This document shows positions 1 through 64,000 of a DNA stretch of 64,000 bases, piece after piece. The stretch is from Mytilus edulis (Eukaryota): NCBI RefSeq assembly GCF_963676685.1, contig NC_092349.1, positions 57,474,001 through 57,538,000 on the forward strand. The letters are read 5' to 3'. Position 1 is the first letter of the stretch. Each line of letters starts with the position of its first letter. Both the position numbers and the translations under genes were made by a program. The notes beneath the pieces were generated by a model. The model had not been told where the DNA came from. It ran no database searches and worked only from the letters and a program-made list of their open reading frames with translations.

Positions 1-657
1 ACTATATGATTTGAGATATCCTAATACAACAGGTTAGTAAATAAGTAAGCCATACCCAGTTGTAGTTGTCCTTTCGGTTTAGTGTTCATCTGTCAGAAGT
101 ATTTAAGCTTATAGTGGAAATAGGTATCCATATTAAGTAAGTATAAACTTAAGATCACGAAGACCAGGATTACTTTGATTAGCAACCAGAAGTTGTAAGA
201 ACCAGGTATTTATTGGTTTGGTTTGGTTAGTGTTGTCATTGTGATTGGTGTTTGAGACTGAGTTTGTATATTTGTAGATCTTTGTAGTTCTAGTTCTTGC
301 TACTAGGTATATCTTTTGGGTGTACACATATTGACTTATTGTGATCACACACAGGTATGATAGTGAATGTGTGATTGAAGACACAGATGAATTACTAAGC
401 AGGGGTGAGTAATTAGTTTTATTACTTTGTCATATTAGATTAGTGTTATTTTGTATATGCATACATAGTTAATCAGGCAATTCTTATTTCAGGTTACTGT
501 CATTGCTTTTCACCACTCTAATTCTTATTTTTCGTTAATTGTAGGTACTTAATAACATATTTTGGTATTTATTTTAGCATTAGTTCTCATGACTTTTGAG
601 TACATTACTTTCAGATTATTTTTTCTTACACTGATTTTTTATCAGTTGTCTATTATC

Positions 658-2658
658 ATGGATACATCAGTTGATTTAACAGAAGAGGAAGTTCGGAACA
701 TCATTGCTGCCTTCAAAGACATGCATATGAAGCCAAATGCAGAATCTCCAGATGCATTTAAAGATTGGATGAAGGAGTTCTCAACACAGAAATCATTATA
801 TACTGGATATATACCAAGGATTCCTACCTTCTCCGAGGACAATAAAGGAGACAACACCTATGAAGTATGGAGGTACCAAGTGTTATGTCTTATCATAGAA
901 AACTACGCACACGAAGTTATTGCTCAGGCCATTAGACGTTCACTAAGAGGAGAACCTAGCAAGATAGTCATGCGATTAGGCCCTAAAGCTACTGTCGACG
1001 ACATCATTGACAAGATGGATAGCATTTATGGAATTGTAGATCCAAAGGAAGCGTTATTGGCACAGTTTTATACAGCCAGACAGGAACAAGATGAAGATGT
1101 TTCCACCTGGGGATGTCGTTTAGAAGACATTTACAACAAAGCACGCCGACAAGGAAAGATTTATGAGGAAGATGTAGATATGTTACGATCAATGTTTTGG
1201 AAAGGATTAAAACCGGAACTCAAGAGAATATCAGGATACAAGTTTGATACGATCAAGGATTACAACCATCTTTTATTGGCGATGCGAGAATTGGAACATC
1301 AACAGAAGGAATATACTAAAGAGAACACACCTCCAGTTGAAAAGAAACCAACACCAGCTAAGAGAGCAAATGTACCAAGGAAAAAGGATAAGAACGAACT
1401 GGAGACCGTAGTCAAGCAATTGATGTCACAGATTGAACTTTTAGAAAAACGACAAGAACAATTGATCAACAACAGTAAGCATAACAGGACAGATCTGATA
1501 CACCAAACACCTGATGAAACTATAGCATATAGACCATTGGATATGAATAAGAGAAAAGATAAACATCAGAAAACATGTTGGAGATGCGGACAACTTGGCC
1601 ATATTGCTATTGGATGTAAAGTAAGACTGGATAACTCTAGGAAATTTGATAGAGCCATGAATTACCAACAAGTCACGAATGATTATCAACCAACACCAAC
1701 TACATACAACAAAGAAGATAGATTATGCGGACCGGCAAATGAAGTTTCCATCAGAATAAATGGAATAGATACAAAAGCATTGCTGGATACAGGATCATCG
1801 GTTTCAACAATCAGTGAGTCATTTTACAACAGACACATGAGATCTACACCGATTGAATCACTTACCCGTATATTGAAGATAGAATGTGCAGACGGATTAT
1901 CAATGCCTTATCTTGGTTACATCGAAGCAGACCTTCAACTACATGGAATATCTTCTATAAGATCATCTTATCCAGGCATATTTCTAGTAATACCGGACAG
2001 TGAATACAACACAACTGTACCATTATTGATAGGAACAAACATCATGTCAGTTGTAATGCAGGAGGTAGAACAGAACACTGGACCAAGGTATTTACAAGAA
2101 GCTAATCTACACACTCCATGGTATTTGGCATTCCGATGCATGAATCTGAGAAACAAGGAATTGGAAAGATGTCATAACCGATTAGCAGTTGTGAAATCCG
2201 CCGAAACACACTCGATTACAATACCAGCTAACTCTCAAGTTGTAATCAATGGATATTTAGACAAACAGCTTCAACAACAACAAATGTGTGCTATACTACA
2301 ACCAACTTGTAATTCAGCTTTACCAGAAGATTTAGATATCATGCCAACAGTAATTACTTACGATTGTCAAAAACGAGGAAGTATACCGATACACATATCA
2401 AACGTCACAACAAGAACCGTTACACTACAACCACGAGCTCTCATTTGCGAAATTCAACCAGTTGACATTGAAGATATTGTTACACCGGAGGAAAAAGAAT
2501 TTAAAGATATTATGAAGGACATAAAATTACCGATGGATGATTTAACTGATGATGACTATGAAAGAGGAAAGGAGCTCATACACAGTTTCCAAGATATTTT
2601 TCTAAAGGAGATGATGATATTGGACACACTTCAGCAGTACGTCACCGTATTGACTTGA
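658..2658 (+). CDS. gag: Gag (PNMA-like capsid, CCHC zinc knuckle) fused to aspartic protease
   Basis: First ATG in the ORF body is at 658 (MDTSVDL). Motifs: CWRCGQLGHIAIGC knuckle and LLDTGS protease site. The residues after about 2600 are out of frame with respect to pol. Confidence 0.88.
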   Translation: MDTSVDLTEEEVRNIIAAFKDMHMKPNAESPDAFKDWMKEFSTQKSLYTGYIPRIPTFSEDNKGDNTYEVWRYQVLCLIIENYAHEVIAQAIRRSLRGEPSKIVMRLGPKATVDDIIDKMDSIYGIVDPKEALLAQFYTARQEQDEDVSTWGCRLEDIYNKARRQGKIYEEDVDMLRSMFWKGLKPELKRISGYKFDTIKDYNHLLLAMRELEHQQKEYTKENTPPVEKKPTPAKRANVPRKKDKNELETVVKQLMSQIELLEKRQEQLINNSKHNRTDLIHQTPDETIAYRPLDMNKRKDKHQKTCWRCGQLGHIAIGCKVRLDNSRKFDRAMNYQQVTNDYQPTPTTYNKEDRLCGPANEVSIRINGIDTKALLDTGSSVSTISESFYNRHMRSTPIESLTRILKIECADGLSMPYLGYIEADLQLHGISSIRSSYPGIFLVIPDSEYNTTVPLLIGTNIMSVVMQEVEQNTGPRYLQEANLHTPWYLAFRCMNLRNKELERCHNRLAVVKSAETHSITIPANSQVVINGYLDKQLQQQQMCAILQPTCNSALPEDLDIMPTVITYDCQKRGSIPIHISNVTTRTVTLQPRALICEIQPVDIEDIVTPEEKEFKDIMKDIKLPMDDLTDDDYERGKELIHSFQDIFLKEMMILDTLQQYVTVLT

Positions 2659-5600
2659 TAGACAATGTTCCCTTCAAGCAGCGTCACAGACGAATACCAC
2701 CATCTATGCTAGAAGAAGTACGTAACCATTTGCAACAACTACTATCAGCAGGAGTGATAAGAAGATCCCATTCACCCTGGTCATCGAATGTGGTATTAGT
2801 ACGTAAGAAGGACGGAAAGCTTAGAATGTGTGTAGACTACCGTCAGCTCAACCTAAAGACCATTAAAGATTCATATGCGCTTCCCCGCATTGAAGAGATT
2901 CTGGATTCCTTAGGAGGCAACACATATTTTACAGTGCTAGATATGAAGAGCGGGTACCATCAAGTTGAGATCGAGGAGGAACATAAACAACGCACCGCCT
3001 TCACCGTTGGACCGTTAGGATTTTTCGAATTTAACAGACTTCCATTTGGACTCTCAAACGCACCAGCTACGTACCAAAGACTCATGGAAGAATGCTTAGG
3101 TGATTTACACACACGTATATGTTACATCTACCTAGACGATCTTATTATTTTCTCGAAGTCCATAGATGAACACCTTGAACGCCTAGAAAGAATTTTCCAG
3201 CGACTCCGTGATGTAGGACTCAAGCTATCCCCTAAGAAATGTTCATTCTTACAGAGGAGAGTTAAGTATATCGGACACATTGTTTCTGCTGATGGTGTAG
3301 AGCCAGATCCTGAGAAAGTAGAAAAAGTAGCCAACTGGCCAAGACCAAGGACTCCAGAAGAAGTACGCCAGTTCCTGGGATTTGTTGGCTATTACAGGAA
3401 ATTTATCAGGGATTTTTCGAAGATAGCACGACCATTAACAGACTTGATGCCAACAACTTGTAAGAAGAAGACCCGAGGAAAGAAGAAACCTACAGAACCA
3501 ACATCTTGGCATTGGAACAAAGAACAGAATGAAGCTTTCGAGACATTGAAGTCGCACTTGTCATCACCGCCGATTCTTGGTTTTCCTGACTACAAGAAGC
3601 CTTTCGAAGTGCACACAGATGCATGTCAGACAGGACTTGGAGCCGTTTTATACCAGCAACAGGGAGAACACAAGAGAGTTATAGCCTATGCCAGCCGAGG
3701 TCTCTCAAAGACAGAACGGAATTACCCAGTCCATAAACAGGAATTCCTAGCACTAAAGTGGGCAGTTACAGAGAAGTTTGGAGATTATCTGCAGGGAAAC
3801 AAGTTCACCGTCTACACAGATAATAATCCATTGACATACGTATTGACGTCTGCGAAGCTTGATGCGACAGGTCACAGATGGATTGCTGCTTTAGCTGCCT
3901 TTGATTTTAACATCATATACAGACCAGGCCGTAACAACGCCGACGCTGATGGATTATCAAGATTACCGGCTATTATCAGTCAACAAGATTGCATACAAGA
4001 TGTCCAAGAGCGTATTAAAGATTCAACAAACATATCAACGGAAAGTGTGAAAGCTATTTGTAGTTCGATACAACGACAACCATATGTAGAATGCCTTGCA
4101 GTAACTACAAATGATCTTGCTAGTAAAGTGGATACAGCATCAACCAAAAAGATCGACATCAGAGAAGAGCAACTACGTGATCCAGTGATAAGAACTTGGA
4201 TAAATTATCTATCGCATGGACAGAAACCACGAAAGGAAGATATACCGTCTTCACCTGCGCATAACCAGCTATTCGCCAACTTTGACAAACTGGTTATACA
4301 GAATGGAATCCTTTACCGTAGAACAACTGTTAATGGAGACACAAAAGATCAGCTTGTCTTGCCAAACTCACAGATACCATCTATACTCCGTTCACTTCAC
4401 AACGACATGGGTCATCAAGGTCGTGATAGAACAACATCTTTAGTGAAGGACAGATTTTATTGGCATGGAATGACAAAGGATATAGATGAATATATTCAGA
4501 AATGCCCAAGATGTTTAAAAAGAAAACAGCTACCCAACCAAAGAGCTCCATTGACGAACATCCGAACAACACAACCAATGGAAATAGTTTGTATGGATTT
4601 CCTTACACTAGAACTTTCGAAAGGTGGTTTCCAGCACATCTTGGTAATAACCGACCATTTTACAAGATATGCCCAGGCGATACCGACTAGGAACATGAGT
4701 GCAAGAACAACAGCAGAAGCGTTCTTTAATAACTACGTGGTACACTATGGTCTTCCAGAACGCATACACTCGGACCAAGGAGGAAACTTTGAAAGTCGTT
4801 TGATGAAAGAACTTTGTAGTATAACTGGTGTCAAGAAGTCAAGAACAACACCATACCATCCCATGGGTAATGGCCAATGCGAACGTTTCAATCGCACACT
4901 ATTGAGTATGCTTGGCACATTACAGAATCACCAGAAAGCCGATTGGAAATCATACCTTGGTCCAATTGTTCACGCATATAATAGCACAAAACAGGAAACG
5001 ACAGGATTTTCACCATTTGCTCTGATGTTTGGCAGAGAACCACGCCTGCCTATAGATCTTGCACTAGGAATAGAAACAACGAAAGAACAGAAGACAAATA
5101 CGAAGTATATTGAGAATTTAAAAGAAAGACTGAAAAAATCTTATGAGTTAGCTACGAATTCAGCAAAGATAGCTCAAGGACGTCAGAAGAAACATTATGA
5201 CAACAAAGTGCGTGGAGCCATATTACATCCAGGCGATCGAGTACTTGTAAAGATTCTGAGTTTCGATGGAAAGCACAAGCTATCTGATAAATGGGAGAAT
5301 GACAGCTACGTCATATTAGATCAGCCTAACTCCACTATCCCAGTCTTTACAGTGAGGAAGGAAAGCGGACATGGAAGAAAGAGAACCTTACATAGGAACC
5401 TTCTGTTGCCTATTGGTTCAGTTTCCATCGATGAAGATGAAGAAAAGGAGAAGCCTAGACCTACTCCTGCACCACGATTAAGACCCAGGAAGAATAGAGT
5501 AGATCCACAACCAACGCCAAGTCTTCATGATAGCACTCTGACAAGTTCTGATGAAGAAAGTGATGATTATTTGGTTTATGTGGTTACAGAACCTGACGTT

Positions 5601-6116
5601 GAAGACTTAAGTGCTCCACACAGTGCTATTGATGAGTTAGAAACTCAGGATGATGATGATACCGTTCAGGACGAGGATGATGACGATCAGGAACACGTTG
5701 CTGAACAGCAAGATACTGGAATTGAGGGTGACGACCTTCCATCTGAAGAGAATGATACAGTTTATCCAGTACTTGAACCTGATGAAGTGTCAGAGACCGA
5801 TCAACAAGAAGCTGACATTTCATTATCTGATGATACAGAGGAACCTGGGCAAGACGCCACTGTTGATGAAACAGTAGATAATGTCCCTCAGCCGGACATT
5901 GAAGCACCATGGATAGAACCGAGAAGATCTGTACGTGCCAGAACATCGACAGCTACCACGAAGTATAAGGATTTTATAGTATCCAAGAAGAGTCAGCCAC
6001 AACCTGACTGGAAGAGTAGAGCTGATTATCTGAAGGATATTGCTTCTAGCGGTACTTTCAAAGGCATGGAGGACCAGATTCTAGCAGGCCTTTTGAAGAT
6101 TGCCACTGAGAAGTGA
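2601..6116 (+). CDS. pol: Pol: RT, RNase H, integrase, acidic C-terminal tail
   Basis: Motifs: LDMKSGYHQ, LPFGL, YLDD, TDAC, HHCC (HNDMGH...CPRC) and the integrase core (MDF, SDQG, ERFNRTL). The frame extends upstream of the called ORF as SKGDDDIGHTSAVRHRIDL. Confidence 0.93.
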   Translation, partial: SKGDDDIGHTSAVRHRIDLIDNVPFKQRHRRIPPSMLEEVRNHLQQLLSAGVIRRSHSPWSSNVVLVRKKDGKLRMCVDYRQLNLKTIKDSYALPRIEEILDSLGGNTYFTVLDMKSGYHQVEIEEEHKQRTAFTVGPLGFFEFNRLPFGLSNAPATYQRLMEECLGDLHTRICYIYLDDLIIFSKSIDEHLERLERIFQRLRDVGLKLSPKKCSFLQRRVKYIGHIVSADGVEPDPEKVEKVANWPRPRTPEEVRQFLGFVGYYRKFIRDFSKIARPLTDLMPTTCKKKTRGKKKPTEPTSWHWNKEQNEAFETLKSHLSSPPILGFPDYKKPFEVHTDACQTGLGAVLYQQQGEHKRVIAYASRGLSKTERNYPVHKQEFLALKWAVTEKFGDYLQGNKFTVYTDNNPLTYVLTSAKLDATGHRWIAALAAFDFNIIYRPGRNNADADGLSRLPAIISQQDCIQDVQERIKDSTNISTESVKAICSSIQRQPYVECLAVTTNDLASKVDTASTKKIDIREEQLRDPVIRTWINYLSHGQKPRKEDIPSSPAHNQLFANFDKLVIQNGILYRRTTVNGDTKDQLVLPNSQIPSILRSLHNDMGHQGRDRTTSLVKDRFYWHGMTKDIDEYIQKCPRCLKRKQLPNQRAPLTNIRTTQPMEIVCMDFLTLELSKGGFQHILVITDHFTRYAQAIPTRNMSARTTAEAFFNNYVVHYGLPERIHSDQGGNFESRLMKELCSITGVKKSRTTPYHPMGNGQCERFNRTLLSMLGTLQNHQKADWKSYLGPIVHAYNSTKQETTGFSPFALMFGREPRLPIDLALGIETTKEQKTNTKYIENLKERLKKSYELATNSAKIAQGRQKKHYDNKVRGAILHPGDRVLVKILSFDGKHKLSDKWENDSYVILDQPNSTIPVFTVRKESGHGRKRTLHRNLLLPIGSVSIDEDEEKEKPRPTPAPRLRPRKNRVDPQPTPSLHDSTLTSSDEESDDYLVYVVTEPDVEDLSAPHSAIDELETQDDDDTVQDEDDDDQEHVAEQQDTGIEGDDLPSEENDTVYPVLEPDEVSETDQQEADISLSDDTEEPGQDATVDETVDNVPQPDIEAPWIEPRRSVRARTSTATTKYKDFIVSKKSQPQPDWKSRADYLKDIASSGTFKGMEDQILAGLLKIATEK

Positions 6117-6203
6117 TTGATTACGAGGACGTCATATTTTTTTCTCAGGAGGAGGAGAGATATTTGTGATGTCATGGAAGACATTCTCCAACAGAGGGGA
6201 GGA

Positions 6204-7713
6204 TGTGGTAGTGTGGATTTTTATCATATTAATCATTTATATATTTTATATGTTTTATAGGTTAGTCCGAGACACCATTAATTATATTCTTTCATTTGCA
6301 GAGTAGTTTACTTAAGTTTACCTTTATTCTATTGATTGCCTATTGATTATTCATTGATCCATAAAATCTAACTGTTTACCTTGTAGCATTTACCTATTAT
6401 TGATTTTACTATCAGTACTCACTGTTCACTAGAGTGTATAGGTTTTCTTGTATTCTGATTGGTTTATTAAGCCTTGCCCCCAGTTTTGGTGGTAGTTTTG
6501 AAAACAGTAATGGAGGATTGATGTCTTTGTTGTGATCCTGATATATTTGTATGTTTTGATGCACTTTGTGTTTGATTAGTAATTCCATAAGTTCTATGGA
6601 TTAGTATAGTGATGGAATTCATTCTGGAACAGGACATCATGACTTTATATGGTAAGTTACATTTTGTACTCTTTGAGGTGTCTTGGATGAACTGGATCCT
6701 TAACTTTGAAATGAATGTTAATTACATTCATTTTGGTAAGATTCCCAGCCTTATGAAAGAGTGTGTTTTGAGTGTTGTTTGAATCTGATTTATTTGAGAG
6801 ATTTTAGTATAAATGTTAGAAAGAGAGATTTAATCTATTTTTATGAATGACCTTGACCTTTTGTCATGTAGTCATGAAATGACATTGGTATATCCAATGT
6901 GATGTAATTAACAGTACAATTGTACTTGTACTTAATGTTTTTAGTATTGAAATAAGATTACTTATTTATAATTGTGAATTTGAGATGAAAGATAAAGATT
7001 AGTATAGTTTATTATGAATTGTATAATGCCTTTAAGATATTAAAGTCAGATTACTTATTATTGTCATACATTGTTTACAGAACCATATTTGATGTGAACC
7101 TCTGTTACCATTACTGTAGAAGTATGAAGATCGTTACTGTTAGTAGTAGTTAGACTGTCGATGTTAGTTATTAAACTCAGTTCCACAGACTGGTGAGTTT
7201 ATGTACACTTGAAATAGCATAATATATAGTGTTCATGTAAGACAGTGAAGAACATTTGATATAATACAGAGTTATCTACCGTTGATATATATGCTATGGT
7301 TATTTGTAGAATATGGATTTACATATATCTATTTGGTTAATTGAAATAGTGTTATATGATCTTGACATTATAGTTGTATGTTTAATTGTCAAAGCTGATG
7401 ATTTTATATGAACGATGAGTGAATATTTGCAAGTGTTAATTATCATCAGGCATGTCATGTCACCTTGTGTATAGATATTGTATAAGAACTATAAACATTC
7501 AATGTTCTGATATTATGTTGATCTGCAGTAATGTTAAAATAACTGTAACACAGTATGATATAGTATTTTTAGATTAATGTGTTTAATATGTATCTTGTTA
7601 TATTTTGTAGGGTTTATAATAATTATATGATTACATCATTGTTGAATAAAGAACCCTAGACTAAGATGAAATGGACTTGTTATTATTTGACCGTCCAGAA
7701 ATCACCTTTTACA
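6204..7713 (+). repeat. Putative 3' LTR (~1.5 kb)
   Basis: Starts with TG immediately after the PPT, has a poly(A) signal at 7645 and ends ...cttttaca. No second LTR is in the window, so the right end is inferred. Confidence 0.55.
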
Positions 7714-8399
7714 TTTGTTTCTACTTGTGTAACGTTTAACAAACTATAACAAACGGCACTAAGTTTACCAAACTTTGGTTAGAAAGAAATGCACTCTTGA
7801 TCTTTTGATAGATATATTTTGTTGTAAACAGTTTCAGAAAAGGTATTACTCCAGGGGATTGAAATTCTACTTTGGGTCAAATTAGGGGAAATATGTGACA
7901 TCTTCGCCCTCTTTTTGCAATATTATTTAGCAAATACATGCAAGTTTTTGCCATACAGCAAAAGGAAAATAAATATTTTTAACCATTCAACTACTGGATA
8001 TGAAATTTATGAAAAATACTGATTTCATACTTATGCAAATATATGGCAATAACGGTACGCTTTATTTGTAAGAAAGCACGGAAAAGGGGATGGTATAGTT
8101 TATGTATATTGCAATCTTACATAAGTACTAATCTTATTTTGTGGTTTAATTTCCAAAAAAGGGCAACAAAACTACCATTACATAGCAGTGTCCACTTTGA
8201 GGAAGATTTTATAAGAATTTGGTTCCTCTTTGTTGAGTTAGTGCCCGTTGCTGTCTACACCTTCTTGTTCGTCTTTTATGCACACTTCAAGCTCCGTCAC
8301 AGCTATTAACCTGTCTCTCTGTGCTTTTACCACCTTGCCCACAAATCTAATTGCTTTAATTCTATGTAGATATTTTAAATGTATGATTTTCCTCGAACC

Positions 8400-8665
8400 T
8401 TCTACTGAATAAAACAAAAAATGATAATGCCCCAGCTATCATATATAACATTTTAAAGGGTCGTTACTCAAGAACGACCAGCCAAATTTGCACTTGAACT
8501 GTGTTTTATGGTAATAAGCATTGTATATACGGCGTTTCATAAAATTTGGTTGATGCAAAATAAAATTAGAGAACGGAAACTAATATTGTTGGGACGTACG
8601 TACGGACAGACGGACGGACAAGGGTAACACTTAATGCCCACTCTGAAGCGACGAGGAATAAAAAA
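8400..8665. mobile_element. Fragment of a HINE/MITE-like repeat with an (ACGG)n microsatellite
   Basis: ggacgtacgtacggacagacggacggac tract, similar in style to the termini at 15781-15868. Confidence 0.45.
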
Positions 8666-9309
8666 TTCGGACGTTTTTATACTAACATTGTGCATACCCG
8701 ACCAATTCCCGATTATCCCTATGACCCATAAACGATCAGGTCCATCTGGTCTGGTCGAGATCGGGCTGAGATCGTGAATAGTTGATTTGGTCTAGTTGGT
8801 CGAGTTAAGATCGTGTAAAGATCGTGAATTGATCGGAATGATCGAATAAGTATTCATTTTGTTGTTGGGAAGAGGTCGGGATGGAGTCATTAAGGAGTCG
8901 TGAATGGTCGAGTTAAGGTCGTGTACAGTCGGTTGGCGGTCGAGTAGAAGTCGTAAACAGGCCCGATCAAGAGTTTGGTTGAGCTTGGCCGTGGAAATTT
9001 GGACAATCGGTATCATCGGATTGATCTGATCGGCAGTGTCAACCTAGCTTTAACGGTGTCTAGTGCAGAAATATCGTAACACACTGATTGGGGTGGTGGA
9101 ATCTTTATTTCTCGTTATTATGTTTCTCGTGGCTTTTTGTGGTAGTCATAAACTCTTTTGGGATTTATTGCTGTTTTAACCAAATACTAATAAAGAGCAT
9201 TCCGTCAGGTATCATTGTTAAATTTAAACTGAAAATCATGGGATAAATTTCAGTTAAACATACTTAATTCCATAAAAGTATAAATAATACAGTTCGCGGG
9301 GCTTTGTTT

Positions 9310-9545
9310 ACCAAGTGATCTAAGTAGTTACTACTGCAATCACTAACCAGTCAACACTGATATTGTGAGTTCGAACCCCGATCGTGCAGGTCCACTGGAC
9401 TCCAATCGTAACTGACTAGGATTGTCAGTTTTCGATCGAAGTTCAGTGGTTTTCTCCGCCAAATCCGGCTTCCACCATAATTAAATTTGGCCGCAAAAAA
9501 TAGCCCCTAAAGTGGTGCTTTAAAATGGCGTAAAACTCCTCAACG
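9310..9545 (+). mobile_element. Degenerate tRNA-headed SINE
   Basis: B-box-like gagttcgaaccc (~9367), a central gtggttttctccg segment and an A-rich tail. Related decayed pieces occur near 42.8 kb and 58.0 kb. Confidence 0.5.
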
Positions 9546-10980
9546 AAAAAAATAAAATAATAATACAGTTCGATATTTTTTTTACCTATACATGTAACTA
9601 CGTTATAACTATAAAAATCATATACGGTCTTTATAAAGGTAGATATGTTACACGATCTGTATCGTTAAATTTACAGAAAAGCATCGATTGTTTTACCGTT
9701 ATTGATTATTTTAATAATATTATCTGTTATGATCTATTGAACGAAAAACAGCTGGTTTACTGTTTTTGATTCATTTTGTTACTTTATACCTTTGGATTTA
9801 TTTCCACACAAGTTGTTTTTAAATGTTGGAAATTAATAGAAAATGGTAAGTTATAATAAATAACGTTTCTTTTCTAAAAAGCTCTTGTCTTGAAACTTTG
9901 GTACAAATTAAACTTGACCCGGATTTAACTATGGTATCCTTGACTTATCGTACTCATTCATGTATTTATATAATTTTACAACAAAAACATATAAATAAAC
10001 ATATGCATGTAATTAAAAGTGTACACAAACTGTCGATGCCTTTAATGACTGACGATAGTTGTTTTTTTACATCGTCGAAGACCGTACTTTGCGCTTTAAC
10101 TGCTTAAATCTACATCATTTGACCCTGTTGGATTGTTGTCTCAATCAACATCGTCTTATTACCAATTAAAATCCTTAACACCATCTACATGTTCTATTGT
10201 TCATTATTTTTATGATATTTGGTTCATCAAGTGATCGAGATTAAAAGGGAGAAGTTTGAGAACGAAAGCAAGTTAATCCCTAAAACAATGTAAAATAGAT
10301 GTGCGTTTTCTAAACCAAGTCAGCAACACCATTAATTTAGTGATTATCCGTTGAAGGGCTCTGTTTTTCCATAAATATTGCATTGAGTTGATCTCTGTTA
10401 CAAATGTATCTTATTCACAACTTCGAAAAACTCTTCAATATCGGATCACATATCGTACGCATTTGCGGTTATTTATCGTTTACGTTTGTCTTTGTTGTTT
10501 TCTGTATGTCATGATCATTTAATGAACCATTGTATTCTGTCCTCCCTCTTTCAGTTGTTGATTGAGTATGGCATTCAAGTTTTAATACGTGTTATAGGAA
10601 TTGAAGTGGTAGTCTCCAGAAAGAATAATTTGCCCTTTGAAAGAAATTACACGTTTAATCAATTAAAATCAGTGGCATATACAATGCTGCAAACTCTCGT
10701 CGTGATGACTGTTGCTGTGATACTAAAGGTGAATGGCTTCTGAGTCCATCGCGGTATTTTAGATCATCTATCGTTAATACGGTAACACATGTCTTCGATT
10801 AGGCGTTTCGTTGAATGAATTTATTGATTGTTATTATTGCTGTCAATCATGATAAGGAATATGTTTGATATGTGACTTAAATCTGTATGCTGGACTAAGC
10901 ATGACATTTTATTTGATTCGTTGACTGTTGGAGTTTGGTTTTGTCGGGTTTTTTTAATGGATTTTACCTTTTGGAATATA

Positions 10981-12576
10981 TACACCCGGGAAAAAGTATT
11001 GCAACACCAAATATAAAATGAGATTAAAAGCTGATATTTCATTTTTTTTTATTTTCATTTTTATTCATCTGATAGAGTACACCTTTCCTACTTATTGACC
11101 TTAAATCAATTGTTTTCTCCCATGCATTTCCCCATGAACTGTCCGTGCCTGGCCGCCACTTTAAACTTAAAACTTTTAAAAGTTAAGTTTTAGGTACGGG
11201 TCAAAATATATGCTGAATGTTAGCTTGTTTTTGAAAAACTTATCAACAGTTGATGAAATGTGTCCTCCTCAACTTTCTAGTGATGTTAGATGGCAAATAA
11301 ATTGCATGCGAGAAGCTGGAATTTCGTTAAGGCAGATTGACCGACGCGTGGGCCACCACCATTCACCCATCAGCAGAATTGTAAGTAAACATCAAAATAC
11401 CAATTCTGGAAGACCTTCAGTATATTCCGATCGTGAAAACAGAGCTCTAAACCGACTTATTCGAAGAACCCCCTTCATTAACAGTACAGTATTGAAAAGA
11501 GAGTGGTTTCCACATCGTGCAGTCTCCTCAAGAATTTTGAGAAATCGACTCAAAAGGGCAGGATACTGTTCCCGAAGGCCCGTGAAAAGGCCATTGTTAA
11601 CGCCTAGACACAAAGCTGAACGATAACGGTGGTGTCGAGCTCGTCGTCGCTGGAATGTGGTATCTTGGAGAAGAGTGCATTGGTCCGACGAAAGCAGATT
11701 TTTGTTGCATGTCACGGATGGCCGAGTTCGTGTTTGGCGGCAGCCAAATACCGCATATGCCGAAAGAAACATTGTTTAGAGAGTCGCTTTCGGTGGTGGT
11801 TCCGTTATGGTGTCGGAATGTGTGTCGTATGACTGCAAGTTGGACATAAAAACTGTTCGTGTAACCTTAATGGGCAAAGATACCAGCAGAAAATCCTTGA
11901 GGCAAGTTTAGTGCCGCATTTTGACAATCACCCGTTGAGGACAAGACCCATTTTCATGGACGATAATGCACGAACGCGTGCTGTAACAGCGTATCTTCAC
12001 TACGAGTCAGTGGAGACATTGCCCCGACCAGCATGTTGCCCTGATTTAAACCCGATATAGCACATTTGGGACATGATTGGTCGAAAAGTGCAAAAAATTA
12101 CACCTCCTGTGCAAAATCTTGCAGAATTGGACAATGCACTGCAACATGAATGGCAACAGATAACACAACAACAAATACGACGGTTATGTGGTGGTATGAG
12201 AAGGCAACTGAAAACAGTGATCCATGTGAACAGAAGTTATACAAAATATTGATATTTCCGGTTTAAATTGACAAAATTGACCAAAATGGGTGTGTTCGAC
12301 ATCATCTGGAAGTTGTTCGATGGAACTGGAATGCGTAGACCAATAGTTGTAAACAGTTAATTTGTGCTAAAAAAGTTATGTCTTTTTAATAATAATACTT
12401 TGTATAATTAAATTTGATTTTTTCAGTGTTTAACATGTCTATCAGTTTAAAAAGACCCAATTCACCCCCAAAACTATTAACATTTTACCATATTTTAGAA
12501 AAAAAAGGTACACGTAAGGTTTGAAATTTATCTTATCGAAAAAAATCAGGTGTTGCAAAACTTTTTTCCAGGTGTA
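10981..12576 (+). mobile_element. Tc1/mariner DNA transposon, complete termini
   Basis: TIRs tacacccgggaaaaagtattgcaacacc and ggtgttgcaaaacttttttccaggtgta, both flanked by TA. Confidence 0.92.
11258..12252 (+). pseudogene. Tc1 (DD34E-type) transposase pseudogene
   Basis: HTH region, then WSDES, MDDNAR and PDLNPI*HIWD. The catalytic Glu codon is TAG (12058-12060). There is a further stop at about 11624 and frameshifts. Confidence 0.9.
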
Positions 12577-14334
12577 TATATAACTATGTGTTCGGTATCT
12601 TTGTTATACTTTTTAGTATAGTATGTTTCATTCAACTATTGGGTATCGCAAATTACTTTATACACTCCTACTACCTTTAGGAAACAAGGTTTACAGTTTA
12701 CACAGACTTCATGCGATAGGTAATCTAAACATTTGTCATTATGACCCCTGCATGAAATTGAAATATGTGAAATGATATAAAACATTGGCCAAGTGTATGC
12801 TAGTTTGGCATTATCGATAAAATTTGAAAACGATCTTAAACAGAAAAAAAAAATGTGAAATTGCAAAAGGTTCATTTATTCATGACAAACTCTTAAAACA
12901 TTTTGTGAGTTACAGTCTTTTAAAAAGCGCAAACATTTTTAAGGCAATCAGCATTTATTTTGTTGGCTGCACTTGGATAAAGGAGACGTTAAAACCTCAT
13001 TTAAAAACCATAAGAAAGAAACTCAACCAATCGTTGATTAAGGGGATAGGAGTCTCATAGACCTTTACGAAAACCAGGTGTCCAGCGCTGAATCTTCCTG
13101 AATTAAAAAAATTGAACAAAGAAAAAAAGAAACTATCAATGATCTGCTGTTTACATAAAATATTAAAAAGAAAAGAAAAGAACAATATCAGATATGATAT
13201 ACATTGTAGGAAAACAAAATATTTTAACTTGTCACACCCAACACTATGTAAAATCAGTGCCACTTATTATCAAGAAATATTAATGATCGGGGCGCAGATA
13301 AGATCCTCATATTCCTGACTTGGAACAGGCATTTTCTGATGAACCTAGGTTTATAGCTAGTCAAACCTCTCACTTGTATCGCAGTTGCATCGAGTTTTAT
13401 TATATTGAATACTGGCAACGATGAGTTAATAAAACCACCAGACATTGTAGGTCAACATGTCAATAATTAAATGCCATGTAGATTGCGCCTTTTCTCAACG
13501 TTGTTTTCTATTTTATTACTATAATGTTGTCGATTATTTAAAGACTGCTGTTTTTGTAAATATTTTTTCCGTACCTGTCTTTTTCGCTCAAATACCCTTT
13601 CTTAGTCAAAATGTTTGTGAATGACGTAATTCGTTCATCTTCTATACAGGTTGACAAAATCAATAGTGCATAAGTCATACAATTGATTTTTAAACCTCTG
13701 GATATAGAAATGTATGATAAAAGCGATTACAGATACTCGATCACGTGTTTAATTTGTGTTTTTATCAGTTTTTTTAAACAGTTGGTCATACCGATAACAT
13801 AACATGATATAAATGACAGTTAGTAGATTAATGTAGTGTAGTGTTGCTTAAGTATCAGGAAGTTTTAATTTTCAGAAAATCGTACGACCGATATACGTAT
13901 ATTTAAAATTTAATACTTATTCACGTTTATGTTACATTTATATGTTTAATCATATGTGAAAGAGAAATACAGCATACAGTAAGTCAATTATATACATTAA
14001 TTAAATAATCAATTTAAAACGATACAAAAAGTTGTATCTTTATAATCCTTATTTGTCAAAAGATACGGAGTTTTCTTAAAAGACACCTCTAAAGCCAGTT
14101 ATTAAAATAAATAAATAACTATGAAAAAATAAGGATCTTGATAATGAGTAAACATTATTATGTAAATGCTAGTACATGTGATATATAATGGTTTTACAAG
14201 ATATACCTAATCTTGTCTTTGTACATTTTAAGACCAGGCAGAAGCTAGCGAACAATAGCTAGCGAACAATAAGCCAGCGAACAATGATGCGATATATCGA
14301 GAAACCAAAAAAAAATTACTAAGACAGCAACGGT

Positions 14335-15868
14335 CGTTTTGGTCTTGTTGACATATTTGTAGATCTTATTTTGTTGAACATTATTGCTGTTTACAGTTTA
14401 TCTCTATCTATAATAATATTCAAGATAATAACCAAAATCTGCAAAATTTCCTTAAAATTACTAATTCGGGGGCAGCAACCCAACAACAGGTTGTCCGATT
14501 TGTCTGAAAATTTCAGGGCAGATAGATCTTGACCTGATAATTAATTTTATCCCATGTCAGATTGCTCTAAATGCTTTGGTTTTTGAGTTATAAGCCAAAA
14601 ACTGCATTTTACCCCTATGTTCTATTTTTAGCCATGGCAGCAATCTTGGTTAGTTGGCGGGGTCACGCCACAAATTTTTTTAACAATATACCCCAATGAT
14701 GATTGTGGCCAAGTTTGGTTTAATTTGGTCCAGTAGTTTCACAGGAGAAGATTTTTGTAAAAGATTACAAAAGTTTACGAAAAATTGGTCAAAATTGACT
14801 ATAAAGGGCAATAACTCCTTAAGGGGTCAACTGACCATTTTAGTCATATTAACTTATTTGTAGATCTTACTATGCTGAACATTATTGCTGATTACATTTT
14901 ATCTCTTTCTATCTATAATAATATTCAAGATAATAACCAAAATCTGAAAAATTTCCTTCAAATTACTGATTTCGGGGCAGCAACCCAACAACCCGTTGTC
15001 CGATTCATTTGAAAGTTTCAGGGCAGATAGATTTTCACTTGATGAACGATTTTACTCCATGTAAGATTTGCTCTAAATGCATTGGTTTCAGAGATATAAG
15101 TCAAAATCTACATTTCACCCCTATGTTCTATTTTTAGCCATGGCAGCCATCTTGGTTGGTTGGCGAGGTCACGCCACACATTTCTAAAACTAGATACCCC
15201 AAAGATGATTGTGGCCAAGTTTGGATTGATTTGGCCCAGTAGTTTCAGAGGAGAAGATTTTTGTAATAGATTACTAAGATTAACGAAAAACGGTTAAAAA
15301 TTGACTATAAAGGGCAATAACTCCTAAAGGGGTCAACTGACCATTTCGGTCTTGTTGACTTATTTGTAAATCTTACTTTTTTGAACATTATTGCTGTTCG
15401 CAGTTAATCTCTATCTGTAATAATATTCAGAATAATAACAAAAAAACAGCAAAATTTCCTTAAAATTACCAATTCAGGGGCAGAAACCCAACAACTGGTT
15501 GTCCGATTTATCTGAAAATTTCAGGGCAGAGAGATCTTGAACTGATAAACAATTCTACTTCATGTCAGATTTGCTCTAAATGCTTTGGTTTTTGAGTTAT
15601 AAGCCAAATTAAAACTGCATTTTACACCTATGTTCTATTTTTAGCCATGGCAGCCATCTTGGTTGGTTGGCGGGGTCACGCCACACATTTTTTAAACTAG
15701 ATACCCAAATGATGATTGTGGCCAAGTTTGGTTAAATTTGGCCCAGTAGTTCAGAGGAGAAGATTTTTGTAAAAGTTAACAACGACGACGGACGACGGAC
15801 GACGACGGACGACGGACGCAAAGTGATGGGAAAAGCTCACTTGGCCCTTCGGGGCAGGTGAGCTAAAA
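14335..15868 (-). mobile_element. HINE/Helentron-like non-autonomous element with three ~505-bp internal repeats
   Basis: tgaacattattgctg recurs at about 14375, 14876 and 15383. A GACG microsatellite and the terminal hairpin agctcac...gtgagct lie at 15835-15864. Reverse-complement family member of 29449-32410. Confidence 0.75.
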
Positions 15869-16553
15869 ACAGGGGGGTCAGCCTATTCTAGGGCTTCTGG
15901 AGAAAAATAATGAGGGGAGTCACGGGGTATGACTAGATAGGTCTTGTAGAAGAAAAACAGGCGCTTCTTTTTCAGCAAAGTATCGAAGGGCGCTATTTTC
16001 AAAAATCTGAAACTAGAGCTCCAAATTTGAAAAAAATGGTAAAAAACAGGGGGTCGGCCTATTCCAGGGCTTCTAGAGAAAAATAATGAGGGGTGTCACG
16101 GGGTATGACTATATAGGTCGTGTAGAGGAGAAACAGGCACTTCTTTTGCGCAAGGTATCGAAGGGCGCTATGTTCAAAAATCTGAATCTAGAGCTCAAAA
16201 TTTAAAAAAAATGGTAAAAAACAGGGAGGTCGGCCTTATCCAGAGCTTGTAGAGAAAAATAATGAGGGGTGTCACGGGGTACGACTATATAGGTCTTGTA
16301 GAGGAGAAACAGATGCTTCTTTTGAGCAAGATATCAAAGGGCGCTATGTTCAAAATCTGAAACTAGGCTCAAAATTTGAAAAAAATGGTAAAAAACAGGG
16401 GGGTCGACCTATTCCATGGCTTCTAGAGAAAAATAATGAGGGGTGTCACGGAGTATGACTATAAAGGTCTTGTAGAGGAGAAACAGGTGCTTCTTTTGCG
16501 CAAGGTATCGAAGGGCGCTAGGTTCAAAAATTTGAAACTAGAGCCCAAAATTT
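15865..16553. repeat. Satellite-like tandem repeat, ~176 bp x4
   Basis: aaaaacagggg...aataatgaggggtgtcacgggg unit starts at about 15865, 16041, 16216 and 16390. Confidence 0.9.
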
Positions 16554-16774
16554 GTTTCATACAGGGAAACATAAAGATTCAGCACCCACATTTTTTAACA
16601 TGTAATTACATCCCCCTACTTAATACTTCATGCATTTAATATCAAGAAATAAATTGGGAAAGTGTATCTAATAAAACATGCAAGTTATACACTGTTTACA
16701 CTAGGGACTATATTCTTAGACAACGAAAACCAAAGGACGATCGATAACTGTGTCCTTGGACCTATTGTCCTACG

Positions 16775-17012
16775 TCATAACTACAATCCCCTTCCCTTTT
16801 CATGAATGTGACCTACCGAATCAGATTATTTACCGGGTTTGTAATAATATGAGCAACACGACGGGTGCCTCATGTGAAGCATGTTTACCCTTCAGGAGCA
16901 CCTGAGATCATCCCCAGTTTTTGGTGGGGTTCGTGTTGCTCAGTCTTTAGTTTTCTATGTTGTTTCTTGTGTACTATTATTTGTCTGTTTGTCCTTCTCA
17001 TATTTAGCCATG
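16775..17012 (+). mobile_element. 3'-end fragment of the Penelope-type element family
   Basis: Matches 40510-40750 (gaatgtgacctaccgaat...ggagcacctgagatca...ggtggggttcgtgttgct). Confidence 0.8.
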
Positions 17013-18589
17013 CCCGTGCAGACTAGACCAAGTTGAGGGAATAGCCTCAATTAGTCTTCCCTTTTGCACAAACAGTTATTTTCTTGCTTCATTTACCCCA
17101 TCTAATAAGTTTGTAGGATCTTACAGTAAAACCACGGTGATTTAGGCTGATCAAGGTATCAGGTCCGTTCGCGCCCAATACACTTTCGCACCCTACACGT
17201 TCGCACCTCGAACATTCGCAACCAAAGTCCGTTCGCACCCAAAAGATAATTGTTTTTACTCTGACAGCTTGAAAAAAAAACGTTGTCAGAATCTCACTTT
17301 ATTTTGAAACAATGATATAAAATTATAGCAATACACTAACCAAAACGTGATTAAGAGTAATTCAACACAACAAAAAAAAAAACGTTTACAGAATCTCACT
17401 TTATTTAGAAACTGATTATTTTTTTTTAGTTTAATAAATCGAATTTAATATGCAATGTGTCGGGTTCTTTCGGGAATGATCCCAGGTAAACCCTCATCAG
17501 AGGTCGACCTTTATATATTTATTACGTATATCGTATTATAGATAGATGTGTGTCTGTTTTATAACAGTTTTTTTTTTCAAATTTACTACACGTGCATATA
17601 GGTCTACGTTGTAGCTAGTCTTTTTTCAGACTAAAGAAACTGACCATTGAAGTAGATAAGCACCTTTGGTTAATTATTCATATATATATAATGAGCAGAC
17701 TTATTGTGTTTATTCACGTAATCTAATTTATCATAAATCTACACGAGATCTAATAGAGATAGTAGTTATCAGTGCTATACTGTGGAATTCACATTAGACT
17801 GTCGTGTATGTTTTAACACTCATTTGATAATATACAAATGTTTCCATGTTTAACAATTAAAGAGGTTTGTGTAGATACCATGTCGGGTCTATACATGAAT
17901 AAAGCAGGAACCATTCGGTTTTCCCTTGTACGTGATCTCTTGAAATAAAACGGCATCACGTCTTTTTCAATCTGTTTCACAGTATAATGATTGTATACTA
18001 AATCCTCCCAAGGTGGGGTATTGTGAATCAATGTCTTCGGCTTAATTATTTAATTATCATGTTGCCAATATTCTTATTGCTTTTTTAACCACTATCTGGT
18101 TTGGATTTAGATAGTTTTTTTTATTGATTTTTTTGGCAATCGGACCTTTTCGAATTATATACCAAAATTTTGTTAATACCGTGTTAAGATATTCAAAAAT
18201 ATGTCAGTCATTTGTTTTCTAATCTTTGATTTCTTTGGAAGTTGCTATATGCATCTATGCTAACTTAGTCTAACTGTTTCGTTAGGGTGAAATGTGCAAG
18301 ACATGTATACTTTAGATCGTATTTATATAAATTTCTCATTAGTACATGTTGCTATTGTTTTTAGGAATTATCGTACCTTCAGAAGGAATGAAAACAATGT
18401 ACTATTTCAAATAGTTGTTCACTTTGTTCACCTTCTTCATTAAATTTATTAAATCCATCAATTCTCATTCTTTAGTGGAATTTAATATTATTTTTATAGC
18501 GTATTTCTCTGTTTTGTGTCTATAATTATGGTCAAATATAGCAATATCAGATATTTCTGAGAGGCAACTCTGCCCATTGAAACGCCAAC

Positions 18590-19070
18590 GATCCGTTGCT
18601 AGTATAATAGCTTTCGTTGTTCATTGACAATCATATTTATTTTTTATTTGTTTCTATGTAACCTTAAACGGCTTGACATACTAATTATTATTGATATTAG
18701 CTGCTTGACGTCCTGTTGCCAATATTTCATGTATGATTAGGACTATGATATAGTCATGACAAGGTTGTTTGCTAGTATAATAGTATAACTTCCATGCATA
18801 GTTCATTGACAATCATATTTGTTTTAGTCAGTTTCAATGATACCTTCTATGGTTTGACATGATACAACGATAAATAATTAATTGTTGACTGCTTAACATC
18901 CTGTGGCAAATATTTCATGTATGTTTAGGACTATATAAGATATAGTATAATGACATAAGGTTGTTTGCAAGTATAATAGTATAACTTCCATAGTTCATTG
19001 ACAATCATATTTGTTTTAGTCAGTTTCCATGCTACCTTGTAAGTTTTGACATGATACAGCGATGAATTCC
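18590..19070. repeat. Degenerate ~180-bp tandem repeat, about 2.5 copies
   Basis: ttgc(t/a)agtataatag...ttcattgacaatcatattt recurs at about 18596, 18769 and 18966. Confidence 0.75.
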
Positions 19071-20409
19071 TTTGATCAAAGTCTAGTCCATTATATAATT
19101 TTGAATCAGAACTTGACTTTTTTTAATAATATATATATATATATTGGAATATATTTGTACATAGTAAAACAATAGTAATATTAATTGACATATATTGTTA
19201 TAGGAAAAGTATAATACAAATTATTATTTGTTAACAATCTGATAAAATTTATCTGTTCATGTGTACACCTGGATCTTGTATTACAAAATATTACAATACA
19301 AAATATTGTAGTCAATCTTATCGTGTATCGACCTTTTAACAAACGAATGTGCGGTAATAGATTAAGTAACAACAATAAAGCTAATAATAGTATCTATGAA
19401 CCAGACTGTAATCTCTTCAAGCATGTTGACACAATGGACCATTAATATCATGACACTGAGTGTCATCACCTGTTGTGTCATTATTGCAGATAATTCTAAC
19501 TGGAACAGGAACATCATATGCATCGTATGGTTGTTATAATATAAGTCAAACTATACATGCAGGTTTCTTGTCCCTTTCTCTTAAAAAAAACCCTGATATT
19601 TATGAATAACACATTTTGTTTTTAAATAGCGCAAAGCTCCAATTCTATTCATTTCGAATATACAACTAAACATCACAGATATGTTTACATTTTATAAACG
19701 AAATTTGTGCTTAATATTTTATCACATTTTCTTTCGTGTTCATTTTTAATTTCAAAATCAAGAATTGTTTTAAAATATGCTATGCAATTTTTTTTAAATA
19801 AACGTATAAGAAAACTTGAGTTATAAAGAATATGCCATAATAAACGAGAAGAAATATTTTGTGTCAAAAAAATATTTTTCTGCAACATTTAAAAAATATC
19901 TTGATGCAAATCGAAGTCTGACTAATGTGTAGGGATAAAAAAAAAAAAAAAGGCTTGAAAATACTTGTTTAAACTGATCAAGCGGAAATTGAAGTATCGA
20001 CATGGATTTGGTTGTGTCACTCTTATGTTTGATATTTCATTTTGACCAAAAAAACTATGCTGCTTATAAAGTTAGAATCTTCTTTTTAATGATCTTGACT
20101 TTACTATGAGACCTGCATCAAATAATATACGGATACAGTATGCAATCACTTTTTGTTGCGATTTTGTTTCATCTATCTCATTTAACATTTCTGTGAAAAT
20201 ATTTGTTGGAGCGAGAATTTTTTTCTAAATATAAACCTGATAAATATATAAAGCTCTGACATACTTTGTCATTTCTTTAATATATATATTTGTTGATTTG
20301 TATATATTTTTATTTTATATACAATGAAATGATATAGATATTATATATTATTCAGCACTGAATTGAGTACAACATTTTCTTTTTTTTAGGATAACAAATA
20401 TAACCTACA

Positions 20410-21357
20410 ATGGCAACTAAACGCACATTAGACACAAAGAGCACAGAAGAACAAACCACCGGTGAATCAAAAACCAAAAAGGTGAAAATTTCTTTAGACA
20501 GCTCAACAGGGTCATTGACAAAAGAAAACGTCGATAAAAGCGACCAATCTTCCAAGAAAGTAGCTAAACAGAACGAAATACCTTGTAAGAACAAAGAAGA
20601 AAAAGATGACAGAATGGATGACCATACTATGACTGCCATTACCATCAAAATTGGTATGAACGAAACCAGCACTTACAAATATGTTGACACGAAGGATAAG
20701 TTTATTGAAGTCATTAAAGAGCTCCAGGAAATGATAAAAAATAAGCAAATGATAGCTGTTGATTGCGAAGGGGTAGACTTGTCAAGATTTGGATCAGTAA
20801 CACTGATTAACATTGGCACTCGGGATCTGGTCTATCTAATCGATATTTTGAAAATAGGGAATAGTGTATTTGATGATGGTCTCCGTACTATACTCGAGGA
20901 CAGTGGGATAGAAAAACTGATGTTCGACTGCCGAGAAGATGCCGATGCTTTATTACATCTTCACAAAGTTAAACTCGATGGAGTACTGGACGTTCAAATA
21001 CTAGAAGTAAGCAATCGAGTACATGTTTACAGAAATGGATATACTAAGATCAGAAGCCTTAAACATTGCCTAGAGGAATACGTAAATGACAATACATTAT
21101 TGAATATCAAGTTACAAGGACGGTCAAGTATGAATATGTCGAGTAATATTTGGGAGAAAAGGCCACTGGACGAAAACATGTTGAAATATGCTAGTGTTGA
21201 TATTCTTGGTCTCTTCAAACTCTATAATGCACTTCGTACTAGAATGAGTCATAGTGTCTGGAAAGCAGCCTCAAGTCGATATTGTGACACAACTCGCTCA
21301 AGAAACAGAATGTACCGTGATGGCAGTGGAATCTTACCAAAAGGCGTAATAATATAA
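20410..21357 (+). CDS. DEDDy 3'-5' exonuclease, EXD1/Egalitarian-like; CDS in a single exon (315 aa)
   Basis: ExoI IAVDCEG, ExoII MFDCREDADAL, ExoIII YASVD. Polypyrimidine acceptor ttttcttttttttag ends at 20389, just before acaATGG. Lys-rich N-terminus. Confidence 0.85.
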   Translation: MATKRTLDTKSTEEQTTGESKTKKVKISLDSSTGSLTKENVDKSDQSSKKVAKQNEIPCKNKEEKDDRMDDHTMTAITIKIGMNETSTYKYVDTKDKFIEVIKELQEMIKNKQMIAVDCEGVDLSRFGSVTLINIGTRDLVYLIDILKIGNSVFDDGLRTILEDSGIEKLMFDCREDADALLHLHKVKLDGVLDVQILEVSNRVHVYRNGYTKIRSLKHCLEEYVNDNTLLNIKLQGRSSMNMSSNIWEKRPLDENMLKYASVDILGLFKLYNALRTRMSHSVWKAASSRYCDTTRSRNRMYRDGSGILPKGVII

Positions 21358-22699
21358 TGACATGTACTTAGGTCATTATTCATCATTGTGATTATTTTAC
21401 CAAATATCACTATTAACTATTGCGATACTAATCCTTGATGTCAAGTTCAAGAATCATGATGCAAATGCTACATAAGACATACGCCAACAAAACTAATACT
21501 GTAACAACTATATTCACCTTCTCACTTTGATTGTTAAAATTCACCATTTACTTTAAGCTTGATCTAATTTCATTGAATAGTTGATATAGAAACTATCAAA
21601 TCGCGTATGAACATTAATTGTATGAGCTTTTCCAGTTCAAAAATAGGTGGAGCGTACTAATGGGCCAACCAAAATTTATAAGTCAAAGGTTTATTAAGAA
21701 GCATCTGTTAAGGCTAACTTATTCGGTTTCTTTCTATGATTGAGTTGAAATGTATCATTTAAAGAATATGTTGTCATTTTGAAGTCAAATGTTGAAAAGT
21801 AAATTCACTGTTGAAAACATGCCACCAATATCTCACAATAATGTGCATGAGATTGCGTTAATTGCAGAATTGACTCTAGTATCAACGATATTTGTAATCT
21901 TATCACATATATATTACATGTATTTTTCAAAGTTGTACAAAATCGAACATGTAAAATGTTGTTTGTTTATAGTTTACACGTGTTTGGTTAATTATAGTAA
22001 GGTCGGTTCGATTGGGATATTGAGTTCATGCACGAGTGAACTCAGGTGGTTTAAAGTCTTTCGAGTCATTGCAGTCAAAGTGTACATTGCATTTTATTAG
22101 TTTCTCTCCAACTTGCACCTTTCGTAATATGGCAAGTTCTGAACTGGAAGAATGTCACCTCTATGACGTTATGATACTGACATAACAGACAGAGAGAGAC
22201 ATGTTAACCAAAGTTGCAGACATAACCTTTGAACAAATTCTTAAGCGGAACAAGTTTATTACGATTGTTGAAAAGTCACTGGTCAGCAGGATGGGATACA
22301 GTCAAACTTAAGAATACCTGTCAGACGAGCTAATCCAGAGAAAGGATTTGTAAAGGGGATCATTTTTGACCTACATGTAGTTAAACACACGTTTGGGAAT
22401 AAATAATTCAGTGCTTCTTTCATGGTATCCAGTTGAGTACACATAAGATTTTTAATGAGTACTAACTAGTAAAAAAGTTAAAAAAGAATAGATGGATATC
22501 TGACATGTGCAGCAGATAAAATATATAGTTAACATGAGCTTTACCTAAAATGTAATACAGTACCCAAGAGTTTTAATTTGATTATGGTTGTCTAATTTAC
22601 CACTGGGAATGATACTAGTAGATTTCTTTTAGGTTTAGTACTTTTTGAGTAACTATTTTTCTTAATCGCTGGGCTGATTGATTGTTAAATCTACTGATA

Positions 22700-25310
22700 A
22701 TTATATTAAGGCACTGGGGTATTAATCGTTTAATCAACTGAACCCATTTTTATTGAAGCCGCTGGACTAGTTGTTAGTGAAGCCAGTCACTGGGCACGTC
22801 GTAATATAATCAACTTGGCTGACAGTTATTTAAACCGCTGGACATGTTGTTCTTGAGACGCCACTGGGCGTGTTTTTATTGACACCTCTTGGCGTGTTAT
22901 TGACGCCACTGAGCGTGTTGTTATTGACGCCACTGGGCTTGTTGTTAATGACGCCACTGGGCGTGTTATTATTGACGCCTCTTGGCGTGTTACTTGACAC
23001 CACTGGGCGTGTTGTTATTGACGCCCCTGGGCAAGTTATTATTAAAGCCACTGGGTGTGTTGTTATTGACACCACTGGGCGAGTTGTTATTGACGCCACT
23101 GGGCGTGTTGTTTTTGACGCCACGGGGTGTGATGTTATTGACGCCACTGGACAGGTTGTTATTGACACCACATGGCAGGTAATTATTGATGCAACTGGGC
23201 GTGTGGTTATTAAAGCCACTGGGCAGGTTGACATTGAAGCCACTGGTCAGGTTGACATTGAAGCCACTGGGCAAGATGCTGTTAAAGCCACTGGGCATGT
23301 TGTTATTGACGCCTCTTGGCGTGTTATTGACGCCACTGGGCGTGTTGTTATTGACGCCACTGGTCGTGTATTTATTGACGCCTCTTGGCGTGTTATTGGC
23401 GCCACTAGGCGTGTTTTTATTGACACCTCTTGGTGTGTTATTGACGCCACTGGGCGTATTGTTTTTGACGCCACCGGGCGTGTTTTTATTGACGCCACTG
23501 GGCGTGTTGTTATTGACGCCACTGGGCAGGTTGTTATTGACGTCAATGGGCGTGTTGTTATTATAACCACTGGGCAGATTGACATCCAAGCCACTTGGCA
23601 AGATGCTGTTGAAGCCACTGGGCATGTTGTAATTCAATTCATGGGCTAGAAGTTATCTAAGCCATTAGACAGGTTGTTATTAATGCACGTTGTATGTTGT
23701 TATAGACGCCACTGGGCAAATTGGTATTGAAGCCACTGGGCAGGTTGTTTGTTAAACCACTTGGCAAGTTGTTGTTGAAGACACTTGGCTGGTTATTGTT
23801 GAACCCACTGGACTGGTTGTTATTGATGCCGATGGACAGGTTGTTGTTGACGCAGCTGGGCGTGTTGTTATTGAAGACAATTAGACAAGTTGTTATAAAA
23901 ACCACAAGCCTGATTTTTAATTAAGCCACTGGGCATGTTGTTATTGACTCCACTGGGCATGTTTTTATTGACACAACTGGCAAAATTATTGTTAAAGCCG
24001 AGGGAAATGATGCGGTTGAAGTCACAGGGCATGTCGTAATTAGAGCCATGTGCTAATATTATTTAAACCACTCGGCAATTATTATTGACGCCACTGGGTA
24101 GGTTGTTATAGACGCCACTGGGCGGATTTGTATTGAAGCCGCTGGAAAGGTTGTTTGTAAAGCCAGTGGGCAGTCTATTGGTGAAGACACCTGGCTTGTT
24201 CTTATTGACACCCATGGACAGGTCGTTGTGAAGCCATCGGGCGTGTTGTTATTGAAGAAACTGGGCAATTTGTAATTAAAGCCAATGGACTGATAGTTAA
24301 TTAAGCCACTGGACATGTTATTATGACGCAACCGGACATATTATTAGTAATACATATGTGCATGATATTACTGAAGCCACTGGGCATTTAGTTATAAAAG
24401 ATATAAGTTGGTAGTTATATTAAGCCACTGGGCAGGTTGGTAATGATGCCACTGGGCAGGTTGTTTGTAAAGCCAATGGGCCGGTAGTTTTTGAAGACAC
24501 TGAGCAGTTTCTTATTGACATCAGGGGGCAGCAAGTTGTTAAAGACACTTGACTGGTTGTTTTTGAAGCCACTCAGCGTTCAGTAATTGAAGCTACTAGG
24601 CTGATAGTTACAGTTATTTAAGCCACTCGGCATGTTGTTATTGACGCCATTGGCCAGGTTGTTATTGAAAATACTGGACTTGTAGTTGTTGAAGACTCTT
24701 GGGCAGTTGTTGTTGAAGACACTTGGCTTGGTGTTGAGGACATTGGGTTGGTAGATGTTGAAGACACTGGGCCTGGTGTTGAGGACATTGGGTTGATAGA
24801 TGTTGAAGACACTTGCAGTGAGTTGGCTGGTTGTTGTTGAAGCCACTGGGCAGGTTGTTATTACAAACACTTGGCTGGTAGTTATTCAAGACACTGGGCA
24901 TGTTGATGTTGAAAACACTGGGTAGGTTGTTATTACAAACACTTGGTTGGTAGTTATTCAAGACACTGGGCATGTTGATGTTGAAATTACAAGGTAGGTT
25001 GTTGTTGAAGACACTTGGCAGGTTTGTTGTTGAAACTTGGCTGGTTGTTTTTGAAGACACTGGATCAGTTTTTGTATACGCCACTGGAGATGTTGTTAAA
25101 GACACTGAGGTGGTTGTCGTTGAACACACTGGGCAAGTTTTAATTAAAGGCACTTGACTGGTTGTTGTTGAAGACGCTGGGTATGTTGTTATTGAAGACA
25201 CTGGGCTGGTTGTTGTTTAAAAAACACTGGACAGGTTGTTATTACAGACACTGAGTTGGTTGTTGTTGCAGACACTGGGCAGGTGGCTGTTGATGAAGCA
25301 ACTAGGCTAT
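22700..25310. repeat. Degenerate 24-bp (variant 21-bp) minisatellite, consensus gacgccactgggcgtgttgttatt
   Basis: The unit is directly visible and explains the overlapping repetitive ORFs on both strands. It is most homogeneous at 22850-23630. Confidence 0.9.
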
Positions 25311-25550
25311 TTATAATTTAGGTAACTGAGCATATTAAATATTTAAGTCACTAGGGCGAATGTTTAGACCATTCTGATTGTTTTTGACGCTATTAGGCTG
25401 ATATTAAACATGTATATTGGTATATTATTTAACAAAATAAATGTCTTTAAATACTTTATATTAAAGATGCTGACACACACCTTGATTAATATCTAGTTAG
25501 AATAACATTCACCAAGTAGTCAAATGTTCATAAGTTTCGAAATGATTGGT

Positions 25551-25686
25551 CTCTCGTATACAAGAGCCAGTGCTAACACCTGTACTTCTGATAAGATTTT
25601 TCTGATTAAAATCGGACAGAGGAAAGGATGATTACGTTAGATAAGACTTTCCAGCACAGTTATCTGTTCATCGAAATTAAGAAATT
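25551..25686 (+). pseudogene. Tyrosine recombinase C-terminal remnant
   Basis: Manual translation gives LSYTRA-SANTCTSDKIF, then after a frame change KSDRGKDDYVR*DFPAQLSVHRN*EI. This resembles, from memory of the family, DIRS-group YR ends (LSYTRARE...AANAGVSDRLF...WKSDxAKDGYVxD...LSVSxNLGI). Confidence 0.7.
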
Positions 25687-27724
25687 AAAATAAATATTCA
25701 ATGCTATATTCCCTCGCTTTGTGTTTCGATAGCACTTGCCTCTGCAAGTGGCGTCTCCCATGTAAGAGTTTGTGGTTGTTTGATAAATACTTTATGTTCG
25801 TTTGAGTTTACGAATTAGAATTTAAATGTATTTATCAAAGTTGTACAAAATCGAACATGTAAATTGTTGTTTGTTTATAGTTTACACGTGTTTGGTTAAT
25901 TATAGTAAGGTCGGTTCGATTGGGATATTAAGTTCATGCACGAGTGAACTCATGTGGTTTAAAGTCATTCGAGTCATTGCAGTCAAAGTGTACAGTAGCA
26001 TTTTGCAAAATAAATAATATTATTAATCATATTATTTATTTTCAGATTTGTTGTCAACAAGTATGGGGAAACCAGCCCAAGCTTCTTAATAGCTATATAT
26101 TTATATGAACTTTCAACAATATTATACTCATATTTAGAATAAAATGTGCGCTTGTCTCTGCAAGTGGCGTCTCCCATGTAAGAGTTTGTGGTTATTTGAT
26201 AAATACTTTATGTTCGTTTGAGTTAACGAATTATAATTTAATGATTAAAACACCCCTAACATAAGATAAAAATATTTCAAATTAGTCTCTACCTGAAGGT
26301 TTTGAATCGATAAAAGTTGTATGTTGTGTCGTTCATATTTAAGTATTTTCCTTTTGGTTTTGTCGCAATAATAAAATTTAATTCTTTCGCAATTTTCATT
26401 TCAGACATATTTGTTTTAATGGTATTATTGACTTATCTTTTCAATGTTAAAAGTTCTGGAAGATTTCAAAAATGTTAACATTGTATTTTTTACGAAAATT
26501 GTCAGATGTATACTACGGACAGTCATATCTTACCATGCACGTTTGAAGTATCATCTTTAATATTTTTTAATAATTGACTCATTATTTTTTTTTACACTAT
26601 GATTATATAACGTGATTGATGTCCATTTAAGTTTTGTTTTGTCAGTCGTTACATTTAAATAAGTATACTATGTTCTCTTTAATCATGTTAATACAACTTT
26701 ACTCTTTTAGTTTTACCTGATCATGCTGAAATTGACCTCATTTTACTTTTGTAATTACGATTCACAAACAGTCTGGCAATGGTGTTTTCGAACTTATTTA
26801 TTATACAATTTCTATGTATGTAATTTAAAAATAACTGCCAGTGACTTTTCAGTTAACGGGTTTCAAGATTACACAAACATATCGACAAAATCTAGAATGC
26901 AGATTACGGCTTTGTAAATGTGTTGTTTAAGCTTATAAATTCATTTACTATATTTTTAAAAGTTCAAGATACATTTTCAATTAGTTATTGGAATCTGCGG
27001 TTTGCTACTCGTTTGCATTTAATTTTTTCTTCTACAAATGAGTTTGTTGTTAAATATAAATTATGCCGAATGCTTAAAAATGATAATAATGATTAATAAA
27101 ATATAACAAGTAAGTATCACATATCACTTTTATCTTCTCTCAATGTAATCATGCAGATTTGATCGACCGCATGCAATACATATAATATTATAAACAGTTA
27201 AGTATCTATAATGTTGACATAAGGCAGTATTCACAGAAGAAATGCTTCCTTTAATTTTGCATGTTATGCGTCGAGTTAATATATAGTCGAGCGGTTGTAA
27301 TTCTCTATCCGCCACAGTAGTTCTGTCAAAAGAAAGATATGTTATACTCTTAATCATTCGTCGTAAAATCTTGAAGTCCTCTTATTTATGAGTTAATACC
27401 GATAAGCACACTATTAACATGATTAAAAATTGTTCTGTTAAAAGAAAGATAACTCATATGCTTTTTTATTCGTCGCCAGATCTTGAAGCCTTCTTAATTA
27501 TGAGTTATAGAATACTATTGGAAACAATGTTCAAAAATCGTTTAAGTTCGGACACAAGGTACTTGTACCATAATGTATATCCGGTTCCTTACTTTTAAAT
27601 TGAACATAAATATTGCAGAGATTGGTATATACAATTCGTTTGTAAGCAAAAATCTGAACAGTGAAGTAAAAAATAACCGAACGAAATCAAAAAGGCAATA
27701 TCCGCCTTTTTACCAAATTAGTAG

Positions 27725-27970
27725 TAAAATTATAAAAATACCGAACTCCAAGGGAAATTCAAATCGGAAAGTCCCTTAACAAATGGCAAAATCAAAAGCT
27801 CCAACACATCAAACGAATGGAAAACAACTGCCATATTCCTGACTTAATGCAGGTATTTCCTAATGTAGAAATTGTGGATGAAACCTGATTTAATAGCTAG
27901 CTAAACCTCTCACTTGTATGACAGTCGCATAAAATTCCATTACATTGACAACAACGTGTGAACAAAACAA
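27725..27970 (+). repeat. Dispersed short repeat family (MITE/SINE-like)
   Basis: aaatcaaaagct...aaacgaatgg...tagctagctaaacctctcacttgt. Further copies or fragments lie at about 13310, 28530 and 34265, and inverted at about 41690, 53000 and 58930. Confidence 0.7.
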
Positions 27971-29448
27971 TGTAGCTCTCTTATTCTGATCAATTGTAAT
28001 TAACACTATTATTAGAATCGTTCCATTCGCGATGACGCTCAATATTAATAGAGTGATTTCCCCCAAAAAACAGAAACAATTTATACAAGGATTTAGCTGA
28101 GATAAAATACTGTAAACTAATTGACCGGCAATTACATTTTTTTGAAAACACATAGAAGATGCAATCAGAAAGAGAAAGTTTTAAAAAGAATATATTGGTG
28201 AAAGATTGTAGTCTTTTCCTCGATATTAATACTCAAAGAAATATCGATATTGATGAAATCGATCCATTTTCAATACAAAAAAACAATTACTAGTTCAGTT
28301 GAAAATATGTAACAGCCATTTGTTTAACCTCACTTTCAAAACGAAGCTGGAATGTCCTGTATTATTTTCTTGATTTGTACTTTTCACATACAACAGGTCA
28401 GGAGGCTCTTGTTTATACTACAAAATGACACTTGAAACTTTTATGAATTGATGTGCGTCAGTCATGGGGTAATTGAAAAAGTAATTGTGTAATTTTACAA
28501 TGTAGTTGCTTATAATTAATGGCAATTTTTCAAGTAAAAAGTAAGATAACAAAAATAACAAACTCCAACGAAAATTCAAACCGGAAAGTCCCTTTTAAAA
28601 AGCGAAATCAAAAGCTAAAGCAAATGAAACGAATGCAAAATAACTGTTATACTTCTGAATTGGTACAAGCGTTTCCTTATGTAGAAAATGGTGGATTAAA
28701 CCTGGTTTTATAGCTAGCTAGACCTCTCACTTGTTTGATGTACAGTCTTACCTGTATTAAGCTGTCACTCATGGAATATATCAAAAGTGAACGCTCAAGA
28801 AAGTTGATGTTTTAAAAGAGGTTCTGGAAAAAAATCCGATTTGAAAATCGACAGTTGCAGGGACCGCGGCAAATTGGTTTATTGGATTCAATAGGCAGAT
28901 TTTTTATTCCTTATTGCAGCTAAATGAAATTAAATAAAACATGAAAAATGTGTTTGATGCATTATTAATTATTCCCACTTATAATGCTTGACGTTTCTTT
29001 GAAAATGATAGTTCAAACAGTCATTTCTTTTTTTTTTTTTACTGAATGCTGCAAACTTTAATACAAGATATAATTATTTTTATTAACTATCATTTATATA
29101 AGTACATTCCATTTGATAGTTTTTATCATATGTTCAAAATTCTTATATGTAGAGAGAACACGACTTTTTATCATCCAATGTTAAGCATTCTTATTAAAAG
29201 GGGAGGTAATTCAGTGATTTCTTGTTTTAGAATCTACTGATAATTTGTATATTTGCTATTGCAAGGTACTTCATTCGACAACCCCACTTTTATTTTTATA
29301 TTCCAGCAATATTTAATAAAAGCTAACTTTTGATACGTGAATTGTAAATTCTATCGTTTGGGTTTTCTTTCGTTTTAAACACAATTTTGTTACTGTGTAT
29401 GTTTTTTGTATAAAGAAATGTGCATCGTAAAAGTACAATACATATTCG

Positions 29449-32410
29449 TTTTTAGCTCACCTGGCCAAAAGGACTAAGTGAGCTTTTTTCATCACTTGGC
29501 GTCCGGCGTCCGGCGTTGTCGTCCGTCGTCGCTAACGTTTACACAAATCTTCTCCTCTGAAACTACTGGGCCAAATGTAACCAAATTTGGCTACAATCAT
29601 CATTGTGATATATAGTTAAAAATTTGTGTCCGGTTACCCGGACAACCAACCAGGATGGCCACCATGGCTAAAAATAGATCATAGGGGTAAAATGTAGATT
29701 TTGGCTTATATCTCTGAAACCAAAATATTTAGAGCAAATCTGACATTTGGTAAAATTGTTAATCAGGTTAAGATCTATCTGCCCTGAAATTTTCAGATGA
29801 TTCTGGCAACCCATTGTTGGGTTGCTGCCCCTGAATTGGTCATTTCAAGGAAATTTTGCCTTTTTTTTGGTTATTATCTTGAATATTATTATAGATAGAG
29901 ATAGACTGTAAATAGCAATAATGTGCAGCAAAGTAAGATCGACAAATAAGTGAAATGACCAATTAAAAATGGTCAGTTGACCCCTTAAGGAGTTATTGCC
30001 CTTTATAGTCAATTTTTAACAATTTTTCATACATTTTTGTAATCTTTTACACAAATCTGCTACTCTGAAACTCCTTAGACAAATTTTACCAAACTTGTCC
30101 ACAATCATCATTAGAGTATCAAGTTTTAAAAATGTGTGGGATGACCCTGCCTGCGAACCAAGATGGCCGACTTGGCTAAGCATAGTACATAGGGTTAAAT
30201 GCAGTTTTTGGCTCGTATTTCTAAAACCAAAGATTTAGAACAAATCTGACATGGTAAAATTGTTCATAAGGTCAAGATATATCTGCCCCGAAATTTTCAG
30301 ACCATTCAGGCAACCCGTTGTTGGGTTGCTGCCCCTGAATTGGTAATTTTAAGAAACTTTTGGTTATTATCTAGAATATTATTATAGATAGAGATAAACT
30401 GTAAACTGCAATAATGTACAGCAAAATAAGACCTACAAATAAGTCAACATGATCAAAATGGTCAATTGACCCCTTAAGGAGTTATTGAGAAATAGCCAAT
30501 TTTGAATAATGAAATGGATATTTTGAATAATGGAATGGACTGCTAGGACACTTCAGCCCCTAATTACAGATATACATTATACCTCAATCGAAAGTGTATC
30601 AAGAGAGGAACAAAAGGTATATAGTCAATATGCTCAGCAACGGATATTGCAGGAGTAACGAATGACTTAAATATCGAAATACGCGTGAACATTGAGATTT
30701 AGCCAATTTTGAATAATGAAATGAATATTTTGAATAATGGAATGGACTGCTAGGACCCTTCAGCCCCTAATTACAGATATATAGTATATCTCAATCGAAA
30801 GCTTATCAAAAAAGGAACAAAAAGTATATAGTCAGTCTGTTCCGCAACGAATATTAGAGGATTAACGAAGGACTTAAATATCGAAATACGCGTGAACATT
30901 GACAAATAGCCAATTTTGAATAATGAAAAGGATATTTTCAATAATGGAATGGACTGCTAGGACCCTTCAGCCCCTAATTACAGATATATATTAAACCTCA
31001 ATCGAAAGCTTATCAAGAAAGGAACAAAAGGTATATAGTCAGTATGTTCCGCAACGGATACTACATGATTAACGAAGAAATTAAATATAAAAAAACACGT
31101 GAACATTGAGAAATAGCCAATTTTGAATAATGAAATGGATATTTTGAATAATGGAATGCACTGCTAGGACCCTTCAGCCCCTTATTACAGATATATATTA
31201 TACCTAAATCGAAAGCGTATTAAGAGAGGAACAACATGTATATATAGTCAATATGTTCTGCAACGGATATTAGAGTAGAAACGAAGGACTTAAATATCGA
31301 AATACGCGAGAACATTGAGAAATAGCCACTTTGAATAATGAAATGGATATTTTGAATAATGGAATGGACTGCTAGGACCCGTAAGCCCCTAATTACAGAT
31401 ATATGTTATACCTCAATCGAAAGCTTATCAAGAGAGGAACAAAATATATATAGTCAGTATGTTCTGCAACGGATATTACAGGAGTAACGAAGGACTTAAA
31501 TATCGAAATACGCGTGAACATTGAGAAATAGCCAATTTCCAATAATGAAATGGATATTTTGAATAATGGAATGGACTGCTTCGACCCTTAAGCCCCTAAT
31601 TATAGATATACCTTATACCTAATTCAAAAGCAGATTAAGAGAGTAACAAAAAAATGATAGTCGATATGTTCCGCAACGGATATTAAAGGAGTAATGAAGG
31701 ACCGAAACATCGAAATACACGTGAACATTGAGAAATAGCCAATTTTTCATAAATTTTTGTTATCTTTTACAAAAATCTGCTACTCTGAAACTACTTAGAC
31801 AAATTTTACCAAACTTGTCCACAATCATCATTAGGGTATCAAGTTTAAAACACGTGTGGGATGACCCTGCCTGCGAACCAAGATGGCCGACTTGGCTAAG
31901 CATAGTACATAGTGTAAAATGCAGTTTTTCTAAAACCAAAGCATTTAGAACAAATCTGACATGATAAAATTGTTTATAAGGTCAAGATCTATCTGCCCCG
32001 AAATTTTCAGACCATTTAGGCAACCCGTTGTTGGGTTGCTGCCCCTGAATTGGTAATTTTAAGAAACTTTTGGTTATTATCTTGAATATTATTATAGATA
32101 GAGATAAACTGTAAACTGCAATAATGTACAGAAAGGTAAGACCTACAAATAAGTCAACATGATCAAAATGGTCAATTGACCCCTTAAGGAGTTATTGCCC
32201 TTTATAGTAAATATCTAACAATTTTCATAAAATATTTTCCACTGTAACTACTGGGCCAAGTTCATTATAGATAGAGATAATTGTAAGCAGCATAAACATC
32301 CAGTAAAGCAAGATCTACAAACACAATTTTGTAATGGATCCATCTGTGTCCTTTGTATAATATGCACATAGACCAAGGTGAGCGACACAGGCTCTTTAGA
32401 GCCTCTAGTT
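29449..32410 (+). mobile_element. Complete HINE/Helentron-like element with internal repeats and a nested satellite
   Basis: 5' tttagctcacctgg...gtgagct hairpin plus CGTC microsatellite. 3' gtgagcg followed by the palindrome aggctctttagagcct and ctagtt. Inserted in a T run. Confidence 0.8.
30484..31746. repeat. 207-bp satellite, six copies
   Basis: Unit starts at 30484, 30691, 30898, 31105, 31314, 31520 and 31727. Confidence 0.93.
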
Positions 32411-32580
32411 TATAGTTTTTTACACAACAGAAGAAATTAAGAATGAATATTAAGTAATTTCTGTTAACATATTAAAGACTAAGAAGAAGTGTTGGAAATT
32501 GCCATCTTACATGAGGATACTTCTATTTTAAATTTATGATTTGCATTATACAATTAAGAGTTCAGAACTGAAATGTCTTC

Positions 32581-32809
32581 ATTTATTTTTTCACTTAGTT
32601 TTACGGCTAGTGATGCTAGTGAAAAATTCGAAAGATGCTATATACCTCATTGCCTCATACACGTGTAGCTTTTAAAGGGATCTGAGTATAGATCGATGAT
32701 TTCCATTTCTTGCGATTGTGACGGCCATGTCTATTAAGAGTGAGGTATATAGCATCTTTCGATTTTTTCACTAGCATCACTAGCAGTAAAACTAAGTGAA
32801 AAAATAAAT
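32581..32809. repeat. Foldback: ~69-bp near-perfect inverted repeat with a ~90-bp spacer
   Basis: 32581-32649 is the reverse complement of 32741-32809 with few mismatches. Confidence 0.88.
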
Positions 32810-34592
32810 GATAAACATTAGACCAAAAACGAAATATTGCGATATTTGAATTATATTAGATAGCATTGTGAAAAATACTCCCGACTCGTTGCTTTCGCGG
32901 TAATTTCATGCTCTCGAAAAGATGTACCGAGCCTTGTTACTAATTCGTTGGTATTTAACCTAACATATGTTAAGAAAACATTATGAAATCAGTTGCCAAT
33001 TGGGTGACATACAACCTTCAGAACAAAACCCTTATATCGTCATAAATAGAATAGAATATTTTCTTTTATTCGTCTTTTAAATTGGCGATATCATGTTATT
33101 AAATTACAATTATATGTTACATAATTTTTAAACATGTAATGATTTAAACCTATGCAAATTTGCTTCTTAAGCTTGATTTAAAGAAATCAAGTGAAGTATT
33201 TAACTTTCAAATCACCTTATTAGCATGACAAACCTTATTTTTTTATGGATATAAATCAGTTGTTATCTATTATTATTCCATTTGTGTGATTTGCCCACAC
33301 GTTTAAGATGCCGTTTGTATGCTATATGCAATTTTAGCACATACAATGACCTACGTGTACAATAATATGGTTAGGTTCGTTTGTTATGAAGTGTACTGGT
33401 CCATGTTCTCTAAATCCCTCTTTTTTTATTTTGACTTTTGTTCTGCTTGAGCCAAAACAAAAAACAGCAGAAAACAAGTAAAGAATCTTTAGAGTCCTCT
33501 ATCATAACTTCTGAGAACTACATAAAAAGTAAAGCTGTTTATATAATACATATTATCACCATTATTTTTGATACTCGGATTTGATAGGACTAAAAAGCGT
33601 GCAACACTCATTTAGTTAGCAGAAGTTTATAACCAACAAATGGTATTAATAAAAAAAAGTTATGCAAATCAGGAGCCTGTAGTTCAGTGGTTGTCGTTGG
33701 TTCATGTCTGTTATAAATTAGGCCGTTAGTTTCTCAGTTGAAATGTATCATATTTTTCATGTCGGGGCCTTTTATAGCCAATTATATATATATAATTGCT
33801 GATATCCACTTTATTTGAACTTTGGTGGATAGTTGTCTCATTGGCAATCATATCTCATCTCCTTATTTGTATATTGATACTTTGAAACACAATGCATCGA
33901 ATCATTTTCAAATTGTATGCAATAGACATGATGCCATTCACTTTAAATTACAAAACTTAGGTGACAATGTTGATCGCATCTATCTCATCTAATGTAAAGG
34001 ATACTACATTTATGAGAAAGACTACTTCGTGTCTTGATTTACATTATACAGCAATAGTGAGACTTAGTTGAGAACTAAAATCTACTCCAAAAGGTTAGCA
34101 AAGTTAAACACAGTCGTCTTATTTTTGCTATACTTGCAAGTGGTAGATTTAACTCAGCGTATTTAAGAAGATGTTATACACAAATGAAATACCTGTAGCT
34201 TCTTACTGGATCTAATTATAGATCGATGATTTCAGTTTCTTGCGATTAAGACGTCTATTCCTAGGTAAAATGTAAAATAACAAAACAGATCTAACTCCAT
34301 TGAAAATTCAAAACAGAAAGTCCTTTATCAATTGGAAAATCAAAAGCTCAAAACCATCAAACGAATGGAAAACAATTGCAATATACTTGACTTGGTACAG
34401 ATATTTTCTTATGTAGAAAATGGTGCGACATTAATTGTGCATTAAGATATATATTTATACGGTATATCAGTCTACAATATTTATCTAGTGGTTATATGAA
34501 AAGTCAAGTACATTTGACATCTATAAATTTGAATGAAAATTATAAAAACATTCAATGTTTTCGTATAAACATTTTTATGTTATTAATATTTC

Positions 34593-35610
34593 ATATATGT
34601 AGAACTCTGAACCGCGATGGTACTCAGAACCGGAATGGTCACGCTGATGGTTTGACGTTGAATTGTTTTTGTGATCACGCTGAAGTGCTATCAGGCTATG
34701 GTGGCATTGAAACGCTGAAGTGCGACGGACTACATAAACTATATTATCAATGTTTTTCATGTAGATGCAGAAACGTCAATTTGTTAGATTAAAGCAGTTT
34801 TTTATGCCCCATTTATGGGCATTATGTTTTCTGGTCTGTGCGTTCGTTCGTCTTTCCGCTCGTTCGTCCATCTTCCGTTCGATCGTTCGTCCCGCTTCAG
34901 GTTTAAGTTTTGAGTAAAGTTGTTGGTCGATGTAGTTTTTGATGAAGTTGAAGTCCAATCAACTTGACACTTAGTATACATGTTCCTAATGATATGATTT
35001 TTCTAATTTTAATGCCAAATTAAGAGTGTTTATCCCATTTTCACGGTTCACTGAACATAGTAAACGTTAATATGGTTTTTAAGTTAATATGGGACTTATG
35101 AACTTTTAACCTACGGGAAACGATGAGTGATTGGTGGAGAGGGAAAGTTAACCTTTTACAGCGATTTCTTTTTAAATCAACAAAATGTTCTTTTTAGGAA
35201 CGATGAAGCTTGGCATTTTCTAAAAAATACGGATCCGAAAACGGACTCTCCGTATTATAATATTACATTAAAGAGATACTAATTAGAGAAACCAAATAAA
35301 GATAAAATATTAAGCAGAATTATGTTAACATGCACACAATCAAAGAGGACGATCTCTCATGTAGTATGCAACTGAATACGGCGACAATTAAGAATGCAAA
35401 TTTATCAACTTACAATTAAAACAATCTACTTCTCATAGGCCTAATAATTGATTTGTAACTAGCCATCATGCGTAATAAAGTCCATCGCACCACATGAGCG
35501 AACGGACCATCACACCTCAGCGTAGCCATCGCACTTCAGCGTGGCTTTCGGACTTCAGCGTGACCATCACACTATAGCGTCCCCATCGTATTTCTGAGTC
35601 CTACATATAT
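34593..35610. mobile_element. Non-autonomous TIR element with subterminal ~20-bp repeats and a nested HINE-like fragment (34797-35065)
   Basis: Ends are atatatgtagaactctgaa and ttctgagtcctacatatat. cgctgaagtg repeats on the left mirror cacttcagcg repeats on the right. Confidence 0.65.
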
Positions 35611-38600
35611 ACAAACTCTGGCAATAAATTTTACAAACTTTGGCCAAATAATAATTCGTAATCTATGTAACTTCGATTTCTTTTTTTATGATAAGAAAAC
35701 TTTATAAATAGTAACGGCCTTCAAAAACGTTATCGACATCTTGAACAAAGGAATATAGCACAAGAAAAAAAGAAACTTATTTATTGAAGGACGTTCAACA
35801 TTTGGTTTCACATTTGTTGATAATTAGAGCTAAAATGAACTGTAATAATAAAGGTATTAAACAAGGGATCGTTAACTTCCGGTTAAAAAAAAACCCAGGT
35901 TGTTGAAAGTCAAAATTCAAGTGTAGACGCTAAATACATATGCAATCTGTTTCTGTTGTGATAAGAATTCAATGTTTACTTGATTTATTTTGTAATTTAT
36001 CAAAGAAGTTGAACACTAGGCCTCTATGTTTAAGAATTATTTCGGATTTTTTTTTAATTCTAAGGAAAGATAGATTTTTATGGTAACAACAACCACTAAA
36101 TTGATACTAACGAATGTCATTTAAATACAAATGTTCAATTCTTTACAATTATGAATTTAAAGTGATATTAAGATTATTTTGTAAAATAATGTGAACAAAA
36201 CAACTGACCAGCTACCTCCAAGAAATATGTTACCCCGTTTAAAAATCAGGCTTTAGACATTTTTTGAAACTATCTACTCAAGTGGAGATATGAATCAGCT
36301 GTGGACGAGAAACATTTTTAATGTTCTGTTGGAGAACACGCAATCCCTCTCCAATAGTATAAAACATTTGATGTCGTTATCCTGCAAACACACAAGGATT
36401 CCTCATTTTAAACTTACACATAAGAAATAATCAAACATTAAAGCAGTCCCGGGCATATATAGTATATATCTCCCTATTGATAAGATATTACAGATCATGA
36501 TTTTCTTGCTGTGCATAGCAGTGGTGAGAAGTAAAAAGAATAAAATGTATTAATTTAATGTATTATCGAGTTTGATTACAATTGTATTCGAAGGCATAAG
36601 ACCATTTCATAATTTCTAAATTGACATAAAAAAATACACGCATCAACAGGGATAAAAACCATTTAGCGTTAACTCTTCAATGACGCGATGCAATTCTACT
36701 GCCCGACAATGGAAATTTTCTGCTTCAAATTATAACTTTAGAGTAAAAACCATTATTCCAGAAATTAGTCACTGCAAAAGACTCTACTAGAATATAATAC
36801 TATCATAACAGTGTTTTGAGTTTTCATCAAGTAATTATGGTAAAGCGGTTACATATGCAATGTTACTTGTTTCCCCTTTATTTCAAATATTCATTTAGAC
36901 GATTACTTAACCAATAATGTACAACATAAAATCGAACACCCTTAATTTTTTTCAAGTACAGTTGAAACCAATACTTAAAAGATACAACAGTAGTATTCCT
37001 CTGTTTAATAGTCAGAATTCGATTAAGCAAAATCAAATCCGGGTAACAAACTAAAACCGAAGGAAACACATCAACTAGAAGAGACAAAAACAACGGAAAA
37101 ACAGAAACACTGAACTACAACAAAATTTAAAAGATAAACTAACGAACAAAATTTTGCATACACTAATGATACCAACAGAATAAGATTACATATTATCTAC
37201 TCAAGCTTTTTTCGTATTGCATCATAAATCATTTTATTGCTGAATTTTCCAAAAAAAGAACGACAACCTCCACTTCACTCTGATCCTAGATCTATGTTTG
37301 ACTTTGGTCCATTGTGTTGTCCTCTTAACATGTATACAACTGTTAAAATTCTTGGGTTGTGAATACGTGCAAAAATTGTTGGTCAATTGCAAATTTATTA
37401 TAGAAATAAAGTGTTGGGGCAAACACCTCAACCTAAATTCAAAGTGAACGCCTTCGCATAGACTAAACTTTACATACAAATGTATTTATTATACCTTATT
37501 TTGAATTGTTGTAACTTCAGAAATAAATTGTCAGAGTGCAAAAAATACATCCTAACAAGCCGAAATAAACAACGCAAGTATGAAATTTGATATGGAGTTA
37601 TTTGTAATGATTTCAGACGATAGACGTACTTGATAATACATTTAGATCTGATTTACATGTTCACGAACTACCTACGGTGAAACTTAAAACGTACACAGGT
37701 GTGCAACCCTGGTATACAATAAAGAAATTCAATAAAATATTGCATTTGCAAAGTGCATGGTTAAGTTAAATACATTATTAAATTCATTTTTGTTAAGGGA
37801 AATTTCAGCCTTTGTTTCTTCTTTTGTTTTGTATTTCTAAGGAAACGACAGTCATCTGCGTGTCTGTTTTCTTAACAACAGTGGTTCGGCTAAGTGCATA
37901 CGATTAATAGTTAGAGATAAATCGACGAGGAGGCATTATTTATCTAAATCAAAGATATGTTAATTGCGTCAAAAGTACACTAATACAGCAAACTACATCA
38001 TGGTATCCGGGTTGGGTGACAAGACCTAAACAAAATTATGTAATTCAAAAGCCAGTCGTATAGATATTCAAAAAGACCAAGCATTTGTAATTCTCAACAA
38101 GATTTAAATAATTAATTGATATTAACAAAGAAAACTTCGTTATAAATAAAGGCAACAGTAGTATACCGCTGTTCGAAATTCATAAATCGATTGAGAAAAA
38201 AAAAAAACAAATCTGGGTTACACAATATTATGTATCCTTTACAAACATTCAGTGTAACCAAAACAATTAATGTTTCAAATCTGTATCTACCTGACGTATA
38301 AATGTACATACATGAAAATTTTTGATATTATCAAATAAAATTAGTGTATCACAAGGTTAATTTAACAAGCAAGCATACTTAAGAATAATATGTTATAAGT
38401 TCTCATGATTTCTTGAAAACATACCTGTTTATAAAATCATGATAATTATTTATAACACCATCATATTATTTGAAGGAGTCATTTTTTTCTTTTCGCGTTA
38501 ACATAAAACATTTCTTTTTTCTTTTTCTTTTTTTAAGTTAAACAATATAAAATATACGACATTAAAATAGTTACAATTAGGAATTAGTGTGGAAAATATT

Positions 38601-39164
38601 TAAACATATATTTCCCGCTGTTCAATATATATATTATGTCCGTATCACAAAGGAAAACGAAGTTTGGTTTGTATGATGATCGCATACGTCATATTCAATT
38701 TTATATGACAGATACATCTTGGTCTGTTTTCTTGACTTTCACATACCGCGAGAGAATAAAAAAGAACAAACCGTTCAGCCAACATATATGAATGTCGTTT
38801 TTTTTTAAGAACATTAAAACAATACTTATTTTAAATAAGTTTCAATTTCATTTGTAAGGGATGGCCGTCAAGACCATAATTCGCTTTTAATGAGATTTAT
38901 GTATTTCAACCTAACGTAATTGTTGTTTTGGACAGTGGATTGTCTGTCTGTGTTGTTTATGTTTTTTCGATTCATGTATTTTGAGAATGCGACATGAAGC
39001 ATATATAAATCAATCAATTAATTAATTTTGACCGCCTCTGTTGTATCTTCATACTATTTTTTTACGTAAGTGTACCACCATTGCATATATTCTAAAAGGT
39101 AAAATGATCGAAATTGTGTGAAATAAATGGTGTAACTTCATGACAAATATATTGTTGTCCCCGC

Positions 39165-40816
39165 AGATAAAGCACCAAACAACATCGTTAGTGTGTGTAA
39201 ATCTCATTACATAAACTGCTTGATACATGAATTGGGTATTGACAATCCACTTTGAAACTCAACATATACCCTAACGACACTTAACAAAGAGCAAATCTTA
39301 GATAATCATAGGTCTGTTCTGTGTTCCTTTGGAATTTCAACCAAAGATGAAGAAGTAAATATTCAATCACAGTATTGGATACCTAAACTACATAAGTGTC
39401 CTTACAAACACCGGTATATTGCTGGGTCTTCCAAGTGCTCAACAAAACCTTATTAAAAATTATTAACGTCTATTTTATCAGCAATCAAAGCCGGGCTTGT
39501 TATTATGAAACTGCCTATTCTTGAGGTGGCGTGAATCAGATGTGGATACTAAAAAATTCCAAAGATCTTTTAGAGTACATACAATCTAAGACTTTTCATC
39601 TTTCAATAATATTAAAATATTTGACATTTCTACACTTTACACAAGTATTCCCAAATCCAACCTAAAAGACAAATTGAAGGAGTTGGTATTTGTTTGTTTC
39701 ATAAAAGACAATAGCCAACGTAGATACAAGTATCTTGTCTTAGAGAGGGATACATCCTACTTTGCAAAGAATCACTCTGATTCAAACAAAAAATTCTCTG
39801 AAACTGACATTATCAAGATGCTTGATTTCTTGATTGACAACATATTTGTTCCGTTTGGAGGACGTTTTTTTTTCAACAGACTGGCGGAATTCCCAAAGGG
39901 AACCAATTGTGCCCCTCTTCTTGCCGACTTGTTCCTTTATTATTATGAGGCTGACTTCATACCGGAACTTCTTAGGAAGATATGAGGCTGACTTCATACC
40001 GGAACTTCTTAGGAAGAAATATTAGTTAGAAATATCCTTTAACTTCACTTTCCGTTATATAGATGATTTTCTGTAACTAAATGATTCAAAATTTGGTGAC
40101 TATGATGAACGCATCTATCCCATCGAACTAGAGATAACGGATACAGCAGATACAGTTAAGTCTGCCTCATATCTTGACTTGCATCTAGAAATTGACAATG
40201 AGGGTCGGTTAAAAACAAACCTTTACAACAACAGAGATGATTTCAGCTTCCCAATTTTAAACTTCCCATTTCTATGTAGCAACATTCCAGAAGCGCCAGC
40301 ATACGGAGTATATATCTCCAAATTGATACGATATTCCAGAGCTTGTATTTCCTATCATGATTTTCTTGATAGAGGGAAGCTATCAAACCAAGATTTCCAA
40401 ATGGTGAAGTTGAAATTATCACTTCGTAAATTTTACGGACGCCATCACGAGTTGGTTGACCGTTATGGAATATCCGTTTCACAGACGATATCGGATATGT
40501 TCATTATATCGTAACTACTATCCCGTTCCCTTTTGCCGAATATGACCTACCGAATTAGACTATTTACCGGATTTGTAATAACGTGAACAACACGACAGGT
40601 GTCACATGTGAAGCAGGATCTCCTTTGCCTTCCAGATCACCTGAGGTCACCCCCAGTTTTTGGTGGGGTTCGTGTTGCTCAGTCTTTAGTTTTCTATGCT
40701 GTGTCTTGTGTACTATTATTTGTCTGTTTGTCTTTTTCTTTTTTAGCCATGGCTTTGTCTGTTTATTTTCGATGTATGAGTTTGACTGTCCCTCTGGTAT
40801 CTTTCGCCCCTCTTTT
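39165..40816 (+). mobile_element. Penelope-like retroelement, 5'-truncated, RT pseudogene plus 3' non-coding end
   Basis: Motifs: DKAPNN, YWIPKLHK, GTNCAPLLADLFLY, FRYIDD and PAYGVYISxLIRYSRAC. Several stops and frameshifts, and a ~38-bp internal duplication at about 39944-40018. Confidence 0.82.
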
Positions 40817-41174
40817 GTAAGTGTACCATCATTTAATATATTCTAAAAGGTAAAAGGATTCAAATTGTGTGAAAAAAGGGTGTAACTTGATAACATTTTG
40901 TACCCGTGCATATAAAACTCCAAGCAGGTGAAATACTTTTAATAAATGCTAACATTTTGGGAAAGGGTATTGTTTTTTTTTGTTCTTCTTCTGTTTTGTA
41001 ATCTTTGATATTACAAATTGGTATCAATATTCAGGAGAATAATACAATAGTAATTCATGCTATTACAATAAGGAAAGTCTGCATCATTGATGTTTTAAAA
41101 CTTTAAACTAAATATAAATAAATTTTAGAGAAAAAAACCTGGAGCTTTAGCCAACATTGGCAACACATAATGTG

Positions 41175-41482
41175 TGTCGTAACTACTATCCCGTTCCCTT
41201 TTCACGAATGTGACCTACCGAATTATACTATTAACAGGATTCGTAATAATGCGAGCAACACGACGGGTGTCACATTTGGTGCAAGATCTGCTACCCTTCC
41301 GGAGCACCTGAGATCACCCTTAGTTTTTGGTGGGGTTCGTGTTGCTTATTCTTTAGTTTTCTATGTTGTGTGATGTGTACTATTTTTGTCTGTTTGTCTT
41401 TTTCATTTTTAGCCATGACGTTGCCAGTTTATTTTCGATTTATAAGTTTGACTGTCCCTCTTGCATCTTTCGTCCCTCTTTT
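41175..41482 (+). mobile_element. 3'-end fragment of the same Penelope-type family
   Basis: Aligns by eye to 40510-40816. Confidence 0.82.
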
Positions 41483-43621
41483 GGAAGATACCAGGACCTT
41501 GTTGATAAATATATCAACTTCACAAATAAAACATAATGGTCTGGAAGTATAAATTCTAGGTACTGACGTTGTTTTTCATCTTACTTACGTGTTATAGTGT
41601 TCTTTTATTTTTCTTTGTAACTTATTAACCTTTACTGTTTAGTCCATTTTTGGTAAAAGACTTTTGGCGTAGCTCCGTACTTATACATCCCGCCACTTGT
41701 GTTATTGAGCTTTTGTCATTCTTTGTATTCCCGTCTTTCAATTTTGGTAATGTGGTTTGTCTGTTTGCCATTCTGTTTTTCTTTGTTGACATATTTGTTT
41801 GTTTTTATAGGGATTAAGATTATAACACAACGTTGACTACTTTACCCCTATTTTTGACATTTTTACCCATTAAGTCTGTTTGTTTTGTTCACACATTGTT
41901 GCCAATAACATGGAATTGTATGCGACTGTCATACAAGTGAGAGGTTTAGATAGCTATAAAGAGGGTTTTATCCACCATTTTCTACACTGGGCGTTTATCT
42001 AATTTATTTATTGTGTACATGTATTGTTACTCTTAAATATCCAGCCCTCGTGGGAAAAATCGTTGACATATATTCAGACGTTTTATATATATATATGGTA
42101 TGATGTATACACTCGTTCAAAAGTGAAAACACGGTAAAACCTCTGAAAATTGTTAAATGTTTTACATTTTTGTAAAGATTGTTACCGACGTTTCAATAAA
42201 GACCTAAGTCTGCACATTTGTTAACAACATGAAACAAAACAGGTTGGATTTTATAAATGACAAGTGCATTCAATACTTTATTAGATTTCAGTTTGATTAT
42301 ATGATGTTCGGTGCTGTCTTAATGATGTTCGTCCTGCATTCCTTTATAATAAACAACGAAACAAGTAGAATTCACTAGCTTTTAAAATATTTCCAACTAC
42401 AAACGCATGCATTGTTCATTATAAGGTAATTGGCGTAATCTTTCAGAAATAAATCCTTTTAAACTTTTTTTTTAACAAACATTAAATGTTGTTGTTTTTT
42501 TTTTTATATAATATTCAATAATGTTAAGGCATGATATAACATACATACATTAATACAAATTTCGGCACACCTCAACACATTTAAATATGTTACTATACTA
42601 ACTGATAACTATAGACTTAAAAACATTTTTTTTAAATAGTTTCGCATATGACAGTGTAGCCAGCAGATATTAAATTTATTCAAAATGTATTGTAACGAAT
42701 GGCCGAGTTTTAAAGTTTTGAGCTTCACATATGTTACTAGTCTGCCAACTTCTTGGGAAGGTGCGTTCTATTCCGATCTTAATTGGTTATGAATTAGGCA
42801 GCTAGTTTCCCACCGACGACTGGTAATTCTCTGCTGGTAATCGCGTTCCTTCACAAATAAAAACTGATCGCTATGATAAAGCCATGTGCGTTAATGACGT
42901 TAACCACCAACAATCAATTTATCCCGGTTGTAACGTTTTTAAAAGGCTTTGTTTCCAGTCAAGATATATCTTATATATATATATACATGTATATATTTTT
43001 CAACTGTTTAGGCTTGAGCGTTCCCGACGAAGATAAATCCAGAAAAGCGCTTTGCACACACGAAATTTATAAGGTATTATTTTCATTTATAGGGTGTACT
43101 AGCGTGCAATAAGGCTGCTGAATTCAAGAAATAATCACTACTAGGTTGGCTGCTATTAAATGTTCGATTTCTCGTTACGTCACTCTCATGTTTGTTATGA
43201 CTTATATGTTATCAACACTGAACGTGACGTATGAATCGGATGTTACTTATAACGCATAATGACGTACATTTATGTTCCAATTATGCTGAACTGCTTACCC
43301 TTCAAGACCATACTGTGCTTTTAATGAGGTTGAAGTTATTTATCTTGACTTAAATTGTGTTTTAGCGGCTGTTAATTGTCTTTCTGTGTTGTTGTCTTTT
43401 AGATTCGTGAATTTTGAAAAAAGGCAACCTAAAACATAATTATATTAATGAATCAATCAATTAATTTTGACCGCCTCTTTTGTAATTTCATACTATTTCT
43501 ACGTAAATATACCATCATTGAATATATTCTAAAACAGTCCATTTCGTGTGAAAGAAAGAATTTTACTTGACAAATTGTGTATCCATGAATACAAAGACGC
43601 TAATCAGATTAACACCTTGAG

Positions 43622-44067
43622 TGAAAAAGGGACGAAAGATACCAGAGGGACAGTCAAACTCATAAATCGACAATAAACTAACAACACCATGGCTAAACAT
43701 AAAAAGGACAAACAGACTGGCCTTTGTTAGTCTTGTATTTTTTTAATTTTAGCTTCTTGTGTACAATTTGGAAATTAGTATGGCGTTCATTATCACTGAA
43801 CTAGTATATATTTGTTTAGGGACCAGCTGAAGGACGCCTCCGGATGCGGGAATTTCTCGCTACATTGAAGACCTGTTGGTGACCTTCTGCTGTTGTTTTT
43901 GCTATGGTCGGGTTGTTGTCTCTTTGAAACATTCCCCATTTCCATTCTCAATTTTAATAGTACACATAACACAACATAGAAAACTAAAAAATAAACAACA
44001 CGAACCCCACCTAAAACTAGGGGTGATCTTAGGTGCTCCGGAAGGGTAAGCAGATCCTGCTCCACAT
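43622..44067 (-). mobile_element. Inverted Penelope-type 3' fragment interrupted by another repeat (about 43716-43955)
   Basis: Both flanks are the reverse complement of 40610-40815. The insert matches 58545-58750 and 61490-61575. Confidence 0.72.
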
Positions 44068-44804
44068 AAATGATAACATTATCGAATTGGGTACTGTCGG
44101 TTTTATTGTTGCTCTGTTTTGTATTTATTAATAATACAAATTTGCATCATTATCATTGAGATCGATATTAAAGCACGATAACAATTCTTTAAACTGTTAT
44201 GTTTATTTCTTATTTTTTTCAGATGTTTACCGACATTTTAATAAAGACCAAAGTAAGATCATTTGTGTACAGCATTACATTAAAGAGGCTTTACTTTATT
44301 ATTAGAGGTTAAATTATTACATAATAAGATTTATTTTGATTCTGTGGTGACATTCACCCTGCATTCTTTTTTATGTGCAATAAAATAAATAGAAAGCACG
44401 AGCTATTAAAATATTCCCAATATGTAATAGAAGAAAGTAAAGTGTACTCTTTCAGAAATAAATAAATACTTTAAAGAAAATGTGTTTGACAAACACCCAA
44501 AGTTTTTTTTTATTATGTTCGATAATATAGAGTGATGCTATAACATGTCACTACATGTATACATTGATGCACATTTCTGCACACGTCAACAACTCTTGGT
44601 ATGTTACTATACTAACCGGTAATTTTAGATTTAAAAAAAAAAAATTTTGAAAAGAATTTTGCATGTGACGGTGTAAACATATGATACTAAATGTGTTTCA
44701 AATACACCTTCTTCTTTTATGTGTTTAAATGTTATACGTAAAAATATTGCTGAATATACTAAAATTATACAAAAACAGGTTAACGGGTGGGAGGCGCTTT
44801 CCTT

Positions 44805-44882
44805 ATTGGTTCTGTCGTTCTTTTACCAGACTATAAAACAGGCATACATTTGGAAAGCTGTATACTGCAACTGAAGTTAAAG
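44805..44882 (+). promoter_or_regulatory. Core promoter and short non-coding exon 1 of the peptide-precursor gene
   Basis: ATTGG (reverse CCAAT) at 44805, TATAAAA at 44832-44838 and donor aag|gttagt at 44883. The layout is conserved in the paralog at 60645-60732. Confidence 0.7.
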
Positions 44883-46039
44883 GTTAGTTTTATTACGAAA
44901 CAATTTACTTAAGCAGAATGATTTCGTCGTGCAAATAGCCAAAATATGATATATGCAATTCGTTTTCTGTATTTTTTGCGTTTATAAGTAAAGGCAACAT
45001 TAGTGTATCGATGTTAAAATCTCTGAGAGATCAAGAAAATACAAAGTAACAGGCAAAAACCGAGAGAATAAGTTAGTTGATTATGTTGTACAAGGATGAT
45101 TATTTAGTACAAATAAGGTGGTTTCCTCAAAAGAAGCAACATGAGATAGAAAAGCATACTCTATTCCTTATTACAAATTGGTGCCCTCAAGGAAAAACGT
45201 AGAAATAAAAAAAAAATATTTTAAGACGACAATTTTATATATTAAATAGTGCTTGGTATTATATTACTATAAGTTGTCATATCTTGTAAAGTATATATTG
45301 ATGTAAGACTTTAAAATTGGGGTTGTTAAGTATATTTACAACTTTTGTGGACTTATCTGGACATATCATTTAGACGCATGTGAAAGGTTGAGTGATCATC
45401 TCTTTACTTTTGAGTGTTCTATAGGTTTGTGTCGTTGGATTAATGTCGTTTTGACATTTAACTCAAACACCGGTTTATTCAACAAGACAACGTTTGGTGA
45501 TGTAACATGTATATTTCATCGACATACTATAAATGTATTGCGAACCCATTTTGGTCAATTGTTTGGGATTGATATATGCTTCAGTCACTTAAACCTTTAT
45601 TACAAATGGCTAGAAAGCGTGTTTTTTTCTGTAAAAATAATATGCATTATAACCATTAAGCGGTATTATGGATGTATAAACATGTATGCATATAGAATTC
45701 GTTATGCTGTATCTGAACATTTGCAACAGTTCTTAGCAATAACATATTATTTTGAAAAAAAGAAATATTAAGAAAGGGATACAGGAAATTGCAATTTAAA
45801 GTGAAAATAAACAATAATCATGTGCATGAAGGCATAAATATAGTATTTTATTTAAAGCTTAATTGCTGGAAAACATTTGCTTAATGTAATTTAGATGACT
45901 TAACATGTTAATATATAAGACCTTTCCAATGAAAGTAGAATTTGATTTGATCTTTTTCATCAAGTTGTCTTTTTGTTTTAGTAAACGTACTGTTTTATAT
46001 ATAAATCCAAAATGCTACAATGATGCAGAGTCTGCTACT

Positions 46040-46195
46040 TGAATAGGAGCTTGGACAAATACTCTTTTACTTGTATACGAGCTTGAACATATACTCCTTA
46101 ACTTGTTTACGAGCTTGAACATATACTTGTTTACTTGTAAAAGAGCTTAAACGCATACTCTTTAACTTGTATACGAGCTTGAACATATACTCTTT
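46040..46195. repeat. Intronic ~31-bp minisatellite, about five copies
   Basis: (tac)gagcttgaacatatactc(c/t)ttaacttgt unit. Confidence 0.8.
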
Positions 46196-46341
46196 AATAA
46201 CACGTTTTACAAACAGCTACATAAACTAAACTACATATTAACAAGCACAACACATGCATTATTTGTTTCTACAGAACAAGCTACCTTAATGGCATTTCAA
46301 CACTTAATTGTATTTTTTTCTATTGCAGAAAACTAGTGACA

Positions 46342-49300
46342 ATGAAGGCTGTAGTAATATTTAGCTGTCTGTTCATGACAGTATGTGGTAAGAAAATTGT
46401 GTTAATACTTATACAAAAATATAATACACAAAGTCTTTAGAAACATTCCACAGACCAATTACACTGTTAATTTACAATATGTTTATTTACATTCGAAAAA
46501 GTTTAAAGGTAATGTTTTTGTCTTGTCAATGACTTAAAATAAATGGATAAAACCAATCAATCAAAGTAGAAAAAAAATCGACGAAATACAATTTCATGGA
46601 CCCAAACATTTGTTTCGATCTTAAATTCCAAATGTTTCCCTTTTGATCGATTATATTTGTACTGTTTGTGCAAACAATTCGTTGTCACAATACTTGTTTG
46701 AAGCAGTGTTCAATCAAAGATAAGCGAATCTAAACAATGCTAAAGTTTTGTAAGTGTCTAACAGCGAAGACCTTAATGGTTTTGTTTTTCGGCCAAACTT
46801 GACATGAAACAATAACTCTTTATCCGTTTGAGACCAACATTGCTGTACATTGGCAATCATGCCACATCTTTTTATATTCATATAATTAAATTGTGATTAT
46901 TTTTTTTATTAAATTCATTTTGACCCATTTACATTTTGAACTATGTCAATTTGAGTTAAAACAAATTGTAACAATTGTTTGAGCTATATACTAAAGCATG
47001 TATTCAATTGATTTTCTTTATAGATCAACATTTAGGATTATTAGGTTACTAAATCTTAACTAACGTGAGCAATCCCAATACCTAAAACTGGGTGCTCTTC
47101 AGTGGGTTTTTATATGTGTTTAAATGACGAAAACTAAATACTCTTACACAAACTCCATTTAACTTTCACTTTGTTCTACCTCTCTCAAAAATGAATACCA
47201 AATTGCATCTTTTCTGTAACATTTTCAGGAATGGGTATTCAAAAGAGAAATGCAGATCTTGGAGACATACATGGTGACAATGATGATTTCGCCATTGATT
47301 CCCTAATGAATTATCTCAGGTAAAACCAAAGTTGTAGTAGTTTTAGTTCAATGTGTATTAATAATTCATAGTTGATAATTTTTATAGTTTTATATTCCGA
47401 TGCCTATACACTAAAATTTATAAATCTTGTATATGGCTTAGAAAAATTTCGAGATAAGGTATCTAATTGGCTTATCATAGTCTACTTAGTCTACTAAGGA
47501 CTGATCAATACTAACCCCATAAAAAACGTGGTTAGAATCTATATTTCATTTCTGTCATTTCCGTTATTACAACATTCACTTTAAGTCTATAGTCCATATT
47601 ATAATAAGTACTTACATCTCATATACTCTTGTTGAATTTCATCTATCATCTTTCATCTGTTTCCAACTTCCAATTATGAATCAGTAACATATCATCATTC
47701 CAAGCCTTTGAAGTTATAACATTAAAGTTAATTTTCCTGAAGTTATTTTCATTTTGTACGTTATTCGCCAAATAAAATGGATTGGTTGATCATTACACTA
47801 GATACATTTGAAATAATAGATAAAACCTGAACCGATGTTATGAAAAAAAAATGCCAAAGGGCAATACAAAAATCAATTTTGCAGATTTTGAGTAATTTTA
47901 GGGACACTTTTTAACAAAAATCTAATTTGTGTTGGAAGCATATTAAATGGTGTGTATAAGATAAAAAATAATTCATTTATGTAAATGACTGTCTTTTTTT
48001 TTCTACAAATTTTGAAAATAAAACTTTAAATTTTCAATTATGTCTCAAAAAATATGCACTCTGTTCGTGTTGTAAAGTCAAAATTGTTTGCTTATCAAAA
48101 TTCAATAAACAAATATCAGCACATACCATGATAAATAAATAAAAATCACGAATATTTATGTATTTTACCATATATCATTTGTGATAAATTATTGAAAGTT
48201 GTATTCTGTTATCGTTTATTTTGTTTTTCTATATATCAAGCGCATCAGTAAAAATAATCCATTATTTAAAAAAAATCCAGTAATATCCTGAATCATACTT
48301 ACTATTGTTTTAAGTAAAATCTTGGATCTTAATCTTTGGTAATAGAAATTTAATACAATTCAGATTCCTCCAAGTACAAATCTGGATATCTAATTTTCTA
48401 CTAGTGAATATTGGAATTCCAATTTGTACTAAGAGGATCCTAGATCTTTGTTCTATAACACAAAATGTCATACTTTTCACCCATATTTGTTGTATGTTTT
48501 AAACCTGGACGTATGAGCTTAATTATTTTCTTATTCGTGCCCTCAAACGCAAATAAAGTATATATGAACAAAAACTCAAACACATATCTATGGGAAACAG
48601 CTCGCCTAGACGAGTGCAGCAAAGTTTTATTATCAAATAATTCAACTGTCATCAAATCACATTACCAGCACACTAAGACCGCTGCAGCATACATGTCTTA
48701 CAAACAAATCTACAATGAGAAATAATGAAATAGAATGTTTCATATCACAAAACCATAATTTCATAATGTTCTTTTTAAAATCTGCAGAAAAAGCATAATG
48801 CATTTACAATATTATAAGCTTATACAAAACATGTACACAGGGGGGAAGGGGTGGGGAAAAACTTCACTGCACTAAGACTGAGCTTCGAATGACCAAGCTA
48901 TGAAAATGTATTTTCAATGTCAACGTTTACCGCGAATGACCAGTCCGTGCTATCATACATCGAACTTTAAACTCTTAACTTTGTTAAGGTGACTTATTGT
49001 TATGCTAAAATAATGTAAATATTATTTTAAACATAAACACATGTTCCCAATATAACAACAAACCAATGTGCTATCGATAGTTAATAAATACATATATGTT
49101 GTTTACTTTTTCAATAGGAAAAGATGGAGTATAGGCAGTGGCAACAAAGGAAATGATAATCAAGCAAACAACAACAACGACATTGGTAATTCATATGAAG
49201 AAAATAATAAAAATACACATGTAGCGGGGATAGGAAATATTGGTGACTTTGGAAAGAAACGTGACTCGTCAAATGAGGATAAAAGATGGAGTATAGGAAG

Positions 49301-50519
49301 TGGCAACAAAGGAAATGGTAATCAAGCAAACAACAACAACGACATCGGTAATTCGCATGTAGAAAATAATAAAGATACACATGTAGCGGGGATAGGAAAT
49401 ATCGGAGACTTTGGAAGGAAACGTGACTGGAATATTGGAAGTGGCAATACAGGCAATCATAATTCTGCAAGTGGCAATAGTAACATCGGCAATAGCGAGA
49501 AGAATTATGACAAGAATACAAATGTATATGGCGTTGGAAATATCGGAGACTTTGGAAGAAAACGTGACTGGTCTTTTGAAGGTAAACGATGGAGTATAGG
49601 AAGTGGCAACAAAGGAAATGGTAATCAAGCAAACAACAACAACGACATTGGTAATACGTATGAAGAAAATAATAAAAATACACATGTAGCAGGGATAGGA
49701 AATATTGGAGACTTTGGAAAGAAACGTGACTCGTCAAATGAAGATAAAAGATGGAGTATAGGAAGTGGCAACAAAGGAAATGGTAATCAAGCAAACAACA
49801 ACAAAAACATCGGTAATTCGCGTGTAGAAAATAATAAAGATACACATGTAGCGGGGATAGGAAATTTTGGAGACTTTGGAAAGAAACGTGACTCGTCAAA
49901 TGAAGATAAAAGATGGAGTATAGGAAGTGGCAACAAAGGAAATGGTAATCAAGCAAACAACAACAAAAACATCGGTAATTCGCATGTAGAAAATAATAAA
50001 GATACACATGTAGCGGGGATAGGAAATATTGGCGACTTTGGAAAGAAACGTGACTCGTCAAATGAAGATAAAAGATGGAGTATAGGCAGTGGCAACAAAG
50101 GAAATGGTAATCAAGCAAACAACAACAACGACATCGGTAATTCGTATGAAGAAAATAATAAAAATACACATGTAGCGGGGATAGGAAATATCGGAGACTT
50201 TGGAAGGAAACGTGACTGGAATATTGGAAGTGGCAATACAGGCAATCATAATTCTGCAAGTGGCAATAGTAACATCGGCAATAGCGAGAAGAATTATGAC
50301 AAGAATACAAATGTATATGGCGTCGGAAATATCGGAGACTTTGGAAGAAAACGTGACTGGTCTTTTGAAGGTAAACGATGGAGTATAGGAAGTGGCAACA
50401 AAGGAAATGGTAACACTGCAAATGACAACAGCAACATTGGTAATTCGTATGAAGAAAATAATAAAGATACAAATGTAATAGGAGCTGGAAATTTCGGAAA
50501 CTTTGATGGGAAACGATAA
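46342..50519 (+). CDS. Secreted multi-peptide precursor, 512 aa; join(46342..46387,47229..47319,49118..50519)
   Basis: Exon 1 codes MKAVVIFSCLFMTVCG (g|gtaag, phase 1). Exon 2 codes MGIQKRNADLGDIHGDNDDFAIDSLMNYL (ttttcag| ... ag|gtaaaa, phase 2). Acceptor tttttcaatag| then joins in frame to RKR-WSIGSGN... Total 1539 nt = 513 codons. Confidence 0.88.
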
Positions 50520-51631
50520 ATAAGGTAAATTGTTTCCAAGTAATATTTTTTTTTATAGAATCAAAAACAATTTAGATGTTGACTAAATCAGTCTGATATC
50601 CCTAGTTAACTAGTAAACAGTCTGTAAACTGCAACAGTCATTTTGATTTAATCAAAGACTGTGTTATAAATAATTAAGCAGGATGTATTTACCATTCCAG
50701 GGCACCTGAGATCAACCCTGCTTTTTGTTGCTTTTCGTTTTATGCAGTTTTTGTTTTGTATTTTTTTTTTTTTAGTTTTGTAGACCGTTGTTTGTCTGAA
50801 TTTTTGTTTTTACCGTGGCATTGTCAGTTTGTTTTCGACATATGAGATTACTTATTCCTTTGTTATCATCCGCTTCCCCTTTTTGGGCCGTGTTCACCGA
50901 GTTCGTACTTAAAAGAGCAAGATCTGCCAACCATTTCGGGAAACTGAGATCAACCGAATTTTGATGAGGTTCGTTTTGCTCAGTATTTTGTTTTCTATGT
51001 TGTGTTTTGTTTACTATTATTTGTCTTTTTCTGTCCTCGTCATGTCGTTTCAATGTCCTTTGGTATATTTTGCCTCTCTTTTTGAGTCTTTCGGTTATTT
51101 TTCAAACTTGATCACTGCGTGTTAATGTAGTACAACTGGCTTACAGTAAATTAGGATTTGTCCAGTCTTTGTTCAGTCTTTTCAGTAGTTGAATAGTCCT
51201 TGATTGCCTGCTAGGAAAATGTCTGAACAGTACTGAATCAACAAGAAGAAAATATCTTCAAAATAACTTCAAATCTTAACTAGATTTAACGTTTTTAGTT
51301 TTAATCTTTTTCTATGATGTTAAGACCAACAAGACTTAATTTCATTAAACGTATATATTATATATTACACATATATAGTTGAACATGATATACTAATAAA
51401 ACGGTACAATATTTTTTGTGAACGTAAGTAAATGACATCAAACTTTTAACAAGACTAAGAAAATCATTCATATTTATAATTCACATTAAATATTGTCAAC
51501 TAAAGAAGAAATTAGATAACAAAAAATGTAAAGTAAGTGAGTATTATAACATTTAAACAATGTGTAAAATCATAAACCTTGTAATGTACTTTCATATACT
51601 ATTTACTTGTTTTTCTGTTTTTGTTTTACAG

Positions 51632-52850
51632 GTAAAGAAAAGAAGTAAGGACATTTTCCACCACACCATTCTTCTTTTCATTGTGCGTGCGATGCAAATA
51701 TCTCATATATTACTGAACAGTATACTTGTATTTGATATACATTTTTGCATTAGTTGTTTACACACAGAATATGATTAACAATTTAAAAGTATAACAATTT
51801 AACCATATGTAGATTTTTAACAAAAATATATTAGATATATGTTTTATATTATTACGTTTATTTTTAGCAAATAACTAAGTGCTAGTGTTTCCCGAATCGC
51901 TTTGTCTTCATAAAGGATACTACCTATTTCAATGTAGTTAAGGTATTTGGTTGTGTCCAGTTCTTAATCAACAGTAATAATTTCCCTACTCAATAAGGTA
52001 TGGAGCCTTAAATTTGAAATAAGATTGAGATGTCAGATATGACTATGATTTTTTTTTATAAAAGCCAATCCATGAAAAGGGCAACTGCAATTCATTTTTA
52101 AAGTAAATTGACATTTTTTAATCTGTAAAAAAGTTTCTTTCTTAAGATAAATCATTGATATTTGTTAATTCTACGGATACTTGAGTTTATTTCATTGCAC
52201 AGATCAATCCTGTGAGTTTAAAATATCAAAAGTGTCTGCATCTGTAGTTACATCATTAGCAATTGTCTCTCGATTAAAAATGAATACATACTTGTTAATT
52301 TTGCTATCAAAAGTTTTCCATGAAATAAAAGAAAAAAATGTTCTCCGTTGTGCATTTGTTCAAAAAAAGATATTGCACATCAAAAGCCAATAGTATTTTC
52401 ATTTGTCCCTTTCCTTTAAAATGTTAACTACATTTTGAATGATAAGATGAATTTATTGCTTTTTATTTGATGTCTTGAAACTATAGGTAAAATGTTGAAA
52501 ATTAAAGGAGAATTGGTACATCACGTTTTATAATATTTTCATTGGCCTAAAACAAAGAGTGAGAATATACCAAGGGACCACAAACAAATCCAAGAAACAT
52601 TTACTATGACATTTAAATAATAGTCAAATTAACTATTCTGAGAAAGATAGACTAATACACTACACTATTTTAATAGTTTTTTTGTATAATATATATCACT
52701 TCATCATCCTTTTAGTTTTTGTTACATTTTTTTAAAGCAGAAATATAGATGTTATATTTCAATACTGCTAAATACTTGCTTTGTTGTAATAATTTTTTAT
52801 TTCAAATAGTATATATTATTTAATAAAGGTTTTAATTGCACAAATACAAC
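51632..52850 (+). other. Putative 3'-UTR exon of the precursor gene
   Basis: Donor taag|gtaaat at 50525 lies 5 nt after the stop. Strong acceptor ttttctgtttttgttttacag ends at 51631. AATAAA at 52822; the 3' end is uncertain. Confidence 0.5.
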
Positions 52851-54658
52851 TTTCATGAATTATCTATCTGTCTTCATTCTACTTGTGGTGTTTTCGTTTT
52901 TCCGTTTGGTTTAGCAGTTATACAACTTGCTACTTGTCTTTTGTATACAATATTCTACGAAATGTGTAAGCTAAAGGAAAGTAAAGAATATCATAAGTAG
53001 CTAACTATAAAACCAGGTTTAGCTCACCATTTCTTCGGAAAATGCCTGTACCAAGTCAGGAATATGGCAGTTGTTTTCATTTGTTCCGTTGACAAATAGC
53101 GTTTGACAGCGTGGCCATGGACTTCCACTGTTTGAAGTTGTCTTGGGGTTTGGTATTTTTGTTATACTTTTTAGCTAGCAATTGGTCAGAAATAAAACGA
53201 CAACATTGATACTTTCTTTAAAAGGTTTGAGCTGAGAATGTTGTCATCAATTGCCTTGCTACATCCAAAATTGTATTGTTATAACTAACAAAAGTTCTAT
53301 TCCTTATTAGCGCAGATAAAGACTATAGATGTATATTTTCCAAAATTCACAATCTTCATAAAAAAGAAAAAGTGTGTTGTAATTGAAAAAGGTAAATGCT
53401 GAAAAGGACAATAGTGAATCCATGCAACATTATTGAGTGATGCACCGTGCAACGGGGAACAATGTATTGGGTTTACACCGTCGTTAATAGTTTTAATTTC
53501 AAATATGTGACTTTAAGATGAAGAGCAGCAATGTTCCTTTGCATTTTGTGTGTCTTTTGCTATGCATGTATTGATTTTGAGTGATGGATGGATACCACAT
53601 GTCCTTTGTTTTTCTATTATTTGTAATTGCACTCTTTCTATTTCGAAAATTACACAGGAAAGCATTAAGACTTGCAGATGTAAACATTGCATAACAGTTA
53701 AGGTTAAGATAAAACAATTATATAAAAAACAATTAAAATCATAAGTTTTTATCTTTCCTTTTATTCTCAAATAAATTAAACATTCGATGACAGGGTTTTC
53801 GATTCGATCGAATGTCGCTATAATTTTAATCTGCTGGACAATACAACAAATCTGAATGAAGATTAACCGATTTCCTTTTTAATTCTTAGTTTATTAGTTT
53901 TTCAGAGCTTTTCTTGAATTTCCTTACACGAATATTTTCAAAGAAAGTTTCTGCGTACACGAAAGCTATATAATTAACTAAGAGTTCGAAATGGTTAAAT
54001 TGAACTCTTCGCATTAGAATTTTAAACATTGTTTACAACATGATTTGGTTGACTGTTATGAGATTTCTTTTTTCTCCGGTATGAAATCGTTACCGATTTG
54101 TCATTGACTTTTTACTCAACATTATGAGTCTTATCATTGGAACAGACTTAAATTTCCGAAGCACCCACTTTCCCGCTTATGGCGCGTGTTTCTATATTGT
54201 TACTTTTCTGTGTGTATCTGCCATGTTTATCTTTTAATGTCTATTTTGTCATAACAGCAAACGTTATTTTTATACTTTGTCCAGACATACTGTTTTATTT
54301 CAATCATTTTTATTCGATACCTTGCAAGCATGATGATTATTTATTTTTAATGTTTTAGAATTGAACAAGAGACATTAACCAGTCCGTTTTGTAGTAACCT
54401 ATTTCCTTGGAAACGTAACATAGTTAATTTAAACAAAGGAACACAGATGATGTCACTTCGGTGTTGACATGAATATCAATAATGTGGTCATTTTTATAAA
54501 TTTCTTGTATACAAAACTTTGAACTTTTTGAAAAACTATGGAGTTTCTTATCCAAGGCATAGATTACCTTAGCCGTATTTGGCACAACTTTTTGGAATTT
54601 TGGATCCTCAATGCTCTTCAACTTTGTACTTGTTTGGGTTTATAAATATTTCGATTTG

Positions 54659-54704
54659 AGCGTCACTGATGAGTCTTATGTAGACGAAACGCGCGTCTGG
54701 TGTA
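54659..54704 (+). ncRNA. Type I minimal hammerhead ribozyme, copy 1
   Basis: gcgtca-CTGATGA-gtct tatgt agac-GAAA-cgcgcg-TC/tggtgt. Predicted cleavage after 54697. Confidence 0.88.
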
Positions 54705-55013
54705 CTAACTTATAATCCTGATACCTTTGATAACTATTTACACCACTGGGTCGATGCCACTGCTTGTGGACGTTTCGTCCCCGAGGGTATCACCAGCCCA
54801 GTAGTCAACACTTCGGTGTTGACATGAATATCAATAATGTGGTAATTTTTATAAATTTCCTGTATACAAAACTTTGAACTTTTTGAAAAACTAAGGAGTT
54901 TCTTATCCCAGGCATAGATTACCTTAGCCGTATTTGGCACAACTTTTTGGAATTTTGGATCCGCAATTCTCTCCAACTTTGTACTTGTTTGGGTTTATAA
55001 ATATTTTGATTTG

Positions 55014-55059
55014 AGCGTCACTGATGAGTCTTATGTAGACGAAACGCGCGTCTGGCGTA
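55014..55059 (+). ncRNA. Type I minimal hammerhead ribozyme, copy 2
   Basis: Same core as copy 1, with stem I gcgtca/tggcgt. Predicted cleavage after 55052. Confidence 0.9.
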
Positions 55060-58000
55060 CTAAATTATAATCCTGTTACCTTTGATAACTATAGAGACAT
55101 AAGTATTGACTCTGCCGACCGGGGCACATGGATTGACCCCTGTTTTTTGTTTATTGGGGGGGGGAGGGGGAGGGTCCGGTTGTTAACTGTATTGTTTTAT
55201 GTGTGATGCATGGTATGGTGTGTTTGACTTTTTTAGCTTTTGATAGACCCTTTGGTTTCTTTGTTTCCTTGTTAAAGATTTCGAATATTAAGATCTCTAC
55301 ATACATATCGATCCCGGCCCGAAATATTTATTAAAGTATCGTACCTAAAATACAACCGGTCGAAAAAAAAATTAGTTGATTTTTCAGGTAAACAAGGGAA
55401 ATCCGATTTGAACTTTTTTCATCGCCAAATTTAATTGTGATGAAGGTAAATCCAGAAAAGCGCTTCGGACGCAATAAATTATCAAACGTGTTGTTTTATA
55501 TTTTTAATTGCATGATACGACCAATGTTCACGTTGAATATGAACAATATATTTATTATGTTATTTCTAAAAACGCACAGTAATGTCATTTATGGGTCAAC
55601 CGATTACAACAAAACTGAGGAAAGAAGGTGTCATTGACATAAACAATCAACAATAATTATACTTGTTTAATACTTGTGAAACAACGTGAAAAAAAATGTT
55701 CTTCAAAGCATTTATAAAAAGATGATATAGATATTAAGTTTCTTGAATACACGGCATAAGGCAGGTTCATGGCCAAAATTTGAAAAATTAAAATGTAAAA
55801 CGTTCAAGGGCATTTAAACCATCAGAGCCAGAACAGGTCAAACAAAATCCACAAAACTCATCCTGGACACAACAGTTATGTGCGATATTATACCTTGTTT
55901 AAACTGTTTTAGAAATGTTATCATGGCCCTTTCGAATATAAAATATTTCAATGTGTTTCAAAATTTATATTGTAAATATACGCACTACAGTTATTTATAA
56001 ACAAATATGAAATTATATGTTACCCTTACATCCAATCATAGCGCTCCTAAGTTGACTTCCTTTACCTGCCTTGGGTATATGAAAGGCCAACCCAAAGCCG
56101 TGAAAAAAATAATACTACTTTTGTCCCTTTAACATTTTCCCCTATTAAAACATGTAAAAAAAGGTAACAAATAAAACAGGACAGTTGATGTATCGTTTAT
56201 GGAACACACTTATTGTGAAGAAAATATTGACAAACATTCCATGGTGAATTTGTCATTGTATTCAATATGTAAAGGTGCTTATAAAAGACTACACTTGATT
56301 GCATTAATGCACATATCTTTATACATCAGCGACTTTAAATTTGTTACCATGCTTTTTTGTACGTTGAGATTTTAATGAAAATTTGTGAACAGAAGTTTGC
56401 CGACGTCATTGTTACCAATGACATAACATTATATTACATAATTATACTCTTTTCAAAAATTGTTTCCGGATTGCATCGTAAATCATAATATTACTAAATA
56501 TGCAAATATAGAACGCCTATTTCTCTTTACTGTATGCTTGTAATTGTTTAAGACACACTATTTTAAGTGTATTAAATAAACATTTGTCAGATTATATACC
56601 GCACAAAAAATTAACTCCGAACATGCCGAAATAAACAACACAATATAGAGCATTTGATTTTGAAGTTTTTTCAACGATTTACAGAACTTAAACAGATCTC
56701 AATATACATTCAAATTTGATTGACATATTCATGAACTGTCTAAAATGACAAATAAAAAAAAACAACATTGGCATTGGCAAAACATAAAGAAATGAAATGA
56801 ATATTTGCATTTGCAAAGTACATATTTAACATCATAAAGCCCACCAAGTTTTTAATGGTTGATTTTCAAGGATAATAGACGCACTTATTTTGTACTTTTA
56901 TATATTGATCAAAAACTAAACTTGTTATCGTGTTTAATTTTTAACACCCACACTGGCCTTGGTTAGTGCATACGATTGAACACTAATCGGTGAGCAGGAA
57001 ACATTTATTTATAGATAAGAATGTGAAGAAGTTGTCAATGATACACCAACAAAAGCAATGTGCGTAATCGAGGATCATTTACCGCATAACACATTCTATG
57101 TAACAACATGAACAATAACTATTAGGTTTCAAATTCCAATTTGTATCGTCATGTACGTACTTGAAAAATACTGTTTATAGAGTTGTTTGCACTTTTATTT
57201 CCCCTGTGTCGATATCACTGCTTGTAGACTACACTCACGCCAACTTGCACCAAGATTATATTTAAGTAATTTATGGTCATATAACTTTCGGATCTTATAT
57301 ATCTTGGGCTTTCAATTATTCGGCTTTGAGTGTTCCTAATGAAGTTAAATCCCGAAAAACGTTTCGGACTCGTGATATTTATCAAGTATTGCTTTTATTT
57401 TGTTAACACCGAAAATACAAAATCACGATATATATTTGATGGTCAATCAAACAAGTCAATACTTTTCGGAAGCATCTGTCTTAAAGTTTTTTTTAGGACT
57501 CCTTGACCTGTTTATTTATTTTATGATCTATAACACCATTCATATGCTGACTGATATGTTTTATAAATGAGACATGTTACGCGTCAACACAACATTCATT
57601 GTGTCAGCAGCAGTATATTTGTTTTTAAAGTTAGAATAAAAAACAAAAAACAATAAGTGAATCGTGTGGAAAATATTTAGACGGCCATTTTTCGGTGTAC
57701 GCCATAAAAATTCTCAATGACTTACAAAAATTCTAGTCAACATGATAATTATGATCGCATATGTGTTATTAAATTTGATATAGGTTTGACGTTTTTGACC
57801 TTCTCTTATGAATCGACCGTCAGAGATCGACTAGAACTTAACTGCAAGCCAACATATCTACATTTTTATTTTTGAGTACATAATCCAAGCGTCAAATGTA
57901 TATAGGGTACATCTTCCCCTATTTTCAACGGGTTCTTATTGGCTAAGCCATCCAAGTAGTTCCTTTACATTGATCAGTGGCCTTTCAACACTAATTTCGC

Positions 58001-60644
58001 GAGTTGACACACCGTTCATGGTCATATGCGTTCGACTCCGGTCTTAATTGACATGGGTTGTTTCCTCCAACAATAAAAAACTTGACGGCAATTGTGCCAA
58101 AAGTGGCATAAAACACAAGCATTGAATCAATCAATCACATTTGCAACGCCATTTAAGAAGTTTAGATGTGAAGATATATCTTATATGTATATTTCTTTCA
58201 AATGCTTAGTTTTTGAACGTCCTGACGGATGAGGACTCGGAAAAACGCTTTGGAAACATAAACTATTAAAACGTCACTAGTGTCTGAGCAAGTTGATAAA
58301 CCAGGGTTGTGTCAACGAACGTATCATCCTTTTTCTAAAAAAAAGTTTTCATTGACATTTTGCTTAGTTTCTTCATTTACCTATTCTGACATCGGTCTTC
58401 GACTTCCTTTAAACTGAGTTTTTCTGTGGGTATTGCTGTGTGTTTGTTTATTCTACATTGGCTAGAGGTAGAGAAGGAGGGTTGAGATCTCACAAAACAT
58501 GTTTTACCCCGACGCACTTTTGCGCCTGTCCCAATTCAGAAGCTTCTGGCCTTTGTTAGCCATGTCTGTTTTTTAATTTTAGTTCATTTCGGAGTTTAGT
58601 GTGACGTCCATTTTAACTGAACTAGTACACGTTGTTTAGGGGCCAGTTTTTCTCGCTGTGTTGAAGACCCATTGGTGGTCTAATGCTGTTTTCTGCTCTT
58701 TTGGCGGGTTGTTGTCTCTCTGACACATTACCCATTTCCATTCTCAATTCTATTTATCGGAAGATACCAATACATTGTTGATACATATTCCGTATCAACT
58801 GCACATATAATACATGATGGTCTTGAAGTATAGATTCTATATCATTGTTCATCATCTTAATATAGTTTTATTGTGTTCTTTTAATGTCTTTGTAAATCAT
58901 TAACCTTTATTGTTTAGTCCTTGTTTTGGTAATATCCTTTTGACGTGGCTCGGTACTTGTACATCCCGCCATAGTGTTATTGTGCAATGTTTTTTTTGTG
59001 TGTATTCTTTTCTTTTCTTTTTACTTGTGTGCTTTGTCTATATGCCATTTTGTTTTTCTTTGTTGACATTTGTTTGTTTTTATAGTGATTAAGATTGAAA
59101 CACAATGTTAACTGCTGTTCCCCTATTTTTGACTTTTTTCCTATTATGTCCGTTCGTTTTGTTCACACGTAGTTGTCAATATAATAGAATTTTATGCAAC
59201 TGCGCATGCCATACAAGCGAGAAGGTATCGATAGCTATAAATCAAGTTTTTCTGCATAAGGAAATGCCTGAACCAAGTCAGGAATATGACAGTTGTTTTC
59301 CATTCGTTAGATGTGTTTGTTCTTTTGATTTTGCCATTTGATAAGAGACTTCCCGTTTCGAATTTTCCTTGGAGTTTGTTATATTTGTTATTTTACTTTT
59401 TCTTTCAATATAGATTCTGTACTCAAGTTCTGATAACATCACGACTTTGTTTACCGTTCTTAAAGGTTCAATTTGTCATAACGTCACTATTACGTCTACT
59501 CTGACTCTGTTATGACTGTTAAAAAATAATATAAAAAACGTCAACGGACTGTTAAAGTGTGCAGAAATACAATAGTTCACCTTTCATACATTCCCTTGCT
59601 CTAGGTGAGGTTGATGTTGTTGAAATTCACTATTTTAAAAGATTTTGAAATTATTGTTTGTCGTCTGTTGAATGAAGCTCTTTTTCCGATTCATGAATTT
59701 TAAATCATTCCTTTGTTACATTCGAACGCAAGTATAATATCATCATTGAATAATTTCTAACAATTTCCAGAGTGTGTGAGACATATGATTTCACTTGACA
59801 AAATATGTACAATATAAACAATCTCTTTAAACACAGTCTCATCAGGTCAAATTCTGTGAGTTTACTTTCAGTAAAATGTAACATTCTTGGACTGGGTATT
59901 GCCTTGTTTTTGTTAAAGTACTTTGTGTAAAAAAACAGCAAAGGTACTAGAACTAAATGTGTACGCCAAACCGTTTTTTCTTCTTATATGATAGACTCAT
60001 TGTGTTTTATCGTTATTATTGTGATCAATATAAAGTAATTAATATAATTTCCCCAGCCTTATGTATCTTCAAAATTAACAACGAATTGCACGTCTAGATG
60101 ACACTACTTGTATTCATATATAATCAATTTATCATGATGCACTCAAACAAACTATTTTTTGTTCAGATGTAATTGATTCAAACGTTAGTAACAACATCTG
60201 TATACAATATAAAATAAAACAGGATTCATTTCTTTAAATACAGGAAATACCAGTACGGTATTTGATATATTTTGTTATAAGTTTTTATAAAGTTTACCCT
60301 GCATCTCTTTTTTGGCTTAAAAATACAAAAAGTAAAATAAAGAAGACAGTAGGCGTATTTGTTTTAGAAATGATTGCATTTCATTGTATTTAATTATGTA
60401 GGGAGGTGATATAATCTTTTACCATACATTAATGCACATTTTTACACACATCAACAACTTCGAATATGTTATTTTACTAACTGTTTCTTTTGAATTTAAA
60501 AACAATTTTGCATTTTACAGTTTTAAGATATTTAACAAAATACACCCACTTCTAAGTCTGATTTTTTTTTGTATAAATCAAAGATTGCTAAATATACACG
60601 AAGTGTGCAAAGACACAGTTTGAAGCGTGATAAACCTATTTCTG

Positions 60645-60732
60645 ATTGGTTTTGGTGGTTAAAAGTATATTAAATTTAGCATATAAAAAGACACACATTT
60701 GGTAAGGCTATATACTGCAAAGAAAATTCAAG
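60645..60732 (+). promoter_or_regulatory. Core promoter and non-coding exon 1 of the tandem paralog
   Basis: ATTGG at 60645, TATAAAA at 60682, acatttgg...tatactgcaa shared with 44846-44870, and donor aag|gtaagt at 60733. Confidence 0.68.
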
Positions 60733-61886
60733 GTAAGTTTTAATTTGTTTGAAAACAATGCGTTCATCTCGTTTACAGTCTAAATGTAATACAGTAATTT
60801 CTTTCCCATTATTTTTGTAAGTTTATTAGTTGATTTTATAAATTCATATAACAGCAGATAACCTATGTTCAAGTTTCTCCCATCAATTTAAAAGATAAAT
60901 ACCAAAGTAACAAGCACAAACTATGAGAATAAGCCAGTGTATGATTATATCTACGCGCGCTGAATAAGATCAAATTGGTAAAGGGTTTTTTTTTTTGAGA
61001 GAGGCGCAGGGTTGAGGAAACGCATACTTTACTACCATAAGCACAAAGGTGTGTGCTAAGGAAATATCTTTTAAAGTACTGTGCCTGATGTCAATTAAGC
61101 GGTTTTTCGGACGTAAGAGAAATTGCATGGATTTAGAACTCATTACGATAAATCTGAATATTTCTAAGTATTATTCACTGGACATTCAATTACTTGCAGT
61201 TGTCCCTTGGTTTTTGTCTCCCTGACTATTTGTTTCCCGAATATCCGTTTTGTCAAAGAGAAATCTGTTATTTTTATCATTGAGAGGCCTTATATAAATG
61301 TATTGAGATTCTCCTCTTTTGAATTATGTCAGGGATTTTTAATTGTCCTGGTTATGCATATAACTTTGTATTTTGAAATACACTGATTGGGAATAGCTTT
61401 TGGAAAATTGCAACATACAGTAAAAAAAAAACAGTATTGATATAAATAAACGCATACATATATTTTTCTTTTTTCTAAAACTTTCAAAGACCCATTGATG
61501 GCCTTCGGCGGTTGTCTGCTCTATGGTCGAGTTGTTGTCACTTTGACACATTCCCCATTTTGATTCTCAATTTTATTTCAGTTTAGCATTTGTTTAATGT
61601 ATCTTTGATATATAAGGAATCACCCCTCCCCCAGATAGTAAACTTTAATATAAACGTTTTCGTCAAGTGATATTACTGTTCTTGTAATCGTACTGTTTTA
61701 TATAAATTTCTTTTATAATGCAATGGTTCAAAGACTGCTACTTTGAAGCAAACTCGAAAATATACTCTTTTATAAAACTTTTATAAACTAAATATCAACA
61801 AACATAAAAATATATTGTTGTGGTCTAGAGTTATAAGCTATCTTAATGTTGGGTATTACTATTTCTATTTTAGAAAACAGTTGATA

Positions 61887-61932
61887 ATGAGGGATGAAGT
61901 AATATTTAGCTGTTTGCTTCTGACAGTCTGTG
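61887..61932 (+). CDS. Signal-peptide exon of the paralog (MRDEVIFSCLLLTVCG); later exons not found in the window
   Basis: Acceptor tttag| ends at 61873. The 46-nt coding length and phase-1 donor (g|gtatgg) match 46342-46387. Flanking intron sequence is also similar. Confidence 0.75.
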
Positions 61933-63011
61933 GTATGGCACTTATGTTAAAAAATATACAAAAAAGTAAAACAAAAAGTTGCATATAAACATTCCATTAA
62001 AGTAATTTTACTATTTTTTGAAAATGTGTCCATTTACATCTGACATACATGAAAGTATTATTTTGTAACGTCATTGTCTGCAAATTAAAGAAGAGGATAT
62101 AAACAATTGATATAAATAGAAATGTATTTTGGTGGACCATAAAATTAGCTTCGATCTTAAATCTCAAATATCTCCCTTTTGGTCGATTATATTGTGATAT
62201 TGTATAGACTTTATTATTTGCAAATGATTATCGTCATCACAGTTGTTGTTCAAAATAGTGTACTTTGCGAACACTTTCAGAAGGTGTTTCGGCAGACTAT
62301 TTTGAAGTTATATTGTGAAAGTATAAATAGGATATATCTACTTATGTGACTAGAGTATATCATCTATTCATTTCCATTGAAATTAATATCATATTGAATG
62401 TTTTTAAAATATTGTTACATTATCAAGGCTACATATGGCTTTTATCATACTTCTTCCTTTTGCTTATTGGGTCCTTAGTGCAAACAATATTTTATTATGA
62501 AATTTGATGCACCTTGTACAATATAAATTCACCTCATGGTAAATAGGATTCAGAAACAAGCAATAAGTGTTTATATTAATCTGTCTCCTGGATACAATTT
62601 ACAAAAATAAATCAAAACTTCTTGTTTACATACTCTTTTACATGATATAAATATTGACAATGTCAGTTGAGGGTCATGATTTGGGAAAAAGAAAAATGCA
62701 ACTATTAAGATGAAATGCTTACGGATATATTGTATGAATCGTTAGTTTGTAAACCTTATCGATTGGATAAGAAACTTTGTACAATAGGAAATAAACGAGT
62801 TTTCTTCATTTGAAATCATACTTGAACCATTTAAAAGTAATTCAGTGAACATAGGTACAGTTAATTGTAGGCTTCAAAATAACATTATCATTTCTTGTAG
62901 TAAGGTCTCATATGATGGACAGTCTTACATGTATGTCCACATATAATGGGCAAAATGATTTAAAAAAAAATACGAATTAGTATAATCCCTTAAATGGTAA
63001 AGGAATAATAT

Positions 63012-64000
63012 AATCAGATGTGGATACTTAAAAATTCCAAAGATCTTTTGGAGTACATAATATCTAACCTTCTTTCATCTTGTAATAGTATTAAAACATT
63101 TGACTTTTCTACACTTTACACTTACTAATATTCCACATTCCAAACTAAAAGACAAATTGAAAGCGTTGGTATTGCTTTGTTTCATAAAAAAGAATGGCCA
63201 CCGTAGATAAACTGTATCTTGTATTAGGGAGGGACACATTCTACTTTGTAAAGGATCACTCTGATTCAAACAAAAAATCCTCTGAAACTGACTTTATCAA
63301 GATGCTTGTTTTTTTGATTTACAACATATTTGGTACGTTCGGAAGACGTGATTTTAAACAGACTGTTGGCATTCCAATGGGAACAAATTGTGTCCCTCTT
63401 CTTGCCGACTTGTTTCTTTATTGTTATGAGGCTGACTGCATACAGGAACTTCTTAGGAAGAAAGATAAGAGGTTAGCAATATTTTTTAACTCTACTTTCC
63501 GCTAAATAGATGATGTTCTTTCAAAATTTGGTGACTATGTTGAACGCATCTATCCCATCGACCTAGAGATGAAGGATACTACAGATACAGTTAAGTCGGC
63601 CTCATATACATGTATTGACTTAAATCTAGAAATTGACAATGAGGGTCGGTTCAAAACAAAACTTTACGACAAAAGAGATGATTTCAGCTTTCCAATTGTA
63701 AACTTTTCATTTCTAAGTAGCAACATTCCAGCAGCACCTGCATACGGGGTACATATCTCCCAATTGATACGATATTCCCGTGCTTGCATTGCTTATCATA
63801 ATTTTCTTGACAGAGGGTTGCTGCTCACAAGCAAGTGTGTGAAGTTGAAATCATCCTTTCGTAAATTTAACGGACGCCATCACAAATTGGTTGACCGTTA
63901 TGGAATAACCGTTTCACAAATGATATCGGATATGTTCCTTATGTCGAAACTACAATCCCCTTCCCTTTCATGAATGTGACCTACCGAAATAGACTATTTA
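63012..64000 (+). mobile_element. Second Penelope-like RT pseudogene copy, truncated by the window end
   Basis: GIPMGTNCVPLLADLFLY and TKLYDKRDDF. The YIDD motif is disrupted (FR*IDD). Aligns to 39535-40565. Confidence 0.82.

What the first reader, a model, noticed from the sequence alone, without database searches (positions are those of the whole stretch)
49125..50516. Released peptides look like self-assembling beta-solenoid/amyloid units
Seen: each peptide has recurring IG-x-x-N, IGN and GN motifs (IGSGN, GNGN, IGNS, IGNIG), Asn runs, no Pro or Cys, and aromatic ends (W...F). Established: Asn ladders and Gly turns typify RHIM (I/VQI/VGxxN), curli (QxGxGNxA), mycobacterial PPE NxGxGNxG repeats and grass ice-binding proteins. 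Inference: charged spacers may keep the precursor soluble, and cleavage may trigger assembly into a functional amyloid for adhesive, matrix, ice/mineral-binding or antimicrobial use. The resemblance may be compositional only.
Basis: inference. Interest (0 to 1): 0.7.

Follow-up and report, generated by a model that had tools for sequence, protein, structure and literature searches.

The report
Mussel polyprotein of asparagine-ladder peptides
A spliced mussel gene, whose only relatives found are in other Mytilus mussels, encodes nine near-identical asparagine- and glycine-rich peptides that are predicted to be cut apart and secreted and likely stack into fibres, though a hormone-like role is almost as likely and neither has been tested.

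Summary
The stretch is exon 4 of a real five-exon, spliced Mytilus gene. Its 512-aa precursor has a signal-like N-terminus, basic cleavage sites and nine 42–43-residue units (27% Asn, 19% Gly, no Pro or Cys), each followed by a Gly-basic amidation signal. Relatives were found only in Mytilus. Two tandem paralogues lie downstream, one of them broken.

The mycobacterial MPTR pentapeptide matches 2/9 units, below Pfam's cut-off.

New evidence for a structural role: across paralogues the conserved positions are W1, G4, S5, G9 and Asn at 7, 12, 17 and 22 (five apart). The amidated C-terminus, and some cleavage sites, are lost. Against: AlphaFold gave no solenoid (pLDDT 26–34), the peptides are very hydrophilic, and gene 1 itself keeps an invariant C-terminal amide motif like a neuropeptide.

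Best reading (0.4): an animal counterpart of fungal Rep1, releasing peptides that self-assemble. A signalling role is close behind (0.33). Tissue of expression and function are unknown.

The parts
44661..44882 (+). exon 1 (5' untranslated); the start is where the contig begins, not a mapped transcription start
   Evidence: contig cover and GT..AG joint in X1 and X2
46329..46387 (+). exon 2: start codon at 46342 and most of the 16-residue signal-like peptide
   Evidence: joints; translation; same N-terminus in P0002-P0006; signal peptide judged by eye, no predictor run
47229..47319 (+). exon 3: short KR-ended piece and 23-residue acidic pro-region
49118..50524 (+). exon 4: nine repeat units with basic cleavage sites and the stop codon (50517-50519)
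49125..49250 (+). unit A1 (42 aa), followed by G-K-K-R and a 6-residue acidic spacer
49287..49412 (+). unit A2 (42 aa), followed by G-R-K-R, no spacer
49425..49553 (+). unit B1 (43 aa with leading Asp); residues 2-21 of the core match Pentapeptide_2 below cut-off; followed by a 5-residue spacer that has its own amidation signal
49590..49715 (+). unit A3
49752..49877 (+). unit A4
49914..50039 (+). unit A5
50076..50201 (+). unit A6
50214..50342 (+). unit B2 (one synonymous change from B1)
50379..50507 (+). unit C (43 aa), ends at the terminal G-K-R-stop
51632..52768 (+). exon 5 (3' untranslated); the end is where one contig stops (another reaches 52859)
   Evidence: joint and contigs in X1, X3, X7
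61874..61932 (+). first coding exon of tandem paralogue 2 (start codon 61887); its other coding exons lie beyond the window in L019 (1537-1646 and from about 3502)

Best explanation
This spliced Mytilus gene encodes a repeat precursor that is predicted to be secreted and cut into nine 42-43-residue amidated peptides, which likely act in bulk by stacking on each other through asparagine ladders and glycine turns into beta-rich fibres or a film. Shown: gene structure, splicing, repeat anatomy, basic sites preceded by Gly, and conservation pattern. Inferred from known peptide-processing chemistry (my own knowledge): signal peptidase, a dibasic convertase of PC1/PC2 type (none of the sites has the Arg four residues upstream that furin prefers), carboxypeptidase and amidating enzyme release the units in secretory granules. 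Inferred and untested: residues 1-22 (Asn every fifth residue) form two or more short beta-strand/turn rungs, 23-30 is a loop, 31-40 is a second strand; removal of the basic linkers permits in-register stacking; the product is an extracellular coat or matrix component, or a dense storage form in granules. It would work like Ustilago maydis Rep1, without being related to it.
For: Across 54 distinct in-register units from three paralogue groups (81 collected, 63 distinct, 9 set aside as out of register), the columns under 0.6 bit are W1, G4, S5, N7, G9, N12, N17, N22, K29, T31. Mean entropy is 0.76 bit for residues 1-12 but 2.07 for the last four. So scaffold positions are conserved, not the amide end that a receptor usually reads. 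The four most conserved Asn columns are spaced five apart; 3 of 715 four-column subsets of the 13 Asn-majority columns are evenly spaced (post hoc). No Pro in 2268 residues. Paralogue 2, present in at least four Mytilus species, has lost the KR between units 2 and 3; paralogue 3 has W-K-R sites, so no amide. Indels in paralogue 2's middle unit fall in the 23-30 loop. dN/dS is 0.10-0.35 for the 12 A-versus-B pairs. Precedent: Rep1 yields Kex2-cut peptides of 35-53 aa that form amyloid-like fibrils (PMC4617103 passages).
Against: AlphaFold2 gave no solenoid: pLDDT 34 for the exon alone and 26 for three units with a 16-row alignment; shallow alignments make this weak. RHIM, curli and grass ice-binding motifs are absent. 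The Pentapeptide_2 score is 15.5 bits against a cut-off of 26.4, only 2 of 18 units match, and an unrelated family (Orbi_VP6) scored as well. The peptides are very hydrophilic (GRAVY about -1.1; 10 of 42 hydrophobic residues), unlike amphipathic Rep1. The richest 80-residue stretch has 25 N+Q, under the 30 I recall as the usual prion-like mark. Within gene 1, G37, N38, G40, F42 and the amidation signal are invariant over 27 distinct units, as in a neuropeptide. Paralogue 3 is broken in this genome, so its lost amide may be decay. Tissue of expression is unknown.
Confidence: 0.4

Rival explanations
1. A lineage-specific neuropeptide, hormone or pheromone precursor: the soluble amidated peptides (possibly also the short amidated spacer after type B) act on a receptor, and the Asn/Gly bias reflects a flexible linker or reversible granule storage.
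For: Signal, acidic pro-region, dibasic/tribasic sites and Gly before every one of 9 unit ends; invariant GNxGxF-amide end within gene 1 across three Mytilus species; purifying selection; bivalves have many lineage-restricted neuropeptides (PMC8398477 section 2.7; PMC5996578 passages); no fold predicted.
Against: The amide end is the least conserved part across paralogues. At 42 residues the units are long for multi-copy neuropeptides (19 residues in the multi-copy starfish PP/OK precursor, PMC5814872 passages). No homologue was found outside Mytilus, and none of the oyster or scallop families in the text I read matches.
Confidence: 0.33
2. A mucosal defence precursor: the released peptides bind or entangle microbes or neutralise their products, possibly by aggregating.
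For: Tandem duplication, unit-number variation (5-9 units in gene 1) and a broken paralogue resemble Mytilus immune families; myticalins are predicted to use the same dibasic-plus-amidation route (PMC12294457 passages).
Against: Side-chain charge is -3 to +1, whereas myticalins are strongly cationic; the A, B and C types of gene 1 show purifying, not diversifying, selection.
Confidence: 0.15
3. A shell-matrix or ice-binding component whose regularly spaced Asn, Thr and Asp contact calcium carbonate or ice.
For: Mildly acidic, Asn/Gly-rich; one database entry is auto-named 'N66 matrix protein-like'; invariant T31.
Against: The N66 name is one of several unrelated automatic names given to family members; no carbonic anhydrase or other matrix domain in Pfam; grass ice-binding motif 0/9.
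Confidence: 0.07

Closest known systems
Ustilago maydis Rep1 repellent precursor and fungal KEX2-processed repeat proteins (PMC4617103, PMC9769878, PMC6339444; passages)
   Same: Signal peptide, tandem repeats separated by dibasic sites, released peptides of similar length (35-53 aa in Rep1, 42-43 here); Rep1 peptides form amyloid-like fibrils.
   Different: No sequence relationship found; animal; amidation signals; hydrophilic Asn/Gly-rich rather than amphipathic; fibril formation not shown here.
Multi-copy amidated invertebrate neuropeptide precursors (molluscan families in PMC8398477 and PMC5996578; pedal peptide/orcokinin type in PMC5814872)
   Same: Signal, acidic pro-region, KR/RKR sites, Gly-basic amidation signals, many copies.
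   Different: Units about twice as long or more; conservation lies in the N-terminal scaffold across paralogues; no match to the families described in the text read; no neural expression data.
Mycobacterial PPE-MPTR pentapeptide repeats (Pfam PF01469)
   Same: Five-residue Asn periodicity with G-x-G-N-x-G; sub-threshold profile match over residues 2-21 of type B.
   Different: Only about four pentapeptides per unit, no PPE domain, score below cut-off; convergent at best.
Myticalins (PMC12294457 passages)
   Same: Mytilidae-restricted, linear, cysteine-free, predicted dibasic cleavage and amidation.
   Different: Myticalins have one strongly cationic peptide per precursor; here nine neutral-to-acidic units without Pro.
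Database orthologues: XP_063396024 and XP_063416922 ('N66 matrix protein-like', M. trossulus), XP_076107395, VDI43208 and VDI43209 (uncharacterised, M. galloprovincialis)
   Same: Same gene, 83-91% identity over the aligned part for the two hits scored.
   Different: Automatic names only; 5-7 units instead of 9; no paper in the held library cites the six accessions searched.

Membership tests
RHIM | core tetrad (V/I)-Q-(V/I/L/C)-G (PMC13506858 passage) | tested here: not met
   0 of 9 units; a looser hydrophobic-x-hydrophobic-G-x-x-N occurs once in 9/9 (p about 0.05 against shuffles)
   0 of 9 with Gln; the Asn-for-Gln version once in 9/9; no curlin family among Pfam hits
PPE-MPTR | NxGxGNxG repeats scoring above the Pentapeptide_2 cut-off | tested here: not met
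   strict motif in 2 of 9 units; best 15.5 bits against 26.4, 2 of 18 units hit
PPE-MPTR | N-terminal PPE domain | tested here: not met
   no such Pfam hit on the full-length orthologue P0002
Grass ice-binding proteins | NxVxG / NxVxxG repeats (motif recalled) | tested here: not met
   0 of 9 units
Rep1 / KEX2-processed repeat proteins | signal sequence plus repeats flanked by dibasic sites (PMC9769878 passage) | tested here: met
   signal judged by eye
Rep1 / KEX2-processed repeat proteins | sequence homology to Rep1; amphipathic repeats | tested here: not met
   no non-Mytilus homologue named; GRAVY about -1.1
Rep1 / KEX2-processed repeat proteins | released peptides form amyloid-like fibrils | not testable with these tools
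   needs synthetic peptide
Amidated multi-copy neuropeptide precursors | signal, convertase sites, Gly before basic residues | tested here: met
   9 of 9 units
Amidated multi-copy neuropeptide precursors | conserved C-terminal amide motif (general rule, own knowledge) | tested here: inconclusive
   invariant within gene 1, least conserved across paralogues
Amidated multi-copy neuropeptide precursors | neural or endocrine expression; cognate receptor | not testable with these tools
   runs are coded, without tissue labels
Pedal peptide/orcokinin | short peptides with one N-terminal and two C-terminal conserved hydrophobic residues (PMC5814872 passages) | tested here: inconclusive
   I3, I39 and F42 fit loosely, but the units are 42 aa against 19 and no such homologue was found
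Myticalins | tripartite precursor with one strongly cationic mature peptide | tested here: not met
   nine units, side-chain charge -3 to +1
Nacrein/N66 shell proteins | carbonic anhydrase domain around the Gly-Asn repeats (recalled) | tested here: not met
   no Pfam family on P0002 at E up to 1

The most novel reading that the evidence does not exclude
An animal counterpart of fungal Rep1: mussels use the neuropeptide processing route (dibasic cleavage and amidation) to mass-produce a 42-residue pentapeptide-register building block that assembles into a functional amyloid after release. It would be a new amyloid motif and the first amyloid-type secretion reported from mussels, for which a 2025 review records none in the adhesive (PMC12472103 passage).
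Probability: 0.3. Interest if true: 0.78.

Novelty: new variant of a known kind. Interest (0 to 1): 0.5.

Why it matters
The gene family appears undescribed in the library searched and is mis-named in databases. If the peptides assemble, they give a short, synthesisable, cleavage-switched functional amyloid from an animal, and show that 'neuropeptide-like' precursors found by genome mining can encode materials rather than signals. If they signal, they are an unusually long, Mytilus-restricted peptide family in a farmed species. The peptides are 42-43 residues with predicted masses of 4.35-4.50 kDa, so both readings are cheap to test.

Tried and rejected
Complex prediction of four copies of unit A2: no verdict (score 0.03, mark 0.32; alignment not used, controls not folded); it is evidence neither way.

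No fold search was run, because both AlphaFold2 models were under pLDDT 35. ESM Atlas: no usable hit for P0002 or P0001, no models held. PDB sequence search: 0 hits at E up to 10 for one unit and for the 18-unit profile. Pfam NIPSNAP, tRNA_SAD, bCoV_SUD_C and Orbi_VP6 hits were rejected as summed-repeat or composition artefacts.

Run search: no RNA holder listed on record. The four listed runs with next to none of the words, and the lack of paralogue-2 cover in X11 and X21, are not used as evidence on expression. Contig depths were not used to rank expression.

The long minus-strand open frames over the repeat are treated as shadows of the repeat: the splice joints and orthologues fit the plus strand.

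Literature (10 searches): five six-letter peptide words gave one irrelevant paper, six accessions gave none, and 'Mytilus + peptidome + neuropeptides + genome-wide' gave none. One recalled PMC id was not held. PMC5656890 gave nothing relevant. No supplements were read; tables of Mytilus transcriptome or proteome papers could list the gene under other ids. Earlier scan notes by place, by sequence and by the first word search: none. ArchCandy, PLAAC and a signal-peptide predictor were not available.

Full report
What is there. The stretch is the fourth exon of a five-exon plus-strand gene in a 1.37-Gb animal genome; every named homologue is from Mytilus. Contigs of public runs join 44882-46329, 46387-47229, 47319-49118 and 50524-51632 across GT..AG introns. 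Each intron is bridged with at least 31 letters on both sides in at least 1 of the 4 runs laid. The spliced frame gives 512 residues: a 16-residue signal-like start (judged by eye), a short KR-ended piece, a 23-residue acidic pro-region and nine units. Each unit is followed by Gly and basic residues (G-K-K-R four times, G-R-K-R four times, terminal G-K-R). By established peptide-processing chemistry this predicts dibasic cleavage, trimming and amidation. Six units are type A, two type B and one type C; A and B differ at 40-43 of 126 bases.

Check of the observation. The composition is as described (N 27%, G 19%, no Pro or Cys). The listed motifs occur in 5-9 of 9 units. IG-x-x-N is not above shuffles; GN is modestly so (p about 0.02). 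Because the units are duplicates, recurrence across them is not independent. The defining motifs of RHIM (core tetrad from PMC13506858, passages), curli and grass ice-binding proteins (motifs recalled) are found in 0 of 9 units, and the MPTR motif in 2 of 9. Pfam Pentapeptide_2 matches residues 2-21 of unit B1 at E 0.016, 15.5 bits against a cut-off of 26.4. It hits 2 of 18 aligned units, and an unrelated family scored similarly.

Relatives. A search of 1.84 billion cluster representatives gave 8 hits: the query, 4 named Mytilus proteins and... more exactly, P0006-P0010 are named from M. californianus, M. trossulus and M. galloprovincialis, and P0011-P0012 are unnamed close matches. Three word-indexed searches gave 2, 10 and 13 hits; all named ones are Mytilus, and only about 8000 candidates were scored each time. 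Gene 1 orthologues carry 5 to 7 units against 9 here. Two paralogues follow in tandem. Paralogue 2 starts at window 61874, has three units, is spliced in 2 of 4 runs laid, and is recorded from four named species. It has lost the KR between units 2 and 3 and gained Cys residues. Paralogue 3 (L021) has 13 units of 141 bases with W-K-R sites, one premature stop and two single-base insertions in A-runs, so it is a broken allele or an assembly error.

Conservation. Of 81 units collected, 63 are distinct and 54 are in register; 9 were set aside (5 from paralogue 2 types with indels, 4 from the divergent P0007). Weighted over three paralogue groups, the conserved columns are W1, G4, S5, N7, G9, N12, N17, N22, K29 and T31. 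Mean entropy is 0.76 bit (residues 1-12), 1.12 (13-22), 1.64 (23-30), 1.24 (31-38) and 2.07 (39-42); Pro is 0 of 2268 residues. The four best-conserved Asn columns are five apart (3 of 715 subsets evenly spaced; post hoc). Within gene 1 alone, 20 columns are invariant, including G37, N38, G40 and F42. dN/dS is 0.10-0.35 for A-B pairs and 0.31-0.59 for A-C pairs, but 0.39-1.9 among paralogue-3 units. Each pair has only about 25 synonymous sites, some are near saturation, and the pairs are not independent.

Structure. AlphaFold2 gave mean pLDDT 34 for the exon alone, with only low-confidence hairpins near residues 24-36 of several units. It gave 26 for three units with a 16-row alignment. No solenoid was predicted; with such shallow alignments this is weak evidence against. 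The peptides are hydrophilic (GRAVY about -1.1) and neutral to acidic.

Mechanism. I favour (0.4) a bulk structural role. Shown: gene, splicing, repeat anatomy and conservation. Inferred: secretion, cleavage and amidation. Inferred and untested: stacking through the five-residue Asn register and Gly turns once the basic linkers are removed. The main argument is that selection across paralogues keeps the scaffold and register and lets the amide end and some cut sites go. A signalling role (0.33) fits the precursor anatomy and gene 1's invariant amide end. Defence (0.15) and mineral or ice binding (0.07) are less supported. Storage amyloid of peptide hormones (PMC13506858, passages) means the first two readings are not exclusive.

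Comparison with the known. It would work like Ustilago Rep1, whose Kex2-cut 35-53-residue peptides form amyloid-like fibrils (PMC4617103, PMC9769878, PMC6339444; passages), but it is not a member by sequence or amphipathy. It is not a RHIM, curlin, PPE-MPTR, grass ice-binding protein, myticalin (PMC12294457, passages) or N66. It matches none of the mollusc neuropeptide families in the text I read (PMC8398477, abstract and section 2.7; PMC5996578, abstract and passages). PMC5485727 (passages) describes HET-s as two pseudo-repeats joined by a loop with Asn ladders, a loose architectural parallel only. PMC12472103 (passages) says that, of mussels and barnacles, amyloid-like adhesive structures were reported only for barnacles. 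Searches for the peptide words and six accessions found no relevant paper; most subscription papers and all supplements were unseen.

Verdict. A real, spliced, Mytilus-restricted and apparently undescribed repeat-peptide family. The amyloid reading is plausible and sharpened by the conservation pattern, but it is unproven and the named family likenesses fail. New variant of a known kind; interest 0.5.

Noticed in passing
window 556-6113: Two long open frames of an LTR retrotransposon-type gag-pol (PNMA, aspartyl protease, RVT_1, RNase H, integrase domains).
   Followed up: partly
window 20404-21354: A 317-residue open frame with a 3'-5' exonuclease domain (DNA_pol_A_exo1, E 7.5e-22).
   Followed up: partly
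window 22857-25293: A 24-base minisatellite of about 90 copies in several arrays, open in several frames on both strands.
   Followed up: no
window 11180-11623: Tc1/Tc3-type transposase fragment.
   Followed up: partly
window 49566-49589 and 50355-50378: The five-residue spacer after each type-B unit begins Asp-Trp like the units and carries its own G-K-R; it is kept (one aromatic swap) in M. trossulus and M. galloprovincialis, so it may be a separate short amidated peptide or a remnant unit.
   Followed up: no
L021:1046-3461 and L020:9840-9900: Paralogue 3: 13 units, a premature stop in unit 4 and one-base insertions in A-runs of units 6 and 10; a charged residue sits in its signal region. 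Database copies P0008 and P0009 are short.
   Followed up: partly
P0006 (M. californianus): Joins gene 1's signal and pro exons to paralogue 2's repeat exon: alternative splicing across the tandem pair, or an annotation chimera.
   Followed up: no
P0007 (M. trossulus): A further family member in which most dibasic sites are replaced and new short Trp-containing linker repeats have expanded.
   Followed up: no
L026:3346-4218: A 291-residue open frame about 16 kb upstream of the window with no Pfam match.
   Followed up: no

What the first reader, a model, noticed from the sequence alone, without database searches (positions are those of the whole stretch)
46342..50519. Spliced secreted polyprotein predicted to release nine amidated 42-43-aa Asn/Gly-rich peptides
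Seen in sequence: three coding exons splice in frame to give signal peptide + IQKR + acidic propeptide + RKR + nine repeats. Six repeats are type A (WSIGSGNKGNGNQANNNNDIGNSYEENNKNTHVAGIGNIGDF, 42 aa, with variants). Two are identical type B (DWNIGSGNTGNHNSASGNSNIGNSEKNYDKNTNVYGVGNIGDF, 43 aa). The last ends GNFGNFD-GKR-stop. Every unit ends G-K/R-K-R or GKR. Established: dibasic sites are prohormone convertase/furin substrates and a preceding Gly is the PAM amide donor. Inference: this is neuropeptide-style processing applied to long, Cys-free, low-complexity peptides unlike mollusc neuropeptides or mussel AMPs I recognise. It is a candidate undescribed secreted peptide system.
Basis: partly seen in the sequence, partly recalled or inferred. 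Interest (0 to 1): 0.9.

Follow-up and report, generated by a model that had tools for sequence, protein, structure and literature searches.

The report
Mussel-only multi-copy secreted peptide precursor gene
This is a real three-exon mussel (Mytilus) gene whose secreted product is built to be cut into nine long asparagine/glycine-rich peptides with amidated ends; the family is found only in Mytilus, has not been studied, and its tissue and function are still unknown.

Summary
Exons 46342-46387, 47229-47319 and 49118-50519 (+) have GT-AG introns and join in frame to give 512 codons. They encode a signal peptide, IQKR, an acidic propeptide, RKR and nine 42-43 aa Asn/Gly-rich units. Every unit ends in Gly plus KKR, RKR or KR. 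No dibasic pair lies inside a unit, and 20 of 21 Arg residues sit in cleavage motifs.

Database models from M. galloprovincialis and M. trossulus show the same architecture with 5 to at least 7 units. All 32 units keep the Gly-basic end.

Every search returned Mytilus proteins only. Pfam, PDB sequences and the ESM Atlas gave nothing. AlphaFold found no fold (pLDDT 36 and 50). Two tandem paralogues lie downstream. One paralogue type appears as a spliced ORF on a 1.65-kb assembled contig.

The peptides are hydrophilic and mostly acidic, so they are unlike classical cationic antimicrobial peptides. They match no mollusc neuropeptide family.

My best reading is a prohormone-style polyprotein that gives a fast-evolving extracellular peptide family. 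Processing, amidation, tissue and function are inferred. The same stretch was noted elsewhere in this scan.

The parts
46342..46387 (+). Coding exon 1: MKAVVIFSCLFMTVC plus the first base of a Gly codon. This is the hydrophobic signal peptide. An acceptor-like site (TTTCTATTGCAG) lies 13 nt upstream of the ATG, so a non-coding 5' exon probably exists further upstream.
   Evidence: The first 15 residues are identical in P0005 and P0002. The same ATG context is present in paralogues 2 and 3.
46388..47228 (+). Intron 1 (GT...AG, phase 1).
   Evidence: the exon join matches the database orthologue proteins.
47229..47319 (+). Coding exon 2: (G)MGIQKR plus the acidic propeptide NADLGDIHGDNDDFAIDSLMNYL and the first two bases of the Arg codon of RKR.
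   Evidence: The only genomic relatives are this exon and the exon 2 of paralogue 3.
47320..49117 (+). Intron 2 (GT...AG, phase 2).
49118..50519 (+). Coding exon 3: (R)KR, then nine units with spacers, then stop TAA (50517-50519). It contains no Cys, Met, Pro or Leu; Asn is 23% and Gly 18%.
49125..49262 (+). Unit 1 (type A, 42 aa plus GKKR).
49263..49286 (+). Spacer DSSNED-KR. Identical spacers lie at 49728-49751, 49890-49913 and 50052-50075.
49287..49424 (+). Unit 2 (type A plus GRKR).
49425..49565 (+). Unit 3 (type B, 43 aa plus GRKR).
49566..49589 (+). Spacer DWSFE-G-KR, a possible amidated pentapeptide. A second copy lies at 50355-50378.
   Evidence: the orthologues have DWSYE-G-KR at the same place.
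49590..49727 (+). Unit 4 (type A plus GKKR).
49752..49889 (+). Unit 5 (type A variant ending GNFGDF, plus GKKR).
49914..50051 (+). Unit 6 (type A plus GKKR).
50076..50213 (+). Unit 7 (type A plus GRKR). Together with unit 8 and its spacer it is a 303-nt recent duplicate of 49287-49589, with 5 mismatches.
50214..50354 (+). Unit 8 (type B, amino-acid sequence identical to unit 3).
50379..50516 (+). Unit 9 (terminal variant ending GNFGNFD-GKR). It matches the M. galloprovincialis orthologue at 43 of 43 residues and the two M. trossulus models at 42-43 of 43.
61887..61932 (+). Exon 1 of tandem paralogue 2 (MRDEVIFSCLLLTVC, 46 nt, the same length and phase). Its exon 2 (about 65540) and exon 3 (67506-67985) lie beyond the window end, on G000:C6.

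Best explanation
The locus is a real Mytilus-restricted gene for a secretory polyprotein. After the signal peptide is removed, subtilisin-like proprotein convertases would cut at the 16 KR, KKR or RKR motifs. A carboxypeptidase would trim the basic residues. Peptidylglycine alpha-amidating monooxygenase would then use the exposed Gly. The products would be nine 42-43 aa hydrophilic, mostly acidic Asn/Gly-rich peptides with amidated C-termini (...GNIGDF-NH2 seven times, ...GNFGDF-NH2 once, ...GNFGNFD-NH2 once). There would also be four DSSNED spacers, two possible DWSFE-NH2 peptides and an acidic propeptide. The gene belongs to a small, fast-changing tandem family of three genes plus one inverted fragment within about 46 kb. 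Unit number differs between species and alleles. I read the products as extracellular effector or signal peptides, more likely from a non-neural secretory tissue than classical neuropeptides. Shown here: gene structure, architecture, conservation and taxonomic restriction. Inferred: cleavage, amidation, tissue and biological role.
For: Canonical splice sites and reading frame. The same exon join appears in independent protein models from M. trossulus and M. galloprovincialis. All 32 units in five gene-1 sequences end in Gly plus 2-3 basic residues, and every unit is preceded by KR, RKR or KK. No dibasic pair lies inside a unit, and 20 of 21 Arg residues sit in cleavage motifs. Short acidic spacers are flanked by sites on both sides. 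Between orthologues the mature units are better conserved than the propeptide: terminal unit 42-43 of 43 and type B unit 40-42 of 43, against 17-20 of 23 for the propeptide. Between paralogues the units share 46-58% identity, while the propeptides of genes 1 and 3 look more alike (18 of 23 by my own count). This is the usual pattern of secreted-peptide precursor families. Unit pN/pS is 0.45. AlphaFold gives no confident fold for the polyprotein (pLDDT 36) or for a unit (pLDDT 50), as expected for a flexible precursor and not a folded repeat domain. A paralogue-2-type ORF spanning all three exons sits on a 1652-nt assembled contig, although these exons lie several kb apart in the genome, so it looks like a spliced transcript. 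Copper monooxygenase domains of the family that includes PHM are present in the genome. Gly plus a dibasic site is already read as an amidation signal in non-neural Mytilus peptides (PMC12294457). Restriction to Mytilus and copy-number variation (5, 6, at least 7, and 9 units) fit a fast-evolving effector family better than a conserved neuropeptide (PMC6425005).
Against: The paralogues often lack the Gly-basic end. Gene 3 units end G-W-KR, and gene 2 units 2 and 3 are joined by ...EQKS-DW... with no basic pair. The conserved element of the family is therefore the unit core, which could also act uncleaved. The peptides are acidic and hydrophilic (pI 4.3-5.3 for seven of nine; GRAVY about -1.1 to -1.3), so they are unlike membrane-active antimicrobial peptides, and no activity can be proposed from sequence. 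The G-R/K-K-R sites lack Arg at P4, so they are not optimal furin sites, and cleavage may need a regulated-pathway convertase whose presence in the expressing cell is unknown. The pN/pS pairs are not independent, because the units evolve in concert.
Confidence: 0.55

Rival explanations
1. It is a true neuropeptide or peptide-hormone precursor. It would be expressed in ganglia or neurosecretory cells, and its amidated peptides would act on a receptor.
For: The architecture is that of a textbook multi-copy neuropeptide precursor: signal peptide, acidic spacers, Gly plus di- or tribasic sites, and Arg confined to cleavage motifs. The mature units are strongly conserved between orthologues.
Against: The family is restricted to one genus, whereas mollusc neuropeptide families are broadly conserved with few lineage-specific additions (PMC6425005). 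Forty-two residue, Cys-free, low-complexity peptides in nine copies are unusual for neuropeptides. Unit number varies between species and alleles. The paralogues lose the amidation signal. No match was found to any known family.
Confidence: 0.15
2. It is a structural or matrix protein, such as a shell-matrix, byssal or mucus component, that works as an intact or only partly cut low-complexity repeat protein. The basic motifs would be part of the repeat and not processing sites.
For: It has a repetitive low-complexity sequence, is lineage-restricted, sits in a tandem cluster and varies in copy number, all of which are typical of mollusc matrix proteins. Asn/Gly-rich acidic sequence recalls the NG repeats that gave the automatic name 'N66 matrix protein-like'. 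In paralogue 2 two units stay joined without a basic pair. A weak beta tendency appears in the low-confidence model.
Against: The strict Gly-basic end in all 32 units, spacers flanked by sites on both sides and Arg used almost only in those motifs have no obvious role in a matrix protein. The sequence has almost no Tyr/DOPA-type composition, no Cys and no recognisable domain. There is no confident fold. The carbonic-anhydrase domain of N66/nacrein is absent.
Confidence: 0.17
3. It is the precursor of reproductive or other waterborne signal peptides, such as egg-derived sperm attractants or pheromones. The comparison is with the multi-copy precursors of echinoderm sperm-activating peptides, which I recall from my own knowledge and did not test here.
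For: It has many copies of a long hydrophilic peptide, evolves fast, is restricted to one genus and has diverging paralogues. These features are expected for gamete-recognition or species-specific cues.
Against: There are no expression data and no sequence similarity to any such peptide. The comparison is purely by analogy.
Confidence: 0.08
4. It is not a working gene. It would be an untranscribed or decaying repeat array whose open frame and motifs persist through recent duplication.
For: Paralogue 3 in this assembly has a stop and frame breaks. An antisense ORF of 453 aa is also open, so open frames here owe something to composition.
Against: The ORF is intact with the same architecture in three species. 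The terminal unit matches at 42-43 of 43 residues across species. pN/pS is below 1 and lowest in the sense frame. Splice sites and phases are conserved in all paralogues. A spliced paralogue contig exists. The antisense ORF has no Pfam match, was not itself run through the protein-database searches, and has a higher pN/pS of 0.72.
Confidence: 0.05

Closest known systems
Molluscan multi-copy amidated neuropeptide precursors (for example FMRFamide, Mytilus inhibitory peptide, LFRFamide and PRQFVamide precursors; PMC6425005)
   Same: Both have a signal peptide, many tandem peptide copies, Gly plus KR/KKR/RKR processing and amidation signals, and acidic spacers.
   Different: Those peptides are 4-15 aa long, conserved across molluscs or lophotrochozoans, and neuronal. 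Here the units are 42-43 aa long, Asn/Gly-rich and found only in Mytilus, with no sequence match. The tissue is unknown.
Myticalins, the Cys-free gill antimicrobial peptides of Mytilus (PMC12294457)
   Same: Both are Mytilus-restricted, secreted, linear and Cys-free. In both a Gly before a dibasic site is read as an amidation signal. Both are highly variable between individuals or species and are non-neural users of prohormone-type processing.
   Different: By my recollection, not checked in the paper here, myticalin precursors carry one cationic peptide followed by an anionic extension. Here there are nine copies of an acidic or neutral, very hydrophilic peptide. The prepro region has no relatives outside this family.
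Multi-peptide immune precursors such as honeybee apidaecin and Drosophila Baramicin (my own knowledge, not tested here)
   Same: One precursor is cut at basic sites into several copies of a secreted peptide, with copy-number variation and fast evolution.
   Different: There is no homology. Those products are Pro/Arg-rich or otherwise cationic, and immune induction has been shown for them. Nothing is known of induction here.
Multi-copy precursors of echinoderm sperm-activating peptides (speract, asterosap; my own knowledge, not tested here)
   Same: They carry about ten tandem copies of a peptide with spacers. Asterosap is long, at about 34 aa. They are species-specific extracellular signals.
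   Different: They come from a different phylum, have no sequence similarity, and asterosap has a disulfide bond. There is no evidence of gonad expression here.
N66/nacrein shell matrix proteins, the automatic RefSeq name of the M. trossulus orthologue
   Same: Both contain Asn/Gly-rich low-complexity sequence.
   Different: N66/nacrein is defined by a carbonic-anhydrase domain interrupted by NG repeats, and no such domain is present here. The name, like 'myb-like protein D', 'dyrk1' and 'gnt13' for the paralogues, is most likely an artefact of the Asn-rich composition.

Membership tests
Prohormone-type multi-copy amidated peptide precursor (architecture class) | N-terminal signal peptide | tested here: met
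   MKAVVIFSCLFMTVCG has a short charged start, a 12-residue hydrophobic core and V-C-G at positions -3 to -1. This was read from the sequence; no SignalP-type tool was available.
Prohormone-type multi-copy amidated peptide precursor (architecture class) | Repeated peptide units each flanked by di- or tribasic cleavage motifs, with none inside the units | tested here: met
   This holds for 9 of 9 units here and 32 of 32 in five orthologous sequences. There are no internal dibasic pairs, and 20 of 21 Arg residues lie in the motifs.
Prohormone-type multi-copy amidated peptide precursor (architecture class) | Gly immediately before the basic site, acting as amide donor | tested here: met
   GKKR, GRKR or GKR follows every unit in the gene-1 orthologues. 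It is not conserved in paralogues 2 and 3.
Prohormone-type multi-copy amidated peptide precursor (architecture class) | Mature peptides actually released and amidated | not testable with these tools
   This needs peptidomics.
Prohormone-type multi-copy amidated peptide precursor (architecture class) | Transcribed and spliced as modelled | tested here: inconclusive
Indirect support comes from identical joins in the RefSeq and ENA protein models and from a spliced paralogue ORF on a 1652-nt contig.
Known molluscan neuropeptide families | Sequence homology to a described family, and presence across molluscs | tested here: not met
   Only Mytilus proteins were hit among 1.84 billion representatives and 5.8 billion clusters. 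There was no Pfam match.
Myticalins | Single cationic Cys-free mature peptide, anionic C-terminal extension and the family prepro sequence | tested here: not met
   Here there are nine copies and the peptides are mostly acidic. The prepro region matches only this family.
N66/nacrein | Alpha-carbonic-anhydrase domain with an NG-repeat insert | tested here: not met
   No Pfam domain reaches its curated cut-off in exon 3, and exons 1 and 2 encode only the signal peptide and propeptide.
Beta-solenoid or folded repeat protein | Confidently predicted regular fold spanning the units | tested here: not met
   AlphaFold2 gave a mean pLDDT of 36 for the 466-aa exon-3 product and 50 for one unit with an 18-unit alignment. 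This does not exclude assembly into amyloid-like fibres, which such models do not address.

The most novel reading that the evidence does not exclude
Mytilus has evolved its own class of long (42-43 aa), amidated, Asn/Gly-rich, Cys-free peptides. They would be released in nine copies per precursor by neuroendocrine-type processing in a non-neural tissue. They would act outside the animal or at its surfaces in a way not yet described for mollusc peptides, for example as species-specific gamete or settlement cues, as mineral- or ice-interacting peptides, or as self-assembling units of a secreted gel. The paralogues would explore other C-termini, including the cationic GRKLGWILGKKLG-type inserts seen in the M. 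trossulus paralogue.
Probability: 0.3. Interest if true: 0.75.

Novelty: new variant of a known kind. Interest (0 to 1): 0.55.

Why it matters
Mussels are major aquaculture and ecological model animals, and their secreted peptides and proteins (antimicrobial peptides, byssal adhesives, shell matrix) have repeatedly produced new biochemistry. This family is absent from the literature. In the databases it carries only misleading automatic names. If the peptides are released as predicted, they would be among the longest multi-copy amidated peptides known from a mollusc. They would also show a new peptide family arising and diversifying within a single genus. The prediction is directly testable, because the mature masses and C-terminal amides are exactly specified by the sequence.

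Tried and rejected
No cross-species dN/dS or junction check was therefore possible.

Exons were translated and searched separately by reference, and natural full-length orthologue proteins from the database stood in for the joined product.

3. Pfam on exon 3 gave only sub-threshold noise (tRNA_SAD, NIPSNAP, SUD-C). PDB sequences gave nothing. The ESM Atlas gave no usable hit.

4. Literature searches for peptide motifs, accessions, 'N66 matrix protein-like', 'asparagine-rich' and 'Asn-rich' with Mytilus found nothing on this family.

5. Beta-solenoid reading: AlphaFold gave no confident structure. It is neither supported nor excluded for assemblies.

6. Antisense 453-aa ORF (49111-50472, minus strand): it has no Pfam match, a higher pN/pS of 0.72 against 0.45, and no signal peptide or splice context that I could see. 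I rejected it as a by-product of composition.

7. Classical cationic antimicrobial peptide: rejected on charge and hydropathy.

8. Search with the prepro region for other mature domains sharing it, on the conotoxin/dermaseptin logic: only this family was found.

Full report
**Observation**

Exon 1 (46342-46387) begins with ATG and is followed by GTAAGA. Exon 2 (47229-47319) follows a pyrimidine tract ending in CAG and is followed by GTAAAA. Exon 3 (49118-50519) follows ...TTCAATAG and ends in TAA. The lengths 46+91+1402 nt add up to a multiple of three, giving 512 codons.

- Exon 1 encodes MKAVVIFSCLFMTVC(G), a typical signal peptide.
- Exon 2 encodes MGIQKR and the acidic propeptide NADLGDIHGDNDDFAIDSLMNYL.
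- Exon 3 starts (R)KR and holds nine long units: six type A (42 aa), two identical type B (43 aa) and one terminal variant.

Each unit ends in Gly followed by KKR, RKR or KR. DSSNED-KR occurs four times and DWSFE-G-KR twice, and the latter could give an amidated pentapeptide. TRF sees the 162-nt period. Units 2-3 plus spacer and units 7-8 plus spacer form a 303-nt recent internal duplication with 5 mismatches.

Exons were handled separately by reference, and natural full-length orthologues served for whole-protein comparisons.

**Is it more than low complexity?**

Yes.

- No dibasic pair occurs inside any unit, and 20 of the 21 Arg residues in exon 3 sit in the cleavage motifs.
- Across 18 units from the three paralogous genes of this genome, nine positions are invariant: W1, G4, S5, G9, N12, N17, N22, K29 and T31. 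The unit is therefore a defined motif and not random Asn/Gly sequence.
- Summed pN/pS among the type A units is 0.45 in the sense frame, the lowest of the six frames. A 453-aa ORF is also open on the opposite strand, and its frame gives 0.72. That ORF has no Pfam match.

**Relatives**

The window is G000:C6:57474001-57538000 of a 1.37-Gb Mytilus genome. Three searches returned only Mytilus proteins from M. galloprovincialis, M. trossulus, M. californianus and M. edulis:

- a word-indexed search of 5.8 billion clusters;
- a full phmmer pass over 1.84 billion representatives;
- a profile search with the family alignment.

The orthologues are XP_063396024.1 and XP_063416922.1 (M. trossulus, 303 aa, 5 units), XP_076107395.1 (M. 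galloprovincialis, 357 aa, 6 units) and VDI43208.1 (M. galloprovincialis, 426 aa, at least 7 units). All 32 units in the five sequences end in Gly plus basic residues.

The database names are most likely artefacts of the Asn-rich composition. They include 'N66 matrix protein-like', 'myb-like protein D', 'dyrk1', 'gnt13' and 'skp1 ... GlcNAc transferase-like'. No Pfam domain reaches its curated cut-off in the exon-3 product here, so the carbonic-anhydrase domain that defines N66 is absent. PDB sequences and the ESM Atlas gave nothing. No paper in the library contains the peptide motifs or the accessions.

**Gene family and neighbourhood**

Downstream on the same strand lie two paralogues with the same exon lengths and phases.

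- Gene 2: exon 1 at window 61887-61932, exon 2 at about 65540, exon 3 at 67506-67985. It has three degenerate units.
- Gene 3: exon 1 at about 83834, exon 2 at 85054-85137, exon 3 at 85594-87458. It has many DWNLGSG... units ending G-W-KR. In this assembly one stop and two frame shifts interrupt it.

An inverted partial copy of exon 1 and intron 1 lies at about 92221-91673.

A Logan-assembled contig of 1652 nt carries a complete gene-2-type ORF spanning all three exons (P0013). These exons are separated by introns of several kb in the genome, so this is most simply a spliced transcript. It is indirect evidence that the family is expressed with this splicing pattern.

The rest of the window holds no functionally linked gene. 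It contains an LTR retrotransposon (gag, protease, RT, RNase H, integrase), a Tc1-type transposase fragment and a 3'-5' exonuclease ORF.

**Pattern of conservation**

Between orthologues the mature units are better conserved than the propeptide. The terminal unit matches at 42-43 of 43 residues and the type B unit at 40-42 of 43, against 17-20 of 23 for the propeptide.

Between paralogues the reverse holds. The propeptides of genes 1 and 3 match at 18 of 23 by my count, while their units are 46-58% identical. A conserved prepro region with diverging mature peptides is the usual signature of secreted-peptide precursor families.

The Gly-basic end is not a family-wide feature. Gene 3 units end in Trp-Lys-Arg, and two gene 2 units are joined without a basic pair. 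The conserved element of the family is the unit core. Amidation belongs to the gene-1 lineage.

**Structure and chemistry**

AlphaFold2 gave no confident fold for the exon-3 product (mean pLDDT 36, with a 10-sequence alignment). It also gave none for a single unit (pLDDT 50, no secondary structure, 18-unit alignment).

The predicted peptides are very hydrophilic, with GRAVY between -1.06 and -1.27. They are 26-29% Asn and 17-19% Gly. Seven of the nine are acidic, with pI 4.3-5.3. Exon 3 encodes no Cys, Met, Pro or Leu. This argues against a classical cationic, membrane-active antimicrobial peptide.

**Mechanism**

The most economical reading is prohormone-type processing:

1. the signal peptide is removed;
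2. a convertase cleaves at the KR, KKR and RKR motifs;
3. a carboxypeptidase trims the basic residues;
4. the exposed Gly directs amidation.

This would release nine long amidated peptides and the spacers. The steps follow from established knowledge of proprotein convertases, carboxypeptidase E/D and PAM. Copper monooxygenase domains of the family that includes PHM are present in this genome. None of the steps is shown for this protein.

This processing logic is not confined to neurons in Mytilus. In the gill-specific, Cys-free myticalins a Gly before the dibasic site is likewise read as an amidation signal (PMC12294457). Mollusc neuropeptide families are broadly conserved, with few lineage-specific additions (PMC6425005). 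This family is restricted to one genus, is tandemly duplicated and varies in unit number. I therefore favour a fast-evolving extracellular effector or signal family from a non-neural secretory tissue (0.55 for the processed-polyprotein reading as a whole). The alternatives are:

- a true neuropeptide (0.15);
- a structural matrix protein that stays largely intact (0.17);
- a gamete or pheromone signal (0.08);
- a non-functional array (0.05).

**What could not be done**

Junction reads, tissue expression, orthologue DNA and cross-species dN/dS are therefore missing, and they are the decisive next steps together with peptidomics.

**Novelty and score**

The gene models already exist in public databases, but they are uncharacterised and misnamed, and I found no literature. 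The processing architecture is a known kind. What is new is its use on long, low-complexity, Asn/Gly-rich peptides in a genus-restricted family with no detectable relatives. I rate it a new variant of a known kind, with interest 0.55. The same stretch was also noted elsewhere in this scan (s1-839798, s1-839888).

Noticed in passing
window 49566-49589 and 50355-50378: The spacer DWSFE-G-KR (DWSYE-G-KR in M. galloprovincialis and M. trossulus) has its own Gly-KR end and a basic site upstream. It could therefore give a conserved amidated pentapeptide, DWSFE-NH2, besides the long peptides.
   Followed up: partly
window 46316-46341; also 61861-61886 and about 83808-83833 on G000:C6 (window numbering): A strong acceptor-like site (pyrimidine tract plus CAG or TAG) lies 13 nt upstream of the ATG in genes 1, 2 and 3. 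This suggests a non-coding 5' exon further upstream. Blocks at 43069-43510 resemble sequence 0.3-0.9 kb upstream of gene 3.
   Followed up: partly
window 61887-61932 and beyond the window end (G000:C6:57539531-57541985): Tandem paralogue 2 has three degenerate units, a Cys-containing basic spacer (ILKICKK) and a basic tail. It is intact in M. californianus, M. trossulus and M. edulis models. M. californianus 'isoform X2' (XP_052074918.1) joins a gene-1-type head to a gene-2-type exon 3, which hints at alternative or read-through use of the 3' exons.
   Followed up: partly
G000:C6:57557834-57561458 (loci L008, L002-L005): Paralogue 3 has a long array of DWNLGSG... units ending G-W-KR, with no amide donor. 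A roughly 565-nt higher-order repeat carries the same frame break twice, and there is one TAA. It is either a pseudogene or contains homopolymer errors in the assembly.
   Followed up: partly
protein P0003 (M. trossulus XP_063448025.1): In this paralogue the junction GRKR-DWNLG has been multiplied and changed into cationic, amphipathic-looking GRKLGWILGKKLGWILG inserts between the units. This sequence type is very different from the acidic units.
   Followed up: no
window 49111-50472, minus strand: A 453-aa antisense ORF rich in Cys, Tyr, Leu, His and Phe runs through the repeat exon. It has no Pfam match and a higher pN/pS than the sense frame, so it is most likely a by-product of composition.
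   Followed up: yes
window 46037-46197: A 32-bp tandem repeat of 5 copies at 81% match lies about 150 nt upstream of coding exon 1.
   Followed up: no
window 562-6116: Two long ORFs of an LTR retrotransposon carry PNMA/gag, aspartyl protease, RT, RNase H and integrase domains. They appear intact.
   Followed up: partly
window 20410-21357: An intronless 315-aa ORF has a 3'-5' exonuclease domain (PF01612, E 7e-22).
   Followed up: partly
window 11210-11626: A Tc1/mariner-type transposase N-terminal fragment (HTH_Tnp_Tc3_2).
   Followed up: no
window 22830-25201: A minisatellite region is open in several frames on both strands.
   Followed up: no
G000:C6 about 57566013-57565673, minus strand (window numbering 92221-91673): An inverted partial copy of exon 1 (MKAIITFSCLFMAVCG) and intron 1 of the family, reaching the start of an exon 2-like sequence. 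No repeat exon was found next to it.
   Followed up: partly
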